A stretch of DNA of 64,000 bases, taken from assembly GCF_988243305.1 (NCBI RefSeq), contig NZ_OZ547136.1. The stretch is one strand, 5' to 3'. Below, piece after piece: positions 1 through 64,000 of the stretch. The notes below the pieces were generated by a model. The model was not told the DNA's origin. It did not search any database and was given only the letters and a program-made list of their open reading frames with translations. Numbering within the stretch: the first letter of the stretch is position 1; the number at the start of each line of letters is the position of its first letter. Made by a program: the position numbers and the translations under genes.

Positions 1-48
1 TATTTCTGTCACACTCTTTAGTGATTGATAACAAAAGAGGTGCCAGGA

Positions 49-1290
49 ATGAACAAAACGCTAATCGCCGCAACTGTGGCAGGGATAGTTTTACTCGCTT
101 CAAATGCTCAGGCACAAACCGTACCGGAAGGCTATCAGCTGCAGCAAGTGCTCATGATGAGCCGCCATAACTTACGTGCGCCGCTGGCGAACAATGGCAG
201 TGTGCTGGAGCAGTCGACGCCGAATAAATGGCCAGAATGGGACGTCCCCGGTGGGCAACTCACCACCAAAGGTGGCGTGCTCGAAGTGTATATGGGCCAT
301 TACATGCGTGAATGGCTGGCAGAGCAGGGGATGGTAAAATCGGGGGAATGCCCGCCGCCGGACACCGTATATGCCTATGCCAATAGTCTGCAACGTACCG
401 TTGCGACTGCACAGTTCTTTATTACCGGCGCATTCCCCGGGTGTGATATTCCTGTGCATCACCAGGAAAAAATGGGCACTATGGACCCAACCTTTAACCC
501 AGTGATCACCGATGATTCCGCCGCATTCAGTGAACAGGCGGTGGCGGCAATGGAGAAAGAGCTCAGCAAACTCCAGCTTACCGACAGCTACCAGCTACTG
601 GAAAAAATCGTTAACTATAAAGATTCCCCTGCCTGTAAAGAGAAACAACAATGTTCGCTGGTGGATGGCAAAAATACCTTTAGCGCGAAGTATCAACAAG
701 AACCAGGTGTTTCCGGGCCGCTGAAAGTCGGCAACTCGCTGGTAGATGCGTTTACTTTGCAATATTACGAAGGTTTTCCGATGGATCAGGTGGCCTGGGG
801 AGAAATCAAATCTGACCAGCAGTGGAAGGTGTTGTCGAAGCTGAAAAACGGTTACCAGGACAGCCTGTTTACCTCACCGGAAGTGGCGCGCAATGTTGCG
901 AAACCGCTGGTCAGTTATATCGACAAAGCCCTGGTCACCGATCGCACCAGCGCACCGAAAATCACGGTGTTAGTTGGGCACGACTCCAACATTGCCTCTC
1001 TATTAACGGCGCTGGATTTCAAACCGTATCAGTTGCATGACCAGAACGAACGCACGCCGATTGGCGGCAAAATCGTTTTCCAGCGTTGGCATGACAGCAA
1101 AGCCAATCGCGATTTGATGAAAATTGAATATGTGTACCAGAGTGCGGAACAGTTACGTAATGCCGATGCGTTAACCCTTCAGGCACCTGCGCAGCGCGTG
1201 ACGCTGGAATTAAGCGGTTGTCCGATAGATGCCAACGGTTTCTGCCCAATGGATAAGTTTGATAGCGTGTTGAATGAAGCGGTGAAATAA
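49..1290 (+). CDS. agp: Glucose-1-phosphatase (periplasmic histidine acid phosphatase)
   Basis: ORF 25..1290; signal peptide [22 protein letters not shown] and RHNLRAP histidine-phosphatase motif; near-identical to recalled E. coli Agp; start placed at the MNKT Met. Confidence 0.9.
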
Positions 1291-1297
1291 CAGAAAA

Positions 1298-1320
1298 CTC
1301 CCCCGCGAGAAGCGGGGGAG
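1298..1320. terminator. GC-rich hairpin between convergent agp and yccJ
   Basis: Inverted repeat ctcccccgc-gaga-gcgggggag directly after the agp stop codon. Confidence 0.4.
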
Positions 1321-1327
1321 TCGCGTA

Positions 1328-1555
1328 TTAAACGTTTTTACGTTCGATGGTCTGTTCGCCCCAAAAAAGCGAATCTTTATCGGTCTTAGCAAAGGCTTTG
1401 ACTAACACTTCATCGCTACCTTCTTCCCAAATCTTTTCCGCCATTTTTTCGTCGTACCCGGCGACTTCGAAAATGGCCTCGGCTATTTCCGGCGACGTAT
1501 TGCGCAGAGATGCCCATTCACCGACGTGATGAGCTTTCGCTTCTTGAGTTGGCAT
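1328..1555 (-). CDS. yccJ: YccJ family small protein
   Basis: 75-aa ORF in the conserved position between agp and wrbA; matches recalled YccJ. Confidence 0.8.
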
Positions 1556-1575
1556 GCGTATCCTCCTGTTGAAGA

Positions 1576-2172
1576 TTAGCCGTTAAGTTTAACTGCCAGA
1601 CCTGCGACATATTCCCCTTGATAACGAGCAATAGACAGTTCTTCCTGGCTGGGCTGGCGTGAACCGTCACCGCCTGCGATGGTGGTTGCGCCGTACGGCG
1701 TACCGCCGCGAACCTGTGAAACGTCAAATAATTCCTGCGCTGCGTAGCCAATGGGGACAATCACCATGCCGTGATGCGCAAGGGTCGTCCAGGTGGATGT
1801 GATGGTTTGTTCCTGACCGCCGCCAGTACCGGTGGAACTAAAGACGCTCGCCAGTTTTCCGTATAGTGCGCCGGAAGCCCACAGGCCGCCCGTCTGGTCG
1901 AGGAAGGTACGCATTTGACCGGACATGTTGCCAAAGCGGGTAGGTGTACCAAAAATAATGGCGTCGTAATCGGCCAGTTCTTGCGGGGTTGCAACCGGTG
2001 CAGTTTGCGTTTTACCACCTGCTTTTTCAAATAATTGCGGCGGCATGGTTTCCGGTACACGCTTAACGACAACTTCTGCGCCATCCACTTCGCTTGCACC
2101 CTCAGCGACTGCGCGTGCCATCGTTTCAATATGTCCGTACATGGAATAATAAAGCACCAGAACTTTAGCCAT
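1576..2172 (-). CDS. wrbA: NAD(P)H:quinone oxidoreductase WrbA (flavodoxin-like)
   Basis: 198-aa ORF starting [19 protein letters not shown], a flavodoxin-like signature. Confidence 0.9.
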
Positions 2173-2544
2173 TTCTAACCACTCCTCGTGTTATCTCTAT
2201 TCCGTAGCGATTCGCTACCACTTATTTAAAGATAAGACGTCCTTTTCAGAGTGCAAATTTCACAACCACTTATTTGATTTATAACAACTTTCACAAGCAC
2301 GTAATTTTGTCGCAAAATGACACATTTTTATCTCATCGCGTTTTTTTAATCATAAGAGCGGCTTATGGATAATTATTGGAGATGATATCTATTCTCGCTA
2401 AGAAGCTGTTGCAGGATATTACTAAACGCGGGTCTGCCCGCGTCAGTTCACTAAGCTTAGTCCCACGTAGCGAAAATATGGCAGCCGCCATACGCCGCGT
2501 TAATTCTATGCAATATGATGTCTATACCCAGACGGAGGTCAGTA

Positions 2545-2718
2545 ATGGCAAACCATCGAGGCGGTTCCGGCAATTTTGCAGAAGACCGCGAAAGAGCATC
2601 AGAAGCAGGTAAAAAAGGTGGACAGCACAGCGGGGGTAATTTCAAAAATGACCCGCAGCGCGCATCAGAAGCAGGTAAAAAAGGTGGCAAGAGCAGTCAC
2701 GGCAAAAGTGACAACTAG
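2545..2718 (+). CDS. ymdF: KGG-repeat stress-induced small protein
   Basis: Repeated SEAGKKGG motifs; start placed at the internal Met (MANHRGG) of ORF 2515..2718. Confidence 0.65.
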   Translation: MANHRGGSGNFAEDRERASEAGKKGGQHSGGNFKNDPQRASEAGKKGGKSSHGKSDN

Positions 2719-2800
2719 CCGGACTAATCAGTGACGAATGCATTTTTGTCTGAAGCTCGTCAAAAAGTCATCACCGCCGGTTACCCCGGCGGTTTTCTGT

Positions 2801-4129
2801 TTATGGCTCCTGATGAACAACTTCTGGCGGTGGAACGTCAACCAACCTTCTACTTAACAACGCATTGAGTAAAATCGCGCCAAAGGTTGCTGTACCGATC
2901 CCTCCCAACGTAAAACCGCCCAGCGTGAGAGCAAAATCACCCGCGCCCAGCACTAAGGTTACTGCGACCATAATCAAATTACCGTTCTGGCTTAAATCGA
3001 CACGGTTTTGTACCCAGATCCGTGCGCCTGCGACGGCAATCAGCCCAAACACAACAATTGAAGCACCACCAATCACCGGTGCAGGAATGGTATGGATCAG
3101 CGCGCCAAATTTCGGCGAAAAGCCCAACAGCATGGCGATGACGGCAGCAGCAACAAATACCAGCGTCGAGTAGACTTTGGTCACGGCCATCACACCGATA
3201 TTTTCAGCATAGGTGGTCACGCCGCTACCGCCGACAGAGCCGGAAAGCATCGTTGCCAGACCATCGCCTACGAATGCCCGCCCCATATACGGGTCCATAT
3301 AGCGTCCGGTCATCCCGGCGACCGCCTTGAGATGGCCTAAGTTTTCCGCCACCAGAATCACCGCCACGGGCGCAATCAGCATCATTGCCTGACCATTAAA
3401 AGCCGGAGTGGAAAAATGCGGCAGACCGAACCAGGCAGCATGGCTGACGAGAGTAAAATCGACGGCTTTTCCCAGCCCTAAAACGTTGGTCATCACGCCA
3501 TACAGCAGACAGGCGACAATTAATCCTACGAGAATCAATAATCGCTGGATCATGCCACGTGTAAACACCGCCACCAGCCCAATACACAGCACCGTCATTA
3601 CCGCCATCCAGCTATCAAAGGCCGAAGCCGATACACTTTTCACTGCGATAGGCGCTAAGTTCAGGCCAATCGCCATCACCACCGCACCCGTCACCACCGG
3701 CGGCATCAGCCGTTCAATCCAGCGCGTACCGATTTTCATCACCACCAGGCCAATGACGGTATAAACCAGCCCACAGGTGATAATCCCGCCCAGCGCAATG
3801 CTGATATTCGGGTTAATGCCCTGACCGTTAAAGCCCGTCGCGGCAATCACCACGCCGACAAAAGCCGCGCTGGAACCGAGATAACTGGGGACGCACCCGC
3901 CGGTAATAAAGAAAAACAGTAACGTGCCGATCCCCGACATTAAAATGGAAAGGTTGGGATCCAGCCCCATCAGAATCGGCATTAACACCGTCGCGCCAAA
4001 CATCGCCACCGCGTGTTGAACGCCCATTATTGCCGTCTGAGCAAACGGCAATCGTTCATCCGGCGCGACCACGCCGCTCTCTGTAGAGGTCGATTTTAAC
4101 TGCCAGTGAGGAAAACCGAACATTGCCAT
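2801..4129 (-). CDS. rutG: Pyrimidine permease RutG (NCS2 family)
   Basis: Polytopic membrane ORF 2801..4156 first in the rut cluster; start trimmed to MAMFGF. Confidence 0.85.
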   Translation of the reverse strand: MAMFGFPHWQLKSTSTESGVVAPDERLPFAQTAIMGVQHAVAMFGATVLMPILMGLDPNLSILMSGIGTLLFFFITGGCVPSYLGSSAAFVGVVIAATGFNGQGINPNISIALGGIITCGLVYTVIGLVVMKIGTRWIERLMPPVVTGAVVMAIGLNLAPIAVKSVSASAFDSWMAVMTVLCIGLVAVFTRGMIQRLLILVGLIVACLLYGVMTNVLGLGKAVDFTLVSHAAWFGLPHFSTPAFNGQAMMLIAPVAVILVAENLGHLKAVAGMTGRYMDPYMGRAFVGDGLATMLSGSVGGSGVTTYAENIGVMAVTKVYSTLVFVAAAVIAMLLGFSPKFGALIHTIPAPVIGGASIVVFGLIAVAGARIWVQNRVDLSQNGNLIMVAVTLVLGAGDFALTLGGFTLGGIGTATFGAILLNALLSRRLVDVPPPEVVHQEP

Positions 4130-4149
4130 CAGCTGTCTCCTTAAGGAGG

Positions 4150-4644
4150 TTAACAAGCAGGGCGCATCAACGCGTGATAACTGCGATCAAACCACACCAG
4201 CCCGTAGGGGGTGGCGTGACGATGAATCGCTTCGATGGCGCAAAACAGAATGTCGTGGGTGCCGACGCTCACCACCTGGCTGATACGGCAGTCAAACGAA
4301 ACCAGAGCCTCCTCCAGTTGCGGGCATCCGGTCACACCAGTCTGCCAGCGGGCGGCGGCAAAGCGGTGTTCCATGGGCGTTTTGCCGCCAAAAAGGTTTG
4401 AAAGCGGCTCCTGCCCGGCGCTAAGTGTATTTACACACAGCGTTCGATTTTCATTGAATACCGGCCAGACGGACGCCCCACGATTCAGGCACACCAGTAA
4501 TGTGGGCGGCGTATCGGTCACGCTGCAGACGGCGCTGGCGGTGAACCCGGCGCGCCCGGCTGGACCGTCCGTGGTGATAATATTGACCGCCGCGCCCATG
4601 CAGGACATCGCATCGCGAAAAGTTTGTTGATCGACAATGTTCAT
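4150..4644 (-). CDS. rutF: FMN reductase RutF
   Basis: 164-aa flavin-reductase-like ORF in rut operon order. Confidence 0.85.
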
Positions 4645-4654
4645 AGTTTGCTCC

Positions 4655-5245
4655 TTACATCAGCCCGCAGGCTTCTTCAAAGGACAGACGTGGCAGGCGC
4701 GCATAAAGCTTGCTGCTATCGCCATAGCCGATATTAATCAGCAGATTGCTCTTCAGCGTGCTGCCCGTAAAAAAGGCGTCGTCCACGTGTTGACGATCAA
4801 AGCCGGACATCGGGCCGGTATCCAGCCCCAGCGCCCGGCAGGCGACGATCAGATAGGCCGCCTGCATGGAACTGTTGCGAAACGCTGTTTCTTCGGCAAG
4901 TTGTGGGCTGGAGGTAAACCAACTGCGGGCATCGCCGTGAGGAAACAGCTGTGGTAACCGTTCATAAAATTCACTGTCCCAGGCGACGATCGCGGTGACG
5001 GGCGCGGTCAGGGTTTTTTGCAGATTGCCGCTGGAAAGCGCCGGGCGCAGACGTTCTTTTCCTTCTGCAGTGCGGATAAACACGATCCGTGCCGGAGAAC
5101 AGTTAGCTGATGTCGGCCCCCATTTCATCAGGGCATAAATCTCCCGTAACGTCTCATCGCTGACGGGTGTCTCCCGCCAGCCGTTGTGAGTGCGGGCATC
5201 GGTGAATAGGGTGCTAAGCGCACCAGGGCTAACGGCTTCGTTCAT
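4655..5245 (-). CDS. rutE: Nitroreductase-family protein RutE
   Basis: 196-aa ORF in rut operon order. Confidence 0.85.
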
Positions 5246-6054
5246 AGCAATTCCTTACAGGCGGCTTCACGGTGATGTAACAGGCTGGCAAGCCCGTTGA
5301 GTAACAGAGCATTAAACGTTTCGGGATCGGTCACGTTGCAGGCGTGTCCGCCATAGCGCATCACCATTTTCTGGCTATCGGGCAGGGCGGCATGAAGTTC
5401 ACTGGAACATGCTGATGGCACCAGCAGATCATCACTGGCGCAGATGATTTGCACCTGGCAGCGGATGCGATCCGCATGGTGACTAAAGTCAGCGCGTTTG
5501 AGGGCGTTAAGTCGACGCAGTAAATTATTTTTGCCCTGAAAATGCGCCAGTGCCAGCGCGTCTTCTGCCTCCAGGCGAGGTGCGCGGGCCGCTATCCAGT
5601 CGGCGGGATAGAGGAACAACGGCTGCGCTTCCACCCATGCCTGCGCGCCGCCGCTATGTAGTAACTGCTCGCGAACCTGAAAACAGCGGCGCGTATGGGC
5701 GTTTATTCGTAGCCAGCCGTTAACGCTGACCAGCACAGTTACCGACGCGGGATAATCCAGCGCCAGCTGCATTCCCACCAGCGCACCGAGCGCATGGCCG
5801 ACCACCGCGTAACGCTCAATCCCTACGGTTACCAGCGCCTGATGCAGTTCCGCTGCCATCTGGGTGATACTGTAATCTTCTGCCAGCGTGTCGGGATTAT
5901 TGCCGGTGCCGCGCTGGTCGTAACAGACTATCTGATACTCCTGCTCCAGCACCGCCAGTTGCGGTAACCAGTAACTGCCGCTACCGCCAAGACCCGAAAT
6001 CAACACCACTACGGGCGCATCAGCATAAGGGGGAGGTGAGAGTGAAAGTTTCAT
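5242..6054 (-). CDS. rutD: Alpha/beta hydrolase RutD (aminoacrylate hydrolase)
   Basis: Alpha/beta-hydrolase signature GHALGA in ORF 5242..6081; start trimmed to MKLSLSPP. Confidence 0.85.
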
Positions 6055-6061
6055 CGCGGCC

Positions 6062-6448
6062 TCACTTGGCGATATGCGCAATTGTGGCGATTTCCACCAG
6101 CGCGTCAGGTTTTACCAGTCCGCACTGAATGCAGAATCGCGCCGGTTTATCACCCGGAAAAAACTCGGCGTAGATTTCGTTAATCGCGGCGTAATTTTTC
6201 CAGTCGGTAATAAAGATGCTGTTGAAGGTCACGTCCGCCATCGTGCCACCCGCCGTCTCGATCACCTTGCGGATGGTTTCCAGAACGTGGCGGGTTTGCG
6301 CCTTTGGGTCATCGGCAAACAGCACGTTATTATGTTGATCAAAAGCCAGCGTACCGGAGACATACACCACGCCATCCGCCAGCGTGCCGGGAACGAAGGG
6401 AGCCAGCGGTGCGCTGCTGCCAGCGGGAATAATTACGGATTTTGGCAT
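6062..6448 (-). CDS. rutC: RidA-family aminoacrylate deaminase RutC
   Basis: 128-aa YjgF/RidA-like ORF in rut operon order. Confidence 0.85.
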
Positions 6449-6459
6449 CGTTAAACTCC

Positions 6460-8300
<1,841 letters not shown>

Positions 8301-8530
8301 ATCCTTTTCAGCCGCGTAATGGTTTGTTTGCAAAGCGGATGCCAGTTTTTAAAAAGTGAATGTTATTAATATGTTAATGTTAAGTTGTCTAAAATATCTG
8401 GAAAAAAGTGGACTAAACGGTCAAAACAGTTGCACATAAAACATGCATCCGTGCGCGATGAAAGTGCAGAAGGTCGAGGCCGGGCAGGGGTTTTGCTATC
8501 CTGTTGCCAATCTACAAGAGGGGAGAGCGC

Positions 8531-9169
8531 ATGACGCAAGGCGCAGTGAAAACAACGGGTAAACGTTCGCGCGCAGTGAGCGCGAAGAAAAAAGCGATTC
8601 TTAGCGCAGCACTGGACACTTTTTCACAATTCGGTTTTCACGGCACAAGGCTGGAGCAGATCGCAGAGTTGGCAGGCGTTTCAAAAACCAATTTGCTGTA
8701 TTACTTCCCGTCAAAAGAGGCGCTGTATATAGCCGTACTGCGGCAGATTCTCGATATCTGGCTGGCACCGTTAAAAGCGTTTCGTGAAGATTTCGCCCCG
8801 CTGGCGGCGATCAAAGAGTACATCCGTCTGAAGCTGGAAGTCTCACGCGATTATCCGCAGGCTTCACGTCTGTTTTGTATGGAGATGCTGGCAGGCGCAC
8901 CGCTGTTAATGGATGAACTGACGGGTGATTTGAAAGCATTAATTGATGAGAAATCGGCGCTGATTGCCGGTTGGGTCAAAAGCGGCAAACTCGCGCCGAT
9001 TGATCCGCAGCATTTGATTTTTATGATTTGGGCTTCCACTCAACATTACGCCGATTTCGCCCCTCAGGTGGAGGCGGTGACAGGCGCGACGTTGCGCGAT
9101 GAGGTATTTTTCAATCAAACGGTTGAAAACGTGCAGCGGATTATTATTGAGGGGATTCGACCACGTTAA
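8531..9169 (+). CDS. rutR: TetR-family repressor RutR
   Basis: ORF 8504..9169 with TetR-type N-terminal HTH, divergent from the rut operon; start trimmed to MTQGAVK. Confidence 0.85.
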   Translation: MTQGAVKTTGKRSRAVSAKKKAILSAALDTFSQFGFHGTRLEQIAELAGVSKTNLLYYFPSKEALYIAVLRQILDIWLAPLKAFREDFAPLAAIKEYIRLKLEVSRDYPQASRLFCMEMLAGAPLLMDELTGDLKALIDEKSALIAGWVKSGKLAPIDPQHLIFMIWASTQHYADFAPQVEAVTGATLRDEVFFNQTVENVQRIIIEGIRPR

Positions 9170-9208
9170 AGATGCCGGAGGAGGTTGTAACATCCTCCGG
9201 CTTCCTGC

Positions 9209-12200
9209 TTAACCGATCGTCATTAAACTGGCGTTACCGCCAGCGGCAGCGGTATTCACACTCAGCGAACGCTCGATATACAGCCGTTCCAGCAGGATAT
9301 TGCTTTCGCCACGGGCAAAACCCTGCACCGAAACAATTGCGCCATCCCGCGCGGCAACTGCTTCACACAATGCGCGAAGCTGATCCGAATCACCGTGGAA
9401 GATCACCGCATCAAACGGTTGAGCGGTTATATTTTCCGCTTTCGCCAGTTGAATACGTTCGCTGACTGCCGATGGCAATGCCTTCACTAACTGACGATGC
9501 AGCGCGTCATCCGGCCACAGCACCTGGCTGCCCACCGCCAGCACGGCGGCGAGCTGAGTCAGCGCATCCTGCTCATCATCCGCAATACACAACACGCGCT
9601 CGCGCGGCAGCAGCGTCCAGGTGTTGCGTTCACCCGTCGGCCCTGGCAGCAATCGTTGTGTTCCTGCCTGCGCCAGCTCGCCATATTGCGTACATAACGC
9701 CTGCAATTCTGGACGGTTTGCCGCCCATTCCCGCAGTGCATTTAGCGGCTGAGTCAATGCGGCTTTCAACTGCGCATCGACCGGATACTCTGCATCCTGA
9801 CGCGCGAGCGTCACTGCCAGTGCACTTTCCGGGCGATTCGCCAGCAGACGGTAGAGATAGAGCGGACCGCCTGCTTTCGGCCCGGTGCCGGACAACCCTT
9901 CGCCGCCGAATGGCTGCACCCCGACCACTGCGCCCACCATATTACGGTTAACGTACAGGTTACCGACATGGGCCGAGCCAGTGACCTGGGCGATGGTTTC
10001 ATCAATGCGCGTATGGACGCCAAGCGTCAGACCATAACCGGAAGCGTTAATTTGCTCGATCAGCTCCGGCAGCTGGTTACGGTTATAACGCACCACATGC
10101 AGCACCGGACCAAAGACCTCTTTTTGCAATTCGGCAAAGTCATCCAGTTCAATCAGCGTCGGGGCGACAAAGGTGCCGCTTTGCCATTCACGGGCATCTT
10201 CACTGTTTTCCCGCACTGCCTGGAACACCGGACGGCCTTTACTACGCATAGTCTGAATATGACGCTCAATATTGGCTTTCGCTTCGCTATCAATCACCGG
10301 ACCGATATCGGTGGTCAGGCGACCAGGATTACCCATCCGGCATTCGGCCATTGCGCCGCGCAGCATTTTCAACGTGTGGTCGGCAATCTCATCTTGCAGG
10401 CACAGCACGCGCAGTGCCGAACAACGCTGGCCCGCACTGTCGAACGCTGAGGCCAGCACATCTATTACGACTTGTTCGGTCAGGGCGGAGGAGTCGACAA
10501 TCATCGCGTTCATGCCGCCGGTTTCCGCGATGAGCGGAATAGGGCGACCCTGAGCGTCCAGGCGGCTGGCGATATTGCGTTGCAGTAACGTAGCGACTTC
10601 GGTTGAACCGGTAAACATCACCCCGCGCACGCGATCATCACCCGTCAGTTGCGCGCCCACGGTTTCCCCCTGACCTGGCAGCAATTGCACCACGCCTGGT
10701 GGTACACCCGCTTCCAGCAAAATTGCGATCCCTTGCGCGGCAATCAGCGGCGTTTGTTCTGCCGGTTTTGCCAGCACGCTGTTACCTGCCGCCAGTGCGG
10801 CGGCGATCTGCCCGGTGAAAATAGCCAGCGGGAAGTTCCACGGACTGATACACACCACAGGCCCTAATGGACGGTGGGTTTCGTTAGCGAAATCATCCCG
10901 CACCTGTCCGGCGTAGTAGTGGAGAAAATCGACCGCTTCGCGCACTTCGGCAATGGCGTTACTGAAGGTTTTTCCGGCCTCACGCACCAGAATACCAATC
11001 AGTTGCTGCATCTGGCTTTCCATCAGCACGGCAGCGCGATGCAAAATCGCCGCGCGTTCAGCCGGAGGCGTGGCAAACCAGATTGGCGCGTTATTAACCG
11101 CACTTTCCAGCGCCAGTTCTACTTCACGCGGCGTGGCTTCACGCACATAGCCCACAATATCTTTCGGTTCCGCAGGGTTAATAACGGGCGACATCTCACC
11201 AGCCGTGACCGGTTGTTCCAGCATTGGCAAGGCCTGCCATTTTTGCAGTGCACTATTGAGCAGGGCAGAAGAGAGCGAGGCCAGACGGTGTTCGTTAGCG
11301 AGATCCAGCCCTGCCGAGTTGTCGCGCCCGTGACCGTAAAGATCGCGCGGCAGGGGAATTTTCGGATGCGGTAATCCAGTTTGCCCTTCCTGTTGCGCCA
11401 GTTTTTCTACAGCAGTGACCGGATCGGCGACCAGTTCATCCAGTGGCAAAGAGGTGTCGGCAATACGGTTAACAAACGAGGTGTTAGCACCGTTTTCCAG
11501 CAGGCGGCGCACCAGATACGCCAGCAGCGTTTCATGTGTGCCAACCGGGGCATAAATACGACACGGACGGTTAAGTTTGCCGTCGGCAACTTTCCCGGTG
11601 ACCTGCTCATACAGTGGCTCGCCCATACCATGCAGGCACTGGAACTCGTACTGACCCGGATAGTAGTTTTGACCCGCCAGTTGATAAATTGCCGCCAGCG
11701 TATGGGCGTTGTGCGTCGCGAACTGCGGGTAGATTAAATTCGGCACCGCCAGCAGCTTTTTCGCACAGGCGAGATATGAAACGTCGGTATACACCTTGCG
11801 GGTATAAACCGGATAACCTTCAAGGCCGTCCATCTGTGCACGCTTGATTTCACTATCCCAGTACGCGCCTTTCACCAGGCGAATCATCAGACGGCGACGG
11901 CTGCGGGTGGCGAGATCAATCAGGTAATCAATCACCAACGGACAGCGTTTTTGATAAGCCTGAATAACAAAACCGATGCCGTTCCAGCCTGCCAGTTCCG
12001 GCTCGAAACAGAGTTTTTCCAGCAGATCGAGGGAGATCTCCAGACGATCGGCCTCTTCGGCATCGATGTTAATACCAATATCGTACTGACGCGCCAGCAG
12101 GGTGAGTGATTTCAGACGCGGGTAAAGCTCTTCCATTACCCGATCATACTGGGCGCGGCTGTAACGCGGATGCAGCGCCGACAGCTTGATTGAAATGCCC

Positions 12201-13171
12201 GGACCTTCATAGATGCCACGACCATTGGACGCTTTACCAATGGCGTGAATCGCCTGCTGATAGGAAACCATATACGCCTGTGCATCTGCGGCAGTCAGCG
12301 CGGCTTCGCCCAGCATGTCGTAAGAGTAACGGAAACCTTTCTCTTCCAGCTTGCGGGCATTGGCTAACGCTTCCGCGATGGTTTCGCCAGTGACGAACTG
12401 CTCGCCCATCAGGCGCATCGCCATATCCACACCTTTGCGGATCAGCGGTTCACCGCTCTTACCGATAATGCGGTTCAGCGAGCGGGAGAGGCTGGCTTCG
12501 TTATGGGTGGAAACCAGTTTGCCGGTAAACAGCAGCCCCCAGGTGGCGGCATTAACAAACAGGGACGGGCTACGACCAATGTGTGACTGCCAGTTACCGT
12601 TGCTGATTTTGTCGCGAATTAACGCATCACGGGTGGCTTTGTCGGGAATACGCAACAACGCTTCTGCCAGACACATCAGCGCCACGCCTTCCTGCGATGA
12701 CAGCGAAAACTCCTGCAATAACCCCTGGACCATACCTGCGCGACCACTGGCATTTTTTTGATTACGCAGTTTATCGGCCAGTTGATATGCCAGTTTATGC
12801 GCCTGTTCAGCAACTGGCTGCGGCAGGCGGGCTTGTTCCAGCAGCATCGAAACCGCTTCGGTTTCCGGGCGGCGATAGGCCGCGGTGATCGCGGCGCGGG
12901 AAACCGACTGGGGCAAAATTTGCTCGGCAAAGTCGAGGAATGGCTGGTGTGGTTCCTCTGCCGGAGTCGGTGCTTCATCGCTCTCATTGGCAGCGCCAGA
13001 AAGCAGCGCAGGTAGCTCCGGCAGAGTATCGCTGTTTTCCAGTTGTTCGAGATAAGAAAAAATCGCCTGCTTAATTAACCAGTGTGGTGTGCGATCGATA
13101 CGTGTCGCGGCAGACTTAATACGCTCACGCGTCGCGTCGTCCAGCTTAACCCCCATGGTGGTGGTTCCCAT
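9209..13171 (-). CDS. putA: Bifunctional proline dehydrogenase / P5C dehydrogenase and repressor PutA
   Basis: ORF 9209..13237 with ribbon-helix-helix N-terminus, proline dehydrogenase and aldehyde dehydrogenase regions; start trimmed to MGTTTMGVKLDD. Confidence 0.9.
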   Translation of the reverse strand: MGTTTMGVKLDDATRERIKSAATRIDRTPHWLIKQAIFSYLEQLENSDTLPELPALLSGAANESDEAPTPAEEPHQPFLDFAEQILPQSVSRAAITAAYRRPETEAVSMLLEQARLPQPVAEQAHKLAYQLADKLRNQKNASGRAGMVQGLLQEFSLSSQEGVALMCLAEALLRIPDKATRDALIRDKISNGNWQSHIGRSPSLFVNAATWGLLFTGKLVSTHNEASLSRSLNRIIGKSGEPLIRKGVDMAMRLMGEQFVTGETIAEALANARKLEEKGFRYSYDMLGEAALTAADAQAYMVSYQQAIHAIGKASNGRGIYEGPGISIKLSALHPRYSRAQYDRVMEELYPRLKSLTLLARQYDIGINIDAEEADRLEISLDLLEKLCFEPELAGWNGIGFVIQAYQKRCPLVIDYLIDLATRSRRRLMIRLVKGAYWDSEIKRAQMDGLEGYPVYTRKVYTDVSYLACAKKLLAVPNLIYPQFATHNAHTLAAIYQLAGQNYYPGQYEFQCLHGMGEPLYEQVTGKVADGKLNRPCRIYAPVGTHETLLAYLVRRLLENGANTSFVNRIADTSLPLDELVADPVTAVEKLAQQEGQTGLPHPKIPLPRDLYGHGRDNSAGLDLANEHRLASLSSALLNSALQKWQALPMLEQPVTAGEMSPVINPAEPKDIVGYVREATPREVELALESAVNNAPIWFATPPAERAAILHRAAVLMESQMQQLIGILVREAGKTFSNAIAEVREAVDFLHYYAGQVRDDFANETHRPLGPVVCISPWNFPLAIFTGQIAAALAAGNSVLAKPAEQTPLIAAQGIAILLEAGVPPGVVQLLPGQGETVGAQLTGDDRVRGVMFTGSTEVATLLQRNIASRLDAQGRPIPLIAETGGMNAMIVDSSALTEQVVIDVLASAFDSAGQRCSALRVLCLQDEIADHTLKMLRGAMAECRMGNPGRLTTDIGPVIDSEAKANIERHIQTMRSKGRPVFQAVRENSEDAREWQSGTFVAPTLIELDDFAELQKEVFGPVLHVVRYNRNQLPELIEQINASGYGLTLGVHTRIDETIAQVTGSAHVGNLYVNRNMVGAVVGVQPFGGEGLSGTGPKAGGPLYLYRLLANRPESALAVTLARQDAEYPVDAQLKAALTQPLNALREWAANRPELQALCTQYGELAQAGTQRLLPGPTGERNTWTLLPRERVLCIADDEQDALTQLAAVLAVGSQVLWPDDALHRQLVKALPSAVSERIQLAKAENITAQPFDAVIFHGDSDQLRALCEAVAARDGAIVSVQGFARGESNILLERLYIERSLSVNTAAAGGNASLMTIG

Positions 13172-13593
13172 GCCATTACTCCTGTTGTTCTGAAAGGTGC
13201 AACTTAACGTTATCGTGAAATATCCATTATGTTGCAACTTTGTGCAACCATGTTAAATGTGACCTACGTAGCAAGCTTAAAAATGAATGAAATGTTAATA
13301 AAAGAAATCGATATGACAGGGATTAAAAAAATAACTCAGACTTTTTCTCTGCGGCAGTTAACATTTTTGAAAGGTGCAACCGCAAAAAATGTGAGAGAGT
13401 GCAACCTGATGAAAAATAGTGTCGCTGAGCACTAAAATTTAATGTAAATGGTGTGTTAAATCGATTGTGAATAACCAGCGCTTCCGGCAGGATACGGTCG
13501 CCCTGGTAAAACATAAACTCTGCTACCCCGTTCCGGTGGCAGATATAACGGCAAGTTTCGACATTGCCGATAATAATTTTTTGGAGACTTTAG

Positions 13594-15102
<1,509 letters not shown>

Positions 15103-15182
15103 GGGACTTAGCCTGCGGCGGTTTTGTTTGGCTTCAGCAGCGGGTTGCGCTCCCTTAATGTGCCTCGCCATATAAATTGAAT

Positions 15183-15220
15183 GGTGCAGGGGGCGGCCAA
15201 TCGCCGCCACCCCCTGCACC
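15183..15220. repeat. Long GC-rich palindrome in the putP–efeU intergenic region
   Basis: ggtgcagggggcgg...ccgccaccccctgcacc inverted repeat. Confidence 0.4.
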
Positions 15221-15755
15221 CCGGGCTCTGGCGAACAAAATCGCCGCTGCGCGGTACCTTCAGCTTATCCCCTTCGGCTACCGGGTCGGGCGCGAGGTAA
15301 TGTCCTATAAGACGCGCCCTCAGCCCACATCCATGTGGGCTGCCCTGGCCTTCGGGGAACGCTTCAGCGACTTTGACGCCACCAACACCCGAGCTGTTAT
15401 TATGTTCCGGGCAAAAAGTTAGATTTGATAATCGCGGATGGACGAAATTGCTTGATACACCCGCTTATCAGTTTTACATGGAAGCTCTGATGCATTGAGT
15501 CTGGACAGTTTTGTCGGCTGGATAAGGCGTTTACGCGGCATCTGGCAAGAACACATGGCTCGTTGTAAACAATCCCATCTTTGTACCTGGAATAATCGTT
15601 TATATCCCTTGCCATTACCTCTCTTTGTTTACATTCCAACATCATTTTATAAACATTCCGCTTGTATTTTTCTTTGCCGTAATGATAATCGCTATCACTG
15701 CGATTTACTTTTCTTTGCATAGATTGACTCAGAAAAACGTTTAAGGGTGGGTGGC

Positions 15756-16586
15756 ATGTTTGTTCCATTTCTCATTATGTTGCGCGAAGGACTTGAAGCC
15801 GCGCTGATTGTCAGTTTGATTGCCAGCTATCTTAAGCGTACCCAGCGAGGCCGATGGATTGGTGTGATGTGGATTGGCGTGTTGCTTGCCGCTGCGTTGT
15901 GCCTGGGCTTGGGTATCTTCATTAACGAAACCACCGGCGAATTTCCGCAAAAAGAACAGGAACTGTTTGAAGGTATCGTGGCGGTGATCGCCGTGGTGAT
16001 CCTTACCTGGATGGTTTTCTGGATGCGCAAAGTGTCGCGCAACGTCAAAGTACAACTGGAGCAGGCAGTCGATAGCGCATTGCAGCGTGGGAATCATCAT
16101 GGCTGGGCGCTGGTGATGATGGTCTTTTTTGCCGTTGCAAGGGAGGGGCTGGAGTCGGTCTTTTTCCTGCTGGCGGCGTTTCAACAAGATGTCGGGATCT
16201 GGCCGCCGCTGGGTGCAATGCTCGGTCTTGCTACAGCCGTGGTGCTCGGCTTCCTGCTCTACTGGGGCGGTATTCGCCTCAATCTTGGTGCATTTTTTAA
16301 ATGGACCAGCCTGTTTATTCTCTTCGTCGCCGCAGGGCTGGCGGCTGGTGCCATTCGCGCATTTCATGAAGCCGGATTGTGGAACCACTTTCAGGAAATC
16401 GCCTTCGATATGAGCGCGGTGCTCTCAACTCACTCGCTGTTTGGCACGCTGATGGAAGGGATTTTTGGCTATCAGGAAGCGCCGAGCGTCAGCGAAGTCG
16501 CCGTCTGGTTTATTTATCTCATCCCGGCGCTGGTGGCATTTGCTCTGCCACCACGCGCAGGGGCGACAGCGTCTCGCTCCGCGTAA
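15756..16586 (+). CDS. efeU: Ferrous iron permease EfeU (FTR1 family), apparently intact
   Basis: Uninterrupted ORF 15747..16586 with REGLE motifs; start placed at MFVPFLIM. Confidence 0.8.
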   Translation: MFVPFLIMLREGLEAALIVSLIASYLKRTQRGRWIGVMWIGVLLAAALCLGLGIFINETTGEFPQKEQELFEGIVAVIAVVILTWMVFWMRKVSRNVKVQLEQAVDSALQRGNHHGWALVMMVFFAVAREGLESVFFLLAAFQQDVGIWPPLGAMLGLATAVVLGFLLYWGGIRLNLGAFFKWTSLFILFVAAGLAAGAIRAFHEAGLWNHFQEIAFDMSAVLSTHSLFGTLMEGIFGYQEAPSVSEVAVWFIYLIPALVAFALPPRAGATASRSA

Positions 16587-16643
16587 CAAATACGACGCAA
16601 ACTCTTGCTTAGTTACAACATACTTTAAAGGGATAGTCTCGTC

Positions 16644-17771
16644 ATGACCATTAACTTCCGCCGTAACGCATTGCAGTTTAGCGTGGCTGCGCTGTTCTCT
16701 TCTGCTTTTATGGCTAACGCCGCTGATATTCCGCAGGTCAAAGTCACTGTGACAGATAAACAGTGCGAACCGATGACCATTACGGTTAACGCCGGGAAAA
16801 CACAGTTCATTATTCAGAACCACAGCCAGAAGGCGCTGGAGTGGGAGATCCTCAAAGGCGTGATGGTGGTGGAAGAGCGGGAAAATATCGCCCCTGGTTT
16901 TAGCCAGAAAATGACGGCGAATTTACAGCCTGGCGAATACGATATGACCTGCGGTCTGCTGACTAACCCGAAAGGGAAGTTGATCGTCAAAGGTGAGGCA
17001 ACGGCGGATGCGGCGCAAAGTGATGCGCTGTTAAGTCTTGGTGGTGCAATTACTGCATATAAAGCGTATGTCATGGCGGAAACCACACAGCTGGTGACCG
17101 ACACCAAAGCCTTTACCGACGCGATTAAAGCAGGCGATATCGAAAAAGCGAAAGCACTGTATGCACCGACGCGCCAGCACTATGAGCGCATTGAACCGAT
17201 TGCTGAATTGTTCTCCGATCTGGATGGCAGCATTGACGCCCGTGAAGATGATTACGAGCAAAAAGCCGCCGATCCGAAATTCACCGGTTTCCACCGTCTG
17301 GAAAAAGCATTGTTTGGCGACAACACCACCAAAGGGATGGATAAGTACGCTGACCAGCTTTATACCGATGTGGTCGATTTGCAAAAACGCATCAGTGAAC
17401 TGGCTTTCCCACCTTCAAAAGTGGTCGGCGGTGCAGCCGGACTGATTGAGGAAGTGGCAGCCAGCAAAATCAGCGGTGAAGAAGATCGCTACAGCCACAC
17501 CGATCTGTGGGATTTCCAGGCTAACGTTGAAGGCTCGCAGAAAATTGTCGATCTACTGCGTCCACAACTGCAAAAAGCCAACCCGGAACTGTTGGCAAAA
17601 GTCGATGCCAACTTTAAAAAGGTCGATACCATTCTGGCGAAATACCGTACTAAAGACGGTTTTGAAACCTACGACAAATTGACCGATGCCGACCGGAATG
17701 CACTGAAAGGACCGATTACTGCGCTGGCGGAAGATCTGGCGCAACTTCGCGGTGTGCTGGGACTGGATTAA
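16644..17771 (+). CDS. efeO: Periplasmic iron uptake protein EfeO
   Basis: 375-aa ORF with signal peptide, in efeUOB order. Confidence 0.85.
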
Positions 17772-17776
17772 ACGTT

Positions 17777-19048
17777 ATGCAGTATAAAGATGAAAACGGC
17801 GTGAATGAACCGTCACGCCGACGTTTACTGAAAGGGATTGGTGCACTGGCGCTGGCGGGAAGTTGTCCGGTCGCTCATGCACAAAAAACGCAAAGTGCGC
17901 CGGGTACGCTTTCACCGTATGCACGCAATGAGAAACAGCCGTTTTATGGTGAGCATCAGGCAGGGATCCTGACACCACAACAGGCTGCAATGATGCTGGT
18001 GGCGTTTGATGTGCTTGCCAGCGATAAAGCCGATCTTGAACGGTTGTTTCGCTTGTTGACTCAGCGTTTTGCTTTTCTGACTCAGGGCGGAGCGGCACCA
18101 GAAACGCCAAATCCGCGCCTGCCACCACTCGATTCCGGCATTCTTGGCGGCTACATTGCGCCCGATAATCTCACCATCACGTTATCGGTGGGTCACTCAT
18201 TGTTTGATGAGCGCTTTGGCCTTGCGCCACAGATGCCAAAAAAGTTGCAGAAGATGACGCGTTTCCCTAATGACTCGCTGGATGCGGCGTTATGTCATGG
18301 TGATGTGTTGCTACAAATTTGCGCCAACACCCAGGATACGGTGATCCATGCGCTGCGCGATATCATCAAACACACGCCGGATTTGCTCAGTGTGCGCTGG
18401 AAGCGGGAAGGGTTTATTTCCGATCACGCGGCGCGTAGTAAAGGCAAAGAGACGCCGATAAATTTGCTGGGTTTCAAAGACGGCACTGCCAATCCCGATA
18501 GCCAGAATGATAAGTTGATGCAACAAGTGGTGTGGGTGACGGCAGATCAGCAGGAGCCTGCGTGGACAATCGGCGGCAGCTACCAGGCGGTGCGGTTGAT
18601 TCAGTTTCGGGTGGAGTTTTGGGACAGAACGCCACTGAAAGAACAGCAGACGATTTTTGGTCGCGACAAACAAACCGGTGCGCCGCTGGGAATGCAGCAT
18701 GAGCATGATGTTCCCGATTACGCCAGCGATCCGGAGGGGAAGGTGATTGCGCTGGACAGCCATATCCGGCTGGCGAATCCCCGCACGCCAGAGAGTGAGT
18801 CCAGCCTGATGCTGCGTCGTGGCTACAGTTATTCGTTGGGCGTCACCAACTCCGGACAACTGGATATGGGGCTACTGTTTGTCTGTTACCAACACGATCT
18901 GGAAAAAGGCTTCCTGACAGTACAAAAAAGGCTCAATGGCGAAGCGCTGGAGGAATACGTTAAACCTATCGGCGGCGGTTATTTTTTTGCGCTGCCGGGG
19001 GTGAAGGACACGAACGATTATCTGGGAAGGGCGCTATTACAGGTTTGA
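17777..19048 (+). CDS. efeB: Dyp-type peroxidase EfeB (Tat-secreted)
   Basis: 423-aa ORF with twin-arginine signal (SRRRLLKG). Confidence 0.85.
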
Positions 19049-19058
19049 ACGACGCAAA

Positions 19059-19153
19059 TATGCCCGATGCGCAGGTTTATCGGGCATGAGTTTGGTGCAC
19101 AAATTATTAATCACTTGTAGGTCGGGTAAGGCGTTCACGCCGCATCCGGCAAG
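19059..19153. repeat. REP-like palindromic units downstream of efeB
   Basis: Hairpin atgcccgat...atcgggcat, then a REP-like gtaggtcgggtaaggcgttcacgccgcatccggcaag. Confidence 0.5.
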
Positions 19154-19370
19154 CTTTTACCAGTACTGCGAATCCTGCTGAAAGCACACAGCTTTTTTCA
19201 TCTCTGTCATCACTCTGTCATCTTTCCAGTAGAAACTAATGTCACCGAAATGGGTGTTTATCGTTAAATATAAGTGAATATATTGTTGCAATGAATGCGA
19301 GATCTGTTGTACTTATTAAGTAGCAGCGGAAGTTCCCGGCAGTGATAGTCAGTCACTATGGAGATCGCGG

Positions 19371-20435
19371 ATGGTAACGTCCTGTACTGGACATGTTTTA
19401 GATAATCAGCGCGCCACCACTCGCGGAGATTTCTCCTCCGGTAGTCATCTCGTCACTTTGTATTTTCAACCTCATCCTTTCTTTTCATGTGTTACCGACG
19501 CCGTAAACGGTGCGCGTAGCCGTTTTTCGGCATTTTATCCAAAAGCAAACTATGGCTTACAAGGAAGCCAACCCTCTGATGTTCGTGCGCATAATCGCGC
19601 TGCCAACGGCGCGTGTGATGAATACAAACAACTCAAGGTGCTCTCCATGGGAAGACAAAAAGCAGTGATCAAAGCTCGTCGCGAGGCAAAACGTGTGCTG
19701 AGACGGGATTCGCGCAGCCATAAGCAGCGTGAAGAAGAATCGGTCACCTCGCTTGTGCAGATGAGCGGCGTAGAAGCCATTGGTATGGCCCGCGACAGTC
19801 GCGATACCTCGCCCATCCTCGCGCGAAATGAAGCGCAATTGCACTATCTGAAGGCTATTGAGAGTAAGCAGCTGATATTCGCCACGGGCGAAGCCGGGTG
19901 CGGAAAAACCTGGATCAGCGCAGCAAAAGCGGCAGAGGCCCTGATACATAAGGATGTCGACAGGATTATCGTCACCCGTCCAGTTCTGCAAGCCGATGAA
20001 GATCTTGGCTTCTTACCTGGAGATATCGCAGAAAAGTTTGCTCCCTATTTTCGTCCGGTCTACGACGTGCTGGTCCGGCGCTTAGGGGCTTCCTTTATGC
20101 AGTACTGCCTGCGACCGGAAATAGGGAAGGTGGAAATTGCGCCGTTCGCCTATATGCGTGGACGTACCTTTGAAAATGCAGTCGTCATTCTTGACGAGGC
20201 GCAGAATGTGACTGCCGCGCAAATGAAAATGTTTTTAACCCGCCTCGGGGAGAACGTGACGGTTATCGTCAACGGTGATATCACGCAATGCGATTTGCCT
20301 CGCGGCGTGCGCTCCGGATTAAGTGACGCGCTGGAACGTTTCGAAGAAGATGAAATGGTCGGGATCGTCCGATTCGGTAAAGAGGATTGCGTACGTTCGG
20401 CACTTTGCCAACGTACGCTACATGCATACAGTTAA
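19371..20435 (+). CDS. phoH: PhoH, phosphate-starvation-inducible ATPase
   Basis: 354-aa ORF with Walker A GEAGCGKT. Confidence 0.85.
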   Translation: MVTSCTGHVLDNQRATTRGDFSSGSHLVTLYFQPHPFFSCVTDAVNGARSRFSAFYPKANYGLQGSQPSDVRAHNRAANGACDEYKQLKVLSMGRQKAVIKARREAKRVLRRDSRSHKQREEESVTSLVQMSGVEAIGMARDSRDTSPILARNEAQLHYLKAIESKQLIFATGEAGCGKTWISAAKAAEALIHKDVDRIIVTRPVLQADEDLGFLPGDIAEKFAPYFRPVYDVLVRRLGASFMQYCLRPEIGKVEIAPFAYMRGRTFENAVVILDEAQNVTAAQMKMFLTRLGENVTVIVNGDITQCDLPRGVRSGLSDALERFEEDEMVGIVRFGKEDCVRSALCQRTLHAYS

Positions 20436-20453
20436 GTGTATTATCGGCGCAGA

Positions 20454-20482
20454 GCCCGGGCGAACCGGGCTTTGTTTTATTT
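20454..20482 (+). terminator. Putative rho-independent terminator of phoH
   Basis: gcccggg-cgaa-cccgggc hairpin followed by tttgttttattt. Confidence 0.55.
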
Positions 20483-20997
20483 CATTAACAGCAAAGACTT
20501 TCACTTCAGGTTAACGTTCTGGGGGGCGACTTTGAGCGTGTTGATAAGCTGAAATGAATTCTGGTTTAGATACTTTTACCAGGCATTTTTCGTCATAGCA
20601 CGCGACCAATGTAATGCCGCCAGCGCGGAGAGTTTTTTGCCTATCTTTTTCCAGCCATTCAACCTGTACAGGAGGTCTGGTGCCAATTTTGCGTATGAGG
20701 TTTAATCAACAATGGGCCAAAATTTGACTGACTGATTAACACCGAATATATTCTCCTGATTTTATTTTTTAGGGATAATATTAAAAATATAAGGTTAATC
20801 TTAATTAAATTTTTGGCTAATATTGTGTGTTGTTATTTTTTGTGGACGGCAAGCCGCAATGGCAAAATAGGTATGGTTGTAATAATCAAAACATGATACT
20901 AACTATATATAGATCGTTGAATTGTTGGCATGTAACTCGCTACAGCGAGTAGCGTTAGTAATGAAATATAATCAACATGGATAGGTGAAGATTAATT

Positions 20998-21684
20998 ATG
21001 AGCTTTATGGTTTTTGTAACTTGTTTGACAATTGCATTTGTCGCCGGTTTTGCTGTTGCCAGAAAATTGACACTCCGAAAAGTTGCCTCATCGGTAATCA
21101 TCACTAGATCGCAACCAGTCCCTTCCTCTGCAACTTCCCCTGCTGCTAAGGCGTCGACAAGGAGCTATACACCGCAGAAAACCTATCGTGACTCTCGTTG
21201 GCAAGAACGAGATGAGTTGTTCCAGGGAATGGTTGCCGAAGGTATTTTATTGGAAGGAAAAGAGTGGTTAATTACGCGTTGTGAAAAAATTTATTTTGAT
21301 AATCTGGAGAAATGGTTTGGACATTCTTGTCATATCCATTGCCAGGTCTCTCTGGGGCGCTTGATCAACTTTCCAGAACAACCCGAGTTTAGCGAAGAAG
21401 AAAGAAAGCGTTTCTTTGCAATTTATAATGGAATGGCAATGGATTATGTTCTGGTTTCAAAGAAGAACAATAAAATAGTCTGTGTTATTGAGCTGGATGA
21501 GCCGAGTCATGAAAGGGCAGATCGCATTATTCGTGACCGTTGGTTGAATACGATTATGACTATTGCACGGGTGCCTTTTGTACGAGCTTCTGTCACTAAA
21601 TTGGATGAAATCCCTCCGGTCTGGGATACCCGTGACAAAATTCGCCCATTAGCCGCGGCGACAAAGGGTGAACCGTTGCATTAA
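20998..21684 (+). CDS. Membrane-anchored DUF2726-like protein
   Basis: 228-aa ORF with N-terminal TM helix and a C-terminal region that I read as DUF2726-like (NFPEQPEF ... VIELDEPSHE); AT-rich promoter region upstream. Confidence 0.55.
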   Translation: MSFMVFVTCLTIAFVAGFAVARKLTLRKVASSVIITRSQPVPSSATSPAAKASTRSYTPQKTYRDSRWQERDELFQGMVAEGILLEGKEWLITRCEKIYFDNLEKWFGHSCHIHCQVSLGRLINFPEQPEFSEEERKRFFAIYNGMAMDYVLVSKKNNKIVCVIELDEPSHERADRIIRDRWLNTIMTIARVPFVRASVTKLDEIPPVWDTRDKIRPLAAATKGEPLH

Positions 21685-21691
21685 CTAAGTA

Positions 21692-21969
21692 CCCCGGTCA
21701 GGGCTTCTCATCTCCCCCGGTGTGTGCAATATACGAAAAAAAAGCCCGTACCTTCGTACGAGCTCTTCTTTAAAGATGGCGGTGAGGGGGGATTGACTCG
21801 CTTCGCTCGCCCTGCGGGCAGCCCGCTCACTGCGTTCACGGTCTGTCCAACTGGCTGTCGCCAGTTGTCGAACCCCGGTCGGGGCTTCTCATCCCCCTGT
21901 GTGTGCAATATACGAAAAAAAAGCCCGTACCTTCGTACGAGCTCTTCTTTAAAGATGGCGGTGAGGGGG
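21692..21969. repeat. Two ~99-bp near-identical direct repeats separated by ~81 bp
   Basis: Copies at ~21692–21790 and ~21872–21969; on the minus strand each carries a stem-loop followed by T8. Confidence 0.6.
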
Positions 21970-22129
21970 ACCGCCTGAAATAAATCTGACTTAATCCAGG
22001 GGTGTTATATAATTTCATTATAAACAATGTATTACACTTTTTGTTGTCCGATATTATCTAATGTATTCTTAGTGAAGCGAGAGACTAATGGCATACTGGA
22101 TGGCATACCAGAGTGACGGGAATTAGCGT

Positions 22130-23332
22130 ATGGCAGTATTGACGGATACGAAAGCAAGACATATCAAACCTGATGACAAACCATTGCCCCATGGGGGAAT
22201 TACCGGACTGACCCTTCATCCTTCTTCAGTAAAGGGGCGGGGGAAATGGGTTTTTCGTTATGTAAGTCCGGTGACACAAAAAAGACGTAATGCTGGATTG
22301 GGAACTTACCCAGAGGTCAGTATTGCTGAAGCTGCACGTACTGCCCGGATAATGCGAGAGCAACTTGCTGCAGGTGATGATCCTCTGGAGATTAAAAAGG
22401 CTGAATCTGAGAAAGTCGCTATCCCAACATTTGCCGATGCAGCCAGGCGTGTACATGCAGAACTGTCTCCTGGATGGGAAAATCCAAAGCATGTAAGGCA
22501 GTGGTTATCGACGCTTGAGAATTACGCGTTTCCTCAACTGGGAGCAAAAACGCTGGATTCGATTACGGCTGCGGACGTGGCAGAAACACTGCGTCCAGTC
22601 TGGTTAACCTTATCAGAAACGGCAAGCCGGGTTAAACAGCGCATTCATGTTGTTATGCAGTGGGGATGGGCGCACGGTTTTTGTGTAGCAAATCCTGTTG
22701 ATGTGGTTGACCATTTGCTTCCTCAGCAGACAAGAGGACGTGATGAACACCAACCCGCAATGCCCTGGAGGCAGTTACCGCTTTTTGTGGCGACCAGTGT
22801 GTATACCGATGAACCTTATAATGTTACCCGCGCACTGTTATTAATGGTGATACTTACAGCAACTCGCTCGGGCGAAGCCAGGGGAATGCGCTGGGCTGAA
22901 ATTGATTTTCATAAGCGGGTATGGACTATACCTGCAGAAAGAATGAAAGCTAGGCTACAGCATCGTGTTCCTTTATCCCGGCAGGCTATTTACATTCTGG
23001 AAAATATACGTGGCCTGCATGATGAACTGGTGTTCCCTTCACCCAGAAAGCAGCAGATCCTTTCCGATATGGTGTTGACAAGTTTTCTGCGTAAAAAGAA
23101 AGCCGTCAGTGACATTCCGGGGCGAGTTGCCACGGCACATGGTTTTCGCTCAACATTCAGGGACTGGTGTAGCGAACAGGGGTATTCGCGGGATCTGGCG
23201 GAAAGGGCGCTCGCTCATACGCTGAAAAATAAGGTTGAGGCGGCATATCATCGTACTGATCTACTGGAGCAGCGTGTACCGATGATGCAGGCATGGGCGG
23301 ATTATGTGATGTCTCAAATTGTGAATAAATAA
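22130..23332 (+). CDS. P4-type tyrosine integrase
   Basis: 400-aa ORF with arm-binding-type N-terminus and C-terminal catalytic region (HGFRSTF ... LAH ... Y) as in P4/CP4-57-type integrases. Confidence 0.85.
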   Translation: MAVLTDTKARHIKPDDKPLPHGGITGLTLHPSSVKGRGKWVFRYVSPVTQKRRNAGLGTYPEVSIAEAARTARIMREQLAAGDDPLEIKKAESEKVAIPTFADAARRVHAELSPGWENPKHVRQWLSTLENYAFPQLGAKTLDSITAADVAETLRPVWLTLSETASRVKQRIHVVMQWGWAHGFCVANPVDVVDHLLPQQTRGRDEHQPAMPWRQLPLFVATSVYTDEPYNVTRALLLMVILTATRSGEARGMRWAEIDFHKRVWTIPAERMKARLQHRVPLSRQAIYILENIRGLHDELVFPSPRKQQILSDMVLTSFLRKKKAVSDIPGRVATAHGFRSTFRDWCSEQGYSRDLAERALAHTLKNKVEAAYHRTDLLEQRVPMMQAWADYVMSQIVNK

Positions 23333-23518
23333 TAGTGAAAATGTATATTGTACGATCATGATTTGATATGTGATCGTAGCAGTAGTAATTAAGAAACCGC
23401 TTTTATGTCAAATGTATTGAGCTGATAATTATCAGATCGTCAGGAAAGCGTATTTTGATTAACAGGGGATTACTTAACAATCCCCTTTTTATAAAAAATA
23501 ATTTGCCTGTTTAACTCT

Positions 23519-25336
23519 TCACTCCTGCTGAGACTGAATTATTCCTAGTGCGTCATAAATCAGTCTTCTGCGTAGTTTATTGTTTTTATCTGCACCATAT
23601 AACATAAATATATTTTCAACTTTTTCTTCAGGTGTTCTGAGATAATGGATAAGAAAGGTTATCATTCCAACACAATGGAATAAAGTGAATCCATCAAACA
23701 GGCTTATCAGGTTTCCTTTTTTTTCCCGTGTTGTAAGTATTTTTTCGCGGGTAAGAATATTTGCCAGTTCATGGGGGGCTGATATGTTTCTGCTGTCTAT
23801 AATGTCATTTATTTTACCAAGGGCTATATCAACTTCCTGTAATAGGTTATTTATCATAGCTGAGTGAATGTTATTGGTTTCATGTTCCTGACAGTTTATG
23901 AACTTATAAATCATTGAGTTATACAGAAATATTACTCTTCCTAATAAATATGTGTTTGTGTCATTTTGAAGACAGGACTCTGGGTATTCGTGATCCAGTG
24001 AAATAAGGTTAATGGACTCGCCCTGATAAGTCATAAAATAATTGATGTCATTTAATAATGCTCGGATATTTACATGATTTTTACTGAATTTTATTTTAAA
24101 TGCTATCTTTAGTATAGCAAACGCGGCAATGATAAATCCAAAAGGTAATTTCTCATAGTTCAGTTTATTGATGGTGCGATGAACACTTTCAGTCTTTCCT
24201 GAAGTAAGTTGTCTCAAACAGTTAACAAATTCTGTATAGCCATTTAAGACATAATGGCATGAAGAATCTTTTAAAGAGTTTTCTATGTTTTGTAATGTGA
24301 CGCCGTTGTTCAATGTATAAATGTAACCGCCAAAGACAATGTTTTCAATCTCAACGACACAATTTATTGTTTTTTGTTCAGGATAAAGATAAATATCAGA
24401 AATACTATAGTCTCGTATTGCGTCAATGGCATCCCACGATAATGCACTGTCAATTTTCAGTGTATAAAATGGTGAGTTCTCATTAGGAAAGTAATATATG
24501 TATTTGTTCAGTATATTCATTACATCTATTGGGTTGGTTAAATATAATAACTGGCATTCATATTCTGAAACTTCTCTTTCGCTTATCAGCATTTTATATA
24601 AAGTTGCCAGGGTGCTTGTTAATGAAGTTCGTCTTTCGAAAGCCAGTAATATAGTGAGATAATAACATGCAACCTGAACTTTATCTAAGTCAGAAATTAT
24701 TTTTTCCTTGTCTTCATTACTTAAATAAAGCAGATGTTTACAGGTTTCTTTGCATGTGTTGATAGTTGCGATAAGTTTTGTTTTTCCTGGTGTACTGTTT
24801 TTGCGAATATTACGAATGAATTCATATACGCCATCAAAGATATCTTTGAAATGCGCATTCGCTGGCGTGTATCCGGATAAACATAACTTAACGTAATTTC
24901 GCAGATATGTCCTTGCAGCATGATATATATCATCCTCATTATCCGGTATCTGAGTGAGAAAAGAATGAATATGATAGTAAAATGCCATCTCATTATCCGG
25001 GCGATATGTGTTCCTGATGTCGAGTGCGAGAATCATTGGTACAATGTCATTAAAATATTTTTGTTTTATTATTTGATGTGTTTTGTCTGTAAAAACAGAA
25101 TAGTGCATTAGCTTAACATAGAGATCTTCATATCTCCTAAATATAACTTTTCGTTGTTCTTTACTCAATACTTGTTCTTTATCAATAATGTTTATTAATT
25201 CATCAAACATGTCGCCCAGTGAATGTTGATGTGAGGAAAAATTTTTAATATTTCGGATGTCACGGCTATTCTGGTTTTTAGCCAGAACACCAAAACATGA
25301 AAAGACATCATACATTATAGTGATAAAATTATACAT
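23519..25336 (-). CDS. Hypothetical 605-aa orphan protein, strongly AT-rich
   Basis: Long uninterrupted ORF with no motif I recognise, directly downstream of the integrase. Confidence 0.6.
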   Translation of the reverse strand: MYNFITIMYDVFSCFGVLAKNQNSRDIRNIKNFSSHQHSLGDMFDELINIIDKEQVLSKEQRKVIFRRYEDLYVKLMHYSVFTDKTHQIIKQKYFNDIVPMILALDIRNTYRPDNEMAFYYHIHSFLTQIPDNEDDIYHAARTYLRNYVKLCLSGYTPANAHFKDIFDGVYEFIRNIRKNSTPGKTKLIATINTCKETCKHLLYLSNEDKEKIISDLDKVQVACYYLTILLAFERRTSLTSTLATLYKMLISEREVSEYECQLLYLTNPIDVMNILNKYIYYFPNENSPFYTLKIDSALSWDAIDAIRDYSISDIYLYPEQKTINCVVEIENIVFGGYIYTLNNGVTLQNIENSLKDSSCHYVLNGYTEFVNCLRQLTSGKTESVHRTINKLNYEKLPFGFIIAAFAILKIAFKIKFSKNHVNIRALLNDINYFMTYQGESINLISLDHEYPESCLQNDTNTYLLGRVIFLYNSMIYKFINCQEHETNNIHSAMINNLLQEVDIALGKINDIIDSRNISAPHELANILTREKILTTREKKGNLISLFDGFTLFHCVGMITFLIHYLRTPEEKVENIFMLYGADKNNKLRRRLIYDALGIIQSQQE

Positions 25337-25476
25337 AACATTCTCCTTTTATTGCACTATATAAAATTTTAACATTATATCATTTTGCTTTTCTGTTAAC
25401 TGGTTTTCATTTTTGAATCAATATTTTCTGAACAGGGTAATAGTACACGTATTAACAGATTATGTCAGAAGGCCCC

Positions 25477-26239
25477 GGTGATGCCTTCTGACGATAGATT
25501 AATGTTGTATTCTATTGGTATCTGGAGACCATATGGCAACAGTTACAGTATATTCTCCCCGCTGTAATTCCTATAAAGTGTACCGTTATGATCACAGCAC
25601 CTCAGATCATGAGCGTTTCCAGTGCTAATCCTGCAAACGTGTATTTCAACTGAATTACATCTACGAAACCCGAAAACCAGGCATTAAAGAGCAAATTGTT
25701 GAAATGGTTCATAACGGAGCCGGGGGTCGCGATAGCTCCAGAACGCTGAAGGTGGATATCAACACCGTCATTCTCACTTTAAAAAACGCTCACCACGTAA
25801 AGTAACCATATCTCCAGCCGCCAGTGTCGATGTGGCACTTATCTGTGAACTTGATGAACAATGGAGTTTTGTCGAAAACAAAGCTCGTCAGCAGTGGCAC
25901 TGGTACGCGTATAAGACCAAAGCTGACGGTGTGCTGGCTTACACTTTTGGTCCTCGCACTGATGAAACATGCCGTGAGTTGCCGGAATTCCTGAAGCCAT
26001 TCTCCGCAGGCATGATAACCAGAGACAACCGGAGCAGTTATACCAGAGAAATGCCACAGGATAAGCATCTTGTCGGCAAGATATTTACCCGGCGCATTGA
26101 GCGCAACAATCTGACACTTCGTACTCACATCAAACGACCTGCCCGGAAAACGATTTGCTTTTTACGCTCCCTGGAAATTCACGAAAAGCCATTGGTTCAT
26201 TTATCGAAAACACATGTACTACTGACAGGAGTCATTACC
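25477..26239 (+). mobile_element. IS1-family element, divergent and degenerate
   Basis: IS1-like terminal inverted repeats (ggtgatgcc ... ggagtcattacc); InsA-like and InsB-like reading frames (ICELDEQW ... RIERNNL) broken by stop codons. Confidence 0.6.
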
Positions 26240-26435
26240 AGGGCCTCTTTTGCTGTTTTTTTGCCATGAATGATAATGAGAATCGACAGCGATAAGGGAA
26301 AAGTAAAATAACACTAATGCTGTCGTTTTCTATCATATTGATTTTTAATTATTTATTGTCTTTTTTCTCAACCCATTTTTTTACGCAGACAAATTTACCC
26401 GGGGAATACAAACTGTAACGACAGTTCACCACACT

Positions 26436-26744
26436 ATGGGGGATAAAATGCCAGATCAATCCGGACACTGCAGGACTCCTTCACGCATCTTACGGATGCC
26501 TGAACTGAGCCAATTGTTAGGTATATCTCGTTCGACAATTTACGAAAAAATGAATCCGTTATCGAAATACTACGATGCAACCTTCCCCAGGCCGGTACGT
26601 CTTGGTAGTGGTTCTGTGGGCTGGCGTTCATCAGCTATTGACGAATGGCTTACTTTACATACTGTACCTGCCAGATCAGCAGTCAAAGGTGTTAATGACG
26701 AAGTGAGACATACGCTTTCTTCAGATATGACCATGAGCAGATAA
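26436..26744 (+). CDS. AlpA-family phage/island transcriptional regulator
   Basis: MPELSQLLGISRSTIYEKMNP HTH typical of AlpA-like proteins; true start may be internal. Confidence 0.7.
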   Translation: MGDKMPDQSGHCRTPSRILRMPELSQLLGISRSTIYEKMNPLSKYYDATFPRPVRLGSGSVGWRSSAIDEWLTLHTVPARSAVKGVNDEVRHTLSSDMTMSR

Positions 26745-26852
26745 GTTTTTGTCATCACGTGATCACCTCAGGAGGAAAAAGAAGCATAAGAACAATTTAG
26801 CCAGAAGTTTAATTGATAAACAAAATTTCCAGCATTCATTGTTGAAAGAGCA

Positions 26853-26906
26853 GCTATTGTCGCTATTGTCGCTATTGTCGCTATTGTCGCTATTGTCGCT
26901 ATTGTA
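26853..26906. repeat. Tandem 9-bp repeat array (gctattgtc, six units, last degenerate)
   Basis: Directly visible; a related degenerate copy lies at ~27351–27394. Confidence 0.85.
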
Positions 26907-26937
26907 GCGGTAATTGCTGCTATAACCGAAACGTATT

Positions 26938-27204
26938 ATGAAAAAGGAAGCATTTATGCCTTACATCAAACCGGATATGCCGTATTCAGTATATGCATGA
27001 CCATCAATGATAGGGAAGGCAATAATTAAAGCTCAATACAATAAACAAGTACCTCTGACTCTGGTTGCAATGTCAGTATTAACAGCGATGTCAATTGCCT
27101 GTCAGAATCAGGTTGACGTATGCAGTCCCGGAAATTTACGTGGGGCCGTTAATATTTACACTATGGTTCTGGAGAAAGGGAAAAGACCGGGGGAAAGGTA
27201 TTAG
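26938..27204 (+). pseudogene. Degenerate partial duplicate of the YfjI-like gene N-terminus
   Basis: MKKEAFMPYIKP ... then ORF 27007..27204 (AIIKAQYNKQVPLTLVAMSVLTAMSIACQNQVDVCSPGNL) parallels residues 1–70 of the downstream gene, with a frame break. Confidence 0.55.
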
Positions 27205-27404
27205 TGAAATAATTTCCGGAGGTATTAAGAATGAGAAATATGAATGATATTTCGTGGTGAATAATACAGTCTTCACTGAATTAACCTTATCGGTTTATTA
27301 AACATCAGATCTACAAATGCTCTGTATTTCTCAGAGCATCAGGTCTGAATAGCAGCTATTTTCGCTATTGTAGCGGGATTTGCTGCTATTTTACTAACCC
27401 ATTA

Positions 27405-28856
27405 ATGAAAAGAGAGGCTTTTATGTGCTTACTTGCACCAGAAAATCCTTATCCGATATATGCACTACCACCGCTGGTGAGAAATGCAATAATTGAAACT
27501 CAAAAAAATACACAGGCACCTTTGGCTATGGTGGCAACATCCGCATTAACAGCGATCTCAATTGCCTGTCAGAATCAGATTGACGTGTGCAGACCTGGAA
27601 ATTTACATGGGCCTGTTAATCTTTACTCTCTGATTCTGGCTGATTCCGGTGAAAGGAAAACGACCGTGGATAAAGTGTTTATGAAAGCATTTTATCTCAG
27701 GGATGAAGCCCTGGCGGATGAATACGCGAAACTGGTTGAGAATTACAGTACAGAAAAGGAAATATGGGAGCAAAAACAAAAAGCGCTGGAATCAAAATTT
27801 CATAAAGAGATTCGTGCCGGTAAAGATTACAAGGCAACAGAATCAGAGCTTGAAACGCATCTGAATAAACCTCCTGTTCCGCCGCAGATACGTCGAACAA
27901 TTTTTAATGAGACAACGATAGAGGGAATGTTAAAATATTACTCCGATAGCAATCGCTCTTTTGCTCTTGTATCCAGTGAAGGGGGGGTAATTTTTGACAG
28001 CCGGGCCATGAGTAAACTGGGAATTATTAACACTTTGTGGGATGGAGGTTCTCTTTTCATCGACAGGAAATCATCTCCCGGAATTAATTTGAAGGAGCCA
28101 AGACTGACGATATCGGTGATGATTCAGCCTGATGTTTACCACAAAGGTTTTTGTACGCGAAAAAAAGAAATTGTGAAAACGTCAGGACATCATGCAAGGT
28201 TTTTGATGTGTCAACCAACATCAACGCAGGGGACAAGGATAATAACCGGAGATAATTATTCATCACAGTATCAGGATTTGTTTGAAGAGAGGATCAATGA
28301 GCTTATTGATGAAAGTCTGGCGATGAGTGGTGAACGACGTTGCCTTCACTTTTCTCCTCAGGCTGCCAGAATCTGGACGGATTATTACAATGATGTGGAA
28401 TCGAAGCTGGGGGGATTGGGGCCTTTAAGACATTGCCGGGAATATGCTGCTAAAAATGCAGAGTATATGGCAAGACTGGCAGGACTTATTTACCATTCGA
28501 GCGGTGAAGAGGGGGAGATTTCCCCTTACACTGCAGAAATGGCGAGAGAATTAGCAATATGGTACGGTAATGAGTATGTGCGGTTGTCTAATCCGTTAAC
28601 TTTTGACAACTCTGCCCTGACCGTACCTGTGCGACTCATTCCAGAGGAGCTTGAACTTTTCAACTGGATAAAAAGCTATTGTATTGAGAAGGGGATCCTC
28701 TGTATGAAAAAAAATGACATTTTACAGCGTGGTCCGAACCGTTTCCGGAAAAAGGATAAAATCAACTGGTTACTGGATTTACTGTATGAACAAAACAGAG
28801 TTGTACCGGTTATTGAGGGAAAAACGTTGTGTGTCGCACCTAACTTTGACCTCTGA
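27405..28856 (+). CDS. YfjI-like island protein (DUF3987-like)
   Basis: 483-aa ORF matching the YfjI family of CP4-57-type elements by recalled similarity and position after alpA. Confidence 0.7.
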   Translation: MKREAFMCLLAPENPYPIYALPPLVRNAIIETQKNTQAPLAMVATSALTAISIACQNQIDVCRPGNLHGPVNLYSLILADSGERKTTVDKVFMKAFYLRDEALADEYAKLVENYSTEKEIWEQKQKALESKFHKEIRAGKDYKATESELETHLNKPPVPPQIRRTIFNETTIEGMLKYYSDSNRSFALVSSEGGVIFDSRAMSKLGIINTLWDGGSLFIDRKSSPGINLKEPRLTISVMIQPDVYHKGFCTRKKEIVKTSGHHARFLMCQPTSTQGTRIITGDNYSSQYQDLFEERINELIDESLAMSGERRCLHFSPQAARIWTDYYNDVESKLGGLGPLRHCREYAAKNAEYMARLAGLIYHSSGEEGEISPYTAEMARELAIWYGNEYVRLSNPLTFDNSALTVPVRLIPEELELFNWIKSYCIEKGILCMKKNDILQRGPNRFRKKDKINWLLDLLYEQNRVVPVIEGKTLCVAPNFDL

Positions 28857-29676
28857 ACGACTTAATCGTTGAGTACATATAGTCTCCTCTGCTACTTGCG
28901 GAGGAGACTAATGTCTTTACCATGTCAGCGTTGTATTAGAAAACTCTGGTACAGGTCAGTCAGTAAATATAACTGGTGTAACCACTATTTACTATTGGAT
29001 AGAGTGTTGCTCAGGATATTGTCGGCTTTAGTCTGAGGTGAGGTGGGGCCTTCATTGTTTTCGTGTTCAATAAATAATTTAGGTTAATTAGTATTATTAG
29101 TGGAAGTTATGTGATCTGTTATGTTGTCTTGTACGCACTTAACACTGGTTACGTACCGGAACACTATTAGAGTATGTTATGGCTCTGTTACAGTTTATAG
29201 GTATGAAAAAATATAATCTTTCCTGTATGAAATAATATTCTTATGGTGTGTGGGGTATGGTCTGTATACCATCATTTTTATGGTGAAGTTAAATATCTGT
29301 AGAGGCCTTAAGCTGGGTCGCTGTTTTTACTTAATGGTACAGAAGTATTAATAGCGGTGTTGCCTGTGGCTACCCGATACTGGCTTTTGTGAATGTCAGA
29401 TTACTTCCTGTAAGTGATTGAATGGTACTTCCTTAAACTCAATTCTATGAGGTGTGTTTTTACCATTGTAATTCGTACTGGTCCTCAGTTTAAGTGAGTC
29501 TTACTGTACTCTGAAATATTACCTCTTTGGAGTAATGAGGTAATACGAAACAGTTTTATCAGGTTGTCTGTGCTGCTGGTTACCTCGTTTATTAATGCCG
29601 CGGTACGGCGTTTCTGTACTCTCAGTATTTATGTAATTCCACCTTCCTGTAACTTTTATAAAGTAAGGACTATAAA

Positions 29677-30240
29677 ATGTATAATGCTAATCCCAATTAC
29701 GAAATGGACTTCATGATTCTGAAAGACGTGAATGAACACATGGAAGGTCTGTTTCAACGTTTTTCTAAACTGTTACCTTTCAGAATTGATTTTGCCTACA
29801 GGAAAGACACGCCCAGTTTTGGTCATTCCTGTAGGCACAGTATGTGTATTGAAATGCACCGCTTACTTAGTGAAACCCAAACGATGCTGGCGGGATATTA
29901 CTGGGTAATGGAATATACGTCAAACAAGGGACTTCATATTCATTTTATCGGCTACTTGGATGGGCAACGTCACAAGAAATTTTATCGGATATCCAGGCAA
30001 CTGGGAGATATCTGGAGTCGGATCACGGAAGGGGAGGGTTATTTTCACCTGTGCAGTACTAAAGACAAATACTCGGTGCGTATCGATCACGTGATTCACT
30101 ATAGTGATAAGTCTGCGGTAGACGGTTTACGTTACGCCCTTAGCTACCTGGCTAAACAGGATCAGAAAGAACACGGTATTATTCTGGGCCGTAGCAGGCT
30201 TCCCGAAAAAAGCAACCGGGGCCGACCACGACATAACTGA
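29677..30240 (+). CDS. YfjJ/YagK-like protein (inovirus Gp2-type putative replication initiator)
   Basis: 187-aa ORF; family assignment from recalled similarity and position after the YfjI-like gene. Confidence 0.6.
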   Translation: MYNANPNYEMDFMILKDVNEHMEGLFQRFSKLLPFRIDFAYRKDTPSFGHSCRHSMCIEMHRLLSETQTMLAGYYWVMEYTSNKGLHIHFIGYLDGQRHKKFYRISRQLGDIWSRITEGEGYFHLCSTKDKYSVRIDHVIHYSDKSAVDGLRYALSYLAKQDQKEHGIILGRSRLPEKSNRGRPRHN

Positions 30241-30902
30241 ATTACAGTTGTATTAGGTATTAAAATTAAGTTTCTGTAAGTTGTTGGGAGGTGCTTGAGT
30301 TAATAGGCAGAAGAGGGCGGGGCGCTTTGTCATCAGTGTAGGGGACCCGAATTTCTGCCGTGGTACCTCAGTGGATCGGATACAGGTAACGAATATGGTT
30401 CATAAATCTGACAGTGATGAATTAGCTGCACTGAGGGCAAACATAACTTGAAGCTTATGGGATTGAATGGCGACGTAAACCGCAGAGTCCTGTGCAGTGC
30501 GTTTCCGTATTATCCACGGATGAGAAAGTTGCGTTATTTTGTCGACTGTTTCGCGGGCGTGATGATGTATGGGCCCTTCGATGGGAAAGCAAAACCAGCG
30601 GCAAATCAGGGTACTTGCGGGCCTGTGCTAACGAATGGCAGCCGGGAATAGCGGTAAACTCCGGATAAAATGTGGGGACTGCGCTCACCGTCAGTTGATC
30701 CCTGTATCTGATCTCATCATCTACCACTACACGGTTTAACGGGGCCGCGTCATCTCGGCGTTGCCCGATAAATTCTTTTCTACGTATAATAACCAGAATG
30801 AACGTGTAAAACACCATAGTATTCAGAACTATAAACATCGAAACCTGCCATATTGACCAGAATAAATGACCTTATTTTTACTGAAATTTAAGGAGAACAC
30901 CG

Positions 30903-33900
30903 TTGGAAGTAGAAATGTGGGATGGTGGCTTACAAGAACAGGAAGTATTGGCTATCGAGAAAATAAAAGCTGCTTTTTCAGTCAACGTATCTAAGCCTGA
31001 CAAGCCTTTCCGTAGCGGTTCAATTAGTGAGCAGCTAAAAAGCTATGGTTTTATCGGCAATGAAATGTTCCCTTGGAAAGGTTATGCAGGTTTTCGATTT
31101 GTTGAGGCAAAAAAAGAGGGGGAATTCGATTTAGTTATTGTAACACACTGCAACGTGATCATTGTTGAACTGAAAGACTGGAACCATCAGCCTGTAACCG
31201 CACGCGGAGATACTTGGTTTAAAGGCGATAAGAACATGGGGCGCTCGCCAGTAAGCGTGACTCGTAGCAAAAAATTCATGCTGGACAAAAAACTCAAGCG
31301 TCTGGTAGACCGTTTTACGAACAAAGGCTATATCCCGATTGTTCATTTTTTTGTTGTGATGACCGGCAATGCAGATTTCAGCGCGCTGCCGGAGGAACAA
31401 CGGCGCCATACGATCTCGTTAAAAGATTTCCTGAAGTTTGCCGATCGCGGGAGCTTCAATAACTATTTCAAACCGCACCCAGCTACCAAGGTTCTTAACA
31501 AGGATTTCCATCTTTTCGATGATTTGTTCCTAGGGCCTCAGACGGCACCAAAAGCCTTGAGAGTTAATGGCTATGAAGCTAATGATATGATTTTCGAACA
31601 TCCTAAAAAGGTGTATCGAGAATATCTGGCAAAATCTGAGATATCAACGAACAGCGAAGCGCTACTCAGAGTATGGAATTTTAGAAATATAACGGGAACG
31701 AAAGCGAATACCCCGGAAGGACGAGCTCAGATTGTTTCACGTGAGCGCGAAGTGTTACAGCACATCAATCACCAGAATCGTGACCTGTATAACCACTGTC
31801 TCAGGTCTTTGACGAGTTTTCAGAAAGACGAGGTGACGGCCGAGTATAGCGAAGTCTACGAAGTTCCGCCGGGTCATGTCCGGTTTAATGAGTTTATCGG
31901 AAAATATGGTAAGAACTTTTCTGATATGGACCGCTTGAATGTGGTGAAACTGCTCATTGCAAAGTTTAGTGATCTCCATGAGATGAAAATTGCGCACAGG
32001 GATGTCGCCGATCACAGTCTGTGGATTTCACCTTCAAAAGAAGTTGCTCTTTCGAACTTTATTTCGGCTTACCACCAGCCAGCCGGAACGGTTGGCGATT
32101 ACCGTAAGCTTTTATCCGTAGGTGCAGTCCACGTAAAAGACATGCTTGATAAGGGCGAGCTTACGCCTTTTCAGCAAGATGTTCATACTCTGGGCCTTGT
32201 CGCCTGGCACTTATTTAGCGGTATGCGCATGTCGCCAAAGAGTCTGGAGAAAGTACAGGACAACATGCTAAACAGCCAGCACTGGTATTCATCTGTATTA
32301 CGGGATGCCGTTGCCGCAAAATTCACTTCTGCAACAGAATTCTTTGATGCCCTGAAACAAGCCGAACCTGCTGGCAAGGATATTCCAACATTTGATGATA
32401 CTGAGCTTGACCCTTACCGACATGCTATCAATCACGCTCGTCAATACCCGGAAGACGATGGCTTTCAGTTTCAGGTCGAAACAGTCGACAAAGAAGTCTA
32501 TATCTCGAAAGGAAGGCTCGTGAAGGCTTGGCTGAATGTTGGGGGACAGGGATACGATCCGTCAATTAATTTCCAGGTTCTGAAGTTTTTAAAGCAGGTT
32601 GAGCGGCTTTCTTCAGTTAAAACAACGTATCTACCTCAAATTCGTGAATTCGGTATCGCATCAAAATCATCAAGCCTATATATGGTCACGGATCAGGTAC
32701 AGGGAGAAACCTGGGATAAAATAGCGGTCCCCGATGATGAAAAAATCGACCTCATTGGTAAGTTTGTCGCCGCCGTTGAGCACTTACATGGTCTGGGTGT
32801 TTCTCACGGGGACATCCACCCTGGCAATGTGATATTTGAGACACAGAGCCGTTTGCTTTTTCTCATCGATATCCCCGATTTTTCACCGTCCGGTGACGAA
32901 CCTAAAAATCACAGTTACAGCCCTGAATACATTGATAATTGTACTTCTTTTGAACGTGACAACTATGCAGTGATGAAGATGTCCTGCGAGTTGCTAGGCA
33001 TGTCATGGGGGCTGGAATCAGACATTTATCCGACAATCGCGAATGCTATCCGAGCAGAGCTGGAAGATCCGGTTTTTGGGTTTAAGGATTTAGGCCGCTT
33101 TAAAAAAGCGATAGATAGTAATGACCTGGTGCCAGAACAAGACCTGATAGAGATTACTGCAGGAAATGCCGATGAAATAATCTCTATTCTGCCTGATAAC
33201 GGGCATCTGTATGTCAAAGTTAAGTCAAATCCTAAAGCGCCAGCTGAAGTAAATGTGACTTTCTCTGGGATTGGTGGCAGTTTTACTGCGGTGTTCAACA
33301 AAGATCAGAAGACGCTGGTTCATGGCTTCAGGCCACGGGCTCGCGTCACAATTCGTAAGCAAGATATTGATGAAAGCCAGTTCGAAATTGATACTGGCAT
33401 CAAGATTATTCCCGGCAGTCCGCAGGATCTGTCGGCGTTGACAGTATTGCTTAATGAAGAAGAATCTTTTGCGCGGGCAATCGAGTTGATTGCCGCAACT
33501 GAAGATGTTCAGGTACAAGAGCCACTTACGCTTCAGCTAAAAGATACCTTTGCAAGGCTTGATAAGCAGACGCTTGAACCTTCTTTAAGAGAAGTGCTGG
33601 AAATCCCAACAGTGAAACTGTGGCGCGCCATTCTGGATACTGAAACAGAATCTTATCCAAACATTGAAATCAGCGGTGAAGTGGTCCCGGTTGCAGATGC
33701 TCATGGAGAGCTTCTTCTCCCTTACTCTGCTGATGTTGATCCACTCGGTGCTTTCAGAAGTAGTGATGAAGTCGAAGCCTTACAGGTCGATCAGGAAGGT
33801 GTTGAGCGATTTATTGGTGAAGTGTCACTTAAGAAGTCAGAGCTCAAAGAGATTCGTCTTGTCAAAGTTAGTTCAGCAGCCTTCAAGCTGAAGGATTCTG

Positions 33901-35873
33901 ATATTGTCTTCTTCCGTACAAGGCCGACTCGTGCATCTTATCAGAAACGTAAACGCGCACTGGAACGTCTCCTAGATCGAGAAAGTGTGCTGCCTGACTT
34001 AATTGACTTGTTCGATCCATCCTGCAAACAGGCGGCTCAAAATTATGGTATCACTCTCAGCGATACCGATTTTGCCAGATACGACCGTGAAGATCAGCAC
34101 GGAAACAAGATCAGTCTGAATGAACAGCAAAGAAAGGCGTTTAACAAACTGGTCAATAATGGCCCTCTCTCCCTGCTTCAGGGGCCACCGGGGACCGGTA
34201 AAACCGAGTTCATCGCGGCCTTTGTTCACTACCTGATCGAGAAACAGAATACCAAACGCATTTTACTGGTCAGCCAGTCACACGAGGCTGTGAATACAGC
34301 GGCCGAGCGTATCAGAAAGCATTGTTCCCGGCTTGGTACAGAGTTGGACGTTGTCAGGTTCAGCAACCGAGAGGGAGCCGTTTCCCCTGGCTTAAAAGAT
34401 GTGTACTCACACGCAATCACAACAGAGAAGCGCGAACTCTTCAATGCTGAAATTAAGTACCGTGTTGAAGCATTGAGTGAAGCTATTGGTCTGGAGCCGG
34501 GATTTATTTCGGGTGTTGTTCTTGCAGAGCTCAATTTGTTCAGACAAATCGATCACCTTGAGAAATTGCTCTATCAGGTTAACAATTTAACGGATTCAAA
34601 TGAGAGCAATGAACTGAAAGATATTGCAGTCGAACTCGATTTTTCCATCCGCTCTAAGCTGAGTCAGGAGTATGGGATTAACTTGGACAATGGCGTGAAG
34701 GTCTCAGCAGCAAAAGACATTCTGATTTCCAAGCTATGTACAGAGTATGGTGTCAGACCTGATGAGGCAAGACGAGTAAAAGCATTAGCTAAAATATCCC
34801 GTGATATGCAGGATGCTATGTCGGGAGAGCGAGTGAACCTGGACGAGTTTTATTCGCGCTCCAGGCAGTTAGTGGCTGGCACATGCGTTGGTATTGGACA
34901 AGGGCACATTGGCATTCAGGAGAATATCTATGACTGGGTGATTATTGATGAGGCGGCGCGCTCGATTTCAAGTGAGCTGGCCATTGCAATGCAGTCAGCC
35001 CGGCGTGTCCTGTTGGTGGGTGACCACATGCAGCTTCCTCCATTGTACTCAGATGCCCACAAGGCGGCATTAGCGAGGAAGCTGGGTATCAATAACTCCC
35101 GCACTGAAATTGACGAGGTATTACGAAGTGACTTTGCCCGAGCCTTCAACTCTGCTTATGGTGCGCAGACGAGTGCAGCTTTGATGACCCAGTATCGTAT
35201 GGCTCCACCGATTGGTAATCTCGTATCGAAGACGTTTTATGACGGGAAGCTTCTGAATGGAGTACGGGCAATTCCGGATGTCTATCAGCAAGCTCCGGAA
35301 GCGTTACGTAGCGTTGTAACCTGGCTTGATACTGCTAATCAGGGCCACCGAGCACATCATCTTGAAGATCGCGGAACAAGCATTTACAACCGATGTGAAG
35401 CTGACGAGATTATTTCTGTTCTTAAACAGGTGTCAGAGAATGAAGAATTTGTCGCTAAGCTTTCAAAACTTGTTAGCAAAGATGAAGCCGCTATCGGCGT
35501 GATATGTATGTATGCCGAACAAAAGCGGTTACTCCGTCAGAAATTCAATCAGGAAATCTGGAGCGAGGGATTTAAGGACATTGTTAAAATTGACACTGTT
35601 GACAGTTATCAGGGAAAGGAAAATCGGATCATTATCCTGTCACTGACGCGTTCGGATAAGCAGCATAGCCCAGGTTTCTTACGCGTTCCAAACCGTATAA
35701 ATGTCGCGATGTCACGCGCAATGGATCGACTGTTGATTGTGGGTAATGCCGATATCTGGAAGGGAAACAATAAAGAATTGCCATTAGGCTACGTTGTAAG
35801 TTATATGGCTGAGCGAGGTCAGGAAGCTGGATACAGGTTCCTCTCTGCTCAGCAGGGAGGCAAAAAGAAATGA
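30903..35873 (+). CDS. Giant multidomain protein: NERD-like nuclease region, two protein-kinase-like regions, UPF1-like SF1 helicase (candidate defence effector)
   Basis: 1656-aa ORF; aggaga SD 6 nt before the TTG start (alternative ATG at 30915); FDLVIVTHCNVIIVELKDW; IAHRDVADHSLWI and VSHGDIHPGNVIF...LIDIPDF; helicase motifs GPPGTGKT, VIIDEAARS, LLVGDHMQLPP, VDSYQGKE, RINVAMSRA. Confidence 0.8.
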   Translation: MEVEMWDGGLQEQEVLAIEKIKAAFSVNVSKPDKPFRSGSISEQLKSYGFIGNEMFPWKGYAGFRFVEAKKEGEFDLVIVTHCNVIIVELKDWNHQPVTARGDTWFKGDKNMGRSPVSVTRSKKFMLDKKLKRLVDRFTNKGYIPIVHFFVVMTGNADFSALPEEQRRHTISLKDFLKFADRGSFNNYFKPHPATKVLNKDFHLFDDLFLGPQTAPKALRVNGYEANDMIFEHPKKVYREYLAKSEISTNSEALLRVWNFRNITGTKANTPEGRAQIVSREREVLQHINHQNRDLYNHCLRSLTSFQKDEVTAEYSEVYEVPPGHVRFNEFIGKYGKNFSDMDRLNVVKLLIAKFSDLHEMKIAHRDVADHSLWISPSKEVALSNFISAYHQPAGTVGDYRKLLSVGAVHVKDMLDKGELTPFQQDVHTLGLVAWHLFSGMRMSPKSLEKVQDNMLNSQHWYSSVLRDAVAAKFTSATEFFDALKQAEPAGKDIPTFDDTELDPYRHAINHARQYPEDDGFQFQVETVDKEVYISKGRLVKAWLNVGGQGYDPSINFQVLKFLKQVERLSSVKTTYLPQIREFGIASKSSSLYMVTDQVQGETWDKIAVPDDEKIDLIGKFVAAVEHLHGLGVSHGDIHPGNVIFETQSRLLFLIDIPDFSPSGDEPKNHSYSPEYIDNCTSFERDNYAVMKMSCELLGMSWGLESDIYPTIANAIRAELEDPVFGFKDLGRFKKAIDSNDLVPEQDLIEITAGNADEIISILPDNGHLYVKVKSNPKAPAEVNVTFSGIGGSFTAVFNKDQKTLVHGFRPRARVTIRKQDIDESQFEIDTGIKIIPGSPQDLSALTVLLNEEESFARAIELIAATEDVQVQEPLTLQLKDTFARLDKQTLEPSLREVLEIPTVKLWRAILDTETESYPNIEISGEVVPVADAHGELLLPYSADVDPLGAFRSSDEVEALQVDQEGVERFIGEVSLKKSELKEIRLVKVSSAAFKLKDSDIVFFRTRPTRASYQKRKRALERLLDRESVLPDLIDLFDPSCKQAAQNYGITLSDTDFARYDREDQHGNKISLNEQQRKAFNKLVNNGPLSLLQGPPGTGKTEFIAAFVHYLIEKQNTKRILLVSQSHEAVNTAAERIRKHCSRLGTELDVVRFSNREGAVSPGLKDVYSHAITTEKRELFNAEIKYRVEALSEAIGLEPGFISGVVLAELNLFRQIDHLEKLLYQVNNLTDSNESNELKDIAVELDFSIRSKLSQEYGINLDNGVKVSAAKDILISKLCTEYGVRPDEARRVKALAKISRDMQDAMSGERVNLDEFYSRSRQLVAGTCVGIGQGHIGIQENIYDWVIIDEAARSISSELAIAMQSARRVLLVGDHMQLPPLYSDAHKAALARKLGINNSRTEIDEVLRSDFARAFNSAYGAQTSAALMTQYRMAPPIGNLVSKTFYDGKLLNGVRAIPDVYQQAPEALRSVVTWLDTANQGHRAHHLEDRGTSIYNRCEADEIISVLKQVSENEEFVAKLSKLVSKDEAAIGVICMYAEQKRLLRQKFNQEIWSEGFKDIVKIDTVDSYQGKENRIIILSLTRSDKQHSPGFLRVPNRINVAMSRAMDRLLIVGNADIWKGNNKELPLGYVVSYMAERGQEAGYRFLSAQQGGKKK

Positions 35874-37306
35874 TATCTGATAACAAAGTTACCTATCATG
35901 AGGTTGACTTCCTGCTGCCAGCACAGAGGTTTAACATTCAGTTTTCCTATGTTTCCCAGAAGGGGCTGCCATTTATCCGGGAGTTTGTGCTGAGACTTGT
36001 TCATGTAGCTTCGATGAGCAAAGCACAAATAGCAACCTATTTCGGCCTGACCCACCGTGAGACAGAGGAGGCGATTTCCGATCTTGTGCAGCGTGGCGAA
36101 TTGACGCTCTCCTCAGACGGCAGACTGGCCTTAACAGACAAATCAAATGGCTATTTTTCAGAGGTTGGCGAGATACCGCATCTTTCAACTATTCAGGACA
36201 GTGGCTGTACCTTATCCTTTGATTTAGCCACATTTAGTTGCTTCAGCAACCAGGCTTTTCAGGACCACTGGAGGGGAGGGGTAACATTAAAGGTTGATGA
36301 CAACAACATTTCTCAAAGTGAGAAACTGGTTGAGAAGCACTTTCAATACCAGTTTAATCAAATCCTGGATAAAGGTTACCTGTCTCACCTGCAGGTTCAG
36401 GTCGGAAAAGAACAACCTTCTATCTATACCGTTAATTCTGTTAATAAGCTGCGGCAAATACCACTCCGTTTAACAACGGAATTTAAAATGGATAGCGATG
36501 GTAAGGCTGTCGAGCGTGAAGACTATGAACAGTTAAATAGTTCGGAATGTGTTCATGAGTTAATGGCTGTTGAGATAGCCAGGTTATCACGGCATAACAA
36601 TACCATGAGTATTTTTAAGGCCATGCAATCCATTAACGATGACCTTACGCTTAAGCTGTTTGACTCTAAAACGAATCGACTTAATCCGTTGTTTATCAAA
36701 GATATGCAAGCACTGGAAGAATACTCGTCCTCAGGCAGAACGACTTTTTTAGGTCCGGTTTATTCTAAAAACAACTGGGAAAAGCTGCAGAAAGCTCTGG
36801 CACCAGCGCTCAATCAGCGTATCAGAGATAAAACTGATTATGGAGGTAGCCCGTTCATCTGGGTGGCACCATCAGATCCCTACTGGTCAAAAAGCATTCG
36901 ATTTATCTCAAGCCTGAGCAATTTTCTTAGCAAGTCGGCTACGAAGGATAAGCAGCTGTATAAACCGGTGCTGTACGTACCTGTCCGGGATGCAGCTGAT
37001 GCTCGGGTTGCCAGACAGTGGAAGTATGAACTTGGGCAATTCCATGAGTACGCTAAAGGACTAGTTGAGGGGCTGTTAGATGGTAATGTTGAGATCCTTC
37101 ATCTTGAGGATGAGTTATCTGCCGTTATCTATCATATTTCTCAACCCGAAATATTGCCTGTAACGATGCCACTGGGCTTTATCACAACGAACAAAGAAAC
37201 GGTTAAGATTATTGGTACTCTGGTTACTGAATATATCAAAGGCACCACTGGTTTTGATAAGTTTCATGACTGTGGCGCAATTTCGGCAATGATTAAGAAA
37301 GGTTGA
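35870..37306 (+). CDS. Hypothetical 478-aa partner protein with possible N-terminal winged-helix region
   Basis: Start overlaps the upstream stop (ATGA); no PLD HxK(x)4D motif seen. Confidence 0.7.
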
Positions 37307-37461
37307 GCTGTTGGAACAGGAGGTATGGGGCATGTTTGCGTATTTTTATGGAAAGAAATAACCCAATGACGGCGTTACTCTCCAACTGGGTTGACGCGTG
37401 CTGCCTGTTAATGGCTCCGCTGAATGATGCCCTATACCGTTATGTGATGAACACCCGCCTG

Positions 37462-37720
37462 GGAACCATCCACGGCACGTCGGTCGGCGAACTGCTGGCG
37501 TGGATCAAAGAAGATGAAAACCCTCGCAAAGGCGAGATGGTGCTGATTATTGAAGGCCATAAAGCCCAGGATGACGAACTGCCCGCCGATGCGCTGCGTA
37601 CGCTGGCGCTGTTGTAGGCTGAGCTGCCGTTGAAGCAAGCGGCGGCGTTGGCGGCAGAAATCCACGGAGTGAAGAAGAATGCGTTGTATAAGTATGCGCT
37701 GGAACAGCAGGGGGAATAAG
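37462..37720 (+). pseudogene. 3'-terminal fragment of an rsmI-like gene with an in-frame stop
   Basis: ...[77 protein letters not shown] resembles the recalled RsmI C-terminus; upstream part of ORF 37303..37617 is unrelated. Confidence 0.55.
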
Positions 37721-38218
37721 CCCCTGCTGCCGGTTTTGCCGGGTGGCGCTTGCGCCTTACCCGGTCTGCTCATTGGGACAAGCGTTTAGTTAACGGGCAC
37801 CGCCTCAAACACCAGCGTTTCCAGCGGCTGCAACGTAATCACCGTCGCGTTTTTATACTCAACGGGCACGGTTTTATTGCTGCCGTATACCGCTTTCAGA
37901 CTAAACTGCGCCACGTCTCCTGTCGGTATTTCGAAATCCTTAGCCAAATCCAGATAGTAGGCCTGTGGCTTATCCGATGGGTTGCGCAAACCGAGAATGG
38001 CTTTGTCTTTGCTCCAGGATGCCCAGCCGTACACGGCAAGCGCCGTTGGGTCGCCGCCAATCCAGTGGGTATCAACCAGCACGCTGGCATTTTCCTTCGA
38101 CCATTTTGCAGCCTTCGCCAGCGTATCCCACTTCACCTTGTTCAGCATGGACGGGGTAATATACTGAACCGCCCCGGGAATCCTGGAGACTAAACTTCCT
38201 GAGAAAGAGGTAAACAGG

Positions 38219-38545
38219 ATGACTAAAAATACTCGTTTTTCCCCCGAAGTCCGTCAACGGGCAGTCCGTATGGTTCTGGAAAGTCAGAGCGAATATGACT
38301 CACAATGGGCGACAATTTGTTCCATTGCTCCAAAGATTGGCTGTACGCCGGAGACTCTGCGTGTCTGGGTTCGCCAGCATGAGCGGGATACCGGGGGCGG
38401 TGATGGAGGGCTCACCACCGCTGAACGTCAGCGTCTGAAAGAGCTGGAACGTGAAAATCGTGAACTGCGCCGCAGTAACGATATCCTTCGCCAGGCTTCC
38501 GCTTATTTTGCGAAGGCGGAGTTCGACCGCCTCTGGAAAAAATGA
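38219..38545 (+). CDS. IS3-family transposase OrfA (copy 1)
   Basis: 108-aa HTH/leucine-zipper OrfA ([19 protein letters not shown]...). Confidence 0.85.
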
Positions 38546-39432
38546 TGCCACTGCTGGATAAGCTGCGTGAGCAGTACGGGGTCGGACCGCTATGCAGCGA
38601 ACTGCATATTGCCCCGTCAACGTATTACCACTGTCAGCAACAGCGACATCATCCGGATAAACGCAGTGCCCGTGCGCAGCGCGATGACTGGCTGAAGAAA
38701 GAGATACAGCGCGTATACGATGAAAATCACAAGGTATACGGTGTGCGTAAAGTCTGGCGTCAGTTGTTACGGGAAGGTATCAGAGTGGCCAGATGCACTG
38801 TGGCACGTCTCATGGCGGTTATGGGACTTGCCGGTGTTCTCCGGGGTAAAAAGGTCCGTACGACCATCAGCCGGAAAGCCGTTGCCGCAGGCGACCGCGT
38901 AAACCGTCAGTTCGTGGCAGAACGACCTGACCAGCTGTGGGTGGCTGATTTTACTTACGTCAGCACATGGCGGGGCTTCGTCTATGTGGCGTTCATCATT
39001 GATGTGTTTGCCGGATACATCGTGGGGTGGCGGGTCTCATCGTCCATGGAAACGACATTCGTGCTGGATGCACTGGAGCAGGCGTTATGGGCCCGTCGAC
39101 CGTCCGGCACGGTCCATCACAGTGATAAAGGTTCTCAGTATGTATCGCTGGCCTACACACAGCGGCTTAAGGAAGCCGGATTACTGGCATCAACAGGAAG
39201 TACAGGCGACTCGTATGACAACGCGATGGCGGAGAGCATCAATGGTCTTTACAAAGCGGAGGTAATACACCGTAAGAGCTGGAAAAACCGTGCAGAAGTG
39301 GAACTGGCCACACTCACGTGGGTGGACTGGTATAACAATCGACGATTGCTGGAAAGGCTGGGCCATACTCCTCCGGCAGAAGCAGAAAAAGCTTATTATG
39401 CTTCCATCGGAAACGATGATCTGGCAGCCTGA
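38542..39432 (+). CDS. IS3-family transposase OrfB, DDE integrase core (copy 1)
   Basis: 296-aa ORF overlapping orfA, typical programmed-frameshift arrangement. Confidence 0.85.
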
Positions 39433-41001
39433 GTTCACAGATAAAACACTCTCCAGGAAACCCGGGGCGGTTCATACAGCTCCTGCAGCTGGGTGCCGGT
39501 CGCGAAGTAGCTCCAGACCTGATCGGCAAAGTCGCTGTCCGTTTGCACCTTCTCTAACCCGTAATAGGCATTCTCGGCGCTGACTATCCCGTGGTACATC
39601 AGCGAGTTCAGCGGGAACAGAGGGCCTTTACGGACAATGGAGCGGTACGTCTCGGCATCGCGGTAGGTCATCCACTGCTGCACCGGCGTACCGGAACCAT
39701 ACAGGTTGATGTCATCTCCCTGACGCCAGATAGAATCAGCGTAGAACAGCCAGGACGGGCTGGCGTCGGTGCCGGTGGTCAGGTTGATAAACAGATTCGG
39801 GGTTGCGCTGCGCATATTGTGCAGCAGGGCGATTGATGCATCGAAATCTGAGGCGAACGAGCTGCCTTTGATATGCGAACTGGCGTTACCCATCCCGTCG
39901 AGTTTAAACGAGGTGATGTGCTCGTTTTTGATAAGCTTGATGATCCGCTCATTGAAGTTTTTAAAGTAGTTCGCTCCCGACAGCGCCAGTTTGCCGTCCA
40001 CGGTTTCGAACCCATACTCTTTTGCATGCGAAACGCGAACGTCGCGCGGTTTGTTGTAGCCACCCCACGGTGAAAGCCATAGCCCAACGGAGCTGTGCAG
40101 GCTGTCGGCTTTCTCCCGTACTTTGCTAAAACCGTTTCTGAATGCCGTGCCAAATAGCCAGCGTCCGGTCAGATCGTCCCAGCCATCATCCAGCAGGAAG
40201 GCGTCCAGCGCCACGCCGCGGCCCGTAATGAACTCCTTGTTCCATTCGTCCATACGCCCCAGCACATCCTGTTCAGTGTAGGGAGTGAAAAAGCCGATAT
40301 CCATCCAGCTGTTGTAGTGCAGATAAGGCTTGTATGGGCGTGGACGTACGTCATTAATAAACTGGTTCACGCTGCGGCGCAGCTGGCTGGTTTCCGGGAA
40401 AGTGCCGAACCAGGTAGTAAAGCTGACCGGCGCCTCTGGCTGAATCGGCGTTTTCAGCTCTACGTTGAGATTGGTGGTGGCTTCATAGGCGTAGGTATTC
40501 ACGATCGGTTTATCCGGCAGGATAAAGAACGAGTCCGCAACGATCGGAGAGCTATTGATTGCGCCGTCTACGTAAGGGGCCTGAGACTGTTTTTGGGTCG
40601 GGAAGAAGGTGATTTTAGCGACGTCGCGCGGCTGCCCCACGGCGGCAATGGTGTAGCCGATGTTGGCGTATTTTCCCTTCACCAGGTTCAGCTTCACCGT
40701 GACGTTAAAATCCGGGTGCGTAAAGTCGATGACAATCGCGTTATCCTGCTTTTCGACGTGCTTGATTTTGAAATCCGCGGTGTGGATTTTACTCTCATCC
40801 GGCAGCGTCAGAAAGAACAACTCCTGCGGCGTGAGCGGATGGTTAGCCTTGTTGTCCTTCACCACGACCGTTGAGTTTGTATCATCAAACAAGAGGGCAA
40901 TATTGTCGTTATTGAGCGCGTAGTTTGCTGCCGCTGCACCATGAGAAACGCAGAGAGCCAGCAGTGAGAGAGTGAGCACTTTCTTCATCGGGGTAAGATC
41001 C

Positions 41002-42180
41002 TTATTTGTCATTTTTCAGCATTCGGTTAATGGACTGCTCCAGCCAGTAGCGCTGGGTGCCAAAATTAATCCGCAGGTAGTTTTCGCCGTTTTGTACATA
41101 GTGGCTGCCGTCTTCTATGACCACGCCTGCCTGCCGTGCGAAATGTTGGGTTAGCTGCGTTGCGCTACGCTCATCCGCGCTTACGTCTATCCACGCCAGA
41201 TACGACGATTCCGGGTTCATCATCTTCCACGCCGGGAAGTGGGTCTGGAGGGCATCCGCCAGATACCGGGCGTTGCCTTGCAGATAACCGTTCAGCGCGT
41301 CGAGCCAGGGCAGACCGTGTTGATAGGCCAGAATGATTCCCCATACCCCGAACAAATTGGGCGAGGTAATGGAGTTCTTCTCGAGCTGCTGGCGGAAGCG
41401 CTGGCGCAGCGAGTCGTCTGGAATCATGGAGTAGGAGGTTTTCAGCCCGCCCAAATTGAACGCTTTGTTGGGCGATGTGAGCACGATCAGGTTGTCCTGG
41501 GCGGCACAGCCAGAGGTGAGACAACTGGCGAATTTGCCATCCAGAATGTGTTCAGCGTGAACCTCATCGACCACCAGAATCGTGCCGTAGCGTTGACAGA
41601 GATCGGACACCTGGCGTATTTCTTTCTCGCGCCAGATCCTGCCGGACGGGTTATGTGGCGAGCAGAAGAACCACAGCGTTGGACGGTGGGTTTTGAGCTG
41701 TTCTTCTATCAGATTAAAATCAAGCTGATAGCGGTTTTCCTCCACGCGCAGCGGGTTAGCCAGTACCTGCACGCCCTGGCGCTGTGCCGCCATCGCAAAA
41801 GGATCGTAGACCGGCGTGTTCATCATCACGCTGTCACCCGGTTTGCAGAATGCCTGAACCGTGTAGTGCAGCGTGGATACGGTGCCGTAGGTCAACGTGA
41901 TCCACGACTTTTCCACCTCAACCTGATGACGTTTGCGCTGGAAGGCAATGACCGCGTCGTAGAATTCGTCAAAGCACCAGGTATAACCAAAGGTGCCGTG
42001 CTCCACGATGCGCCGGAAACCGTCAATCACCGCAGGTGGTGAGGTGAAATCCATATCGGCTATCCATAGGGGGATAAAGGACTCCGGGACGTCACCGAAA
42101 CGCGAGCAAACAAAGGTATGGTCCCATTTACGGCACTTATCATTTTGACGCTCAATGATTTTGTCGAAATCAAACATCAC
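41002..42180 (-). CDS. MalY/PatB-like PLP-dependent C-S lyase
   Basis: 392-aa ORF with aminotransferase class I/II signature (SPHNPSG ... SPNKAFN). Confidence 0.7.
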   Translation of the reverse strand: MMFDFDKIIERQNDKCRKWDHTFVCSRFGDVPESFIPLWIADMDFTSPPAVIDGFRRIVEHGTFGYTWCFDEFYDAVIAFQRKRHQVEVEKSWITLTYGTVSTLHYTVQAFCKPGDSVMMNTPVYDPFAMAAQRQGVQVLANPLRVEENRYQLDFNLIEEQLKTHRPTLWFFCSPHNPSGRIWREKEIRQVSDLCQRYGTILVVDEVHAEHILDGKFASCLTSGCAAQDNLIVLTSPNKAFNLGGLKTSYSMIPDDSLRQRFRQQLEKNSITSPNLFGVWGIILAYQHGLPWLDALNGYLQGNARYLADALQTHFPAWKMMNPESSYLAWIDVSADERSATQLTQHFARQAGVVIEDGSHYVQNGENYLRINFGTQRYWLEQSINRMLKNDK

Positions 42181-42188
42181 TCCTCCTG

Positions 42189-43796
42189 TTAAATTAAGGC
42201 TTCAATGCCGGTTTTGACGCTCTGTACCTGCGGTCCGATGATCACCTGCACGCTATGCGCATCAAGCATCACCACTGACAACGCGCCTGCCGCTTTCAGC
42301 GCCTGCTGATCGATAAGGCCCATATCTTTCACCACCAGACGCAAGCGGGTAATACAGTTATCAAGCGACTCAATGTTCTCTTTACCTCCGAGCGCACGTA
42401 GGATAAGCTCGTGATCGTATTTTGATTTTCCGCGCGCGCGGGTGTTCGCCTCGACGGCTTGCTGTGCCCCCTGAACATCCACCTCGCGGCCCGGCGTTTT
42501 GATGTTGTGTTTGAGGATGTACCAGCGGAAGACAAAGAAGTAGATGGCAAACCAGGCAATACCAACCGGGAACAGCAGATACCATTTGGTCGACATTCCC
42601 TGCATCACGCCGAAAATCAGCAGATCCAGAATGCCGCCGTCGGTATTGCCGATGGTCACTCCCAGCAGGGCCATTACCATCAGCGCCAGGCCAGACATGA
42701 CGATATGGAAGGCGTAAAGCGCGGGGGCGATAAACAGGAACAGGAACTCAATCGGCTCTGAAATACCGGTGACGACGGAAACCAGCACGCCGGAAAGCAG
42801 CAACCCCTTAATGACCGGCCGATTTTCCGGACGCGCGGTGCGGTAGATGGCGTAAGCCACGGCGGGTAAACCGAAGATAAAGGTCGGCATAAACCCTTGT
42901 GACAGAAACGCGGTAACGTGCGGGCTAAACGGCAGGCCGGCTTTGAGCTCGGCGTAGAAGATATTCAGCGCCCCGGCGACCTCATGGCCATTTACCATTT
43001 CAATGCCGCCTGCTGGGGTAAAACGCACCATCGCCAGCAGGATGTGGTGCAGACCAAAAGGTTTAAGCAGCAGCACGCCTACGCCGTAGAGGAAGGGGCC
43101 GAAAACGCTGGTGCTCTGGATAATATGCCCAATGCCCGCGATGCCCAGCGCGACGTATTCCCACAGCATGGGAATGAACAGACCCACCAGCGACAGGGTG
43201 AGCGCGGTAATAATCGGCACGAAACGAATGCCGCTAAAGAAGGCGAAGGCGTCATGCAGAACCGTGTCCTGAAAACGGTCATGCAGAAAATAGGTGATAA
43301 CCCCAACCACAATGCCACCTAATACCCCCATCTCCAGGGTTTGAATGCCCAGCACGATCGATTGTCCTACCTGTTTCATGGTGGCGGGGTCGGCAAGCTG
43401 GTGGGTAGCCGTCAGGTAATAATTAATGCTCATGTTCATCAGCATGTAGCCAACGAACCCGGCAAAGGCAGCGACCGCTTTGTTGCGCTTGGCAAGCCCC
43501 ATGGGGATCGCCATGGCAAACATCAGCGGCAGATAGGTAAAAGCAAAGCCACCGACCATAGCGATAAAGCCAAAGGTCAACTGGGTAAATTCGCCGCCCA
43601 GAAAGGGAAAACTAGTAATGGTGGAAGGGCTGGTGACTGAACTACCGATACCCAGCAGCAATCCCATAAAGGCAAGAAGCGAAACCGGGAACATAAAGGT
43701 TTTCCCCAGACTTTGTAAAAACTCCCATAATTTTGATTTAAAAGATTTTTTTTGTGTCATATAGGGCTCCTCGAATTTTAGGATAATGGAAGGCAC
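42189..43796 (-). CDS. PTS glucose/maltose-family EIICB component
   Basis: 535-aa polytopic ORF with C-terminal EIIB motif NCITRLR. Confidence 0.8.
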   Translation of the reverse strand: MPSIILKFEEPYMTQKKSFKSKLWEFLQSLGKTFMFPVSLLAFMGLLLGIGSSVTSPSTITSFPFLGGEFTQLTFGFIAMVGGFAFTYLPLMFAMAIPMGLAKRNKAVAAFAGFVGYMLMNMSINYYLTATHQLADPATMKQVGQSIVLGIQTLEMGVLGGIVVGVITYFLHDRFQDTVLHDAFAFFSGIRFVPIITALTLSLVGLFIPMLWEYVALGIAGIGHIIQSTSVFGPFLYGVGVLLLKPFGLHHILLAMVRFTPAGGIEMVNGHEVAGALNIFYAELKAGLPFSPHVTAFLSQGFMPTFIFGLPAVAYAIYRTARPENRPVIKGLLLSGVLVSVVTGISEPIEFLFLFIAPALYAFHIVMSGLALMVMALLGVTIGNTDGGILDLLIFGVMQGMSTKWYLLFPVGIAWFAIYFFVFRWYILKHNIKTPGREVDVQGAQQAVEANTRARGKSKYDHELILRALGGKENIESLDNCITRLRLVVKDMGLIDQQALKAAGALSVVMLDAHSVQVIIGPQVQSVKTGIEALI

Positions 43797-43873
43797 TACC
43801 CGGTTTAAGGACGCGCCTTCATATTTGTGGGACTTATAATTATTTTGAAATATTGAGGTAATACGCTGTTGGA

Positions 43874-44278
43874 TCAGGCCTCCGCCGGTAGCCGTAATCG
43901 ATTTGCCGAGCCGCAGACGGCGATTTTGCTTCTGACCACCTCTTTCATGGCGTCCATGCCAACCCGCATGTAAAAGCGCGGATCGTTGCTCTGCTGATTT
44001 TCAGCAAACCAAGCTTTGATAGCGTCAGAGAAGGCGATCTTCAACTCGGTTGCAACGTTGACTTTGCAGACGCCTGGCCCAATGGTGCGACGAACATACT
44101 CATCCGGCACATCGCTCGCCCCATGCAGCACAAAGCGGGCAAAACAAACGGCATAAATTCCATTTGTTTTGCCCGCTTTGTGCTGCCTCACCATTTCTGT
44201 CAGATGTTTCACTTTCCTCTCCAGTTCAGATTGCTGCGATATTAATCTTTCGTTTTGTTTCAGTTGATACTGCGTCAT
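43874..44278 (-). pseudogene. Fragment resembling the C-terminus of a class II tagatose/fructose-bisphosphate aldolase
   Basis: C-terminal portion ([11 protein letters not shown] ... [13 protein letters not shown] ...) is aldolase-like; N-terminal portion unrelated. Confidence 0.45.
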
Positions 44279-44460
44279 GGTGAGATAAAAATAAAACGAA
44301 AGATAATAGTTTTCTGATCTGATTCACAAAAGAAACATAATGAAAGTCAGTGAAACGAGAGTAGCTTGCGCCAATGGGCAAGGTGGGCTTGCATTTGCTT
44401 AATAGAAAGGCGTTAATAGGCAAAACGAAATGAAACGAAAGTTTTACGAAAGGACTTACT

Positions 44461-45285
44461 ATGAGTAATACCGACGCTTCAGGTGAGAAGCGAGTGACAG
44501 GCACCAGCGAGCGACGAGAACAGATCATTCAGCGTCTGCGACAGCAAGGGAGTGTGCAGGTTAACGATCTGTCGGCATTGTATGGCGTATCTACTGTGAC
44601 GATCCGCAACGATCTGGCGTTTCTGGAAAAGCAGGGAATCGCTGTGCGTGCCTATGGTGGCGCGTTGATCTGCGATAGCACGACGCCGTCAGTCGAGCCA
44701 TCAGTGGAAGACAAAAGCGCACTGAACACCGCGATGAAACGCAGCGTTGCGAAAGCTGCCGTTGAGTTGATTCAGCCAGGTCATCGGGTGCTCCTCGATT
44801 CCGGGACCACCACTTTTGAGATTGCTCGTCTGATGCGCAAGCACACTGACGTAATTGCGATGACCAACGGTATGAACGTGGCTAATGCGTTGCTGGAAGC
44901 GGAAGGCGTTGAGCTGCTGATGACCGGCGGGCATTTGCGCCGTCAGTCGCAATCTTTTTACGGCGATCAGGCTGAGCAATCGCTGCAAAATTACCACTTC
45001 GATATGCTGTTTCTTGGTGTAGATGCGATCGATCTGGAGCGCGGCGTCAGCACGCATAATGAAGATGAAGCCCGTTTAAACCGCCGGATGTGCGAAGTTG
45101 CGGAACGGATCATCGTGGTCACCGATTCCAGTAAGTTCAATCGTTCCAGTTTACATAAGATCATTGATACTCAACGTATCGACATGATCATTGTTGATGA
45201 AGGCATTCCTGCGGATAGTCTGGAAGGCTTGCGAAAGGCTGGGGTTGAAGTGATTCTGGTCGGGGAGCTCGCGTCTTCGCTGTGA
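44461..45285 (+). CDS. agaR: DeoR-family transcriptional repressor, AgaR-like
   Basis: 274-aa ORF with N-terminal DeoR HTH and sugar-phosphate-binding C-terminal domain; identity to AgaR is from memory. Confidence 0.7.
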
Positions 45286-45291
45286 TTCACT

Positions 45292-45320
45292 ATGCCCGAT
45301 AAACAAGCGTTATCGGGCAT
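45292..45320 (+). terminator. Hairpin downstream of the agaR-like gene
   Basis: atgcccgataa-caagcg-ttatcgggcat palindrome. Confidence 0.4.
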
Positions 45321-45347
45321 AATACAACTTAATGTATGAAGAGAATA

Positions 45348-46598
45348 TCAGGCCACCGGTGCCGGGTTAAACACTGCCAGTTGGTTATGCAATCCCCATT
45401 GATCCGAGAGGGTTTTCTTCTTCCCGCTGGCGACGTCGAGAATAAAGTGGAACAACTTCCAGCCCACCTCTTCAATGGTTTCTTCGCCGGTAGCGATAGT
45501 GCCTGCGTTAATATCCATTAAATCAAACCAGTGGTTCGCCAGCCCGGTGCGGGTCGCCATTTTAATGACGGGTACCTCCATCAGGCCGTACGGCGTACCA
45601 CGGCCGGTCGTAAACACTTGCACGGTGATACCCGAAGCCACCTGTTGCGTGCCACAGACAAAATCTCTGGCTGGCGTCGCGGCGTAAATTAATTCGCGTT
45701 TAGTCGGGTGTTGACCGGGCGACAGCACTTCAACAATTGCGGTTTTACCCGATTTAGCAATGGAGCCGAGTGCTTTCTTTACCACGTTGGCGAGGCCGCC
45801 CTTTTAGTTGCCCGGCGAAGGGTTGGCGCTGCGGTCGGTTTTGCCCATATCGGGATAGTTATCGTATCAGGCCATCTCTTCGAGCAGACGCCTGCCCACT
45901 TCTTCATTGATGGCGCGTGGCGTTAACAGATGAATGGCGTCGCGTACTTCAGTGACTTCGGAGAACATCACCGTTGCGCCGCAGCGCACCAGCAGGTCAG
46001 AGTCGTAGCCGACAGCGGGGTTAGTGGTAACGCCGGAGAACGCGTCGCTGCCACCGCACTGCATGCCCACCACCATCACTTCGCCACCGAAGTTTGGGTT
46101 CAGCGCAATATTATGGATGGTGCGAATTGGCACCACGGCGGCCGGTACATTAATCGCTACGCCACAGCCGTAGAGGTGGTTCAAGTCGACCACGCCGTCG
46201 ATGCTCAGGTATTTCGGCAGCAGGTCGCGTTCGATAATTTTAACCACGTAGTCCTCAACGTCTGCCATGCAGTGCACGCTGGTGGTAATACCCAACAGGT
46301 TTTTGGTGCCCACGCTGCCGTCGGCGTTGCGGTAACCTTCAAAGGTGTAATCTTCCTGCGGCTGCTGCGGCTCCGGCACTTTGGTCGCCCGAGGCAGGGT
46401 GTTAAGCGGCGGCGCTTTCGGTAGCGTGACCGTGGATTCGTCGATCCAGCTGCCTTTGGCGACATCGCGTACCGTGTAACCGATAGCGAATGATTTCACC
46501 ATTATGAGGAAGGTTGTTATCCCTTTTCTGGCGTATTCGTCATTCCATTCGTATCCCCGGTACCGGATGTTTATATCGTACAGTGCCGGTGCTGGCAT
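45348..46598 (-). pseudogene. garD-like galactarate/altronate dehydratase, decayed
   Basis: Two ORFs (45867..46598 and 45348..45785) match successive parts of a GarD/UxaA-family protein, with a frame break and apparent N-terminal and internal losses. Confidence 0.65.

Positions 46599-64000: not shown

Follow-up and report, generated by a model that had tools for sequence, protein, structure and literature searches.

TwoAYGGAY (RF01731) is an RNA motif whose function is unknown and whose closing stem, P1, is often very long (Weinberg et al., 2010, PMC2864571). Its original alignment (2010 supplement, PMC2864571) contains at least five copies from Psychromonas ingrahamii, a gamma-proteobacterium, and no E. 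coli or Klebsiella accession was found among the entries listed. The motif has been proposed to bind CsrA (Gardner and Eldai, PMC4333381). Rfam places it together with CsrB in clan CL00106. The SELEX consensus for CsrA is RUACARGGAUGU, with the GGA held in a short loop, and CsrB, with the repeat CAGGA(U/C/A)G, offers about 18 CsrA sites. The REP/BIME, Box C and ERIC/IRU repeats form a second group for comparison: GC-rich palindromes in intergenic gaps near gene 3' ends, variable between strains in presence, absence and orientation. The element described here shares these properties of the second group and is related in sequence and fold to TwoAYGGAY. A literature search for its sequence, for the classical E. 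coli repeats and for CsrA with the neighbouring genes returned nothing relevant. The old E. coli K-12 repeat class 'RSA' (152 bp, 6 copies) would not fit it.

The window, a stretch of 64,000 nucleotides, is E. coli chromosome and 99.8% identical to strain ST2747. It carries a GC-rich inverted repeat in the gap between putP (ORF 13594-15102) and efeU (ORF from 15747). The arms, 15183-15197 (GGTGCAGGGGGCGGC) and 15206-15220 (GCCACCCCCTGCACC), are 15 nt each and 93% complementary, and enclose an 8-nt loop, caatcgcc. Their sole mismatch, C:A on the plus strand, becomes a G.U pair on the minus strand, and the predicted hairpin energies are -31.1 kcal/mol (plus) and -35.9 kcal/mol (minus). A scan for 15-nt arms with at most one mismatch and a loop of 3-12 nt returned two sites in the window (15183-15220 and 44135-44176) and none in 20 dinucleotide-preserving shuffles. 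The palindrome is real and not a product of chance, and the first-pass annotation, which had placed a perfect or near-perfect inverted repeat with stems of about 14 bp between putP and efeU, described it accurately. The 15-mer arm has four matches in the window with up to three mismatches, against 1.9 expected; two of the four are the palindrome itself.

The hairpin does not stand alone. When the intergenic region was compared by BLAST with 5426 complete E. coli genomes, its part at about 15186-15398 matched several places per genome. Aligning copies from four E. coli loci, Klebsiella and Pseudocitrobacter set the limits of a unit of about 270 bp, over which copies from different loci and genera remain similar from about GCTTCAGC...GTTGCGCTCC to ...GACGCCACCAACACCCG. 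The palindrome at 15183-15220 is one conserved hairpin of this dispersed structured element, the parts of which are listed in Table 1. On the minus strand, 8 bases separate it from the core.

Table 1. Parts of the repeat element in the putP-efeU gap, in window coordinates.
Feature	Position	Strand	Description
Whole repeat unit	~15131-15399	-	GCTTCAGC ... CACCAACACCCGAGCTGT; limits of similarity between loci and between genera
GC-rich hairpin (helix 11)	15183-15220	-	3' of the core on the sense strand
TwoAYGGAY-like core	15229-15381	-	Long closing helix enclosing two adjacent hairpins with loop GGA
Hairpin 1	15321-15342	-	CAGCCCACAU-GG-AUGUGGGCUG; AUGGAU at the tip; 10-nt perfect arms
Hairpin 2	15288-15319	-	GGGCGCG...CGCGCCC; loop region UAUAGGACAUU in the window copy
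Closing helix, sense-strand 3' half	15230-15245	-	GGCGAACAAAATCGCC on the plus strand; partner 15367-15380
Closing helix, sense-strand 5' half	15367-15380	-	GCGACTTTGACGCC on the plus strand
3' domain remnant	15144-15182	-	GTTGCGCTCC and an AT-rich stretch
11-bp deletion site	15185-15186		Allele-specific; GCAGGGAGCGC missing, between GCAGGG direct repeats
Segment deleted in most E. coli putP-efeU copies	15216-15340		~125 bp; retained in the window

With the element alone as query, between 1 and 9 places were found in 5425 of the 5426 genomes (median 3). The E. coli loci are putP-efeU, dusC-yohP, aqpZ-lysO and sstT-alx, and copies are often located between gene 3' ends. Positional conservation, the lack of which the first-pass annotation had tied to a routine REP family member, is evident at the locus studied here: in essentially all E. 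coli, putP-efeU holds a copy, either complete or with an internal deletion. K-12 has intact copies at dusC-yohP (NC_000913.3, about 2,229,120-2,229,390) and aqpZ-lysO (about 915,010-915,285), and its putP-efeU copy is a deleted one. Klebsiella is richer in copies (13 places in one K. pneumoniae chromosome), and when one genome per species was scanned for an exact pattern, the element was also located in E. albertii, E. whittamii, other Escherichia and Pseudocitrobacter. A few matches lie on short metagenome-assembled and other contigs assigned to unrelated taxa and are probably contamination. The 64-kb window contains no second copy, including by search with the covariance model described below, and the RefSeq records examined, that of K-12 MG1655 among them, carry no annotation of the element.

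RNAalifold analysis of 32 distinct copies predicted the same helix set on both strands, with compensatory double changes at 17-18 pairs. The structure comprises 12 helices and 76 predicted pairs. In the minus-strand alignment 98.7% of 2417 cells were paired, against 38-45% when the 3' partners were slid; changes on both sides were seen at 18 pairs, against 9.8 ± 1.4 in shuffles (0 of 500 reached 18) and 0-3 after sliding. Single-sequence minimum free energy gave z-scores against shuffles of -3.9 on the plus and -4.9 on the minus strand. The palindrome, helix 11, accounts for 12 pairs, of which four show compensatory changes; in the EcN, L032 and L040 copies, for instance, a C-G pair has become A-U. 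The closing helix 2 has 13 pairs, three of them compensated (G-C/C-G 17:15 and A-U/C-G 26:6 among these), and helices 2-3 together have 18 pairs with six; helix 12 has 8 pairs, with TTGCGCTCC invariant. In hairpin 1, CATGGATG is the same in 32/32 copies and the stem covaries (A-U/G-C 16:16), and hairpin 2 (helices 8-9) shows a compensatory A-U/G-C exchange (17:15). The loop CAUGGAUG of hairpin 1 and the GGA of hairpin 2 are likewise invariant across the 32 copies over covarying stems; the sense strand of each copy has 4-9 GGA in total, and the two in these loops are invariant. That the loops stay constant above stems that covary speaks for a partner that recognises them by their sequence.

The choice of sense strand rests on two observations taken together. 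With helix 1 set aside, the helices contain 34 G.U cells on the minus and 12 on the plus strand, a modest asymmetry, as it counts cells and not events in a structure itself predicted on the minus strand; helix 1, which has four G.U pairs, forms on the minus strand only. Combined with a match to Rfam that occurs solely on that strand, this asymmetry led us to take the minus strand as sense.

That match concerns TwoAYGGAY. The window copy itself returned no Rfam family, TwoAYGGAY included, even at E ≤ 10, and none of the E. coli and Klebsiella copies reached the RF01731 gathering threshold of 43 bits. The copy at dusC-yohP in K-12 nevertheless aligned over the whole RF01731 model with 30.9 bits (E 0.0048), the best of 4227 families there, and the Pseudocitrobacter copy over positions 1-168, again the entire model, with 29.6 bits; both alignments lie on the strand equivalent to the window minus strand. 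For the reciprocal search a covariance model, R1, was built solely from the 154-nt core of the present family. Besides the window core (15229-15381, minus strand; 171.5 bits, E 1.4e-35), R1 recovered L020:2181-2334 with 66.6 bits (E 2e-12), in a region that holds an RF01731 match of 49.2 bits, above the threshold, and the equivalent neighbours L034:5633-5786 (65.4 bits, E 3.8e-12) and L042:1541-1693 (70.6 bits, E 2.7e-13). Homology with TwoAYGGAY is thus supported in both directions, by the RF01731 alignments, although these score below the Rfam cutoff, and by the R1 matches to accepted members.

The regions recovered in this way (L020:2181-2372, L034:5633-5830 and L042:1500-1693, from Pseudocitrobacter and an enterobacterium) are divergent TwoAYGGAY elements, which we term type B. 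Type B adjoins a type A copy in opposite orientation, with 5' ends facing and about 60 nt apart. Type B copies carry a G5/C5 hairpin just 3' of their core, in which two of them differ by a compensatory change, and this shared hairpin makes the palindrome a conserved module of the enterobacterial branch. Two inverted copies with facing 5' ends, about 310 bp apart, were also observed on a short E. coli-like metagenome-assembled contig (L019:1-124 and 436-589).

In architecture the family follows TwoAYGGAY: two adjacent hairpins with GGA terminal loops are joined by an AG linker, CG follows the second of them, and P1 closes the core as a long stem. Like TwoAYGGAY, the family occurs several times per genome and has no fixed gene association. 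Loop 1 is exactly AUGGAU in 32/32 copies. Loop 2 retains its GGA in 32/32, as AGGGAU, AGGGAC or CAGGAC, or as UAGGAC in the window, none of which is strictly AYGGAY; its wider loop region elsewhere in the family reads UACAGGGAUGU, UACAGGACGU or UGCAGGGACGC. The family differs from TwoAYGGAY in scoring 30-31 bits, under the 43-bit cutoff, in having extra conserved modules (the G5/C5 hairpin and the third helix), in its high GC content (0.62-0.69) and in its hosts, Escherichia, Klebsiella and Pseudocitrobacter. It is a TwoAYGGAY-related family that falls outside RF01731 by the Rfam cutoff and is unannotated in the RefSeq records examined. We consider it highly probable that the element has been identified correctly, that its fold is conserved and that it is homologous to TwoAYGGAY.

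The copy in the window is not typical of this family. In all other copies the hairpin reads GGTGCAGGGAGCGC-GCAGGGGGCGGC...GCCGCCCCCTGC-ACC, with a perfect 12-bp stem (GCAGGGGGCGGC / GCCGCCCCCTGC) around an 8-nt loop, and the stem is preceded by GGAGCGC, which in intact copies pairs with an invariant GCGCTCC 40-50 nt away. The window allele is without 11 bp (GCAGGGAGCGC), so that GGT is joined to the stem and extends it from 12 to 15 bp; the same deletion took out the GGAGCGC half of the neighbouring helix 12. The unusual length of the palindrome is therefore a by-product of the 11-bp deletion, which also destroyed the third helix of this copy. This exact allele occurs in about 350 of the 5426 E. 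coli genomes. The full-length element (at least 80% of a 661-nt query covered) is present at putP-efeU in 947 of the 5426, and sampled lower-ranked records, K-12 included, covered 78% of the query in two pieces separated by an internal deletion of about 125 bp, which eliminates most of the core. Other internal deletions were found at other loci (L011, L012). The frequency of internal deletions argues that at least the copy at this locus is dispensable. Antisense to putP and efeU, without a promoter-like site and one helix short, the window copy is most likely an inactive relic in the course of decay.

We propose that the palindrome is one module of a non-coding, dispersed structured element of about 270 bp, whose sense strand would be the minus strand of the window and would run from the two-hairpin core through 8 bases to the G5/C5-rich hairpin and on to a third helix (GCGCUCC/GGAGCGC). 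Intact copies would act as RNA, with the conserved GGA loops as a putative protein-binding surface, and the GC hairpin may serve as a 3' stabiliser or represent a former or degenerate terminator. The family occupies intergenic gaps, lies in either orientation in one slot in different strains, and decays through internal deletions. A TwoAYGGAY-like structured repeat, with the window copy a relic, is the best explanation overall, and we put it at about an even chance.

For the intact copies, a CsrA-type protein-binding RNA module would be the most likely function, albeit low in absolute terms. Hairpin 2 of the K-12 type (UACAGGGAUGU) agrees with the CsrA SELEX consensus at 11 of 12 positions, hairpin 2 of other copies contains CAGGACG, as in the CsrB repeat, and the sequence of hairpin 1 is CACAUGGAUGUG. 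About 28 nt separate the two GGA motifs, a spacing that would be compatible with a CsrA dimer bridging two sites. The display of GGA motifs in short hairpin loops recalls the Csr/Rsm decoy RNAs; unlike these, the element has only two well-presented sites, where CsrB has many more, has no promoter or terminator that could be recognised beside its copies in the window, K-12 and L020, and is dispersed, multi-copy and variable in orientation. Binding of CsrA by the element is doubtful. The complete proposal, an unannotated multi-copy RNA family of TwoAYGGAY class in Escherichia and Klebsiella, K-12 included, with two invariant GGA hairpins that bind CsrA, seems to us quite unlikely. If it were true, the copies scattered over 3' untranslated regions would together act as a CsrA sponge that varies between strains, or the element would be a selfish one exploiting CsrA, and strains would differ in the tuning of their Csr regulon as copies are gained, lost or inverted.

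The behaviour of the copies in genomes bears on the alternative that survives best, namely that the element is a non-autonomous mobile sequence, present or former, of no benefit to the cell, with the palindrome functionless here and the structure kept only because it serves the element's spread or because the copies are of recent origin. Its variable copy number (1-9 per E. coli genome), its recurrent internal deletions and the lack of a promoter-like site favour such a reading, as does the fluidity of the loci themselves. At dusC-yohP, its orientation in EcN-type strains is the reverse of that in K-12-type strains. Between lysO and aqpZ, the flanks in K-12 and strain fEC.1 are 97-99% identical and enclose a segment of about 350-390 bp in which the element points in opposite directions, with 91% identity and different extremities. 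The different extremities and the identity of only 91% rule out a simple inversion, and the difference between the two alleles is a replacement or re-insertion. At sstT-alx, strain XH990 has the element and K-12 a different GC-rich repeat. The latter, GAGAGGGTCGGGGTGAGGG together with its inverse, sits at the exact place of the XH990 element in the K-12 gap (L043:2546-2945) and is presumably Box C; this slot is a hot spot at which repeats of different families are found. The L041 copy is a mosaic of three locus types, which suggests exchange between loci. In Klebsiella, 15/15 aligned copies have a REP after them on one side and several are also preceded by one, so that the element is found among REP copies.

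Other observations fit a selfish repeat less well. The element lacks the terminal inverted repeats of a MITE (miniature inverted-repeat transposable element), as its ends (GCTTCAGC.../...CACCCGnGCnGT) are not inverted repeats of each other, and no linked transposase was seen among the copies inspected. No target duplication was seen at the lysO-aqpZ and sstT-alx junctions, a weak test given that no true empty site was recovered; the rimO locus in Klebsiella likewise yielded no clean empty site. A phage origin was rejected, with no match in the phage collection, and so was a plasmid origin, since the 'plasmid' matches inspected were chromosomal fragments filed as plasmids. Loops that stay invariant across genera on stems that covary point to selection on a binding surface and not on hairpin stability alone. 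We regard a purely selfish repeat as possible but rather unlikely. One K. pneumoniae copy (L016:4936-5259) lies directly between prophage tail-fibre genes and chromosomal genes, and the element or its REP cluster may mark the prophage junction there.

Occurrence in either orientation at the same locus would also be explained, as would orientation independence in general, if the inverted repeats acted as DNA, extruded as cruciforms or folded into single-stranded hairpins to which a nucleoid or recombination protein binds, similar to what has been proposed for REP/BIME. The prediction of the helices on both strands with similar covariation and the association with REP in Klebsiella are in keeping with this. 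However, long-range helices that close a 150-nt multi-branched domain fit an RNA better than extrusion from a duplex, as does a helix that pairs solely through G.U on one strand, and the homology is to a motif curated as RNA. A role at the DNA level is very unlikely, and the TwoAYGGAY-like structured RNA repeat remains the preferred reading.

The first-pass annotation had also considered a regulatory structure, which was not confirmed: a consensus scan of 14900-15900 gave no promoter-like site, and strains differ in the direction in which a given locus carries the element. The same type of scan found no sigma-70-like promoter beside the copies in the window, K-12 and L020, inspection of hexamers gave nothing consistent between loci, and no canonical terminator lies beside the copies examined. 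The sense strand runs antisense to both putP and efeU. A more specific version of the idea holds that the GC-rich hairpin acts at transcript ends, as a REP or intrinsic terminator that ends or stabilises putP or antisense transcripts. Copies lie mostly between gene 3' ends, and a loose terminator scan flagged the minus-strand hairpin followed by ATTCAATTTA (15 pairs, 12 of them G-C). This signal, however, belongs to the deleted allele only: the T-rich tail abuts the minus-strand stem because of the 11-bp deletion, and intact copies have GCGCTCCCTGCGCC at that place and no terminator-like site. On the plus strand, the sense of putP, the hairpin is followed by CCGGGCTCTGG, without a T run. A separate stem at 15075-15128 (CCGCCG...CAGG / CCTG CGGCGG), which overlaps the end of putP, runs past its stop and is followed by TTTTGTTT, is probably the putP terminator, and putP transcripts may therefore not reach the element. 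A transcript-end function would moreover leave the conserved 150-nt core unexplained, and we give it little credence. The flank GCGGCGGTTTTGTT was observed to be 93% complementary to the element-internal AACAAAATCGCCGC.

Of the REP/RIP-type element that had been suggested from the window alone, the dispersed intergenic repeat with a conserved structural feature holds good, but the kind does not. A REP or RIP unit was rejected on copy number (1-9 per genome, not hundreds, with no other significant arm match in 64 kb) and on size (about 270 bp and 12 helices against a palindrome of about 35 nt), and the element has no sequence similarity to the REP consensus. The REP of the putP-efeU gap is 15505-15545 and not the palindrome at 15183-15220; this degenerate REP-like sequence (TGTCGGCTGGATAAGGCGTTTACGCGGCATCTGGCAAG) lies about 100 bp from the element and gives a partial, sub-threshold match to naRNA4.

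Three further candidates were rejected: protein coding is excluded by the 1-nt indels and the 11-bp and 125-bp deletions that break frames between copies (an ORF traverses one Klebsiella copy), GGAGCGC as a Shine-Dalgarno sequence by its being half of a helix with no conserved start codon after it, and for a tRNA or tmRNA derivation ARAGORN reported no genes among the 30 copies listed.

The family is of interest as a 270-nt element with 18 covarying pairs that has no annotation in the RefSeq records examined, K-12 included. It ties TwoAYGGAY, an orphan motif known since 2010, to genetically tractable hosts and accounts for part of the strain variability in several E. coli intergenic regions. 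For this window the significance is modest: the copy is ordinary and damaged, and the length of its palindrome a by-product of deletion.

Some other features of the window and its neighbourhood were recorded. The annotation of efeU, the neighbour of the element, differs between strains: frameshifted in APEC20/16 (L002), a pseudogene in K-12 (L006) and an ordinary CDS in 1070/13 (L001). The only other long palindrome of the window, at 44122-44186, is a perfect 24-nt inverted repeat, GCAGCACAAAGCGGGCAAAACAAA ... TTTGTTTTGCCCGCTTTGTGCTGC, with a loop of about 14 nt. Matches at Rfam gathering level lie at 20237-20430, 38500-38616, 54195-54262, 56724-56938, 58468-58584 and 59696-59819, and comprise Ysr251 (minus strand), a tRNA-like match that is marginal at 30.7 bits, STnc100, STnc490 and two identical ALIL pseudoknots, which are IS3-type frameshift signals and imply two IS copies.

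Follow-up and report, generated by a model that had tools for sequence, protein, structure and literature searches.

An uninterrupted efeU reading frame in a very probable wild-type efeUOB iron uptake operon of a non-K-12 Escherichia coli

EfeUOB is described as a system for the uptake of Fe2+ at low pH that is repressed by Fur and regulated by CpxAR (Cao 2007, as relayed in PMC3577903 and PMC9174327), and Fe2+ uptake in acid medium requires a full EfeU (PMC3577903). In Escherichia coli O157:H7 the efeU gene is complete (PMC3577903), and Cao et al. (2007; Mol Microbiol 65:857) are reported to have demonstrated experimentally that the encoded system works. Strain Nissle 1917 was reportedly the source of the functional efeU of Grosse et al. 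(2006; Mol Microbiol 62:120), and both of these reports are cited in PMC9174327 and PMC4746246. In K-12, the lesion of efeU is a deletion in codon 36 (PMC3577903; also PMC2808357).

The window, that is the whole stretch of 64,000 nucleotides analysed here (contig NZ_OZ547136.1), displays the gene order putA-putP-efeU-efeO-efeB-phoH of the E. coli chromosome, with efeU, efeO and efeB all on the plus strand and separated by gaps of 57 nt and 5 nt. We regard the region, with high confidence, as efeUOB in its ordinary wild-type form, from a non-K-12 strain of Escherichia coli. An earlier note, made from the letters of the sequence, had claimed an intact efeU frame at 15747-16586, and its coordinates match exactly those of an uninterrupted ORF in the ORF listing (15747..16586, plus strand; 279 aa counted from a GTG, the stop codon being part of the end coordinate), the translation of which contains no internal stops.

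The efeU of K-12 MG1655 (b4490 in NC_000913.3) is 830 bp long and annotated as a pseudogene, and the same sequence is labelled 'frameshifted' by PGAP in K-12 derivatives. Global alignment with the 831 bp of efeU in the window revealed one 1-bp indel and 10 substitutions, leaving 820 of 831 positions identical, and the locus and its flanking genes are shared between the two. The indel lies at the GG dinucleotide of codons 35/36 (15860..15861, plus strand), where K-12 has a single G; this is the K-12 pseudogene frameshift, by which frame 0 of K-12 reads ...RGRWIV* and stops at codon 37, whereas the window is free of the deletion. Past the deletion, the +2 frame of K-12 encodes exactly the protein of the window, and all 10 of the 10 substitutions are therefore synonymous. 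The statement in the earlier note that efeU is frameshifted in K-12 is thus borne out both by the pseudogene and frameshifted annotations and by the 1-bp deletion in codon 36, and the pairwise alignment that it had proposed as a check assigns the deletion to K-12 and shows no frameshift or stop in the window. Since the window carries GG at 15860-15861, its efeU is not the cryptic allele of the K-12 type.

Translation almost certainly begins at the ATG of position 15756 and not at the GTG that opens the mechanical ORF, so that efeU spans 15756..16586 on the plus strand (276 aa plus stop), encoding with its intact frame an inner-membrane iron permease of the Ftr1/OFeT family. The RefSeq start is this ATG, giving the 276-aa EfeU of WP_000497942.1; it was taken from strain 2012C-4221 (CDS 4057..4887 of its locus, L002), the DNA of which is 100% identical to the window over 15700-16650. 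The alternative of a start at GTG 15747 was weighed and rejected, as RefSeq and the family profiles begin at the ATG and as the sole Shine-Dalgarno-like motif, AAGGG at 15743-15747, overlaps the GTG while lying 8 nt 5' of the ATG. The in-frame extension of 9 nt (GTG GGT GGC, 15747..15755, plus strand; sequence context AAGGGTGGGTGGCATG), which lengthens the mechanical ORF to 279 aa, is probably untranslated. The antisense and overlapping ORFs of the region, among them one of 215 aa at 15741..16388 and one of 122 aa at 15400..15768 (both on the minus strand), were treated as mechanical because they lie opposite or beside a strongly conserved gene and are unannotated in all the records inspected.

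EfeU matched the NCBIfam equivalog NF041756 with 331.2 bits (cutoff 255) and TIGR00145 with 351.7 bits (cutoff 303.8), both essentially over the full length, and Pfam FTR1 with 300.3 bits over residues 1-275. As the scores against the family models exceed their cutoffs, efeU can be taken as a real gene and not a chance ORF. Two REXXE motifs, the iron-handling motifs of Ftr1/OFeT permeases, are present as REGLE at residues 10-14 and 129-133. A crude Kyte-Doolittle scan delineated six clear hydrophobic segments (approximately 1-24, 32-60, 68-94, 146-173, 177-204 and 242-266) and left the segment around 116-140, which bears a REGLE motif, below threshold; the pattern is compatible with the seven transmembrane helices expected for EfeU and other Ftr1 (OFeT) permeases (PMC9174327). 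A PDB sequence search at E <= 0.01 found no solved structure of EfeU or of a relative.

The two partner genes are intact as well. The efeO gene (16644..17771, plus strand) encodes a periplasmic cupredoxin plus M75 (imelysin) protein of 375 aa, which aligned with positions 1-375 of the 375 in NCBIfam NF007697 at 773 bits, carries the Pfam domains Cupredoxin_1 and Peptidase_M75 with an HRLE motif at 217, and has an EfeO structure in the PDB (7WGU). The efeB gene (17777..19048, plus strand) encodes a Tat-exported DyP-type haem peroxidase/deferrochelatase of 423 aa, which scored 614 bits against TIGR01412, matched Pfam Dyp_perox_N and Dyp_perox_C, and retains the Tat motif RRRLL at 14, GFKDG at 232 and residues D235, H329 and R347; EfeB structures in the PDB are 2Y4D/E/F and 3O72. 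The complete tripartite arrangement is thus found in the window: efeU, followed by efeO (cupredoxin plus M75) and then by efeB (Tat DyP).

In the literature model of such an operon, EfeU would act as an Ftr1-like permease of the inner membrane that imports iron, EfeO as a Sec-exported periplasmic metal-binding protein of the cupredoxin-M75 type and EfeB as a Tat-exported periplasmic haem peroxidase of the DyP type. Fe2+ would be oxidised in the periplasm and passed along by EfeB and EfeO for import through EfeU; alternatively, EfeB would free iron from haem ahead of that import. In either version Fe-Fur would repress the operon, and CpxAR would govern its induction at acid pH. It is possible, though we lean against it, that the main role lies in the second version, with EfeB as a deferrochelatase that extracts haem iron in the periplasm for import through EfeU, and not in the uptake of free Fe2+. 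The O157:H7 EfeUOB system, complete EfeU included, is reported to make haem iron available to cells independently of the Dpp haem permease, and binding of both haem and protoporphyrin IX is reported for EfeB (both PMC3577903); homologues of EfeB are labelled 'deferrochelatase' in PDB entries; against this, the uptake of Fe2+ in acid medium is credited to the full-length EfeU (Cao 2007, in the form relayed by PMC3577903), and the two roles can coexist, the sequence being equally compatible with each.

Upstream of the gene, a Fur-box-like site, CGTAATGATAATCGCTATC, is situated at 15678..15696 on the plus strand, 60-78 nt upstream of the ATG, with 15/19 matches to GATAATGATAATCATTATC, and a CpxR-like box with 9/10 matches to GTAAA-N5-GTAAA is situated at 15704..15718 on the minus strand. 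Both boxes are unchanged in K-12 and O157:H7. Repression of the efeUOB operon by Fur is documented (PMC3577903), its regulation by CpxAR is reported by Cao et al. (2007), and CpxAR may act through the putative box at 15704..15718. The 128 nt directly before the efeU ATG differ from O157:H7 at 3 positions, all of them outside the Fur-like and CpxR-like boxes, whereas beyond about 128 nt upstream of the ATG the arrangement of the window is of the K-12 type and not of the O157:H7 type. Compared with the K-12 type, 400 nt of sequence upstream of efeU contain 11 differences (97% identity). Since the distal upstream region is K-12-type, distal regulation could differ from that of the tested O157:H7 operon. 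A simple scan of 15050..19400 for sigma-70 consensus sites, which is uninformative for the efeU promoter, returned 0 sites where 3.8 were expected by chance.

That EfeUOB would be functional in this strain is well supported, because EfeU is identical to the O157:H7 protein and because efeO, efeB and the proximal promoter are intact. Iron transport activity of EfeU is predicted from its 100% identity to the characterised O157:H7 EfeU, and we infer that this strain expresses the system and transports iron through it. The opposing possibility, that the frame is intact and the system nevertheless non-functional owing to a regulatory defect or to a deleterious missense change in EfeO or EfeB, appears very improbable. 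It could draw on the 9 EfeB and 3 EfeO residues that differ from O157:H7, on a distal upstream region unlike that of O157:H7 and on the lack of a consensus site in the simple sigma-70 scan. However, the catalytic and motif residues that were checked are all conserved, and both EfeO and EfeB cover their equivalog models from one end to the other with scores far in excess of the cutoffs. The stretch upstream of efeU shares 97% identity with the K-12 type, and neither the Fur-like nor the CpxR-like box is altered. In work attributed to Sturm in 2006 and Cao in 2007, moreover, a K-12-type upstream region is said to drive the expression of EfeO and EfeB.

The spacer between putP and efeU measures 653 bp in the window versus 542 bp in K-12, an additional GC-rich segment accounting for the net gain of about 110 bp. 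This segment belongs to a GC-rich dispersed intergenic repeat of about 160 nt, which occurs at a median of 3 and up to 8 places per E. coli genome; the copy in question occupies roughly 15185-15345 and the extra segment opens with a strong hairpin of a 15-bp stem at 15183-15220. O157:H7 and MLI121 instead carry a hypothetical gene of 1,344 bp on the minus strand in this spacer, and the presence of that gene in place of the repeat segment marks the putP-efeU spacer as a variable hotspot.

The state of efeU across the species was appraised in 5,426 complete E. coli genomes, of which 5,417 contain a 951-bp efeU segment at >=95% identity. Alleles were counted with queries of 38-39 nt centred on the indel, using megablast with an exact word of 28 nt, so that a match must span the site. 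The intact GG in the variant of the window was recovered from 3,927 genomes and the intact GG accompanied by a synonymous G>A change four bases 3' of it, a B2-type variant found for example in ATCC 25922, from another 1,024; the K-12 deletion at codon 36 was recovered from 367, and about 99 genomes fell outside all three queries. The latter presumably carry other nearby SNPs, like the intact strain E89. The site is therefore intact in at least 4,951 of the 5,426 complete genomes (>90%), and these allele counts identify the intact frame as the species-typical wild-type state and K-12 as the outlier. Strain E89 differs in efeU by 42 nucleotides and has an identical protein, which argues for strong purifying selection on efeU.

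Among the sampled carriers of the K-12 deletion, the overwhelming majority are MG1655, W3110, DH10B, MC4100, TOP10, XL1-Blue and similar strains. For a few of the 367 carriers the record gives chicken meat, dog, pig, mouse gut or human as the source of isolation. Whether such labels mean that the cryptic K-12 allele circulates naturally in K-12-like lineages, beyond being a laboratory feature, is doubtful in our estimation; alternatively, the carriers without a laboratory label are laboratory strains, transconjugant recipients or mislabelled records.

Two individual records deserve separate mention. In NZ_CP172017.1 (L004; strain EcN_Sk, named as a Nissle derivative), positions 557-1386 hold an efeU pseudogene that equals K-12 MG1655 base for base; the record also has the K-12 EfeO protein accession and a shorter putP-efeU spacer of about 220 bp, a combination that points to recombination with K-12 DNA, to engineering with it, or to a mislabelled record. 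In NZ_CP101005.1 (L007; the environmental isolate ET82), positions 357-1188 hold an efeU of 832 bp with an independent +1 frameshift, which represents either another natural inactivation event or an error in sequencing.

The suggestion that the window holds a K-12-like sequence whose extra G arose through faulty sequencing or assembly, conceivable in that single-base indels within short runs are a frequent sequencing error and that the isolated +1 frameshift of the RefSeq genome ET82 could be one, is effectively refuted by the 10 further synonymous differences between the window and K-12 within efeU, the additional differences in efeO, efeB and the intergenic region, the large island after phoH, the occurrence of the GG allele in at least 4,951 genomes and the 100% identity of the 951-bp segment in an independent complete genome.

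Several other features of the window were recorded alongside the operon. Downstream of phoH, at about 20500-38164, lies an integrase-bearing island, in a place where the pga operon is close by in K-12-type strains; the island is found at >=80% coverage in only 138 of the 5,426 complete genomes. It encodes a DUF2726 protein (20998-21684), a tyrosine integrase (22130-23332), a protein of 605 aa without a family match (23519-25336, minus strand), a DUF3987/YfjI-like protein (27405-28856) and an inovirus Gp2-like protein (29677-30240). Further along the island are MkoA (30903-35873, plus strand; 1,656 aa, 2212 bits over the full length of the PADLOC model), with NERD, kinase-like and SF1-helicase regions, and MkoB (35870-37306, plus strand; 478 aa, 503 bits against the PADLOC model), the gene of which overlaps that of MkoA; judged by these profile matches, the pair is a predicted Mokosh type I anti-phage defence system.

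Two identical IS629-like copies of the IS3 family occupy 38165-39474 and 58133-59442, each with an ALIL frameshifting pseudoknot according to Rfam (38500-38616 and 58468-58584). The first copy interrupts, towards its 3' end, a gene whose product is given in RefSeq as 'enterotoxin' or 'alpha-galactosidase'; the truncated gene is seen as an ORF of 525 aa at 39435-41012 (minus strand) with a foreign C-terminus, in place of a protein of 629 aa. A weak Rfam tRNA match at 54195-54262 (plus strand; 30.7 bits, gathering score 29), which was not called by ARAGORN, sits among remnants of IS66, IS21 and IS4 and could be part of a tRNA or what is left of an island attachment site. Rfam matches at gathering level were also obtained for the antisense RNA Ysr251 (20237-20430, minus strand) opposite the 3' end of phoH, the sRNA STnc100 (56724-56938, plus strand) and the Hfq-binding STnc490 (59696-59819, plus strand).

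An intact efeU is already known and ordinary, and the broken copy has long been recognised as a peculiarity of the K-12 laboratory lineage; the finding is unremarkable because the intact state is the species norm and K-12 the exception. Its value lies mainly in correct annotation, K-12 being an atypical reference at efeU. Unlike K-12, the strain should have an acid-induced EfeUOB route of iron uptake, and EfeUOB has been proposed to aid E. coli in acquiring iron in acidic, aerobic and iron-poor niches.

Overall, the nearest characterised counterparts of the locus are EfeUOB (YcdNOB) of O157:H7 and the EfeU of Nissle 1917; the gene order putP-efeU-efeO-efeB-phoH of the former is as in the window. 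The EfeU of O157:H7 is 100% identical and shares the accession WP_000497942.1; its EfeO is identical at 372 of 375 residues, with none of the 3 differences at motif residues, and its EfeB at 414 of 423, with the 9 differences all outside the motif and catalytic residues. Over their proximal 128 nt the two promoters are nearly identical, whereas the distal putP-efeU region of the window is K-12-like, without the 1,344-bp gene of O157:H7 and with the extra copy of the ~160-nt repeat. In a wider circle, the window EfeU resembles yeast Ftr1p and the bacterial OFeT relatives (FetM, cFtr1 and FtrC; EfeU/YwbL of B. subtilis; FepC of S. aureus) in its Pfam FTR1 domain and paired REXXE motifs. As with EfeU, the permease of these relatives works alongside a partner outside the cytoplasm, either an oxidase or an iron-binding protein (PMC9174327, PMC3577903). 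The partners of EfeU are, however, the DyP peroxidase EfeB and the cupredoxin-M75 protein EfeO, and not a multicopper oxidase (Fet3p) or P19/FetP.

Follow-up and report, generated by a model that had tools for sequence, protein, structure and literature searches.

Features of the Locus

The window, meaning the whole 64,000-nt stretch of contig NZ_OZ547136.1 (assembly GCF_988243305.1) that was analyzed, carries a variable chromosomal segment beside phoH, a short tandem repeat array, and then a long run of island DNA headed by an integrase gene (Table 1). A first-pass annotation had marked off about 17 kb here, from 20.5 to 37.3 kb, as an AT-rich integrative island. The gene order that it listed, integrase, orphan, AlpA-like, YfjI-like, YfjJ-like, and two large cargo genes, is borne out by the gene calls, and the base composition is as described (GC 0.426 in the flagged region vs 0.533 in the left core). 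The flagged DNA falls into three parts: a non-island segment with a DUF2726 gene, a backbone of ~8.8 kb, and a Mokosh type I module.

Table 1. Coordinates of features in the 64,000-nt window
Feature	Position	Strand	Basis or remark
Chromosomal variable segment, non-island	20479-21690	+	DUF2726 gene at 20998-21684
RtT-like tandem repeat, ~1.5 units of ~180 bp	21691-21969	-	lies downstream of serX
Left attachment-site repeat (cryptic ser'X), TGGCGGTGAGGGGG	21956-21969	+	complement of last 14 nt of tRNA-Ser(GGA) serX
P4-family tyrosine integrase, OI-48/SpLE1/SRL-island type	22130-23332	+	PHROG integrase E=4.7e-52; NCBIfam PRK09692 187 bits
605-aa AT-rich orphan, small uncharacterized all-helical (TPR-like) family	23519-25336	-	
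Degenerate IS1 transposase remnant	25533-26225	+	RefSeq annotation of near-identical DNA
AlpA/Rox-type excisionase or recombination directionality factor	26436-26744	+	PHROG "excisionase and transcriptional regulator" families
9-bp tandem repeat GCTATTGTC (~6 copies, 26847-26917), then duplicated yfjI-like 5' fragment	26847-27172	+	
YfjI-like DUF3987 protein, helicase-like backbone gene	27405-28856	+	PHROG DNA helicase E=2.1e-62
YfjJ/YagK-like (inovirus Gp2-type) protein	29677-30240	+	Pfam REP_ORF2-G2P E=0.001, YagK_YfjJ_C E=0.18
TOTE archaeo-eukaryotic primase gene remnant, first ~350 nt	30377-30727	+	intact in SpLE1
MkoA, Mokosh type I, 1652 aa from ATG	30915-35873	+	NERD, protein kinase, Upf1-like SF1 helicase domains
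MkoB, Mokosh type I, HTH-only subtype, 478 aa	35870-37306	+	PADLOC PDLC03923, 503 bits
rsmI 3' pseudogene fragment	37458-37716	+	85% nt, 88% aa identity to K-12 RsmI residues 204-286
Alpha-galactosidase ("enterotoxin") gene	37786-41012	-	split by IS629-type IS3-family element at 38165-39474
agaR, island-borne second copy	44461-45267	+	99.6% aa identity to K-12 AgaR
Genes for aspartate racemase and DcuA, homologous to SRL island orf8-orf9	61693-63776	+	annotated in CRE389

The phoH Side

Homology to K-12 breaks off at 20478 and returns at 21691. The DNA in between, with a GC content of 0.403, stands where the pgaDCBA-dgcT-IS3-ymdE-ycdU block does, between phoH and the serX repeats. The first-pass annotation proposed that the island occupies or replaces pga. 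The DUF2726 segment occurs in 1051 of 5426 genomes, island-free ones among them, and therefore the island did not replace pga. Strain CFSAN061761 carries the same island beside an intact pga-ycdU block. The pga-ycdU block and the 1.2-kb DUF2726 segment are alternative states of a chromosomal polymorphism that is independent of the island. The DUF2726 gene was also considered as a defense gene; this was dropped, as PADLOC returned no match for it.

The Left Junction and the Attachment Site

The left flank of the island is the repeat region that lies downstream of serX. Each of the RtT-like units here terminates in a copy of the serX 3' end (21777-21790 and 21956-21969), and these are the only two copies of TGGCGGTGAGGGGG in the window, against a chance expectation of 0.01. 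The K-12 counterpart that matches this array is a 3.4-copy, 181-bp array overlapping the serX 3' end. Rfam finds RtT at 21777-21911 on the minus strand (43.5 bits), and direct repeat D3 is recorded for the array. Among the 5426 complete E. coli genomes, the closest match to the left flank is 98.9%.

Alignment against genomes lacking the insert, which the first-pass annotation had suggested for defining the empty site, does define it. In the island-free strains 1190 and A25 the order is phoH-DUF2726-RtT repeats-serX-ghrA. Strain 1190 aligns collinearly with the window over 15591-21969 (99.06%), and collinearity stops at 21969. When the junction contexts are set beside the empty sites and the serX-side island end in strain MLI114, the left copy of the core is perfect and the first island nucleotide is 21970, directly after TGGCGGTGAGGGGG. 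Next to the core, GGATTCGAACC would mark the tRNA body and GGATTGACTCGC a repeat unit. For OI-43/48 and the SRL island, this 14-bp repeat has been published as the flanking repeat and att core; there, the integrase lies beside ycdU and the cryptic ser'X and the intact serX lies beside ycdW (PMC3064760).

The earlier reading of an integrase with no flanking tRNA and an unresolved att site is not supported. ARAGORN finds no tRNA or tmRNA gene in all 64,000 nt, and the sole Rfam tRNA match, at 54195-54262, is a marginal one to a tRNA-Ile(CAU)-like pseudo-tRNA that is unrelated to the left junction. The integrase nevertheless adjoins the cryptic serX 3' end, which is the published att core. In this family, and in the relatives compared, the intact tRNA is found at the integrase-distal end, which would here lie outside the window and so explain the lack of a tRNA near the integrase. 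Neither a second copy of TGGCGGTGAGGGGG to the right of the island start nor serX nor ghrA is found up to position 64000.

In the proposed mechanism, the P4-family tyrosine integrase would act on a 14-bp core that the island, as a circle, has in common with the tRNA-Ser(GGA) 3' end, and recombine the two. After integration, the displaced copy (cryptic ser'X) would stay beside the integrase gene, and an intact, reconstituted serX would move to the opposite end of the island. The predicted empty attB reads ...TTAAAGA-TGGCGGTGAGGGGG-GGATTCGAACC..., and the predicted attP of the circle reads ...CTTATAATC-TGGCGGTGAGGGGG-ACCGCCTGAAAT.... The same repeats together with the AlpA/Rox-type directionality factor could also allow excision. 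Both OI-43/48 and the SRL island are reported to excise (PMC3064760, PMC7545054), and excision was measured at 2e-4 to 2e-3 (PMC3064760). The island may still be mobile in its source genome today.

A full 14-bp core in every ~180-bp unit raises the question of whether integration took place in an RtT-like pseudo-att copy downstream of serX instead of in serX proper, and the array in the window is in fact one unit shorter than in the empty-site strains, with two cores left of the island vs three. The number of units varies in island-free genomes anyway, however, with three units plus serX in K-12 and two plus serX in 1190 and A25, and the right end of the island in MLI114 is fused straight to the body of serX with no repeat unit in between. 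Use of a pseudo-att copy is consequently rated as highly improbable; judged from these relatives, serX itself would be the ancestral target copy of the core.

The Backbone

The left end of SpLE1, the O157:H7 element also known as OI-48, aligns to the window from 21895 to 30727, and the backbone at 21970-30727 is 97-99.8% identical to it. Against the Sakai-type locus, identity is 99.8% over 21895-26869 and 97.3% over 28292-30727, where SpLE1 homology stops; the IS1 remnant sits at the same spot in both. The integrase gene is 99.8% identical at the nucleotide level to that of O157:H7 strains. Its stretch is found in 1267 of 5426 complete E. coli genomes, and 1259 (~23%) have the integrase with the same junction. 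From 21970 onward, the evidence supports a horizontally acquired integrative island.

The first-pass comparison with CP4-57 holds for the order of the first genes. In that K-12 element (ssrA-intA-yfjH-alpA-yfjI-yfjJ), the order and strands of the integrase, a reverse-strand gene, alpA, yfjI, and yfjJ are shared with the window. Homology is only remote, at 34% identity for the integrase against IntA (conserved recombinase-type motifs align by inspection), 52% for AlpA, and 41% for YfjI. RefSeq names for the latter two are AlpA family regulator and YfjI family protein. The likeness of the YfjJ-like gene, named YagK/YfjJ or inovirus Gp2 in RefSeq, comes from weak profile matches only, and its product has no BLASTP match to K-12 YfjJ. 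CP4-57 also targets ssrA, with its integrase beside the RNA gene, whereas here the target is serX/serW and the integrase is tRNA-distal. For the AlpA/Rox type, the Rox protein of the SRL island has been described (PMC2704930). In the stretch at 26847-27172, ahead of the yfjI-like gene, repeat families D1, D2, and D4 are recorded and RefSeq annotates a 65-aa DUF3987 fragment.

The orphan gene has a GC content of 0.325 and lies between the integrase and, past the IS1 remnant, the alpA-like gene. It shows no relationship to YfjH (hhalign probability 0.1%), which holds the reverse-strand position in CP4-57. Gene contexts were looked up for three relatives (28-35% identical), and in each of them the gene is divergent from alpA-yfjI-yfjJ. 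The family is conserved and paired with alpA-yfjI-yfjJ. A tentative idea, which we regard as rather doubtful, is that the protein is not cargo and represents either an unrecognized core component of CP4-57/SRL-type elements (an excision or replication sensor or regulator) or a defense or anti-defense protein.

The Mokosh Type I Module

The two large genes at 30915-37306, which overlap by 4 nt, are a Mokosh type I anti-phage system. MkoA matches PADLOC model PDLC03921 over its full length (2212 bits), together with an NCBIfam IGHMBP2-family helicase (170 bits) and PglW/MAD6 kinases; its Upf1-like domain corresponds to COG1112. The layout and the lengths of 1652 and 478 aa are those of Mokosh type I from E. 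coli SEC470, construct SG199 (Millman et al. 2022). Over the first ~400 aa, the portion available for the SEC470 proteins, identity to this experimentally verified system is 92% for MkoA and 98% for MkoB.

A PLD domain was not detected in MkoB, for which Pfam gives no significant domain and the PDB no sequence match; in the H10407 subtype of Mokosh, MkoB is HTH-PLD. The protein is accepted as a Mokosh component despite the absent PLD because the SEC470 system is marked verified with its MkoB likewise labeled "HTH" only (Millman et al. preprint supplement). Because no PLD domain is detectable, the published mechanism of Mokosh, which pairs a helicase with a PLD nuclease, may not hold here in every detail. 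The copy on this island probably provides phage defense. In SpLE1, a TOTE primase gene is located at this point, and the Mokosh module appears to have replaced most of it. Mokosh is carried by 311 genomes, equal to the number with the island version of agaR.

Beyond 37.3 kb: Continuation of the Island

The right border proposed at 37.3 kb was tied to an rsmI-like fragment at about 37.46 kb, which was read as the conserved core resuming. The fragment is present, and strains MLI114, CFSAN061761, and CRE389 have it in the same setting, with a pseudogene annotation. It is not the resumption of the core. It forms one edge of an aga-region segment that the island has captured and that includes a second agaR. 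That copy is flanked by kbaY-like and UxaA-family fragments, the latter garD-like by inference, and agaR is found at two places per genome among the island-bearing genomes listed. The intervening alpha-galactosidase gene is intact in relatives; the insertion that splits it is visible in a map of the window against CRE389 and includes an ALIL pseudoknot match at 38500-38616.

Island DNA is still running at the end of the window. CRE389 is 100% identical to the window over 39-64 kb, with a match of 99.9% listed for 61320-64000. Its 74.3-kb copy of the island is bounded by a 14-bp repeat on each side, at clpA and at serW. In MLI114, the layout is int ... Ag43-CbtA/YeeU-DUF4942, then the core repeat, then serX-ghrA. 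Islands in related genomes are ~74-80 kb long and terminate at serX or serW. By analogy with these relatives, the source genome would have the right end of the island some 30-40 kb past the window, after a YeeU/CbtA-DUF4942 module. To the right of 21969, nothing in the window matches the flanks (serX, ghrA, csg) of K-12 or strain 1190.

These observations bear on the first description of the locus, a self-contained island of ~17 kb at 20.5-37.3 kb with a non-tRNA att site beside phoH and a displaced pga operon. GC does climb from ~0.45 to 0.54 near 37.4 kb, phoH is just ~1.7 kb from the integrase, and the window lacks a tRNA gene. Neither border fits, however. On the left, 20479-21690 is non-island DNA that occurs without any island, the junction is at 21956-21969, where the integrase adjoins the serX att core, and CFSAN061761 has the island with pga in place. 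On the right, the DNA past 37.3 kb is absent from the locus in K-12 and 1190 and is island DNA in relatives. Direct repeats shared by the regions around 20.5 and 37.3 kb are limited to short and imperfect pairs at chance level, and none joins the proposed borders. A free-standing 17-kb element is accordingly the least credible of the readings weighed here, and the 37.3-kb position is an internal module boundary and not an island end.

The preferred reading, to which we assign a probability of about 0.9, is that 21970-64000 and the DNA beyond it belong to a large, mosaic genomic island of the serX/serW-integrating family, of which they make up the integrase-proximal portion. A variant of it keeps the family and makes the copy here an immobile remnant: loss of the serX-side repeat, or of serX, by IS-mediated deletion or rearrangement would leave the integrase module stranded. 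Insertion sequences and pseudogenes are numerous in the island, and decay is evident in the IS1 remnant, two IS629 copies, the yfjI 5' duplication, and the TOTE remnant. In OI-48, internal IS-mediated deletions are reported to be far commoner than excision, and some strains have lost the 5' or 3' ends (PMC3064760); the right end here is outside the window. Against this stand intact integrase and alpA-like ORFs, the perfect left repeat, and the retention of both repeats in both relatives examined, MLI114 and CRE389. We consider a stranded remnant unlikely.

Relationship to Known Islands

The serX/serW-integrating family takes in the Shigella SRL island, O157:H7 OI-43/OI-48 (= SpLE1/TAI), and the ExPEC serX island. 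The OI-43/48 islands (SpLE1, the tellurite-resistance and adherence island) and the S. flexneri SRL island have the same integrase, 14-bp att repeat, and ser'X-side junction, and they lie in the same orientation, in which the integrase is tRNA-distal. The left backbone of SpLE1 is alike from int through the yfjJ-like gene and the start of the TOTE gene. From the SRL island, the AspR-DcuA genes, described there as orf8 and orf9 (PMC6980539), are also present here, at 61.7-63.8 kb.

The cargo is otherwise different. Neither the ter, ure, and iha genes of OI-48 nor the resistance and fec cluster of SRL are seen in the window. In their place are Mokosh type I, the captured aga-region segment, alpha-galactosidase, MalY-like, and MalX-like genes, and a sugar cluster with a ribokinase, a FucP-type permease, and an aldose-1-epimerase. 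Relatives of this island additionally carry a type I R-M system with DarTG, again unlike OI-48 and SRL.

Implications

The serX/serW hotspot, the integrase, the 14-bp att core, and Mokosh type I were all already published, and the main value of the present analysis is corrective, with little that is new. Since the absence of a tRNA gene is explained by serX at the far end, what had been flagged is ordinary. The missing pga operon beside phoH is a separate polymorphism, and the rise in GC at 37.4 kb marks a captured chromosomal segment within the island and no return of the local core. For the serX/serW island family, an integrase without an adjacent tRNA gene is no sign of a non-tRNA target, since these islands, ~74-80 kb long, have their intact tRNA at the other end.

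Left junction and attachment site

The island, an element of the serX/serW-integrating family that includes the SRL island, OI-43/OI-48 and SpLE1, begins at 21970. From 21691, the window carries a tandem array of 181-bp units; its K-12 counterpart is directly downstream of serX and overlaps the serX 3' end. Each unit of the array terminates in TGGCGGTGAGGGGG, the complement of the final 14 nt of tRNA-Ser(GGA). This 14-bp core occurs exactly twice in the window (0.01 copies expected by chance). The copy at 21777-21790 runs on as a repeat unit, and the copy at 21956-21969 is followed directly by foreign DNA, with the integrase start 160 nt further. The empty site, found in two island-free strains, reads phoH, DUF2726, RtT repeats, serX (minus strand) and ghrA; strain 1190 is collinear with window 15591-21969 at 99.06% identity and not past 21969. 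A left border at ~20.5 kb, as proposed in the first-pass annotation, therefore gives way to a junction at 21969, and the DNA at 20479-21690 is also present in island-free strains.

The RtT-like units of ~180 bp downstream of serX each hold the full 14-bp att core (window 21691-21969), making them potential secondary att sites. Their number varies, with three plus serX in K-12 (K-12 locus 16962-17584), two plus serX in strains 1190 and A25, and one plus the cryptic ser'X in the window.

The published layout of related islands describes exactly this left junction. In O157:H7 EDL933, a perfect 14-bp repeat, TGGCGGTGAGGGGG, which corresponds to the final 14 bp of serW and serX, borders OI-43 and OI-48 on both sides, and the repeats of the Shigella SRL island are identical (PMC3064760). 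In OI-43/OI-48, the P4-family integrase gene lies on the ycdU or clpA side, adjoining cryptic ser'X or ser'W, and the intact tRNA is at the opposite end, beside ycdW or infA (PMC3064760). They excise through recombination of these repeats, at a measured ~2e-4 to 2e-3 (PMC3064760; see also PMC7545054). The 64 kb yield no tRNA or tmRNA call in ARAGORN, as the first-pass annotation had said of the integrase flank. The puzzle drawn from this dissolves, since the integrase adjoins the serX core and sits at the tRNA-distal end, as is normal in this island family.

Chromosomal flank and the pga polymorphism

Core E. coli chromosome, with the put, efe and phoH genes, makes up window 1-20000; among 5426 complete E. 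coli genomes, 5415 hold it, and the best match reaches 98.9% identity. GC is 0.533 in this left core versus 0.426 in the ~17-kb region first proposed as the island (20500-37340). K-12 homology breaks off at 20478, 43 nt past phoH, and picks up again at 21691. The intervening DUF2726 segment is present in 1051 of the 5426 genomes (~19%), including island-free strains, and in its carriers stands in place of an ~11-kb pgaDCBA-dgcT-IS3-ymdE-ycdU block. Most carriers are just 90-95% identical to the window version, which points to an old polymorphism. The idea that the island replaced pga fails, because this segment exists without the island and CFSAN061761 has the same island beside an intact pgaDCBA-dgcT-IS3-ycdU block. 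Whether pga is present or not is thus a polymorphism of the phoH-serX interval, independent of the island.

Backbone genes

The gene order of integrase, orphan, AlpA-like, YfjI-like, YfjJ-like and then cargo is present as first described.

Features of the phoH-serX interval and the island in the window
Feature	Coordinates	Strand	Remarks
DUF2726-gene segment	20479-21690		1.2 kb; GC 0.40; chromosomal, not island DNA
Integrase	22130-23332	+	PHROG E=4.7e-52; NCBIfam PRK09692 187 bits
605-aa orphan ORF	23519-25336	-	opposite to integrase
IS1 remnant			between 605-aa ORF and AlpA-like gene
AlpA-like gene	26436-26744		excisionase/regulator PHROGs matched
Duplicated yfjI 5' fragment			between AlpA-like and YfjI-like genes
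YfjI-like DUF3987 gene	27405-28856		DNA-helicase PHROG E=2e-62
YfjJ-like gene	29677-30240		
MkoA, Mokosh type I (large gene)	30915-35873		PADLOC 2212 bits, full length
MkoB, Mokosh type I (large gene)	35870-37306		PADLOC 503 bits
rsmI-like piece	37458-37716		85% nt identity to K-12 rsmI 3' end
IS629-type (IS3-family) copies, near-identical	38165-39474; 58133-59442		ALIL frameshift pseudoknot in each
Alpha-galactosidase ('enterotoxin') gene	in 37.3-64 kb		interrupted by IS629-type element
MalY- and MalX-like genes	in 37.3-64 kb		
agaR copy	in 37.3-64 kb		
Sugar-utilisation cluster	in 37.3-64 kb		DeoR-family regulator, ribokinase, FucP-type permease, aldose 1-epimerase
IS100, IS4	in 37.3-64 kb		
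LysR-type gene	in 37.3-64 kb		
Aspartate racemase + DcuA pair	in 37.3-64 kb		known as SRL island orf8-orf9
Degenerate tRNA-like sequence	54195-54262	+	CAU anticodon; Rfam 30.7 bits, no ARAGORN call; ileX-like by eye

Identity to the K-12 CP4-57 proteins is 34% for IntA, 52% for AlpA and 41% for YfjI; YfjJ and the reverse-strand gene have no BLAST match to K-12 CP4-57. The left end of SpLE1, taken from a Sakai-type O157:H7 genome, matches window 21895-30727 at 97-99.8% identity.

The orphan has the minimum GC (0.325), and fold searches give weak TPR/RRNPP-like similarity and nothing more. With ~15 full-length relatives, which are 25-35% identical, it forms a small all-helical family that is uncharacterised. 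In all three contexts checked, the relative is divergent from AlpA-DUF3987-YfjJ, which suggests a conserved four-gene backbone module. At 26847-27421, the duplicated yfjI-like 5' fragment is closely preceded by six tandem copies of the 9-bp unit GCTATTGTC, with a partial copy also upstream of the intact yfjI-like gene; the arrangement looks iteron-like.

Mokosh cargo

SpLE1 homology stops at 30727, within a TOTE primase gene that is intact in SpLE1 but an ~350-nt remnant in the window. The Mokosh type I anti-phage genes that follow have IGHMBP2-type helicase and PglW/MAD6-type kinase matches in NCBIfam. The verified type I system of E. coli SEC470 comprises an MkoA of 1652 aa and an MkoB of 478 aa labelled 'HTH' (Millman et al. 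preprint supplement); over the first ~400 SEC470 residues, the window proteins are 92% (MkoA) and 98% (MkoB) identical. Pfam finds no PLD nuclease domain in the window MkoB, and the verified SEC470 MkoB is likewise 'HTH' only, with no PLD label. This Mokosh subtype thus differs from the usual "helicase plus PLD" picture.

Right side of the island

No direct repeat joins ~20.5 kb and ~37.3 kb, the 14-bp core does not recur up to 64000 even with one mismatch allowed, and serX, ghrA and csg have no match right of 21969 in the window. A right border at ~37.3 kb is accordingly abandoned: 37.3-64 kb is all accessory DNA, also present in relatives' islands. GC is core-like after 37.4 kb because a chromosomal aga-region segment (37458-45400) was captured there. 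It comprises the rsmI-like piece, a kbaY-like fragment, an AgaR copy (99.6% aa identity to K-12) and a UxaA-family pseudogene, taken to be garD-like. The island agaR version is found in 311 genomes, a count equal to that for the Mokosh genes, and the segment co-occurs with Mokosh in ~311 genomes. In the island-bearing genomes listed, agaR is at two places. The alpha-galactosidase, MalY-like and MalX-like genes occupy the position of the aga and yra genes in K-12.

The sites of both IS629-type copies are empty of IS629 in the closest relatives, and the copy that does not split the alpha-galactosidase gene lies within IS4. The tRNA-like sequence, located between island modules and beside IS100, may be the scar of a former tRNA-integrated module.

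The far end is seen in relatives. In MLI114, the island goes on for ~80 kb and ends in Ag43-YeeU/CbtA-DUF4942, followed by TGGCGGTGAGGGGG and then the serX body and ghrA. In CRE389, which is 100% identical to window 39-64 kb, essentially this island spans 74.3 kb and sits at serW, bounded by a 14-bp repeat on the clpA side and another on the serW side, in the order clpA, int ... DUF4942, serW-infA. Both paralogous tRNA-Ser genes thus serve as targets of one element.

Distribution and mobility

Of 5426 genomes, 1267 contain the integrase region, and 1259 of these share the repeat/island junction of the window; at least 80% of window 17-41 kb is present in just 138 genomes. Island segments (21970-64000) are 99.7-100% identical to islands of unrelated strains, versus at most 98.9% for the core flank, which is consistent with recent horizontal spread.

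The window has the left junction of a known family, an empty site in comparison strains, and intact integrase and alpA-like ORFs. By analogy with published near-identical elements, the integrase would recombine the 14-bp cores, and an AlpA/Rox-type factor would stimulate this recombination (PMC2704930). The initial borders, the missing tRNA target and the pga replacement all fall; the island itself stands, real but already known. The right repeat and serX are probably intact in this genome, the island is likely still able to excise, and this Mokosh copy presumably defends against phage.

Follow-up and report, generated by a model that had tools for sequence, protein, structure and literature searches.

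Does the open reading frame (ORF) that lies between phoH and a P4-type integrase on an E. coli chromosome belong to the island that the integrase bounds, and what might its product do? Both questions are raised by the window, the 64,000-nucleotide stretch of DNA that was analysed, in which the gene order is efeO, efeB, phoH (ending at 20435), a DUF2726 ORF, repeats, and the P4-type integrase. An earlier note on this DNA had placed the ORF between phoH and the island repeats, in an AT-rich context just outside the integrase, and had proposed that it may belong to the accessory region. The position and the base composition are as described there. The ORF is located between phoH and repeats at 21691-21969, 446 bp separate it from the integrase downstream, and the GC content is 0.364 at 20500-20999 and 0.418 at 21000-21499, compared with 0.51-0.55 in the flanking efe and phoH genes. 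The assignment to the accessory region did not survive, because the gene is on the chromosomal side of the left end of the island and has at least 405 island-free carriers.

A chromosomal gene between phoH and serX

The features of the locus are listed below by position in the window.

20449 to 20475, plus strand: intrinsic terminator of phoH, an 11-pair stem followed by a T-run
20479 to 20997, no strand assigned: AT-rich upstream part of the 1.2-kb DUF2726-type segment (GC 0.364; K-12-type matches absent)
20998 to 21684, plus strand: DUF2726 gene, 228 codons and a stop (ORF list; PF10881 match with an E-value of 9.6e-19; RefSeq CDS elsewhere)
21691 to 21969, minus strand: pair of chromosomal RtT-type repeats located 3' of serX (K-12, O121, and MINF_1A aligned)
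22130 to 23332, plus strand: P4-type tyrosine integrase, encoded by the first gene in the serX island and given as context only (Pfam Arm-DNA-bind_3, Phage_int_M, and Phage_integrase)

In the ORF list, the DUF2726 ORF is intact, begins with an ATG, and encodes 228 residues. A Shine-Dalgarno sequence, AGGTGA, is positioned at 20983-20988, 9 nt 5' of the ATG, and a candidate -10 box, TATAAT, at 20967-20972, which may serve as part of a promoter, is kept in the alignment with Salmonella. The same 687-nt CDS is labelled 'DUF2726 domain-containing protein' by RefSeq in other E. coli genomes. The omega of the DUF2726 domain is 0.05 in the comparison with the Salmonella ortholog (dN 0.11, dS about 2) and 0.29 between E. 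coli alleles, which indicates an old gene under purifying selection. The DUF2726 ORF is a real gene rather than a chance reading frame. The phoH terminator, which is common to K-12-type genomes, sets it apart from the phoH transcription unit. The interval between phoH and the repeats contains no further ORF of at least 40 residues with coding support, and RefSeq annotates none there. A possible remnant of a minus-strand gene at 20511-20700 was dropped, since it has no Pfam match and no relatives beyond the phoH-serX locus. Neither an immunity gene nor a partner gene was found next to the DUF2726 gene of the window, and no gene for a cognate DNA methyltransferase, which a type II restriction-modification system calls for, adjoins it.

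In K-12, the interval between phoH and the RtT units is occupied by pgaDCBA, dgcT, IS3, a ymdE fragment, and ycdU. K-12-type genomes match the window region only at 20436-20478 and 21691-21969. Because the match ends at 20478 and resumes at 21691, the sequence 20479-21690 constitutes an alternative AT-rich segment with a length of 1.2 kb. Among 5426 complete E. coli genomes, 1049 contain the DUF2726 gene, in a single copy and with an identity of 95-99.6%. The junction after phoH was typed in the 5418 genomes that matched the query at all, which yielded 5422 junctions; the phoH-pgaD junction occurs in 4377 genomes and the window-type DUF2726 junction in 1045. The gene-level tallies are concordant, with 4382 genomes containing pgaC and 1049 containing the DUF2726 gene. 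In E. coli, the phoH-serX slot thus has two states, DUF2726 (about 19%) or pgaDCBA-dgcT-ycdU (about 81%), and the DUF2726 gene is strain-variable as the minority alternative to pga-dgcT-ycdU. The DUF2726-type junction implies that the E. coli strains that have it are without pga at the usual site and carry the DUF2726 gene there instead. Strains of E. coli that lack pga and have the order phoH-serX-ghrA were reported previously, with the DUF2726 gene unmentioned (PMC5635171).

The DUF2726 state of the slot extends beyond E. coli. E. albertii has the order phoH-DUF2726-ghrA and a protein that is 87% identical, and Salmonella enterica has putA-putP-phoH-DUF2726-IS-ghrA-ycdX...csgG, with a protein that is 71-74% identical. 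The synteny comparison that the earlier note had proposed therefore speaks against island cargo, as both Salmonella and E. albertii keep phoH-DUF2726-(serX)-ghrA. In Salmonella strains with SPI-19, a T6SS island that is integrated at serX (PMC2907695), the island follows the DUF2726 gene. Nearby T6SS genes were considered as an explanation of the Salmonella ortholog and rejected, since Salmonella without SPI-19 retains phoH-DUF2726-IS-ghrA; the adjacency arose because SPI-19 used the serX hot spot too. STM1127 is not the Salmonella ortholog, as it is a MurR-type repressor of the ManNAc cluster. In the published view, pga was lost from Salmonella (PMC5464674). A two-state slot, the DUF2726 state of which is found in Salmonella and E. 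albertii, bears on this simple loss view.

The left end of the island can be placed within the repeats. Each RtT-type unit ends in a fragment of the 3' end of serX, TGGCGGTGAGGGG, located by pattern search at 21777-21789 and 21956-21968. The repeats score 43.5 bits against the Rfam RtT model, slightly below the gathering score of 45; RefSeq carries 'RtT sRNA' features at the corresponding repeats in other genomes, and the same units are found directly 3' of serX in K-12 and other strains. The second serX copy stops after 13 nt, and unrelated island sequence begins at approximately 21970. No intact tRNA was found within the window, and this, together with the truncated 13-nt copy, indicates that the island was inserted in serX. 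The second TGGCGGTGAGGGG fragment is the left attachment remnant of the island. The DUF2726 gene ends at 21684, outside the island, and the two chromosomal RtT units intervene.

That the serX island bounded by the integrase carries the gene as cargo, an idea for which the gene's AT-richness and its distance of merely 446 bp from the integrase could be cited, has next to no chance of being correct and is refuted, since the gene is located beyond the attachment remnant, is present in an uninterrupted DUF2726-(RtT)-serX-ghrA arrangement in no fewer than 405 genomes of E. coli (for example MINF_1A and O121 RM8352) as well as in island-free Salmonella and E. albertii, and is missing from many genomes that have the integrase (for example UTI89, O157:H7, and ST131). 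The DUF2726-att-integrase junction of the window occurs in only 148 genomes. The gene belongs to the chromosome. The earlier note had named two observations that together would speak against its reading, a gene beside phoH in genomes without the island and the lack of any DUF2726 match; the first was found, and the second was not, as the protein matches the DUF2726 model.

Predicted anchor, tether, and nuclease-fold domain

The DUF2726 protein can be divided into three parts, the boundaries of which were derived from sequence and from a predicted structure.

21004 to 21078, plus strand: predicted N-terminal membrane-anchor helix, residues 3-27, N-out/C-in (hydropathy; Lys/Arg pattern; AlphaFold2 pLDDT above 90)
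21079 to 21207, plus strand: predicted disordered, basic, Ser/Pro/Thr-rich tether, residues 28-70 (AlphaFold2 pLDDT 54-76, no secondary structure)
21208 to 21663, plus strand: predicted globular Vsr-like PD-(D/E)XK nuclease-fold domain, residues 71-222 (Pfam match at residues 90-205)

The N-terminal transmembrane helix and the C-terminal DUF2726-like region, both read from the sequence in the earlier note, were recovered. The segment of 19 residues at positions 3-21 has a mean Kyte-Doolittle hydropathy of 2.43, and AlphaFold2 predicts a helix at residues 3-27. No lysine or arginine precedes the segment, and four are present in the next 15 residues. The same asymmetry is seen in 17 of 17 homologs from the clade, in which a conserved cluster of 4-8 Lys/Arg residues directly follows the segment. 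According to the positive-inside rule, the anchor would cross the inner membrane once, and we infer that the nuclease-fold domain faces the cytoplasm. The tether varies among homologs in both length and sequence, and its dN is higher than that of the domain. The N-terminal region is kept across the Enterobacterales clade homologs. Many database entries for orthologs give a length of 145-151 residues; a short isoform lacking the membrane helix was considered and rejected, because the complete helix-encoding ORF continues uninterrupted 5' of the annotated start and the short entries are start-codon miscalls.

The Pfam search identified DUF2726 (PF10881) at 67.8 bits, the cut-off being 24.7, with an E-value of 9.6e-19. 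The match covers residues 90-205 and model positions 3-116 of 126, and DUF2726 is the sole Pfam domain of the protein at E-values up to 1. The clade additionally contains a conserved SRWExRDELFxGM helix before the Pfam-defined core, besides the long disordered tether. The AlphaFold2 model, built with 104 diverse homologs whose identity to the query ranges from 17% to 93%, has a mean pLDDT of 87.3, which exceeds 90 in the domain at residues 71-222. In the model, the order of secondary structure elements is alpha-beta-beta-beta-alpha-beta, corresponding to the restriction-endonuclease, or PD-(D/E)XK, fold. The best Foldseek matches are restriction enzymes, and the matches among viral structures are DUF2726, DUF559, and Vsr proteins. 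This agrees with published classifications, in which DUF2726 was placed with Vsr and DUF559 (PMC3424549) and was described as a DNase with an REase fold that occurs in fusions with AbiJ N-terminal domains (PMC3710099).

The putative active site comprises Glu96, Asp149, Glu165, Asp167, Glu168 (Asp in relatives), His171, Arg176, Arg179, and Asp180. In the set of 104 sequences, Glu96, Glu165, His171, Arg179, and Asp180 are invariant, and Asp149, Asp167, Asp168, and Arg176 are 93-99% conserved. Judged by this conservation, the set of acidic, histidine, and arginine residues has the pattern of an active site. All of the family-invariant residues are present in the window protein. The window allele has two private changes, D168E and Y110S; position 168 is an aspartate in 102 of the 104 relatives, and D168E, which is conservative, is the sole deviation from the putative active-site set. 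The private D168E change is a caveat to reading the protein of this allele as a nuclease.

The relation to Vsr is seen at the level of the modelled fold only. The hhalign comparison of the family profile from the 104 sequences with E. coli Vsr, the query sequence of which was confirmed to be identical to 1cw0_A, gave no alignment (hhalign probability 0.2%), and searches of PDB sequences, run with both the protein and the 104-sequence profile, returned nothing meaningful. The equivalence of family residues to Asp51 and His69 of Vsr is therefore putative. DUF559 matches are sub-threshold and confined to some relatives. The NCBIfam scan of the DUF2726 protein gave no match, the PHROGs scan matched solely families of unknown function, and the PADLOC-DB v2 scan gave no defence model at E-values up to 1. 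The absence of a PADLOC match and of a partner gene counts against a defence role. The searchable literature contains no functional study, biochemical or genetic, of any DUF2726 protein.

Relatives and possible functions

An exhaustive HMMER search returned 709 cluster representatives at E-values up to 1e-3, and the topology of the best 150 of them was surveyed. Among the best 150 of 709, 128 were newly returned sequences (P0032-P0178) of at least 140 residues; 99 of these 128 remote representatives have an N-terminal hydrophobic segment, which in 96 of the 99 is followed by an excess of Lys/Arg residues. These proportions suggest that a short anchor with the N-terminus outside and a cytoplasmic DUF2726 domain, both as predicted, are the norm of the family. 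Some relatives of the same layout end in a topoisomerase-type C4 zinc ribbon with scores above the Pfam cut-off (P0097, 43.3 bits; P0158, 38.8 bits). Zinc ribbons of this type are cytoplasmic and bind DNA, and the fusion thus supports both a cytoplasmic location of the DUF2726 domain and DNA as its ligand.

In the Enterobacterales clade, the members of which are 37-93% identical, the gene recurs in three settings: after phoH, in a T6SS core operon, and in the backbone of ICEs. The first setting occurs in Escherichia and Salmonella. The second has the gene order TssM-TssA-DUF2726-TssF-TssG-TssJ-VgrG, with 18-50 nt between genes, and is found across Enterobacter, Citrobacter, Pantoea, Klebsiella, Salmonella, and Rahnella; the DUF2726 paralogs are 37-53% identical, the T6SS proteins are 59-84% identical, and the order is still conserved in Rahnella, the TssA of which is just 59% identical. 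The location in a T6SS cluster applies to the paralogs P0017 and P0018 and to the loci L027, L030, and L034, and not to the window gene, the neighbours of which are phoH and serX remnants. In the third setting, five ICEs from E. coli, Dickeya, Pectobacterium, and metagenomes have the DUF2726 gene fixed between the TraG_N and Integrase_1 genes. One close paralog is hence a conserved, undescribed gene of a T6SS core operon, and another has a fixed place in the backbone of an ICE family. Other copies are located upstream of vgrG in Erwinia, after hrpA, in Vibrio inovirus prophages, and on one conjugative plasmid. A tblastn search of plasmids and phages found few homologs, all of them distant. The fixed position in ICEs, the Vibrio inovirus prophages, and the conjugative plasmid are in favour of a link to DNA traffic. 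No constant partner gene was found around the remote homologs; their neighbours are heterogeneous and mostly of housekeeping type, and they do not form defence islands. The unrelated neighbours suggest that the DUF2726 protein works on its own and was repeatedly picked up by mobile elements and secretion loci.

We propose that the intact gene encodes a 228-residue inner-membrane protein, in which an anchor at residues 3-27 and a tether of about 45 residues would hold the DUF2726 domain, residues 71-222, on a flexible leash at the cytoplasmic side. The domain may be a metal-dependent DNA endonuclease. With the tether, the endonuclease would be kept off the nucleoid and limited to DNA that is at the inner membrane or is crossing it, and the targets may be phage, conjugative, or filamentous-phage DNA, for which the protein would form a spatial barrier as SNIPE does. 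A membrane-tethered DNA endonuclease that faces the cytoplasm is the reading that we favour, at somewhat less than even confidence; the specific role as a barrier to entering DNA is considerably more doubtful. The presence of the closest paralogs in T6SS core operons is left unexplained by a DNA-entry barrier. In Salmonella and Escherichia, the gene has been inherited vertically and stably at a single site under strong purifying selection, which is atypical of fast-turnover defence genes and counts against a defence role.

The alternative that survives best is that DUF2726 proteins are accessories of envelope-spanning machines, namely T6SS and conjugative type IV secretion, which they would assist or regulate from an anchored position on the cytoplasmic side of the inner membrane, the E. 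coli and Salmonella copy being a stand-alone derivative or a relic. It would account for the paralogs between tssA and tssF in diverged T6SS lineages, the paralog directly 5' of vgrG in Erwinia, and the fixed place after TraG_N in the five ICEs. We nevertheless consider it unlikely, because the genes of the window, E. albertii, and Salmonella have no obligate T6SS or conjugation neighbours, the neighbours of the remote homologs are unrelated, and the adjacency in Salmonella reflects the serX hot spot (PMC2907695), with SPI-19-free strains retaining phoH-DUF2726-IS-ghrA. Furthermore, the orphan copies are under strong purifying selection, which argues for an autonomous function. We know of no accessory protein of a T6SS or of type IV secretion that has the fold of DUF2726.

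It is distinctly improbable that the domain acts on RNA, as a tethered RNA endonuclease, or merely binds RNA or DNA. The nearest relatives classified by sequence, Vsr, DUF559, I-Bth0305I, and the MTES_1575 REase, are DNA enzymes, the zinc ribbons fused to family members are of the DNA-binding topoisomerase type, and the invariant acidic and histidine residues are typical of metal-dependent phosphodiesterases.

The protein could also be a latent toxin that is freed by cleavage of the tether upon envelope damage or infection, resulting in abortive infection, or a secreted T6SS effector. The long, protease-accessible tether, the fusion of DUF2726 domains to AbiJ N-terminal domains elsewhere, and the paralogs that adjoin vgrG or lie in T6SS clusters are compatible with such functions, which are very unlikely all the same: no immunity or antitoxin gene is present beside any copy examined, the T6SS-embedded copies are bordered by core genes, Pfam detects DUF2726 alone and no PAAR, MIX, FIX, or other effector marker, and toxins are not usually conserved vertically in the manner of core genes, as the gene is in Salmonella.

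A periplasmic domain, reached through the N-in/C-out orientation or a cleaved signal peptide and degrading extracellular or periplasmic DNA, has only a slight chance of being correct, since the A-V-A at the end of the hydrophobic segment, which resembles a signal-peptidase site, is not kept as an A-x-A motif among homologs, the protein has no positively charged n-region, 4-8 Lys/Arg residues follow the segment in all members of the clade, and the Cys4 zinc-ribbon fusions of relatives imply the cytoplasm; one remote homolog adjoins an Endonuclease I gene.

Comparison with known systems

The window gene is an ordinary, RefSeq-annotated member of an uncharacterised Pfam family in the PD-(D/E)XK clan. 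Its product shares with DUF2726 (PF10881) the model match, the invariant E/D/E-x-D/H/R/R-D residues, and the commonest architecture, an N-terminal helix followed by DUF2726. There is no categorical difference from the family; the clade adds the SRWExRDELFxGM helix and the tether, and the allele adds Y110S and D168E. Of the Vsr, DUF559, and I-Bth0305I group, Vsr has no match to the window protein at the sequence level in hhalign. Vsr and DUF559 proteins are soluble, whereas the window protein is predicted to be membrane-anchored. The vsr gene is linked to that of a cytosine methyltransferase (vsr-dcm), whereas the window gene has no such neighbour.

The ICE-borne DUF2726 paralogs, encoded after TraG_N, resemble entry-exclusion proteins in position. 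TraS of F and Eex of SXT/R391 are small inner-membrane exclusion proteins that are encoded just after a traG-family gene and are not enzymes. In contrast, DUF2726 has an enzyme-like invariant set; homology is not expected, and the window gene is located outside conjugative elements.

The pga alternation, the SNIPE-like layout, and the T6SS and ICE paralogs have no description in the searchable literature. SNIPE, an E. coli nuclease that acts against phages and is bound to the membrane, is the only characterised system in which an anchor is combined with a cytoplasmic nuclease. Its N-out single-pass anchor prevents self-cleavage, and it cuts phage DNA during injection; in SNIPE, which is far larger than the window protein, the nuclease is of the GIY-YIG type and a DUF4041 domain binds DNA (bioRxiv 10.1101/2025.11.03.685801). 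The predicted layout of the window protein, an N-out anchor and a cytoplasmic nuclease fold, is the same. However, the window protein contains neither DUF4041 nor GIY-YIG, and its predicted PD-(D/E)XK fold is unrelated. The likeness to SNIPE is therefore a functional analogy, and not membership or homology.

It is conceivable, though we would not expect it, that proteins composed of a helix and DUF2726 constitute a large unrecognised class of tethered Vsr-like endonucleases that cut nucleic acid at the inner membrane. Such a class would be a second, independent instance of SNIPE-type spatial discrimination between self and non-self; it would have been drawn repeatedly into ICEs, inoviruses, and one T6SS subtype, while Salmonella and the fifth of E. 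coli that lacks pga would have retained it on the chromosome. The SNIPE-like layout of the family gives a concrete hypothesis for K-12, which is naturally without the gene.

Allele and annotation of the DUF2726 gene

The membrane-anchored DUF2726 protein encoded after phoH carries two substitutions that are private to the allele of the window strain.

21325-21327, codon 110, Y110S
21499-21501, codon 168, D168E

Position 168 is an aspartate in 102 of the 104 family members, and the activity of the protein might therefore be altered in the window strain.

Many orthologs from Salmonella, Enterobacter, Pantoea, and Klebsiella are annotated in GenBank and RefSeq with a length of 145-151 residues, starting at an internal methionine, and thus lack the conserved membrane helix and the tether. 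In the loci with these entries, the complete DUF2726 open reading frame continues unbroken 5' of the annotated start.

Loci L019, L020, and L021, 6001-6456 (local coordinates), shortened DUF2726 entries
Cluster of the homologous protein P0018, shortened DUF2726 entries

DNA flanking the gene and cargo of the serX island

Two features of the minus strand are located at the 3' end of phoH and upstream of the DUF2726 gene.

20237-20430, minus strand, Rfam Ysr251 match in antisense orientation to the phoH 3' end, 192.8 bits
20511-20744, minus strand, frame open over about 60 codons (…VQVEWLEKDRQKTLRAGGITLVACYDEKCLVKVSKPEFISAYQHAQSRPPER*), no start codon

Ysr251 is a Yersinia antisense sRNA family in Rfam, and the match may simply reflect the conserved coding sequence of phoH. 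The open frame is part of a stretch of approximately 250 nucleotides upstream of the DUF2726 gene that is present in E. coli and absent from Salmonella. The frame has no Pfam match, its relatives are confined to the phoH-DUF2726 locus, and it may be a gene remnant.

The serX island, outside which the DUF2726 gene lies, contains additional genes.

23519-25336, minus strand, 605-residue open reading frame directly after the integrase gene, GC content 31-34%
30903-37306, plus strand, gene for a 1656-residue protein and a trailing 478-residue open reading frame
38542-45285, IS3-family transposase (rve), aminotransferase, PTS EIIC/EIIB permease, and DeoR regulator

In the 1656-residue protein, Pfam recognises a NERD (nuclease-related) domain together with a protein kinase domain and an SF1 helicase (AAA_11/AAA_12). 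The 478-residue open reading frame directly 3' of its gene, which it overlaps by four nucleotides, has no Pfam match, and together the two look like a candidate two-gene defence system. The 605-residue open reading frame has no Pfam match either, and is labelled "hypothetical protein" in SW4848, the closest genome. The genes at 38542-45285 are a metabolic cargo module.

DUF2726 paralogs in secretion clusters and mobile elements

A conserved membrane-anchored DUF2726 paralog is flanked by tssA and tssF of one subtype of type VI secretion system (T6SS) in Enterobacter, Citrobacter, Pantoea, Klebsiella, Salmonella, and Rahnella; this T6SS-embedded paralog is not mentioned in the literature searched. 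Another paralog occupies a fixed position in the backbone of integrative conjugative elements (ICEs), in the order DUF1525-TraU-...-TraG_N-(139-residue reverse open reading frame)-(open reading frame of about 185 residues)-DUF2726-Integrase_1.

L013, 6001-6660, T6SS paralog
L016, 7001-7657, T6SS paralog
L027, L030, and L034, 8001-86xx, T6SS paralog
L008, L011, L015, L018, and L032, gene at about 6001-7636, ICE paralog
L022, 5794-6435, DUF2726 gene of Vibrio inovirus prophage PQ189329

Two further loci appear to be contaminants or mislabelled records in public assemblies: L024, a 1450-bp contig in a Collinsella metagenome-assembled genome, matches the E. coli DUF2726 gene at 98% identity, and L031, a contig labelled "Chryseobacterium sp. 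18061", contains an Enterobacterales T6SS that shares 99% identity with the one in Citrobacter sp. 18056.

In filamentous Vibrio prophages, the DUF2726 gene directly follows the morphogenesis genes (G1P, G4P) and precedes a putative RNA methyltransferase gene, which is an accessory position like that of a moron gene.

Follow-up and report, generated by a model that had tools for sequence, protein, structure and literature searches.

The serX trailer array and its neighbours

The window, that is, the whole 64,000-nt stretch of contig NZ_OZ547136.1 that was analysed, carries a pair of direct repeats between a gene for a DUF2726 protein (20998-21684) and a tyrosine integrase gene (22130-23332, plus strand). 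The integrase is of the P4 family and of the type found in serX/serW islands (OI-43/48, SpLE1, SRL-PAI); its domain matches NCBIfam PRK09692 (E = 3.5e-55), and PGAP names the product a tyrosine-type recombinase/integrase. The gene and its upstream arm are found at 99% identity or more in 1,042 records, with O157:H7 strains at 99.8% among the matches listed. The arm (21970-22129) holds a promoter-like site reading toward int on the plus strand (21986-22013) and a direct pair of TGGCATAC motifs at 22089-22096 and 22101-22108. These lie 12 nt apart, and the motif is found nowhere else in the 64 kb. In strain SW4848 it recurs as an inverted pair, seen as GTATGCCA, which follows the terminator at the serX-proximal island end and mirrors the pair upstream of int in the window. 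The TGGCATAC pair is a candidate for the arm-type sites of the integrase.

A repeat search returned a 78-nt direct repeat, 21713-21790 and 21892-21969, at 99% identity and 179 nt from start to start. Pairwise alignment extends the repeat to 21691-21790 versus 21872-21969, with about 95 of 100 columns identical; the ~99-nt copies differ by three substitutions and by a 2-nt indel within a C-run. The first-pass annotation, which had described two near-identical units of about 99 bp, was thus accurate to within 1 nt. It had also assigned a stem-loop followed by T8 to the minus strand of each unit, and this structure is present in both: on that strand CCCCCTCACCGCCA is followed in each copy by 49 nt of trailer, with a hairpin of -20.5 kcal/mol (z = -6.1) and T8 at its end. 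The fold is equal in the two copies, and none of 200 shuffled sequences matches the stability of the hairpin, which is far beyond chance. The ~81 bp between the units, taken at first for a unique spacer, are in fact the body of a ~180-bp tandem unit. The two copies and the interval make up 1.55 periods of one such unit and are not independent elements. Tandem Repeats Finder calls no array at 21691-21969 because the array is shorter than two full periods.

Read on the minus strand, away from the integrase, the array begins with the 14-bp att core TGGCGGTGAGGGGG (minus strand CCCCCTCACCGCCA) at 21956-21969. This is the last 14 bp of serX, a cryptic ser'X remnant; it is identical to a published direct repeat, and homology to the empty site ends here. 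It is followed by the native serX 3' trailer and intrinsic terminator (21912-21955; hairpin 21915-21950, T8 21915-21922), recognised by folding and by comparison with strains elppa4 and K-12. The trailer is identical to the sequence after serX in elppa4, which has an empty site, and near-identical to the serX and serW trailers of K-12. One complete RtT-like unit occupies 21777-21911. Its last 14 nt (21777-21790) are a copy of the att core and its last 18 nt are the 19-nt tRNA 3' end minus one C. The 11-mer TGGCGGTGAGG, which lies inside the 14-mer, has its only window sites at 21777 and 21956, both within the full 14-mer. The body of the unit folds at -56 kcal/mol (z = -3.0) as a single sequence, and the predicted structure is a tRNA-like, closed four-way junction of several hairpins with a free UCACCGCCA tail. 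A second trailer and terminator (21733-21776; hairpin 21736-21771, T8 21736-21743), with the same fold as the first, leads into the 5' part (~42 nt, 21691-21732) of a next RtT-like unit, identified by alignment to the K-12 units. This distal unit is truncated and runs up to the DUF2726 stop codon; the empty-site genome is truncated at the same point.

Several other features lie near the array or in the island. The segment from phoH to the array (20436-21691), which includes the DUF2726 gene, is lower in G+C (0.41) than efe-phoH (0.52). It stands where K-12 has ycdU-ymdE-IS3-dgcT-pgaABCD, so that the distal flank of the serX trailer array is occupied by alternative cassettes, and the point of array truncation differs between the two backgrounds. 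NCBIfam holds no family for the DUF2726 protein or for its 605-aa neighbour. A strong Rfam match to Ysr251 (192.8 bits; 20237-20430, minus strand) is antisense to the 3' end of phoH and occurs in K-12 and other E. coli as well. Inside the island, two identical ALIL pseudoknot matches (38500-38616 and 58468-58584, plus strand), which are IS3-family frameshift signals, point to two IS3-type copies, and the sRNA families STnc100 and STnc490 are matched at 56724-56938 and 59696-59819 (plus strand). A weak Rfam tRNA match at 54195-54262 (plus strand; 30.7 bits, cut-off 29), not called by ARAGORN, has a CAT anticodon-like loop, a good T-arm, a CCACCA end and a poor acceptor stem, and probably represents a pseudo-tRNA carried by the island. 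It adjoins a break in colinearity with SW4848 at ~54364.

Identity of the repeats and their chromosomal origin

When Rfam was searched with an E-value threshold, the unit at 21777-21911 (minus strand) matched the RtT family RF00391 over the full model (1-130) with 43.5 bits (E = 4e-07), 1.5 bits below the curated gathering cut-off of 45 bits; at gathering thresholds there is no match at 21691-21969. Orthologous units in K-12 and in another E. coli genome (H12), 98% identical, score 46.3 bits and exceed the cut-off, so that the window unit is assigned to RtT by orthology to these and not by its own score. A search with the locus (21400-22300) of 5,426 complete E. coli genomes found the gene order efeUOB-phoH-DUF2726-repeats-integrase, and in many E. 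coli genomes PGAP labels this locus "RtT sRNA". The copy in the window goes unlabelled because of the missing 1.5 bits, whereas its 98%-identical orthologues carry the label. The proposal that the repeats are duplicated ends of a small RNA gene was therefore essentially right.

Three characters of RtT arrays are found here. Tandem units of ~178 bp stand directly 3' of a tRNA gene, with a period of 179 in the window and 181 in K-12; the unit closes with a copy of the upstream tRNA's 3' end, CCA included, AATCCCCCC(C)TCACCGCCA being common to the units and serX; and the secondary structure covaries in an RNAalifold alignment of 20 units from ~15 species. K-12 shows the arrangement in full. Its serX is followed directly by three RtT-like units of period 181, scoring 46.3, 46.3 and 36.1 bits; the classic tyrT-tyrV units of the same genome score 133-138 bits against RF00391. 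Each serX unit ends in AATCCCCCCCTCACCGCCA, which is the last 19 nt of serX, and then repeats the serX trailer and terminator, so that K-12 holds four copies of the tag. The 179-nt period at 21777-21955 is 98.3% identical to the K-12 serX-trailer unit. The paralogue serW of K-12 has the same trailer and terminator with no repeat array. An earlier assignment of the tag to a serU-like tRNA was dropped, since the K-12 sequence shows it to be that of serX/serW, tRNA-Ser(GGA).

Strain elppa4, which is near-isogenic and island-free, has the order ghrA-serX-array-DUF2726-phoH, with the same two copies after an intact serX. The match to window positions 15693-21969 is 99.27% over 6,278 bp and halts at the first base of the 14-bp core in serX, which is the point of insertion. 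The closest island-bearing genome is SW4848 (99.2%), where the intact serX lies ~82 kb away and is followed directly by island DNA. The protein accessions for DUF2726, PhoH and EfeB are identical in elppa4 and SW4848. The three-way comparison of the empty site, the serX side and the integrase side gives a clean attB x attP pattern, in which serX and the far junction lie beyond the window and were read from SW4848, a 99%-identical relative. The far copy of the 14-bp core is within the intact serX of that strain, where the island supplies a replacement intrinsic terminator directly after the serX CCA (SW4848 17908-17990; -17.5 kcal/mol, z = -6.4). ARAGORN calls no tRNA anywhere in the 64-kb window, and the window holds no second core for the far end of the island. 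As the window is also colinear with SW4848 to ~56.3 kb, the island runs off its right end. The orientation of the integrase, which is distal to the tRNA and reads toward it, was considered as a sign of inversion; this was rejected, since OI-48 has the same layout (PMC3064760) and both junctions are clean.

The array is therefore chromosomal and predates the island, and only 21956-21969 is an att element. The repeats are, with high confidence, the native RtT-like 3' trailer array of the tRNA-Ser(GGA) gene serX, severed from its tRNA by insertion of the island. What looks like an att duplication made by the island is a pre-existing tRNA trailer array, in which the outer 14 bp alone are the true att core. 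The feature as such is ordinary, already known and annotated, and explained by known biology; the literature search found no paper that names both rttR and serX.

The locus is best accounted for by the following sequence of events. In the ancestral state, serX is followed by tandem units of ~180 bp, each composed of an RtT-like, tRNA-like body, a copy of the tRNA 3' end (~19 nt, with CCA), and the trailer and terminator that belong to the tRNA itself. An island with a P4-family integrase (OI-43/OI-48/SRL-PAI type) then recombined with the last 14 bp of serX. Its far end kept the intact serX with a 3' end and terminator supplied by the island, and the integrase side kept the original 14 bp and the trailer array. 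The outer copy accordingly consists of the serX 3' remnant, the trailer and the start of unit 1, and the inner copy of the unit 1 tag, the trailer and the start of the truncated unit 2. Copy number presumably shifts by unequal crossing-over.

Three other origins were weighed. On the first, offered in part by the first-pass annotation, successive or tandem integrations would have duplicated the att site, and the 81 bp would be the scar of a lost element. Each copy does contain the exact 14-bp core, and SRL-type integrases use more than one site, serX and serW (PMC2297512). This reading keeps a true element, in that the outermost 14 bp (21956-21969) are the att repeat of the island (PMC3064760). 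The duplication itself was not made by integrations: the same copies and "spacer" follow the intact serX in elppa4, K-12 has four tags, the "spacer" is a conserved RtT body behind tRNA-Ser(GGA) across Enterobacteriaceae, and an island joined to an internal tag is not seen among the E. coli genomes searched (see below). Since the array follows serX in the empty-site genome, the duplication predates the island, and an origin by successive integrations is very improbable. Still less probability attaches to repeats carried by the island as terminal repeats or cargo. Their position directly against the integrase gene and the low G+C content (0.41) of the adjoining DUF2726 segment would fit, but colinearity with the island-free genome spans the whole array to 21969, the array has a G+C content of 0.57 against 0.40 in the adjoining island DNA, and the unit occurs in 3,373 genomes, the integrase in just 1,267.

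Equally negligible is the reading that the units are a dispersed intergenic family of the REP/BIME/ERIC kind, at the border by chance. Up to 11 places per E. coli genome carry the unit, but K-12 MG1655 has three places, and its three full units are all in the serX trailer; of 8,326 places in E. coli, 8,319 are chromosomal; and in other genera every unit with a nearby tRNA is just 3' of tRNA-Ser(GGA). The scatter of many copies over unrelated intergenic regions of one genome, typical of such families, is not seen. The small repeat family proposed by the first-pass annotation is thus real, but it is specific to a locus, trailing tRNA-Ser(GGA), and not dispersed. The same annotation would have given up the link to the island border if the units proved to be a known ubiquitous family. 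The family is indeed a known one, but its location is bound to the integrase's target tRNA, so that the association with the border is real, if indirect.

Conservation, internal cores and expression

The 179-nt unit was found in 3,373 of the 5,426 E. coli genomes, at 1-11 places each (median 2). Sampled loci have 2-4 tags per array and 1-3 full units, a variation that fits VNTR behaviour. An exact 27-mer of the unit recovered 30 loci in ~25 species, mostly Enterobacteriaceae (Citrobacter, Enterobacter, Klebsiella, Raoultella, Kosakonia, Franconibacter, Pluralibacter, Yokenella, Entomohabitans, Escherichia and Pantoea). tRNA-Ser(GGA) lies just upstream in 26 of these, the remaining four being cut by contig ends. 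In Pantoea ananatis the tRNA 3' end and the unit tag have the variant CCCCCTCTCACCGCCA in common. Of the 44 pairs predicted from the 20 aligned units, 14 show changes on both sides that preserve pairing, in a set that was picked via the invariant 27-mer and whose 5' part therefore cannot vary; the compensatory changes are concentrated in hairpin 2 (6 of 8 pairs) and in the trailer hairpin. Some serX-type units (Enterobacter, Kosakonia, Franconibacter, Klebsiella, Raoultella) have a conserved extra segment in the third hairpin (…CACAAAAATGCCGGGAGCATTTTTGAACAACGCCTGCGTTGGCCCCGAAGGGGCGAGGCCCAGGGATGGGCC…), which has the look of a small insertion into the RtT body.

In every unit the 14-bp core recurs together with five further identical bases and an identical 3' flank. 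A chimeric query, the 3' end of an RtT unit joined to the serX-proximal end of the island, had no match covering at least 80% of it in any of the 5,426 E. coli genomes; the control junction, the serX 3' end with the same island end, was found in 1,355. In this sample, then, integration is limited to the true tRNA, and the internal core at 21777-21790 is unused. Because internal tags with an identical core are not used, recognition by the integrase appears to need sequence 5' of the shared 19 nt, in the T-arm. In Yokenella regensburgei ATCC 49455 (record positions 9290-9560), an RtT tag (…CACCGCCATATTTGA) is followed by unrelated DNA, which has its own hairpin and repeated TGTGCCATC/TGTACCATC motifs in place of the trailer hairpin. 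An element may have joined an internal tag at that locus, which would make it a counter-example; no integrase was found within the 2 kb examined.

Between int and the array, a promoter scan found nothing sigma-70-like on the minus strand; the sole promoter-like site there, at 21986-22013, faces int. With no promoter facing the array, the whole island parting it from the serX promoter and serX provided with a replacement terminator, the array would be a transcriptionally orphaned relic and is probably silent. The hairpin just after the DUF2726 gene is scored as terminator-like on the plus strand too, and by this prediction the hairpins may act as bidirectional terminators between that gene and the island.

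It is unlikely, on present evidence, that the orphaned array still works, either transcribed from an island or int-divergent promoter to give an RtT-like RNA or, mainly, as a bidirectional terminator insulating int from DUF2726/phoH. Compensatory changes conserve its structure, the hairpin is terminator-like on both strands, and many island-bearing genomes keep the array intact. On the other side, the scan gave no promoter-like site facing the array, arrays range freely from 1 to 3 full units, the tRNA receives a terminator from the island, and the function of RtT is given as unknown even at tyrT (PMC7542023; bioRxiv 10.1101/2024.07.17.603846). More doubtful still is a wider proposal, in which the RtT-like units would be a functional tRNA-like module conserved by compensatory evolution, their tags refractory to integration and the integrase a reader of the T-arm, and the array a decoy or buffer for serX islands. 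If this were true, the array might shape where, and how stably, serX islands sit. The unused internal cores and the conservation of serX-type units across genera are small additions that leave current understanding unchanged.

Relation to known islands and RtT arrays

In O157:H7 EDL933, a perfect 14-bp direct repeat, TGGCGGTGAGGGGG, lies at both ends of OI-43 and of OI-48. It corresponds to the last 14 bp of serW/serX, the Shigella SRL-PAI has the same repeat, and the integrase adjoins a cryptic ser'X (PMC3064760). The 14-mer repeat and SRL-PAI are also covered in PMC7545054 and PMC2297512, and integrase-dependent excision between the repeats is experimental for OI-43/48 and SRL-PAI (PMC3064760, PMC7545054). 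In the published accounts consulted, nothing is said of further copies of the 14-mer within the trailer array. The window island shares the characters of the group. Its integrase-side copy of the repeat, at 21956-21969, is identical to that of OI-43/OI-48 (SpLE1) and of the S. flexneri SRL-PAI; insertion is exactly at the serX 3' end with the tRNA intact; and an O157/SRL-type P4-family integrase lies likewise beside the ser'X remnant, with the gene order of OI-48. It differs in cargo. It carries IS elements, iro remnants, afa-type fimbriae and malX, colinear with SW4848, and has neither ter/ure nor SRL resistance genes.

The textbook case is the tyrT locus, where a 178-bp unit is reportedly present in about three copies that each include 19 bp from the 3' end of the tRNA (work ascribed to Egan and Landy in 1978 and Rossi et al. 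in 1981). The RtT units of tyrT-tyrV (RF00391; rttR in K-12) and those of serX are alike in being tandem units of ~178-181 bp directly 3' of a tRNA gene, and in ending with a ~19-nt copy of their own tRNA's 3' end including CCA. They have in common the blocks GATGAGAAGC, GGTTCGA, CCCG.AGGGCGA and AGT.AATCC and a closing stem around internal hairpins. Both are VNTR-like; for Salmonella, PMC2658671 lists rtT among the VNTRs (175 bp). PMC7542023 cites Bosl and Kersten 1991 for the description of the rtT RNA; on that citation, release of a stable RNA by processing of a tRNA primary transcript is known only for tyrT. The two kinds of unit differ in the source of the tag, which is tRNA-Ser(GGA) (…CCCTCACCGCCA) in serX units and tRNA-Tyr (…CCCCCACCACCA) in tyrT units, and in their RF00391 scores, those of the serX type (36-46 bits) being far under those of tyrT (133-138 bits). 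No tpr-like peptide gene is annotated in the serX-type unit. Each serX-type unit has its own strong intrinsic terminator, and in the alignment the tyrT units are without one at that position.

The serX array of K-12 is the ortholog of the array in the window, with the same trailer, the same terminator and a unit that is 98.3% identical. K-12 has three full units, the window one full and one truncated unit. The distal flank is the DUF2726 gene in the window and ycdU-dgcT-pgaABCD in K-12. In K-12 the array lies directly after serX; in the window it is cut from serX by the island, by at least 42 kb within the window and by ~82 kb in SW4848.

Follow-up and report, generated by a model that had tools for sequence, protein, structure and literature searches.

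Between an AlpA-like regulator gene and an intact yfjI gene on an Escherichia coli island, six 9-bp repeats stand in tandem, followed by a broken copy of the start of yfjI and by a second, degenerate repeat block. Which protein reads these repeats, and for what function? We approached the question in a 64-kb window, the whole stretch of DNA that was analysed, and combined the anatomy of the locus with a comparison across E. coli islands and distant proteobacterial relatives. The features on which the argument draws are as follows.

26436..26744, plus strand: AlpA-like helix-turn-helix gene preceding the module (open reading frame; in RefSeq a helix-turn-helix / AlpA family regulator)
26853..26906, plus strand: six 9-bp iteron units, a variable-number tandem repeat (VNTR) forming the expanded left arm of palindrome 1 (Tandem Repeats Finder, regular expression)
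26884..26922, plus strand: iteron palindrome 1 (copy 1), in which the two rightmost direct units face two inverted units across a TTG loop (TAGCGGTAATTGCTGC; covariance model R1)
26938..27204, plus strand: degenerate copy of the yfjI 5' end, ~270 nt long (matches 27405-27680 at 78% of nucleotides; in-frame stop, frameshift)
27317..27339, no strand assigned: small palindrome ATGCTCTG-N7-CAGAGCAT with 8-bp arms in the inter-copy spacer (read from the sequence)
27350..27388, plus strand: iteron palindrome 2 (copy 2), a compact 2+2 form, TAGCAGCTATTTTCGCTA-TTG-TAGCGGGATTTGCTGCTA (R1, inverted repeat, hairpin)
27423..28856, plus strand: intact yfjI, encoding a DUF3987, MCM-like AAA+ helicase with a C-terminal winged helix (Pfam, AlphaFold)
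28635..28853, plus strand: C-terminal winged-helix domain of YfjI, residues 405-477, including Q435 (domain model, Foldseek)

The earlier note on this DNA had counted six tandem units at 26853-26906. The array itself stands, and a direct reading resolves it into five perfect GCTATTGTC units plus GCTATTGTA; Tandem Repeats Finder reports a period of 9, 5.9 copies and 100% matches to the consensus GCTATTGTC at 26853-26905. The word GCTAYTNNNGCTA occurs six times in the 64 kb, always at the array, against 0.11 occurrences expected, and none of 100 shuffles contained six or more.

The array belongs to a tandem duplication of 466-467 bp that includes a dead copy of the yfjI 5' end: 26889-26955 matches 27355-27421 at 73% (spacing 466), and 26970-27172 matches 27437-27639 at 78% (spacing 467). 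Translation of 26938-27204 meets an in-frame TGA at codon 21, and a 10-nt deletion after this stop wrecks the Walker A motif (ADSGERKT becomes EKGKRPGERY*), so that the 78% match to the intact gene, the stop and the frameshift together bear out the decayed YfjI-like gene start that had been proposed at these positions. From 27007 on, RefSeq annotates the decayed copy as a 65-aa 'DUF3987 domain-containing protein'. The second repeat block, described at 27351-27394 before the intact gene, proved equally real; it is homologous to the array end and forms an imperfect inverted repeat with 20-nt arms (27348-27367 and 27371-27390, 80% complementary) around a 3-nt loop. Palindrome 2 ends 35 nt before the yfjI start codon, scores 48.7 bits with R1 (E 4e-10) and folds as a DNA hairpin with a z of -6.2, while palindrome 1 scores 38.3 bits (E 3e-7); the copy-2 units are less similar to one another than the copy-1 units. 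A further palindrome reported at 27317-27340 is present, with an actual span of 27317-27339, one base less, and is partially conserved in other lineages, which show one compensatory C-G to T-A change along with mismatches. For the inter-copy spacer (27205-27349), descent from a decayed alpA copy is not supported, its local alignment score being 18 against 16.8 +/- 2.1 in shuffles. An old tandem duplication of ~466 bp, which would have copied the palindrome with the first ~270 nt of yfjI before the gene fragment decayed, probably accounts for this layout.

Alleles with 2, 3, 4, 5 and 6 units were read directly in E. coli islands that are otherwise 99%+ identical, with unit numbers ranking 2 > 4 > 3 > 5 > 6 by frequency. 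A systematic sample of 60 of the 1031 records yielded 46 two-unit, 8 four-unit and 5 three-unit alleles and 1 partial match, and the six-unit allele was found in 1 further record. These alleles were counted from span lengths; BLAST identity bands were dropped as unfit for the purpose because joined pieces hide gaps. Given the range of 2-6 units in the upstream copy among near-identical islands, the six-unit array is a rare slippage allele: the two direct units of the upstream palindrome are alike in 8 of 9 bases, and replication slippage probably expanded them to the six units of the strain studied, the extra units being presumably neutral. Whole-unit copy-number differences between closely related genomes make the array a VNTR. 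It resembles the VNTR/MLVA loci of E. coli as a short perfect tandem repeat with whole-unit differences among closely related strains, and differs from them in that its unit is a conserved, putatively protein-binding word and not anonymous DNA. A literature search for the array 18-mer found no earlier description, and it is thus apparently no established typing locus; as a VNTR it could serve as a strain marker and is otherwise ordinary. Palindrome 2 showed no 9-nt length variants among 43 sampled records. A randomly varying copy number without fixed spacing to the gene had been named beforehand as the pattern that would speak against a functional element; this pattern is seen in part, in that the units of the upstream copy do vary in number, but the 2+2 palindrome is the conserved element, and its spacing to the intact gene start is constant in the E. 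coli loci read.

Such variation invites the reading that neither the array nor the upstream palindrome has a function any longer: both would be remnants, a VNTR evolving neutrally within a decaying duplicate, and copy 2 alone would still matter, if anything does. The 2-6 units among near-identical islands, the scarcity of the six-unit allele and the death of the adjoining gene fragment all fit this reading, as does the loss of hairpin symmetry on expansion, the strand of palindrome 1 folding with a z of -4.07 in the 2-unit allele and -1.2 in the 6-unit allele. Conservation of palindrome 1 in excess of the adjacent decayed DNA was sought and is not demonstrable, the values not rising significantly above the surroundings, because the region is mosaic (relative to L002, yfjI is 99.7% identical and copy 1 87%). 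Against it, the duplicate and its palindrome have been kept in three lineages that are 13-20% apart across the copy-1 region, the copy-1 palindromes of L004 and L002 score equal to or above copy 2, and within the family arrays of 3-5 units and loci with several arrays are the norm. We regard the leftover reading as improbable; it covers the extra units only, and to that extent is compatible with the main explanation, binding of the units by YfjI.

To place the element in a wider context, covariance model R1 was built on 19 sites and applied to 80 loci with YfjI homologues of 28-36% identity. It detected the element in 54 of the 80 distant proteobacterial loci; in the window it found palindromes 1 and 2 and no other sites, and across 68 kb of unrelated CFT073 DNA nothing significant. 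Among the 21 inspected CM-negative loci with flanking sequence, 16 show the same mirrored architecture in the same place with other iteron words (GCGACA, GTGACA and GCTA variants), the architecture being absent from L020, L033, L037, L068 and L084. CM-positive loci add the words GCTGTT (L013, L017, L025, L076) and ATGCGATT (L034, L088). In the common form 9-bp units abut in an array, reading GCTAYTnn or, in other lineages, GCGACAnn, and direct units are mirrored by inverted ones; in relatives a long form sets 3-5 direct against 3-5 inverted units across a spacer of 20-35 nt, and L049, L022, L023 and L019 carry two or three arrays per locus. A model-free detector, defined as a hexamer repeated at 9 nt together with its reverse complement repeated at 9 nt, was positive in 25 of 1088 tiles, nearly all of them at the gene flank. 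Mirror symmetry extends to the variable positions, where both members change in 9 of 18 pairs and the symmetry test gave 42 changed cells against 18 +/- 3.6 in shuffles.

The position relative to the helicase gene is likewise recurrent. Of 45 strong R1 hits, 28 fall in the 300 nt that follow the stop codon, most of them 40-66 nt from it, and 3 lie 24 nt before the start, a 5' placement as in E. coli. Counts of the GCTATT/AATAGC hexamers upstream of the genes at distant loci looked negative, because the element is downstream of the gene in most of these loci. At E. coli, K-12 and Halomonas-type loci the site is 24-62 nt 5' of the yfjI start, between alpA and yfjI, and in CP4-57 of K-12, whose YfjI is 41% identical, the same GCTATT...AATAGC palindrome lies 5' of yfjI. 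By this comparison, the 9-bp unit is no local oddity: it is an expanded copy of short sites that stand beside YfjI-type helicase genes across Proteobacteria.

The studied island was found in about 1,400 of 5,426 complete E. coli genomes, and YfjI is also encoded by K-12 (CP4-57). In 33 or more of the 80 loci an AlpA homologue stands upstream of the yfjI homologue; in related islands AlpA acts as activator or excision factor. The island is degraded, with an IS1 pseudogene and a primase pseudogene. A plasmid search recovered YfjI only on large plasmids or misfiled chromosomes, and no minimal replicon. In a comparison with the experimentally validated PIME repA-oriV, L046 was CP4-57-like and the ORFs neighbouring L088 were without PHROG hits. 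YfjI, YfjJ, AlpA and the 65-aa fragment were all without an NCBIfam family, and a literature search on yfjI found no earlier description.

An inverted repeat of this kind could also act as RNA, as a hairpin in the alpA-yfjI transcript that serves as an intrinsic terminator or attenuator and is read through by an AlpA-type antiterminator. A consensus scan does mark a terminator-like site at 27370-27386, followed by TATTTTAC; the strand folds well, and mismatches in the E. coli copies are mostly G-T on the sense strand. However, the T tract is weak and unconserved (AACTTTAC in L005, TATAACC in copy 1), and the strand bias is absent outside E. coli (10 G-T against 12 A-C). The arm sequence is kept across proteins of 30-40% identity, which is atypical for a plain hairpin, and the long forms have an unpaired 20-35-nt spacer and no T tract. 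No Rfam family matches, and weak matches to miRNA precursors, far below threshold, merely reflect a hairpin. The palindrome thus lacks the conserved U tract and the strand-specific covariation that, with a GC-rich hairpin, define an intrinsic terminator, and on the T tract, the strand bias and the Rfam result we rejected the RNA reading as very improbable.

As possible readers, the earlier note had pointed to the AlpA-like or YfjJ-like proteins, and a corresponding alternative would have the sites read by AlpA, or serving YfjJ, an inovirus-Gp2-type protein, for nicking or transfer, as an oriT or a rolling-circle origin. The alpA gene is directly upstream here, AlpA-family proteins of satellites are excision factors or activators, and YfjJ is annotated as an inovirus-type Gp2 protein. 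Yet this AlpA and the AlpA of E. coli islands with the same iterons share only 25% identity over 56 aa, and homology between the islands begins ~10 nt left of palindrome 2, at the palindrome and outside alpA. YfjJ homologues occur in 6 of 80 loci at variable positions, and the iteron word tracks a residue of YfjI. We accordingly set both proteins aside as highly unlikely readers; the likely, putative reader is YfjI itself.

YfjI matches Pfam DUF3987 (PF13148) over residues 31-390 with an E of 6e-84, retains an intact Walker A motif (SGERKT) and has all family-invariant columns (R78, K79, E186, Q235, R259, R272, E326, R351 and R442), features that place it in the YfjI/DUF3987 family, and helicase activity has been proven biochemically for a DUF3987 protein (PMC11724360). 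Its AlphaFold model (pLDDT 88) predicts an AAA+ core of MCM type that a disordered linker joins to a C-terminal winged helix; the top PDB fold matches of the model are to MCM, weak at a TM of about 0.4, and a PDB sequence search with the YfjI profile returned no match. The C-terminal domain is modelled at a pLDDT of 92.8, and Foldseek relates it to MecI/BlaI, MarR-like and MCM C-terminal winged helices at TM 0.65-0.71.

Within this domain, the columns that best separate the iteron classes cluster at YfjI residues 427-436. Among the 54 loci whose core has T at position 3 (GC-T-A or GCTGTT), 50 encode Q at residue 435, leaving four exceptions in the T class; where the core is GC-G-A or GT-G-A, all 17 loci have R, K or H there and none has Q (Fisher p 6e-13; classes were in part called by eye, from the arrays themselves). 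These array-read classes replaced automated calling by tetramer counts, which was too noisy in GC-rich loci. The core-domain tree implies at least 8 changes of iteron class. Global identity of the winged helix gives a weak signal for iteron class, the link residing in few columns, and residue 435 is at the end of helix 2, outside the canonical recognition helix.

Taken together, the mirrored arrays beside helicase genes and the residue-435 covariation make YfjI-binding iterons the best reading: we think it probable, with appreciable room for doubt, that the 9-bp units are iterons for the YfjI C-terminal winged helix and form an origin or operator like those of SaPIs, PICIs and P4. Recurrence, position and residue-435 covariation lend comparative support to the earlier proposal of iteron-type sites at a replication or regulatory region, duplicated with the gene start, and the array and palindromes most likely mark the island's own replication start.

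Several known systems offer a measure of this reading. The Rep proteins of SaPIs bind 5-6-nt iterons directly after rep through a C-terminal winged helix, with at least two iterons per side in opposite orientation (PMC9371898); E. coli PICI origins, validated by cloning, have the same layout, and P4 has been compared with PICIs (PMC6092414). As in SaPI1, SaPI5, SaPIbov1 and EcCICFT073, whose Rep helicases load themselves, the putative initiator here, presumably a hexamer, is an AAA+ helicase with a C-terminal winged helix, as both parts of the YfjI models predict, that would read short iterons adjoining the rep ORF in an int-alpA-rep island. At least two opposed iterons per side are also shared, the window having 2+2 (27350-27388) and 6+2 (26853-26922) and the relatives 3-5 + 3-5. 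The EcCICFT073 origin, as we read it, has direct CTGTCTACC units and inverted GGTAGAYA units. Unlike YfjI, a DUF3987 protein, the EcCICFT073 Pri-Rep is a D5_N/DUF5906/Pox_D5 protein of superfamily 3, and the two are unrelated in sequence, BLASTP between them giving an E of 0.13. The YfjI-linked units, moreover, abut at a strict 9-bp period, and the E. coli element is a compact palindrome, duplicated. Nor is its centre AT-rich, unlike that of validated SaPI/PICI origins: the E. coli loop has 3 nt, and the central 20 nt of the long forms are 64% GC against 60.5% for their loci, falling below locus GC in 12 of 31. In the window the iterons lie 35 nt 5' of yfjI with nothing similar after the gene, whereas most strong hits in relatives lie 3' of it, as in SaPIs.

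In satellite P4, an int / AlpA-like (Vis) element, short direct and inverted iterons (iteron word TGTTCACC) at ori and crr are bound by the C-terminal winged helix of the alpha primase-helicase; kilobases separate ori from crr, and P4 needs both. The YfjI module shares the short direct and inverted iterons, the two separate clusters and the int / AlpA-like satellite setting, but its helicase family and iteron word differ, and its second cluster comes from the 466-bp duplication. At SV40 large T antigen site II and papillomavirus E1 sites, penta- or hexanucleotide palindromes direct head-to-head assembly of double hexamers, the mechanism proposed by analogy for the mirrored arms here; the helicases concerned come from viruses of eukaryotes, belong to superfamily 3 and bind their origins through a domain other than a winged helix, and we claim no homology. 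Iteron plasmids (pSC101, R6K, P1, F, RK2) have 17-22-bp direct iterons, a non-helicase WH1-WH2 Rep, DnaA boxes and an AT-rich unwinding element. Their Rep-binding repeats too adjoin rep, and an inverted repeat at the rep promoter autoregulates it, matching the E. coli placement 5' of yfjI. A mirrored 9-bp unit, with a helicase bearing a single winged helix as its putative reader, sets the YfjI module apart from this class.

The most substantial competitor is that the palindromes are operators, for YfjI or another protein, that control transcription alone, of yfjI in E. coli or of the downstream gene in other taxa, with no origin involved. An autoregulatory operator would be expected just where E. 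coli, K-12 and Halomonas-type loci have the site, 24-62 nt before yfjI; the element contains no AT-rich unwinding region, and Rep proteins of iteron plasmids use inverted repeats as operators. In most taxa, however, the element is 40-66 nt past the helicase stop whatever gene comes next, which is the position of the validated SaPI/PICI origins; several loci (L049, L022, L023, L019) have two or three arrays, and YfjI is a helicase and no dedicated repressor. Transcription control alone is, on this evidence, unlikely though worth serious attention.

If the units are YfjI-binding iterons, the functional element would be the mirrored iteron set, in E. coli the compact 2+2 palindrome GCAGCTATTnTCGCTA-TTG-TAGCGGnAnTnGCTGC 35 nt before yfjI, and in most other Proteobacteria 3-5 direct and 3-5 inverted units around a 20-35-nt spacer, 40-66 nt 3' of the gene. 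AlpA-driven transcription would supply YfjI before the origin opens. If YfjI behaves like SaPI/PICI Rep, P4 alpha, SV40 T-antigen and papillomavirus E1, the protomers gathered at the two arms would then face opposite ways, and two head-to-head YfjI rings would assemble and open the island origin. With the E. coli site placed between alpA and the start of yfjI, YfjI bound there would probably throttle its own expression as well. More tentatively, and as a possibility that we hold with some reserve, DUF3987 helicases across Proteobacteria may share an undescribed type of origin, with mirrored abutting 9-bp iterons and no AT-rich centre, read by the helicase's own winged helix, in which a simple Q-versus-R switch at a single position decides between GCTA and GCGA.

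YfjI is a 'y-gene' product without an assigned function, and its link to a defined DNA site yields a testable hypothesis, that of a self-loading replicative helicase. The Q/R-435 rule predicts that specificity could be swapped by a single point mutation, and the corresponding hypothesis for the islands is that they amplify after AlpA induction, like PICI and PICMI satellites. If the shared origin type exists, CP4-57-type islands, which about one E. coli genome in four carries, K-12 among them, would be latent replicons, and iteron number, through the VNTR and the duplicated palindrome, would tune island copy number or incompatibility. Mirrored 9-bp arrays may also provide a sequence signature by which to find origins on islands and satellites with DUF3987 genes; defence systems are carried by many of these elements.

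The window derives from an E. coli chromosome; its 26400-28900 segment is 99.9% identical to strain 3059, and 1399 of 5426 complete E. coli genomes contain a match to it. The island adjoins dgcT and carries its genes in the following order:

Integrase
605-aa ORF
IS1 pseudogene, directly 5' of alpA
26436-26744, AlpA-like regulator (alpA)
Repeats
65-aa 'DUF3987 domain' fragment
27423-28856 (+), YfjI
YfjJ
Primase pseudogene
1656-aa kinase/helicase ORF

This island is degraded and holds defence-like cargo (25832-26269 and 30448-35873), with a fragment of an archaeo-eukaryotic primase of the 'TOTE conflict system' that is frameshifted. The 1656-aa ORF, annotated as an AAA domain protein, combines kinase-like and helicase regions and is followed by a 478-aa hypothetical protein.

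Every element listed upstream of yfjI in the earlier note was recovered in the window. The 9-bp array at 26853-26906 consists of five perfect GCTATTGTC units followed by GCTATTGTA, and all six occurrences of GCTAYTNNNGCTA in the 64 kb fall inside it, against an expectation of 0.11. The reported decayed yfjI start corresponds to a tandem duplication with a period of 466-467 bp, in which 26889-27204 is a 73-78% identical copy of 27355-27680; the duplicated start is dead, since codon 21 is an in-frame TGA and the Walker A motif has been lost through a 10-nt deletion. What had been described as a second degenerate repeat block proved to be the homologue of the array end, an imperfect inverted repeat (27348-27390; arms of 20 nt, loop of 3 nt), while the small palindrome ATGCTCTG-N7-CAGAGCAT (27317-27339) is perfect in the window. 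In the comparison island L002 the small palindrome differs by a single compensatory change (C-G to T-A) and one mismatch, in L004 it keeps 6/8 pairs, and no T tract lies 3' of it. Separating the dead yfjI copy from palindrome 2 (27350-27388, before intact yfjI) is a spacer that also contains a nine-codon mini-ORF (27231-27260; MRNMNDISW, then stop) with a strong Shine-Dalgarno GGAGG 8 nt upstream (27218-27222). Three diverged lineages retain this mini-ORF, and the only differences are synonymous (AAT to AAC) or swap one stop codon for another (TGA to TAA); it may be a remnant or encode a leader peptide.

The array represents a two-unit site that has expanded and is polymorphic in length. Among islands otherwise >99% identical, the unit number is 2, 3, 4, 5 or 6; of 60 records sampled systematically from 1031, 46 had two units, eight had four, five had three and one was a partial match. 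The five-unit allele occurs in at least nine records, and the only six-unit record encountered is the one matching the window. In the two-unit allele, GCAGCTATTGTCGCTA-TTG-TAGCGGTAATTGCTGC forms a near-perfect palindrome (DNA hairpin z -4.07), a symmetry that is gone in the six-unit allele (z -1.2). The two direct units are identical at 8/9 bases in the upstream copy and at 7/9 in the downstream copy, for which 43 sampled records yielded no 9-nt length variants; replication slippage on the more self-similar upstream pair thus accounts for the array. Most simply, the four extra units in the window strain are neutral. A reading of the repeats at large as neutral junk fits these extra units but is at odds with the family-wide conservation described below.

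Within E. coli islands, the conserved element is the palindrome, and it belongs to yfjI. L005, an island without the duplication, has the simple layout of alpA stop, 22 nt, palindrome and yfjI, and the duplicated layout is kept in three lineages that are 13-20% divergent across the duplicated copy-1 region. Where islands carry different alpA genes, with AlpA proteins only 25% identical over 56 residues, homology between them begins ~10 nt left of the palindrome. K-12 CP4-57, whose YfjI is 41% identical, has GCTATTTCCGC-CATTAATA-GCGGAATAGC upstream of yfjI. Relative to L002 and L004, window positions 26889-27349 are mosaic: identity to L002 is 99.7% in the yfjI body but 87% in the upstream duplicate and 90% in the spacer, a contrast that points to recombination with a breakpoint near palindrome 2. 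On the other side of the gene, 820 bp between yfjI and yfjJ (28857-29676) have no annotated gene. A hairpin at 28880-28910, 24 nt past the yfjI stop, has 13-nt arms (TAGTCTCCTCTGC / GCGGAGGAGACTA) that are 92% complementary; it is not iteron-like and is probably the yfjI terminator. The Morganella counterpart of the 820-bp stretch (L046, 4560-4720, after the palindrome) is extremely AT-rich with direct repeats of ATATTAATATATAGTA, and could be a candidate unwinding region.

The element recurs beside distant yfjI genes. Across 80 fetched proteobacterial loci with YfjI homologues 28-36% identical, a covariance model trained on 19 sites detected it in 54, and the same model gave no significant match on 68 kb of unrelated CFT073 DNA. 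Of 45 strong matches, 28 lie within 300 nt 3' of the helicase stop codon, mostly at 40-66 nt, and three lie 24 nt 5' of the helicase start, as in E. coli. The usual distant form comprises 3-5 abutting direct TGCTAYTnn units, a 20-35-nt spacer and 3-5 inverted units, with compact 2+2 palindromes also present in Burkholderia, Ralstonia and related loci, and perfect tandem runs elsewhere too (e.g., ACAGTAGCA three times in L050). Among model-negative loci with inspectable flanks, 16/21 keep both the architecture and its position but use different words (TGCGACA, TGTGACA, GCTA variants), and further words (TGCTGTT, ATGCGATT) occur among model-positive loci. A model-free detector was positive in 25 of 1088 tiles, almost all at the helicase-gene flank. 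Mirroring of the arms extends to variable positions: in 9/18 pairs both sides have changed, and 42 cells differ where shuffles give 18 +/- 3.6. An RNA hairpin or terminator is unlikely, since the T tract is weak and not conserved, wobble pairs show no strand bias outside E. coli, conservation extends to the arm sequences themselves, spacers in the long forms are unpaired and no Rfam family corresponds. At several distant loci there are two or three distinct mirrored arrays (L049 4486-4549, 6528-6600; L022 4474-4536, 4691-4753; L023 4292-4365, 4520-4582, 5635-5698; L019 4471-4542, 4592-4621), indicating that the presence of more than one iteron cluster, seen also in the duplicated layout of E. 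coli, is recurrent in the family.

YfjI is a DUF3987 protein, and biochemical work has established one protein of this family as a helicase partnering a mobile-element primase (PMC11724360). The AlphaFold model of YfjI (pLDDT 88) has a core whose top PDB matches are MCM helicases, albeit weak (TM ~0.4), then a disordered linker (residues 392-404) and a C-terminal winged helix. Modelled alone, the latter (pLDDT 92.8) matches MecI/BlaI, MarR-like proteins and the MCM C-terminal winged helix (TM 0.65-0.71). The alignment columns that best discriminate GCTAYT- from GCGACA-iteron loci cluster at winged-helix residues 427-436. Residue 435 is Q in 50/54 loci with T at iteron-core position 3; in the 17 loci with G there, it is R in 15, K in one, H in one and Q in none (Fisher p 6e-13). 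Iteron class switches at least eight times on the helicase-core tree, so this pattern is not a single-clade effect. YfjJ homologues occur in just 6/80 loci, and AlpA types do not follow the iterons, which makes both unlikely readers. Together with the covariation, this makes YfjI the best candidate iteron reader.

The iteron layout agrees with that of SaPI Rep origins. SaPI Reps, which are helicases that load themselves, recognise through a C-terminal winged helix iterons of 5-6 nt directly after rep, with at least two iterons per side in opposite orientation and one hexamer loaded on each side (PMC9371898); E. coli PICIs share this layout, and their rep-ori cassette has been shown to replicate (PMC6092414). 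In the validated origin of EcCICFT073 (L095, 14000-14240), direct CTGTCTACC and inverted GGTAGAYA units surround AT-rich DNA directly 3' of a D5_N/DUF5906/Pox_D5 primase-helicase gene; the layout is like that at YfjI loci, whereas the D5-type Rep and the iteron word are unrelated. In the literature, PICIs and PICMIs are induced by AlpA, and DUF3987 is among the primase markers that define PICMIs. By analogy, AlpA-dependent expression would supply YfjI, and the mirrored iterons would seed the assembly of two YfjI rings, facing opposite ways, at the island origin. As the E. coli site lies between alpA and yfjI, its occupancy would probably also repress yfjI; a purely regulatory operator is the less likely alternative. 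The YfjI element departs from the known kind in several respects: its centre is not AT-rich (central 20 nt 64% GC versus 60.5% for the loci), its units abut with a strict 9-bp period, and in E. coli it has only a 3-nt loop, precedes rather than follows the gene and is duplicated with the gene's 5' end. These departures in centre, period and placement limit confidence in a YfjI-bound origin to a moderate level; the narrower assignment as a YfjI binding site appears the safer of the two.

We class the element, as a proposed member, among the iteron origins that self-loading helicase-initiators use on satellites and islands. Searches of the available literature for yfjI and the repeat 18-mer returned no description of these sites, and papers on DUF3987 helicases and PICMIs describe no origin. 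With these sites defined, it becomes possible to test directly what YfjI does and whether CP4-57-type islands can replicate.

Follow-up and report, generated by a model that had tools for sequence, protein, structure and literature searches.

The 64-kb stretch of DNA analysed here (hereafter, the window) contains an island that, in order, comprises an integrase ORF (22130-23332), a 605-aa ORF on the opposite strand, an IS1 remnant, a gene for an AlpA-type HTH protein of 102 aa (26436-26744; PF05930), a YfjI-family gene on the plus strand (DUF3987; 27405-28856; Pfam PF13148, E = 5.3e-84), a plus-strand Gp2-like gene of the YagK-YfjJ family that encodes 187 aa (29677-30240; RefSeq name 'inovirus-type Gp2 protein'), and finally a gene for a 1656-aa NERD/kinase/SF1-helicase protein. 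Between the YfjI-like stop (28856) and the YfjJ/Gp2-like start (29677) lies the intergenic gap that we analysed (28857-29676); in the annotation of homologous islands, its upstream neighbour is named 'YfjI family protein'. The gap is AT-rich, as an earlier reading made from the sequence only (hereafter, the sequence-only reading) had stated, with a GC content of 0.372 compared to 0.49 for the window. On the plus strand, T exceeds A and G exceeds C (AT skew of about -0.2, GC skew of up to +0.28).

The same reading had found no convincing ORF in these ~0.8 kb, and comparison with homologous islands bears this out. The longest ORFs of the gap encode 55, 50, 33 and 31 aa and are intact in 1 of 8, 0 of 18, 1 of 18 and 2 of 18 homologues, respectively, that is, they are broken in nearly all homologues, because frameshifts and stops have accumulated in them. 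Among the matches listed from 1,566 E. coli records, RefSeq places no CDS or pseudogene under the full-length gap matches, except for the end of yfjI in two of the listed matches and a 'hypothetical protein' in H40, a copy that carries an insertion. The gap is non-coding and lacks a conserved ORF.

We identified the gap sequence in 1,562-1,585 of 5,426 complete E. coli genomes (~29%), at identities ranging from 100% to less than 80%, and found none in the phage collection. It is also present in records labelled as plasmids. Neither of the two that were examined was accepted as evidence of autonomous replication: M11 'plasmid B' carries proA, phoE, dinB and fadE and is a chromosomal piece, and pE16EC0562-1 consists of IS-rich island DNA. 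Likewise, an 85-nt match next to a phage terminase fragment in H84 was set aside, since it is a remnant, truncated by an IS element, of the same island near ecpR. The 0.8-kb gap is not universal to yfjI-yfjJ pairs: in CP4-57 of K-12, just 152 nt separate yfjI from yfjJ.

When 16 distinct Escherichia copies are aligned, the gap proves to be a composite of two independent halves, not one unit. The first ~210 nt (28857-29065, plus strand) constitute a yfjI-linked 3' flank that is present in all islands with the YfjI context and is replaced by unrelated sequence in E2348/69, L064 and L066, where the upstream gene encodes a 611-aa hypothetical protein for which no Pfam family was found; the H30 record carries only the first 101 nt of the gap. 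The last ~610 nt accompany the Gp2-like gene across upstream contexts (YfjI, the 611-aa protein and others). The junction of the two modules falls within a few nucleotides of a conserved 22-nt block, which marks where, on the 5' side, the homology common to different contexts begins.

The first module, from 28857 to ~29065, would be where the alpA-yfjI transcription unit ends. The hairpin that the sequence-only reading had placed after the YfjI-like stop is a terminator-type stem-loop on the plus strand (28880-28910), located 23 nt past the yfjI stop codon, with arms TAGTCTCCTCTGC and GCGGAGGAGACTA that form 13 pairs, 7 of them G-C, around a 5-nt loop. Its minimum free energy is -28.1 kcal/mol (z = -7.1), none of 200 shuffled sequences was equally stable, and the consensus scan flagged it as a terminator. 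The scan identified three terminator-like sites in the gap, compared to 0.6 expected; two of the three do not outperform shuffles and, in relatives, have been deleted or altered, and no local fold at the other hairpin-like sites of the gap surpasses shuffles. The position 23 nt past the stop codon, the GC-containing 13-bp stem-loop and the T-containing tail are all features of Rho-independent (intrinsic) terminators, whereas the T-tract ATGTCTTT on the 3' side is weak: the tail ATGTCTTTAC passes the 5-of-8 T rule of the scan with a longest uninterrupted T run of at most 3. The element would, then, either stop transcription or stabilise the 3' end of the transcript, and it could act mainly in the latter capacity. 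As read by eye, the stem of 06_3288 has two substitutions at which plus-strand pairing persists only as G.U, and in Combat2C1/ESM1.4 one substitution turns the third pair, counted from the base of the stem, into A.C.

The second module consists, downstream of the 22-nt block, of a hypervariable GT-rich stretch with short direct repeats and large indels (29098-29340, plus strand), and a proximal leader (29341-29676, plus strand) that is colinear in all Escherichia copies, with indels of 1-2 nt except for lineage-specific deletions of 8 nt in L003/L008 and 13 nt in L065. The hypervariable stretch includes the short direct repeats GTTATGTGATCT/GTTATGTTGTCT (29106-29129, plus strand), and the window lacks, between 29112 and 29113, ~100-215 nt that most relatives possess (fewer nucleotides in L003, L008 and L017). 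Across the copies, the repeats directly 3' of the block are of the GTTATG type or of the GTGGTAT type, and the indels range from tens to hundreds of nucleotides. The mean pairwise identity is 0.827 in the hypervariable part and 0.898 in the last 335 nt of the gap, compared to 0.877 at 4-fold degenerate sites and 0.970 at codon positions 1 and 2 of the adjacent CDS. Thus, the ~580 nt outside the block diverge at about the synonymous rate, as unconstrained DNA of such age. Conservation across related islands, the absence of which would have told against the sequence-only reading, is present in the literal sense, but for the most part it is no greater than that of synonymous sites.

These divergence data bear on the suggestion of the same reading that the gap might hold a small RNA. 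The persistence of a long ORF-free region in so many complete E. coli genomes and the excess of terminator-like sites are features that an independent small or non-coding RNA would explain; furthermore, the minus strand folds somewhat better than shuffles (z = -2.4), and a promoter-like site on the minus strand (29122-29093) overlaps the block. However, the scan with Rfam 15 covariance models, which the sequence-only reading had proposed as a check, yielded nothing in the gap at E <= 1 (between 26000 and 31500, the only Rfam matches were two chance miRNA matches, in a tandem repeat outside the gap), and the plus strand, folded as RNA, does not exceed shuffles in structure (z = -0.17). The inverted repeats of the proximal leader, for example TATTACCTC...GAGGTAATA at 29517-29545, gather uncompensated mismatches, and no compensatory changes were detected in the inverted repeats of the Escherichia alignment (both read by eye); in a seven-sequence set of leaders that included Brenneria, Lelliottia and Serratia, the covariation term was ~0. 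Conserved RNA structure in the leader was rejected on these grounds. Divergence close to that of synonymous sites, the large indels and the poor quality of two of the three terminator-like sites further argue against an RNA gene. The published Hfq-bound sRNAs of SpLE1 appear to lie elsewhere as well: judging from Sakai coordinates and an estimated position of the gap, the three EcOnc sRNAs, namely, Esr41/EcOnc14 (between z1181 and z1182; 1,422,407), EcOnc40 (1,397,649) and EcOnc41 (1,418,246), are tens of kilobases away and outside the gap. We therefore consider a small RNA locus highly improbable.

The sequence-only reading had also listed an origin among the possible contents of the gap, and the outcome differs between types of origin. 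PICI/SaPI satellites have their origin immediately 3' of the replication gene, and a theta-type origin served by the replication protein YfjI (DUF3987) would occupy the same place here. The DUF3987 'primase' is required for the replication of PICMI satellites (PMC10803314). The int-alpA-DUF3987 core followed by a large non-coding region is common to these satellites and the island, the gap adjoins the DUF3987 gene, and the region is AT-rich, with short direct repeats at 29106-29129. Nevertheless, a search of both strands of the gap for DnaA boxes (TTATCCACA or TTATNCACA) returned 0 matches, GATC occurs once, no repeat family exceeds two copies (there are only 2-copy families of 9-17 nt), and TRF finds nothing. 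Unlike the origins of PICI, SaPI and PICMI, the gap contains no iteron sets flanking an AT-rich core, and most of the non-coding region belongs to the downstream gene: only the first ~210 nt are linked to yfjI, whereas the repeat-bearing part goes with the Gp2-like gene, is hypervariable and is partly deleted in the window. The short yfjI-yfjJ spacer of CP4-57 in K-12 is another argument against a theta-type origin in the gap, to which we assign a slim probability. An origin of the rolling-circle or nick type fares somewhat better, as discussed below, although we regard it as unlikely.

Comparison of the sequences shows that the 22-nt block is the only clearly constrained element of the gap. 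The block (AATTTAGGTTAATTAGTATTAT; 29076-29097, plus strand) consists of an A/T palindrome-like left half and a -10-like hexamer, TATTAT, at its right end (29092-29097), and is followed by a conserved GRAGT (29103-29107). In the 64-kb window, the block occurs once, compared to a chance expectation of 0.04. In the 599,551 nt searched (the collected loci plus the window), 40 of ~70 loci contain a match, each of them once and always on the strand of the Gp2-like gene. All matches are upstream of this gene except in L058, where a block-like copy is located ~1 kb downstream. The matches span more than 10 enterobacterial genera; the Gp2-like loci fetched from other genera, among them Erwinia, Yersinia, Citrobacter, Edaphovirga, Budvicia, Buttiauxella, Brenneria, Lelliottia, Serratia, Kluyvera and Cedecea, encode proteins of 33-58% identity, and in these genera the block has the form AAGGTTAATT[AG][AG]TATTAT within DNA that is otherwise unalignable.

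The block varies among lineages in a few respects. In a sister (variant) clade, GGGTTTTTAGTATAAT occupies the equivalent place, the hexamer is a perfect TATAAT, and the A/T inverted repeat of the block is missing; K-12 yagK is preceded by GGTATTATATAATGG at ~175 nt upstream. The hexamer is TATTAT in most loci and TGTTAT, TGTAAT or TTTAAT in a few lineages. In one clade, TGg precedes the hexamer, resulting in an extended -10 form, and GRAGT begins 3 nt past the hexamer, compared to 5-6 nt in most clades. In Escherichia, 583-803 nt separate the block from the start codon; in the loci of other genera, it is located ~120-220 nt upstream of the start of the tblastn match, which itself lies 1-10 codons into the gene. 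The sequence around the block (29066-29125) folds at -3.0 kcal/mol (z = +1.24).

The anatomy and modularity of the gap, its pattern of conservation, and the absence of coding, Rfam and origin signatures are observations; beyond these, we infer that the block serves as a promoter/operator, that the leader is transcribed and that an island protein binds the block. With middling confidence, then, we read the gap as a terminator followed by a factor-dependent promoter/operator and a long drifting leader. The sequence from ~29066 onwards would be the upstream control region of the putative HUH gene (the Gp2-like gene), and the block would be the core of a promoter unable to work alone, with a -10-like TATTAT (TATAAT in the sister clade), a purine-rich start region 6-10 nt downstream and no -35. 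An A/T palindrome-like site for a binding protein would overlap the block, in the place where a spacer-binding or class-II factor would sit; two island-encoded proteins, the AlpA-type HTH protein and the Gp2-like protein with its AT-hook, are the candidate binders. Between the block and the ATG, ~580 nt would form a long 5' leader in nearly neutral drift, with a slippage-prone GT-rich stretch, and ending in weak occlusion of the ribosome-binding site.

Several observations support the promoter/operator reading, namely, the upstream position of the block, the constancy of its strand, the -10-like hexamer with its perfect TATAAT in the sister clade and the preceding TG in another clade, the conserved GRAGT at the expected start, and the 5'-UTR-like sequence downstream of the block in the wider family, which consists of an A-run followed by a hairpin that sequesters the Shine-Dalgarno (SD) sequence. 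The modular make-up of the gap, the terminator-type hairpin, the nearly neutral drift with indels outside the block and the lack of other recognisable content also speak for it. In many other genera, this hairpin is strong (z of about -2 to -5), with a probability of pairing at the SD of mostly 0.6-0.98. Conversely, in the window the pairing of UCCU with AGGA (29645-29648 with 29666-29669, plus strand; the SD is 8 nt before the ATG) amounts to -4.5 kcal/mol and is no better than chance (z = 0.3), and the leaders have opposite compositions, being G/T-rich in Escherichia and, as judged by eye, C-rich in several of the short leaders of other genera; both points count against this reading. Furthermore, the consensus promoter scan made no plus-strand call at the block, and no -35 hexamer was found 16-18 nt from the -10-like hexamer in the window or in 21 loci: the best match at the block is 2/6 in the window, and across the 21 loci the mean match is 2.33, compared to 2.55 at control positions, with 4/6 reached in 1 of 21. 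In addition, at -11, where an A is normally critical, several lineages have G or T, and the invariant part of the block sits in the 'spacer', which is atypical of a plain promoter. Taken together, these features fit a promoter that needs a bound factor.

Such an arrangement has counterparts among factor-dependent sigma-70 promoters (class II activated, MerR-type and extended -10). Shared with these are the -10-like hexamer, the TG in one clade, the absence of a usable -35 and the invariant palindrome-like sequence directly 5' of the hexamer, on an island that encodes an AlpA-type HTH protein. They differ in that the -11 position of the block varies. The AlpA antiterminator of P. aeruginosa has its site between -35 and -10 and recognises GGGACG (PMC9371919). 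That site differs from the block, and functional residues of the P. aeruginosa protein extend to position 142, whereas the AlpA-type protein of the island has 102 aa; given the different recognition sequence and the much longer protein, antitermination as a mechanism was retained as an analogy only.

The missing -35 could also mean that the working promoter of the Gp2-like gene is near the ATG, with the block serving as another kind of binding site, for example for silencing or for a nucleoid protein, and most of the gap being untranscribed spacer. The distance of ~600-800 nt between block and gene in Escherichia and the dispensability of the middle part are consistent with this possibility, and AT-rich, horizontally acquired DNA is a typical target of H-NS. 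We consider it rather improbable, however, in view of the lack of a convincing plus-strand promoter nearer to the gene, the strict orientation of the block with a -10-like hexamer in all clades, and the spacing of only ~120-220 nt between block and gene in other genera.

In an alignment of 26 homologues of the Gp2-like protein, down to 35% identity, R36xD38 is invariant, H87xH89 and Y153 are nearly invariant (at least 90%), and Y157, A159 and K160 are invariant; together with a Rep-like fold, the protein thus displays the Rep-type motifs RxD, HxH and YxxxYxxK. Close to its C-terminus, an invariant RGRPR corresponds to the core of an AT-hook. Because of the motifs conserved in this alignment, we treat the protein as a putative HUH (Rep-like) endonuclease with a C-terminal AT-hook; against PF23343 and PF11726, it obtained only below-threshold scores. 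In the searchable literature, we found no description of the Gp2-like family as HUH or Rep-like and no function for YagK/YfjJ/Gp2-like genes; the sole mention of the family there is as a core gene often located next to alpA in Pseudomonas islands that a jumbo phage transduces.

As a rule, HUH enzymes target a strand-specific site beside their own gene, and in many Rep systems the nick site overlaps the promoter of the rep gene itself. The block could accordingly be the DNA target (a nick or recognition site) of the neighbouring endonuclease, functioning after excision as a rolling-circle origin or an oriT-like site, and this target may overlap the promoter of the Gp2-like gene. The promoter/operator and HUH-target readings are not mutually exclusive. 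We regard a nicking function as possible but unlikely. It would suit the Rep-type motifs and Rep-like fold of the Gp2-like protein, as well as a block that is strand-specific, adjacent to the gene, far more conserved than its surroundings and located at a recombination breakpoint; the invariant AT-hook would suit an A/T-rich target, and a block without a -35 is not a self-sufficient promoter. In Pseudomonas tmRNA islands, Gp2-like and AlpA genes form a core pair, and the excised form circularises or forms concatemers (PMC12595487). Several findings weigh against nicking. The block is not presented on a stable hairpin (z = +1.24), and the variant clade no longer has the A/T inverted repeat. No second block is available as a terminus in the 64-kb window. 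In the collections searched, the family is not the replicase of a small plasmid or phage: tblastn identified 106 plasmid records, with matches on large plasmids or chromosomal pieces and with no small RCR plasmid among those listed, and only two distant matches in phages. Furthermore, the Gp2-like gene is often truncated or disrupted by IS elements.

The repeats that adjoin the block do not covary with the protein either. L062 and L065 encode identical Gp2-like proteins and carry different repeats, and near-identical repeats also occur beside different proteins, so that the GTTATG- and GTGGTAT-type repeats do not track the protein sequence and were rejected as Rep-specific iterons. Compared to the double-strand origins of rolling-circle replicons and the Rep-binding regions of CRESS-DNA viruses, the locus has in common a conserved, strand-specific, A/T-rich sequence upstream of a putative HUH gene, with variable repeats adjoining; it differs from them in the absence of a stem-loop at the block, of covariation between repeats and protein, and of an autonomous replicon, and nicking here is a candidate activity proposed from sequence features. 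We take the block core, TAGTATTAT/TAATATTAT, to resemble the CRESS nonanucleotides TAGTATTAC/TAATATTAC, and the block region presumably resembles the f1 gene II nick site (shared TAGTGGA) and the CTTGATA of pC194/phiX174. These resemblances were kept as leads only, as TAGTGG is not conserved across genera and TTGATA is found in few loci. Under the broadest version of the nick-site proposal, the block and the HUH/AT-hook gene would constitute a module for rolling-circle replication or single-strand transfer of 'cryptic prophage' islands, in which the promoter overlaps the site and the protein controls its own expression; we give this version, too, a low probability.

With regard to the contents suggested by the sequence-only reading, its interpretation is right only in the weakest option, regulatory sites, which are represented by the terminator-type hairpin and by a cis element conserved across genera upstream of the Gp2-like gene. 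The gap is an ordinary spacer that combines a terminator with an upstream region, and its bulk is mostly unconstrained. For annotation, this means that neither an origin nor an sRNA locus should be recorded for this gap, which ~29% of complete E. coli genomes contain. What is notable is the remaining 22-nt sequence, tied to YagK/YfjJ/Gp2-like genes across enterobacterial genera and positioned beside a putative HUH/AT-hook protein. These genes belong to the core of CP4-57-type, SpLE1/OI-43-type and phage-transduced defence islands, so the cis site could provide a handle on island replication or single-strand movement and on the switching of the downstream defence cargo. Should the block be a nick site, this function would belong to a family that is among the core genes of the integrase-AlpA islands and satellites of Enterobacterales and, as it appears, also of Pseudomonas.

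Two short motifs are over-represented in the gap. CTGTA/CCTGTA occurs 10 times, mostly on the plus strand, compared to 3 expected, with further enrichment in some of the other leaders and upstream of K-12 yagK; many clades lack the motif, and it was rejected as a feature of the family. The enrichment of GTAC is marginal, with 10 occurrences compared to 5.2 expected.

Among the homologues, the 'inovirus-type Gp2'/YfjJ-like protein encoded at 29677-30240 displays Rep-type motifs, of which RxD and Y157xxK are invariant and HxH together with Y153 is nearly so; its C-terminal RGRPR AT-hook is likewise invariant. The nucleases SIRV1 ORF119 and parvovirus NS1 are nearest to the fold predicted for this protein, and the literature searched contains no description of the family as an HUH enzyme.

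The non-coding gap upstream of this gene (28857-29676) contains 10 CTGTA motifs vs. 3.1 expected (at 29223, 29408 and 29647, among other positions), with 7 of the 10 copies on the + strand and two of the CTGTA-containing occurrences reading CTTCCTGTAA. CCTGTA repeats are also found upstream of K-12 yagK and in the leaders (the stretch from the conserved 22-nt block to the Gp2-like start codon) of some other clades, but not in those of all clades. The block itself (29076-29097, + strand) is overlapped by a promoter-like site on the - strand (ATAACA-18-AATAAT, 29122-29093), whose non-conserved -35 element falls within the hypervariable part. In Enterobacter wuhouensis, a block-like sequence, TAGGTTAATTAATATAAT, was observed roughly 1 kb 3' of the Gp2-like gene (locus L058, position 4582), where it may stand in front of a paralogue. 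Short Gp2-like leaders in many genera (loci L018-L052 among those covered) comprise an A-run followed, at the leader end, by a strong hairpin that sequesters the Shine-Dalgarno sequence.

Many of the database homologues of the Gp2-like gene are truncated. In E. coli O157:H7 PV15-279 (locus L001, 12818-14694), the gene is split by an IS1203 insertion, and the adjoining copy of the gap is identical to that of the window. In other genera, the genes directly 3' of the Gp2-like gene are an alpA gene and a small uncharacterised one (L011, 6001-7556; L013; L015), and a DUF932/antirestriction/RadC/CbeA-CbtA gene set is divergent from it in the same three loci.

Downstream of the Gp2-like gene, the window encodes a 1656-aa protein (30903-35873) with NERD, protein-kinase and SF1 helicase (AAA_11/AAA_12) domains. 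Because the PglW, MAD6 and PLuB models match this sequence in part, the gene is probably a defence gene. Different cargo follows the Gp2-like gene in other strains, namely TOTE primase, DEAD-box helicase, zinc-ribbon proteins and KAP NTPase.

The interval from the 605-aa gene to the alpA-like gene holds an IS1 remnant with InsB-like ORFs (25790-26269), and the O157 SpLE1-type island has one at the same place. Between the alpA-like gene and yfjI is a perfect tandem repeat with a 9-nt unit (GCTATTGTC, 5.9 copies, 26853-26905); this repeat gives rise to an ORF of LLS repeats and to two chance miRNA matches in Rfam. Just upstream of the full yfjI, a 65-aa ORF (27007-27204) duplicates the N-terminal part of YfjI, and at the equivalent position in other strains a partial DUF3987 pseudogene is annotated.

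What the first reader, a model, noticed from the sequence alone, without database searches (positions are those of the whole stretch)
30440..30700. Probable remnant of an earlier cargo gene upstream of the giant gene
A locally GC-richer stretch translates in one plus frame to AYGIEWRRKPQSPVQCVSVLSTDEKVALFCRLFRGRDDVWALRWESKTSGKSGYLRACANEWQPGIAVNSG before stopping. This reads like a real but truncated protein start. It would imply cargo replacement at this slot.
Basis: inference. Interest (0 to 1): 0.4.

Follow-up and report, generated by a model that had tools for sequence, protein, structure and literature searches.

The report
Dead primase-helicase stub before Mokosh
The stretch is the decayed first 15% of a primase-helicase gene whose remainder was lost where a two-gene Mokosh anti-phage cassette was spliced into a genomic island; it is real, but ordinary and already marked as a pseudogene in public E. 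coli annotations.

Summary
Window 30453-30669 translates exactly as quoted, and the stretch is locally GC-rich.

It is part of a 333-bp pseudogene at 30395-30727. This is the 5' end of a 786-aa primase-polymerase plus SF2 helicase gene (Pfam AEP-TOTE, E = 2.6e-19). An intact copy sits in the same slot of related E. coli O157 islands. The remnant has a 17-bp deletion, a 1-bp deletion and an in-frame stop. It ends at gene nt 351 of 2361, and no 3' part exists anywhere in the window.

From 30728-30734 to about 37303 lies a 6.6-kb cassette, the "giant gene" plus its partner. This is Mokosh type I (MkoA E = 0, MkoB E = 1.9e-151). It is about 91% identical to plasmid copies in Chimaeribacter and Klebsiella. 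Its right side abuts an IS66 stub.

About 280 complete E. coli genomes share this junction. Other strains carry the intact gene, different truncations, or no remnant at all. Replacement at this slot is therefore supported.

- **"Cargo" is unproven.** In E. coli the lost gene always follows the yfjJ-like gene.
- **It was probably already dead.** The 17-bp deletion is shared with differently truncated lineages.

RefSeq already annotates this pseudogene. Low interest.

The parts
29677..30240 (+). yfjJ-like / inovirus-type Gp2 family gene (187 aa). It is the conserved left neighbour of the primase-helicase gene in every E. coli island examined.
   Evidence: ORF listed. Weak Pfam hits to REP_ORF2-G2P and YagK_YfjJ_C. 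RefSeq name. 96.8% identical to the O157 copy.
30241..30394 (+). Intergenic spacer upstream of the pseudogene. It is 98% identical to the spacer in front of the intact gene. No structured RNA was detected.
   Evidence: Identity. Fold z-score is -0.33. No Rfam hit. No sigma-70-like site found here.
30395..30727 (+). Pseudogene: the 5' remnant (gene nt 1-351 of 2361) of an AEP primase-polymerase / SF2 helicase gene. After frame correction, 98 of 117 residues match the intact protein.
   Evidence: Pfam AEP-TOTE E = 2.6e-19, model positions 1-68 of 230. Alignments to the intact gene L002 12155-14515. RefSeq pseudogene annotation.
30441..30442 (+). Site of the 17-bp deletion (gene nt 48-64, AAATGCCCGTCTGGTCT). 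It causes the first frameshift and is followed by a TAA in the original frame.
   Evidence: The same deletion occurs in the Nissle/IAI39 and LHM10-1 remnants.
30650..30651 (+). Site of the 1-bp deletion (gene nt 274).
   Evidence: Among the seven sequences aligned it is seen only in the window copy.
30727..30734 (.). Left junction. Homology to the primase-helicase gene ends at 30727 (...CATCTACCAC). Homology to the plasmid-borne Mokosh upstream region starts by 30734 (GTTTAACGG...).
30728..37306 (+). Imported Mokosh type I cassette: own upstream region, mkoA and mkoB. It is 91.0-91.6% identical to copies on Chimaeribacter arupi and Klebsiella plasmids.
   Evidence: An 84.8% identical copy lies on IncHI1B plasmids.
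30761..30790 (+). Promoter-like site (TTGCCC, 18-nt spacer, TATAAT) inside the imported upstream region. It is a candidate for the cassette's own promoter.
   Evidence: Consensus scan (2 sites found, 1.5 expected by chance). The region is conserved in the Chimaeribacter copy. Function is inferred, not shown.
30903..35873 (+). mkoA, the 'giant gene' (1656 aa from TTG 30903; RefSeq starts it at ATG 30915). Domains: NERD, protein kinase, Upf1-like SF1 helicase.
   Evidence: PADLOC MkoA PDLC03921 E = 0, 2212 bits, full length. Pfam NERD, Pkinase, AAA_11 and AAA_12.
35870..37306 (+). mkoB (478 aa). Its native stop TAG has changed to AAG, adding three codons relative to the plasmid homologues.
   Evidence: PADLOC MkoB PDLC03923 E = 1.9e-151. 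Sequence comparison.
37307..37371 (.). Short stretch of about 65 bp of unknown origin between the cassette and the IS66 stub. Among the loci fetched here it occurs in full only in the Mokosh-bearing ones (L001, L004, L005).
37372..37458 (+). 3'-terminal stub of an IS66-family transposase gene. It marks the right border of the replaced segment. Strain NC101 keeps a longer piece of the same stub, directly after its yfjJ-like gene.

Best explanation
Window 30395-30727 is a non-functional 5' stub of a gene for a 786-aa archaeo-eukaryotic-type primase-polymerase fused to an SF2 helicase.

In intact relatives of this integrase/AlpA-like/YfjI/YfjJ-like island family, that gene follows the yfjJ-like gene directly. 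In this lineage three things happened.
1. The gene acquired a 17-bp frameshifting deletion, probably first.
2. Everything from gene nt 352 rightwards, up to the end of an IS66 element, was lost.
3. A compact 6.6-kb Mokosh type I anti-phage cassette (upstream region, mkoA, mkoB) now occupies the gap, joined by illegitimate (non-homologous) recombination. Its closest relatives found here are on Enterobacterales plasmids.

The stub itself does nothing. Mokosh most likely runs from its own imported promoter.

Shown here: the homology, the frameshifts, the truncation, the absence of the 3' part, the cassette's identity and borders, and the distribution among genomes. Inferred: the order of events, the recombination mechanism, promoter use, and the anti-phage activity of this particular copy.
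For: - **Exact translation and GC rise**.
- **Protein family match.** Pfam AEP-TOTE E = 2.6e-19 for the frame-corrected stub.
- **Intact homologue.** It has AEP-TOTE, ResIII and Helicase_C domains, and lies at the same position behind the same Gp2-like gene.
- **Defects in the stub.** Nucleotide alignment shows the 17-bp and 1-bp deletions and the end of homology at nt 351.
- **No 3' part.** tblastn finds only residues 1-118 of the protein in the 64-kb window.
- **Faster divergence.** The stub is 91.6% identical to the O157 allele. The adjacent intact gene is 96.8% identical and the spacer 98.1%.
- **Cassette identity.** MkoA E = 0 and MkoB E = 1.9e-151.
- **Cassette borders.** Window 30734-37291/37300 is 91.0-91.6% identical to plasmid copies with entirely different flanks: Avs1 genes in Chimaeribacter, and IncHI1B backbones in Klebsiella and Citrobacter.
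- **Right border.** It is an IS66 stub that NC101 retains in longer form.
- **Distribution.** About 280 complete E. coli genomes share the identical junction.
- **Independent annotation.** RefSeq annotates the stub as frameshifted and incomplete.
Against: - **No donor.** No sequence with near-100% identity was found, so the direction and source of the transfer are unknown.
- **Order of events is not secure.** CB209's second island shares LHM10-1's junction but lacks the 17-bp deletion. Either the remnants have recombined, or the deletion recurred.
- **Unexplained proximity.** A second, independent junction class lies only 2 bp away (nt 349). Purely random illegitimate recombination does not explain this.
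- **Untested function.** The promoter call is only a consensus match, and nothing here measures expression or defence.
Confidence: 0.9

Rival explanations
1. One-step displacement of a functional gene. The Mokosh cassette arrived by a single illegitimate recombination that destroyed a working primase-helicase gene, and both frameshifts accumulated afterwards.
For: Both cassette borders are sharp, and the 3' part of the gene is absent. Among the seven sequences aligned, the 1-bp deletion occurs only in the window copy.
Against: The 17-bp deletion is shared with the Nissle/IAI39 remnants (break near nt 247) and with LHM10-1 (break at nt 349). This is most simply explained if the gene was already frameshifted before the separate truncations. 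The right border is an IS66 stub, which hints at earlier IS-driven rearrangement.
Confidence: 0.25
2. The stub is retained because it still does something. It might supply a promoter or leader for mkoA, or encode a small peptide: the 18-aa ORF from ATG 30395, or the 58-aa ORF at 30492-30668.
For: The spacer upstream is 98% conserved. Stubs of similar length persist in more than 1000 genomes. The stub and mkoA lie on the same strand, only 175 bp apart.
Against: - Stubs end at different positions in different lineages: none at all, nt 247, 349, 351 and 905. They also carry different frameshifts.
- NC101 lacks the stub entirely.
- The stub diverges faster than its neighbours.
- The cassette brings its own conserved upstream region with a promoter-like site.
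- No RNA family match and no unusual fold.
Confidence: 0.05
3. The open frame is a chance ORF in GC-rich non-coding DNA, with no gene ancestry.
For: None beyond the fact that 70-codon open stretches do occur by chance.
Against: Pfam E = 2.6e-19. 91.6% nucleotide identity to an intact gene in the same genomic slot. 593 or more species carry full-length relatives of that gene.
Confidence: 0.01

Closest known systems
Intact E. coli AEP-helicase (WP_000233452.1, 786 aa; RefSeq name 'TOTE conflict system archaeo-eukaryotic primase domain-containing protein') in O157:H7-type islands
   Same: Same genomic slot, directly after the Gp2/YfjJ-like gene. The upstream spacer is 98% identical. The first 351 nt are 91.6% identical.
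   Different: The window copy keeps only 15% of the gene and has two frameshifts and a stop. It lacks the AEP catalytic core and the whole helicase.
TOTE conflict systems (TPR, OB, TBP, Effector; Aravind, Iyer et al. 2022, as cited in PMC12458937)
   Same: The AEP domain belongs to the Pfam family named after these systems (PF22548).
   Different: No TPR, OB or TBP partner gene is annotated beside the intact E. coli gene. In 22 of 80 loci from other species the partner is a roughly 181-aa protein with a weak DUF6155 match. At least three of those loci sit among type I restriction-modification genes. The 'system' label is therefore a domain name here, not a demonstrated system.
CRISPR-associated primase-polymerase (PADLOC PDLC01465 'PrimPol'; NCBIfam NF040561)
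   Same: The N-terminal 350 residues of the intact homologue match the PADLOC model at E = 2.5e-147.
   Different: No CRISPR-Cas genes are nearby. The NCBIfam equivalog score is far below its cut-off, 83 bits against 200.
Mokosh type I defence system (Millman et al., bioRxiv 10.1101/2022.05.11.491447)
   Same: Two genes. The first has an Upf1-like helicase plus a Ser/Thr kinase domain. There are full-length PADLOC matches to both MkoA and MkoB.
   Different: This MkoB has no Pfam hit and no HxK(x)4D PLD motif. Its stop codon is mutated, which extends it by three codons.
Defence-system hotspots inside mobile islands and satellites of E. coli (Hochhauser et al. 2023, PMC10121019; that paper cites Rousset et al. 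2022)
   Same: There is a fixed position in an integrase-bearing island where different strains carry different content, here including a defence cassette.
   Different: The alternatives at this slot are mostly not defence genes: iol genes, DUF417/TetR genes, IS elements, and another Gp2-family gene. The exchanges leave scars of illegitimate or IS-linked recombination rather than clean cassette swapping.

Membership tests
Pfam PF22548 AEP-TOTE domain family | Profile score above the gathering threshold | tested here: met
   70.2 bits against a cut-off of 27, E = 2.6e-19. Only model positions 1-68 of 230 are covered.
Pfam PF22548 AEP-TOTE domain family | Catalytic primase core (rest of the domain; the DNA_primase_S-like region at residues 147-245 of the intact protein) | tested here: not met
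   The intact homologue has it. tblastn finds nothing beyond residue 118 in the window.
AEP-helicase fusion protein (as WP_000233452.1) | C-terminal SF2 helicase (ResIII/DEAD plus Helicase_C) | tested here: not met
   Present at residues 423-738 of the intact protein. Absent from the window.
TOTE conflict system (TPR, OB, TBP, Effector) | Neighbouring genes that encode TPR, OB/cold-shock and TBP-like components | tested here: not met
   In intact E. coli loci the neighbours are a Gp2/YfjJ-like gene upstream and a small hypothetical gene plus IS elements downstream. The upstream protein hits only REP_ORF2-G2P and YagK_YfjJ_C, weakly. The small downstream ORFs were not scanned with profiles.
Pseudogene / gene remnant | Frame disruptions and truncation relative to an intact homologue, with the rest of the gene absent | tested here: met
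   17-bp and 1-bp deletions, an in-frame TAA, homology ending at nt 351 of 2361, and no 3' part in the window.
Mokosh type I | Adjacent MkoA and MkoB genes that match the family profiles over their full length | tested here: met
   MkoA E = 0, profile positions 1-1603 of 1607. MkoB E = 1.9e-151, profile positions 4-452 of 454. The two genes overlap by 4 nt.
Mokosh type I | Upf1-like (COG1112) helicase plus a Ser/Thr kinase domain in MkoA | tested here: met
   Pfam AAA_11 and AAA_12 (E = 1e-37 and 5e-42) and Pkinase (E = 1.8e-10), plus NERD. Family definition taken.
Mokosh type I | PLD-family nuclease in MkoB | tested here: not met
   No Pfam or NCBIfam hit, and no HxK(x)4D motif in the 478-aa protein. 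A fold comparison was not done, so a divergent nuclease is not excluded.
Mokosh type I | Protection against phage | not testable with these tools
   Needs plaque assays with this cassette.
   Integrase ORF at 22130-23332 and HTH ORF at 26436-26744. DUF3987 E = 5e-84 and weak YagK_YfjJ_C. RefSeq names.
   ARAGORN finds no tRNA or tmRNA in the window. In the most similar genomes the island lies next to dgcT/pga, and in others next to clpA or ycdU.

The most novel reading that the evidence does not exclude
The boundary just inside the primase-helicase gene (nt 349-351) may be a preferred recombination point. Islands of this family would use it repeatedly to exchange their right-hand content, so the conserved 5' stub would act as a landing pad for new cassettes such as Mokosh. 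The hint is that two independent junction classes, on stubs only 84-87% identical to each other, lie 2 bp apart.
Probability: 0.07. Interest if true: 0.5.

Novelty: already known. Interest (0 to 1): 0.15.

Why it matters
This is a clean, datable scar of defence-gene turnover inside a chromosomal island. A plasmid-type Mokosh cassette is spliced in with both borders resolved to within about ten bases, next to the stub of the gene that used to be there.

It is useful as an annotation note and as one worked example of how defence cassettes enter islands without dedicated machinery. It also cautions against reading the RefSeq label "TOTE conflict system" as evidence of a functional system here.

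It does not reveal a new kind of element or mechanism.

Tried and rejected
- **3' part of the gene elsewhere in the window.** tblastn found none, which rejects simple insertion.
- **Structured RNA or Rfam family in the conserved spacer and stub.** None found; fold z-score is -0.33.
- **Mokosh in E. coli with a different left flank.** Only IS1-truncated derivatives of the same island turned up.
- **Shared IS end at the nt-349 junction class.** I first thought the sequence there was an IS3-family end. The IS2 ends sit at different distances behind it in L007 and L095, and the sequence continues into another Gp2-family gene's upstream region in L006. It is therefore not an IS terminus.
- **Linkage of the AEP-helicase to YfjJ/YfjI outside E. 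coli.** No YfjJ or YfjI match in 80 loci from other species. A different partner of about 181 aa was found instead.
- **NCBIfam scan.** No family reached its cut-off for any of the proteins.
- **Large protein search.** It returned only near-identical E. coli proteins and added nothing on context.
- **Hochhauser et al. 2023.** The main text does not mention Mokosh, serX, ycdT, ycdU or DUF3987. Its supplementary hotspot tables were not checked.

Full report
**1. Observation**

Window 30441-30800, frame 1, reads T*LEAYGIEWRRKPQSPVQCVSVLSTDEKVALFCRLFRGRDDVWALRWESKTSGKSGYLRACANEWQPGIAVNSG*. This is exactly the quoted sequence.

GC reaches 0.52 at 30500-30699, against 0.37-0.47 on either side.

The third frame continues immediately with KLRIKCGDCAHRQLIPVSDLIIYH. 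An ATG at 30395 opens MVHKSDSDELAALRAN... in another frame. The quoted ORF is therefore the middle piece of a longer coding sequence that has been broken by frameshifts.

**2. What it is**

A frame-corrected translation of 30395-30740 matches Pfam PF22548 (AEP-TOTE, an archaeo-eukaryotic primase domain). The score is E = 2.6e-19, 70.2 bits against a cut-off of 27, covering model positions 1-68 of 230.

A megablast of 30241-30902 against 5,426 complete E. coli genomes finds matches in 1,748 genomes. RefSeq names the feature 'TOTE conflict system archaeo-eukaryotic primase domain-containing protein'. In a 100% identical record it is flagged 'frameshifted; incomplete; missing C-terminus', at the equivalent of window 30395-30730.

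In E. coli O157:H7 the same slot holds an intact 2361-nt gene (WP_000233452.1, 786 aa). That slot is directly after the same Gp2/YfjJ-like gene and behind a spacer that is 98% identical. The intact protein carries these domains:
- AEP-TOTE, residues 49-277;
- ResIII/DEAD, residues 423-565;
- Helicase_C, residues 639-738.

Relative to that gene, the window copy has four defects:
- a 17-bp deletion (gene nt 48-64, after window 30441);
- a TAA in the original frame just after that deletion;
- a 1-bp deletion (gene nt 274, after window 30650);
- an abrupt end of homology at gene nt 351 (window 30727).

After frame correction, 98 of 117 residues are identical. Fifteen codons differ synonymously and eleven non-synonymously.

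The stub is 91.6% identical to the O157 allele. The adjacent intact yfjJ-like gene is 96.8% identical and the spacer 98.1%. This fits relaxed constraint on the stub.

tblastn with the intact protein finds only residues 1-118 anywhere in the 64-kb window. The remaining 2 kb of the gene are gone, not displaced.

**3. What replaced it**

The 'giant gene' (30903-35873) and the next gene (35870-37306) are MkoA and MkoB of the Mokosh type I anti-phage system.
- MkoA: PADLOC E = 0, 2212 bits, full profile length.
- MkoB: PADLOC E = 1.9e-151.
- MkoA Pfam domains: NERD, a protein kinase domain, and AAA_11/AAA_12 Upf1-like helicase domains. This matches the published description of type I.

The cassette has plasmid-borne relatives in other Enterobacterales, with unrelated flanks:

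| Host and replicon | Window range matched | Identity | Flanking context |
|---|---|---|---|
| Chimaeribacter arupi plasmid | 30734-37291 | 91.0% | Directly after an AVAST type 1 system |
| Klebsiella IncHI1B plasmid | 30851-37300 | 91.6% | Hypothetical genes |
| Citrobacter IncHI1B plasmid (Enterobacter, E. coli and other plasmid hits at the same identity) | 30883-37300 | 84.8% | IncHI1B transfer genes upstream; a TnsD-family gene downstream |

The imported segment therefore starts within 3-7 bp of the point where primase-helicase homology stops. The junction reads ...CATCTACCAC | TACAC | GGTTTAACGG... It ends at the mkoB stop codon.

That stop is TAG in the plasmid copies and AAG here, which adds three codons.

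The imported upstream region contains a promoter-like site at 30761-30790. This is a consensus match only.

To the right come about 65 bp of unknown origin (37307-37371). After that comes an 87-bp 3' stub of an IS66-family transposase gene (37372-37458). Next are a 16S rRNA methyltransferase fragment and an enterotoxin gene.

**4. Other states of the same slot**

The query was the intact 2361-nt gene. Of 1,729 genomes with any match, 684 hold at least 80% of it, and about 1,045 hold only 5' pieces.

| State at the slot | Example strain(s) |
|---|---|
| This junction (about 280 genomes), plus IS1-truncated derivatives of the same island | many |
| No stub at all; yfjJ-like gene abuts a longer piece of the same IS66 stub | NC101 |
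| Break near nt 247, followed by DUF417/TetR genes | Nissle, IAI39 |
| Break at nt 349, joined to the upstream region of another Gp2-family gene; later IS2 insertions, and iol genes in ZYB39 | CB209 (second island), LHM10-1, ZYB39 |
| Break at nt 905 at an IS66 element, with its own 14-bp deletion | B1W1 |

NC101 keeps more of the IS66 stub, while the window keeps the gene stub. Neither arrangement derives from the other. Both descend from an ancestor with the order: yfjJ-like gene, primase-helicase gene, further sequence, IS66 element.

**5. Order of events (inference)**

The 17-bp deletion is shared by the window, Nissle/IAI39 and LHM10-1 stubs, which are truncated at three different points. 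The simplest reading is that the gene was already frameshifted when the truncations occurred. If so, Mokosh did not displace a working gene.

This is not secure. CB209's second island shares LHM10-1's junction but lacks the deletion. That requires either recombination among stubs or a recurrent deletion.

**6. Cargo or backbone?**

In E. coli the gene always follows a Gp2/YfjJ-like gene, in two different backbone layouts. This makes it look like the last gene of a conserved module.

Outside E. coli the picture is different.
- Full-length relatives at 65-73% identity occur in at least 593 species.
- Among the 80 loci kept, none has a YfjJ or YfjI homologue nearby.
- 22 of those 80 loci have a conserved gene of about 181 aa upstream of the primase-helicase gene, usually abutting or overlapping its start. 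It gives a weak DUF6155 match.
- At least three of the loci sit among type I restriction-modification or RhuM genes, such as HsdR in L073, HsdS in L024 and RhuM in L015. This is a defence-island-like context.

No TPR, OB or TBP partners are annotated beside the E. coli gene. These are the components that define TOTE systems according to PMC12458937. 'TOTE' here is therefore a domain name, not a demonstrated system. Whether the lost gene served defence or island replication remains open.

**7. Comparison and novelty**

The stub is an annotated RefSeq pseudogene, and Mokosh type I is a published system. Defence systems carried on integrase-bearing islands that sit at hotspots are well described in E. 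coli (PMC10121019).

This analysis adds three things:
- the exact borders of the cassette;
- its plasmid-type relatives;
- evidence that several independent rearrangements hit the same slot.

One detail is unexplained: two junction classes lie only 2 bp apart, at nt 349 and nt 351.

**8. Verdict**

The feature is ordinary genome decay next to an acquired defence cassette. Interest is 0.15.

Noticed in passing
window 1-21969 versus 22000-46000: The chromosomal flank (putA, efeB, phoH, pga genes and others) is at best 98.5% identical to any of the 5,426 complete E. coli genomes. The island part is 99.7-99.9% identical to the listed best E. coli matches. The island seems more recently shared than the host backbone, and the host may be a lineage outside this collection.
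   Followed up: no
window 21691-21970: ARAGORN finds no tRNA or tmRNA in the whole window, although the island integrase starts at 22130. An RtT-like element lies at 21777-21911 (minus strand), at 43.5 bits, just under the gathering score of 45. One roughly 100-bp stretch of the NC101 locus matches the window twice, at 21691-21790 and at about 21872-21970, which implies a direct repeat.
   Followed up: partly
window 35870-37306 (mkoB): MkoB matches the PADLOC model over its full length. However, it has no Pfam or NCBIfam hit and no HxK(x)4D motif, although Mokosh MkoB is described as a PLD nuclease. Its stop codon is TAG in plasmid homologues and AAG here, which extends the protein by three residues (KKG).
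   Followed up: partly
window 30890-30917: An AAGGAG sequence at 30890-30895 sits 7 nt before the TTG at 30903 and 19 nt before the ATG at 30915 that RefSeq uses. The TTG is conserved in the Chimaeribacter copy. The true mkoA start may be the TTG.
   Followed up: no
window 38164-39474 and 58132-59443: Two copies of an IS3-family element (about 95% identical to the IS in O157 locus L002). The first is inserted between the 16S methyltransferase fragment and the enterotoxin gene, and is absent from most otherwise identical islands.
   Followed up: no
L006 9320-9420, L007 9296-9400, L095 7381-7480, versus window 30697-30760: A second, independent junction class lies at gene nt 349 (CATCTACC|TGAGGTAGTGTA...), only 2 bp from the window's junction at nt 351. 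The stubs carrying it are only 84-87% identical to the window's stub. No recombination site was recognised.
   Followed up: partly
L073 5460-6002, L024, L065 and 19 other loci from other species: In 22 of the 80 loci kept from other species, the full-length AEP-helicase is preceded by a conserved gene of about 181 aa, usually abutting or overlapping its start (weak DUF6155 match, E = 0.003). In at least three loci the region lies among type I restriction-modification or RhuM genes (HsdR, HsdS, RhuM). E. coli copies lack this partner.
   Followed up: partly
window 37334-37356 versus L003 12446-12468 and L008 9313-9335: A 23-nt stretch in the unknown filler after mkoB matches (22 of 23, inverted orientation) the sequence just after the differently truncated stub in Nissle and IAI39. 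This may be chance or a trace of a shared small element.
   Followed up: no
window 26889-27215 and 27348-27692: The short DUF3987 ORF region upstream of yfjI and the 5' part of yfjI both cross-match the corresponding pair in the O157 and NC101 loci at about 73-74% identity. This suggests an old partial duplication of the gene's 5' end.
   Followed up: no
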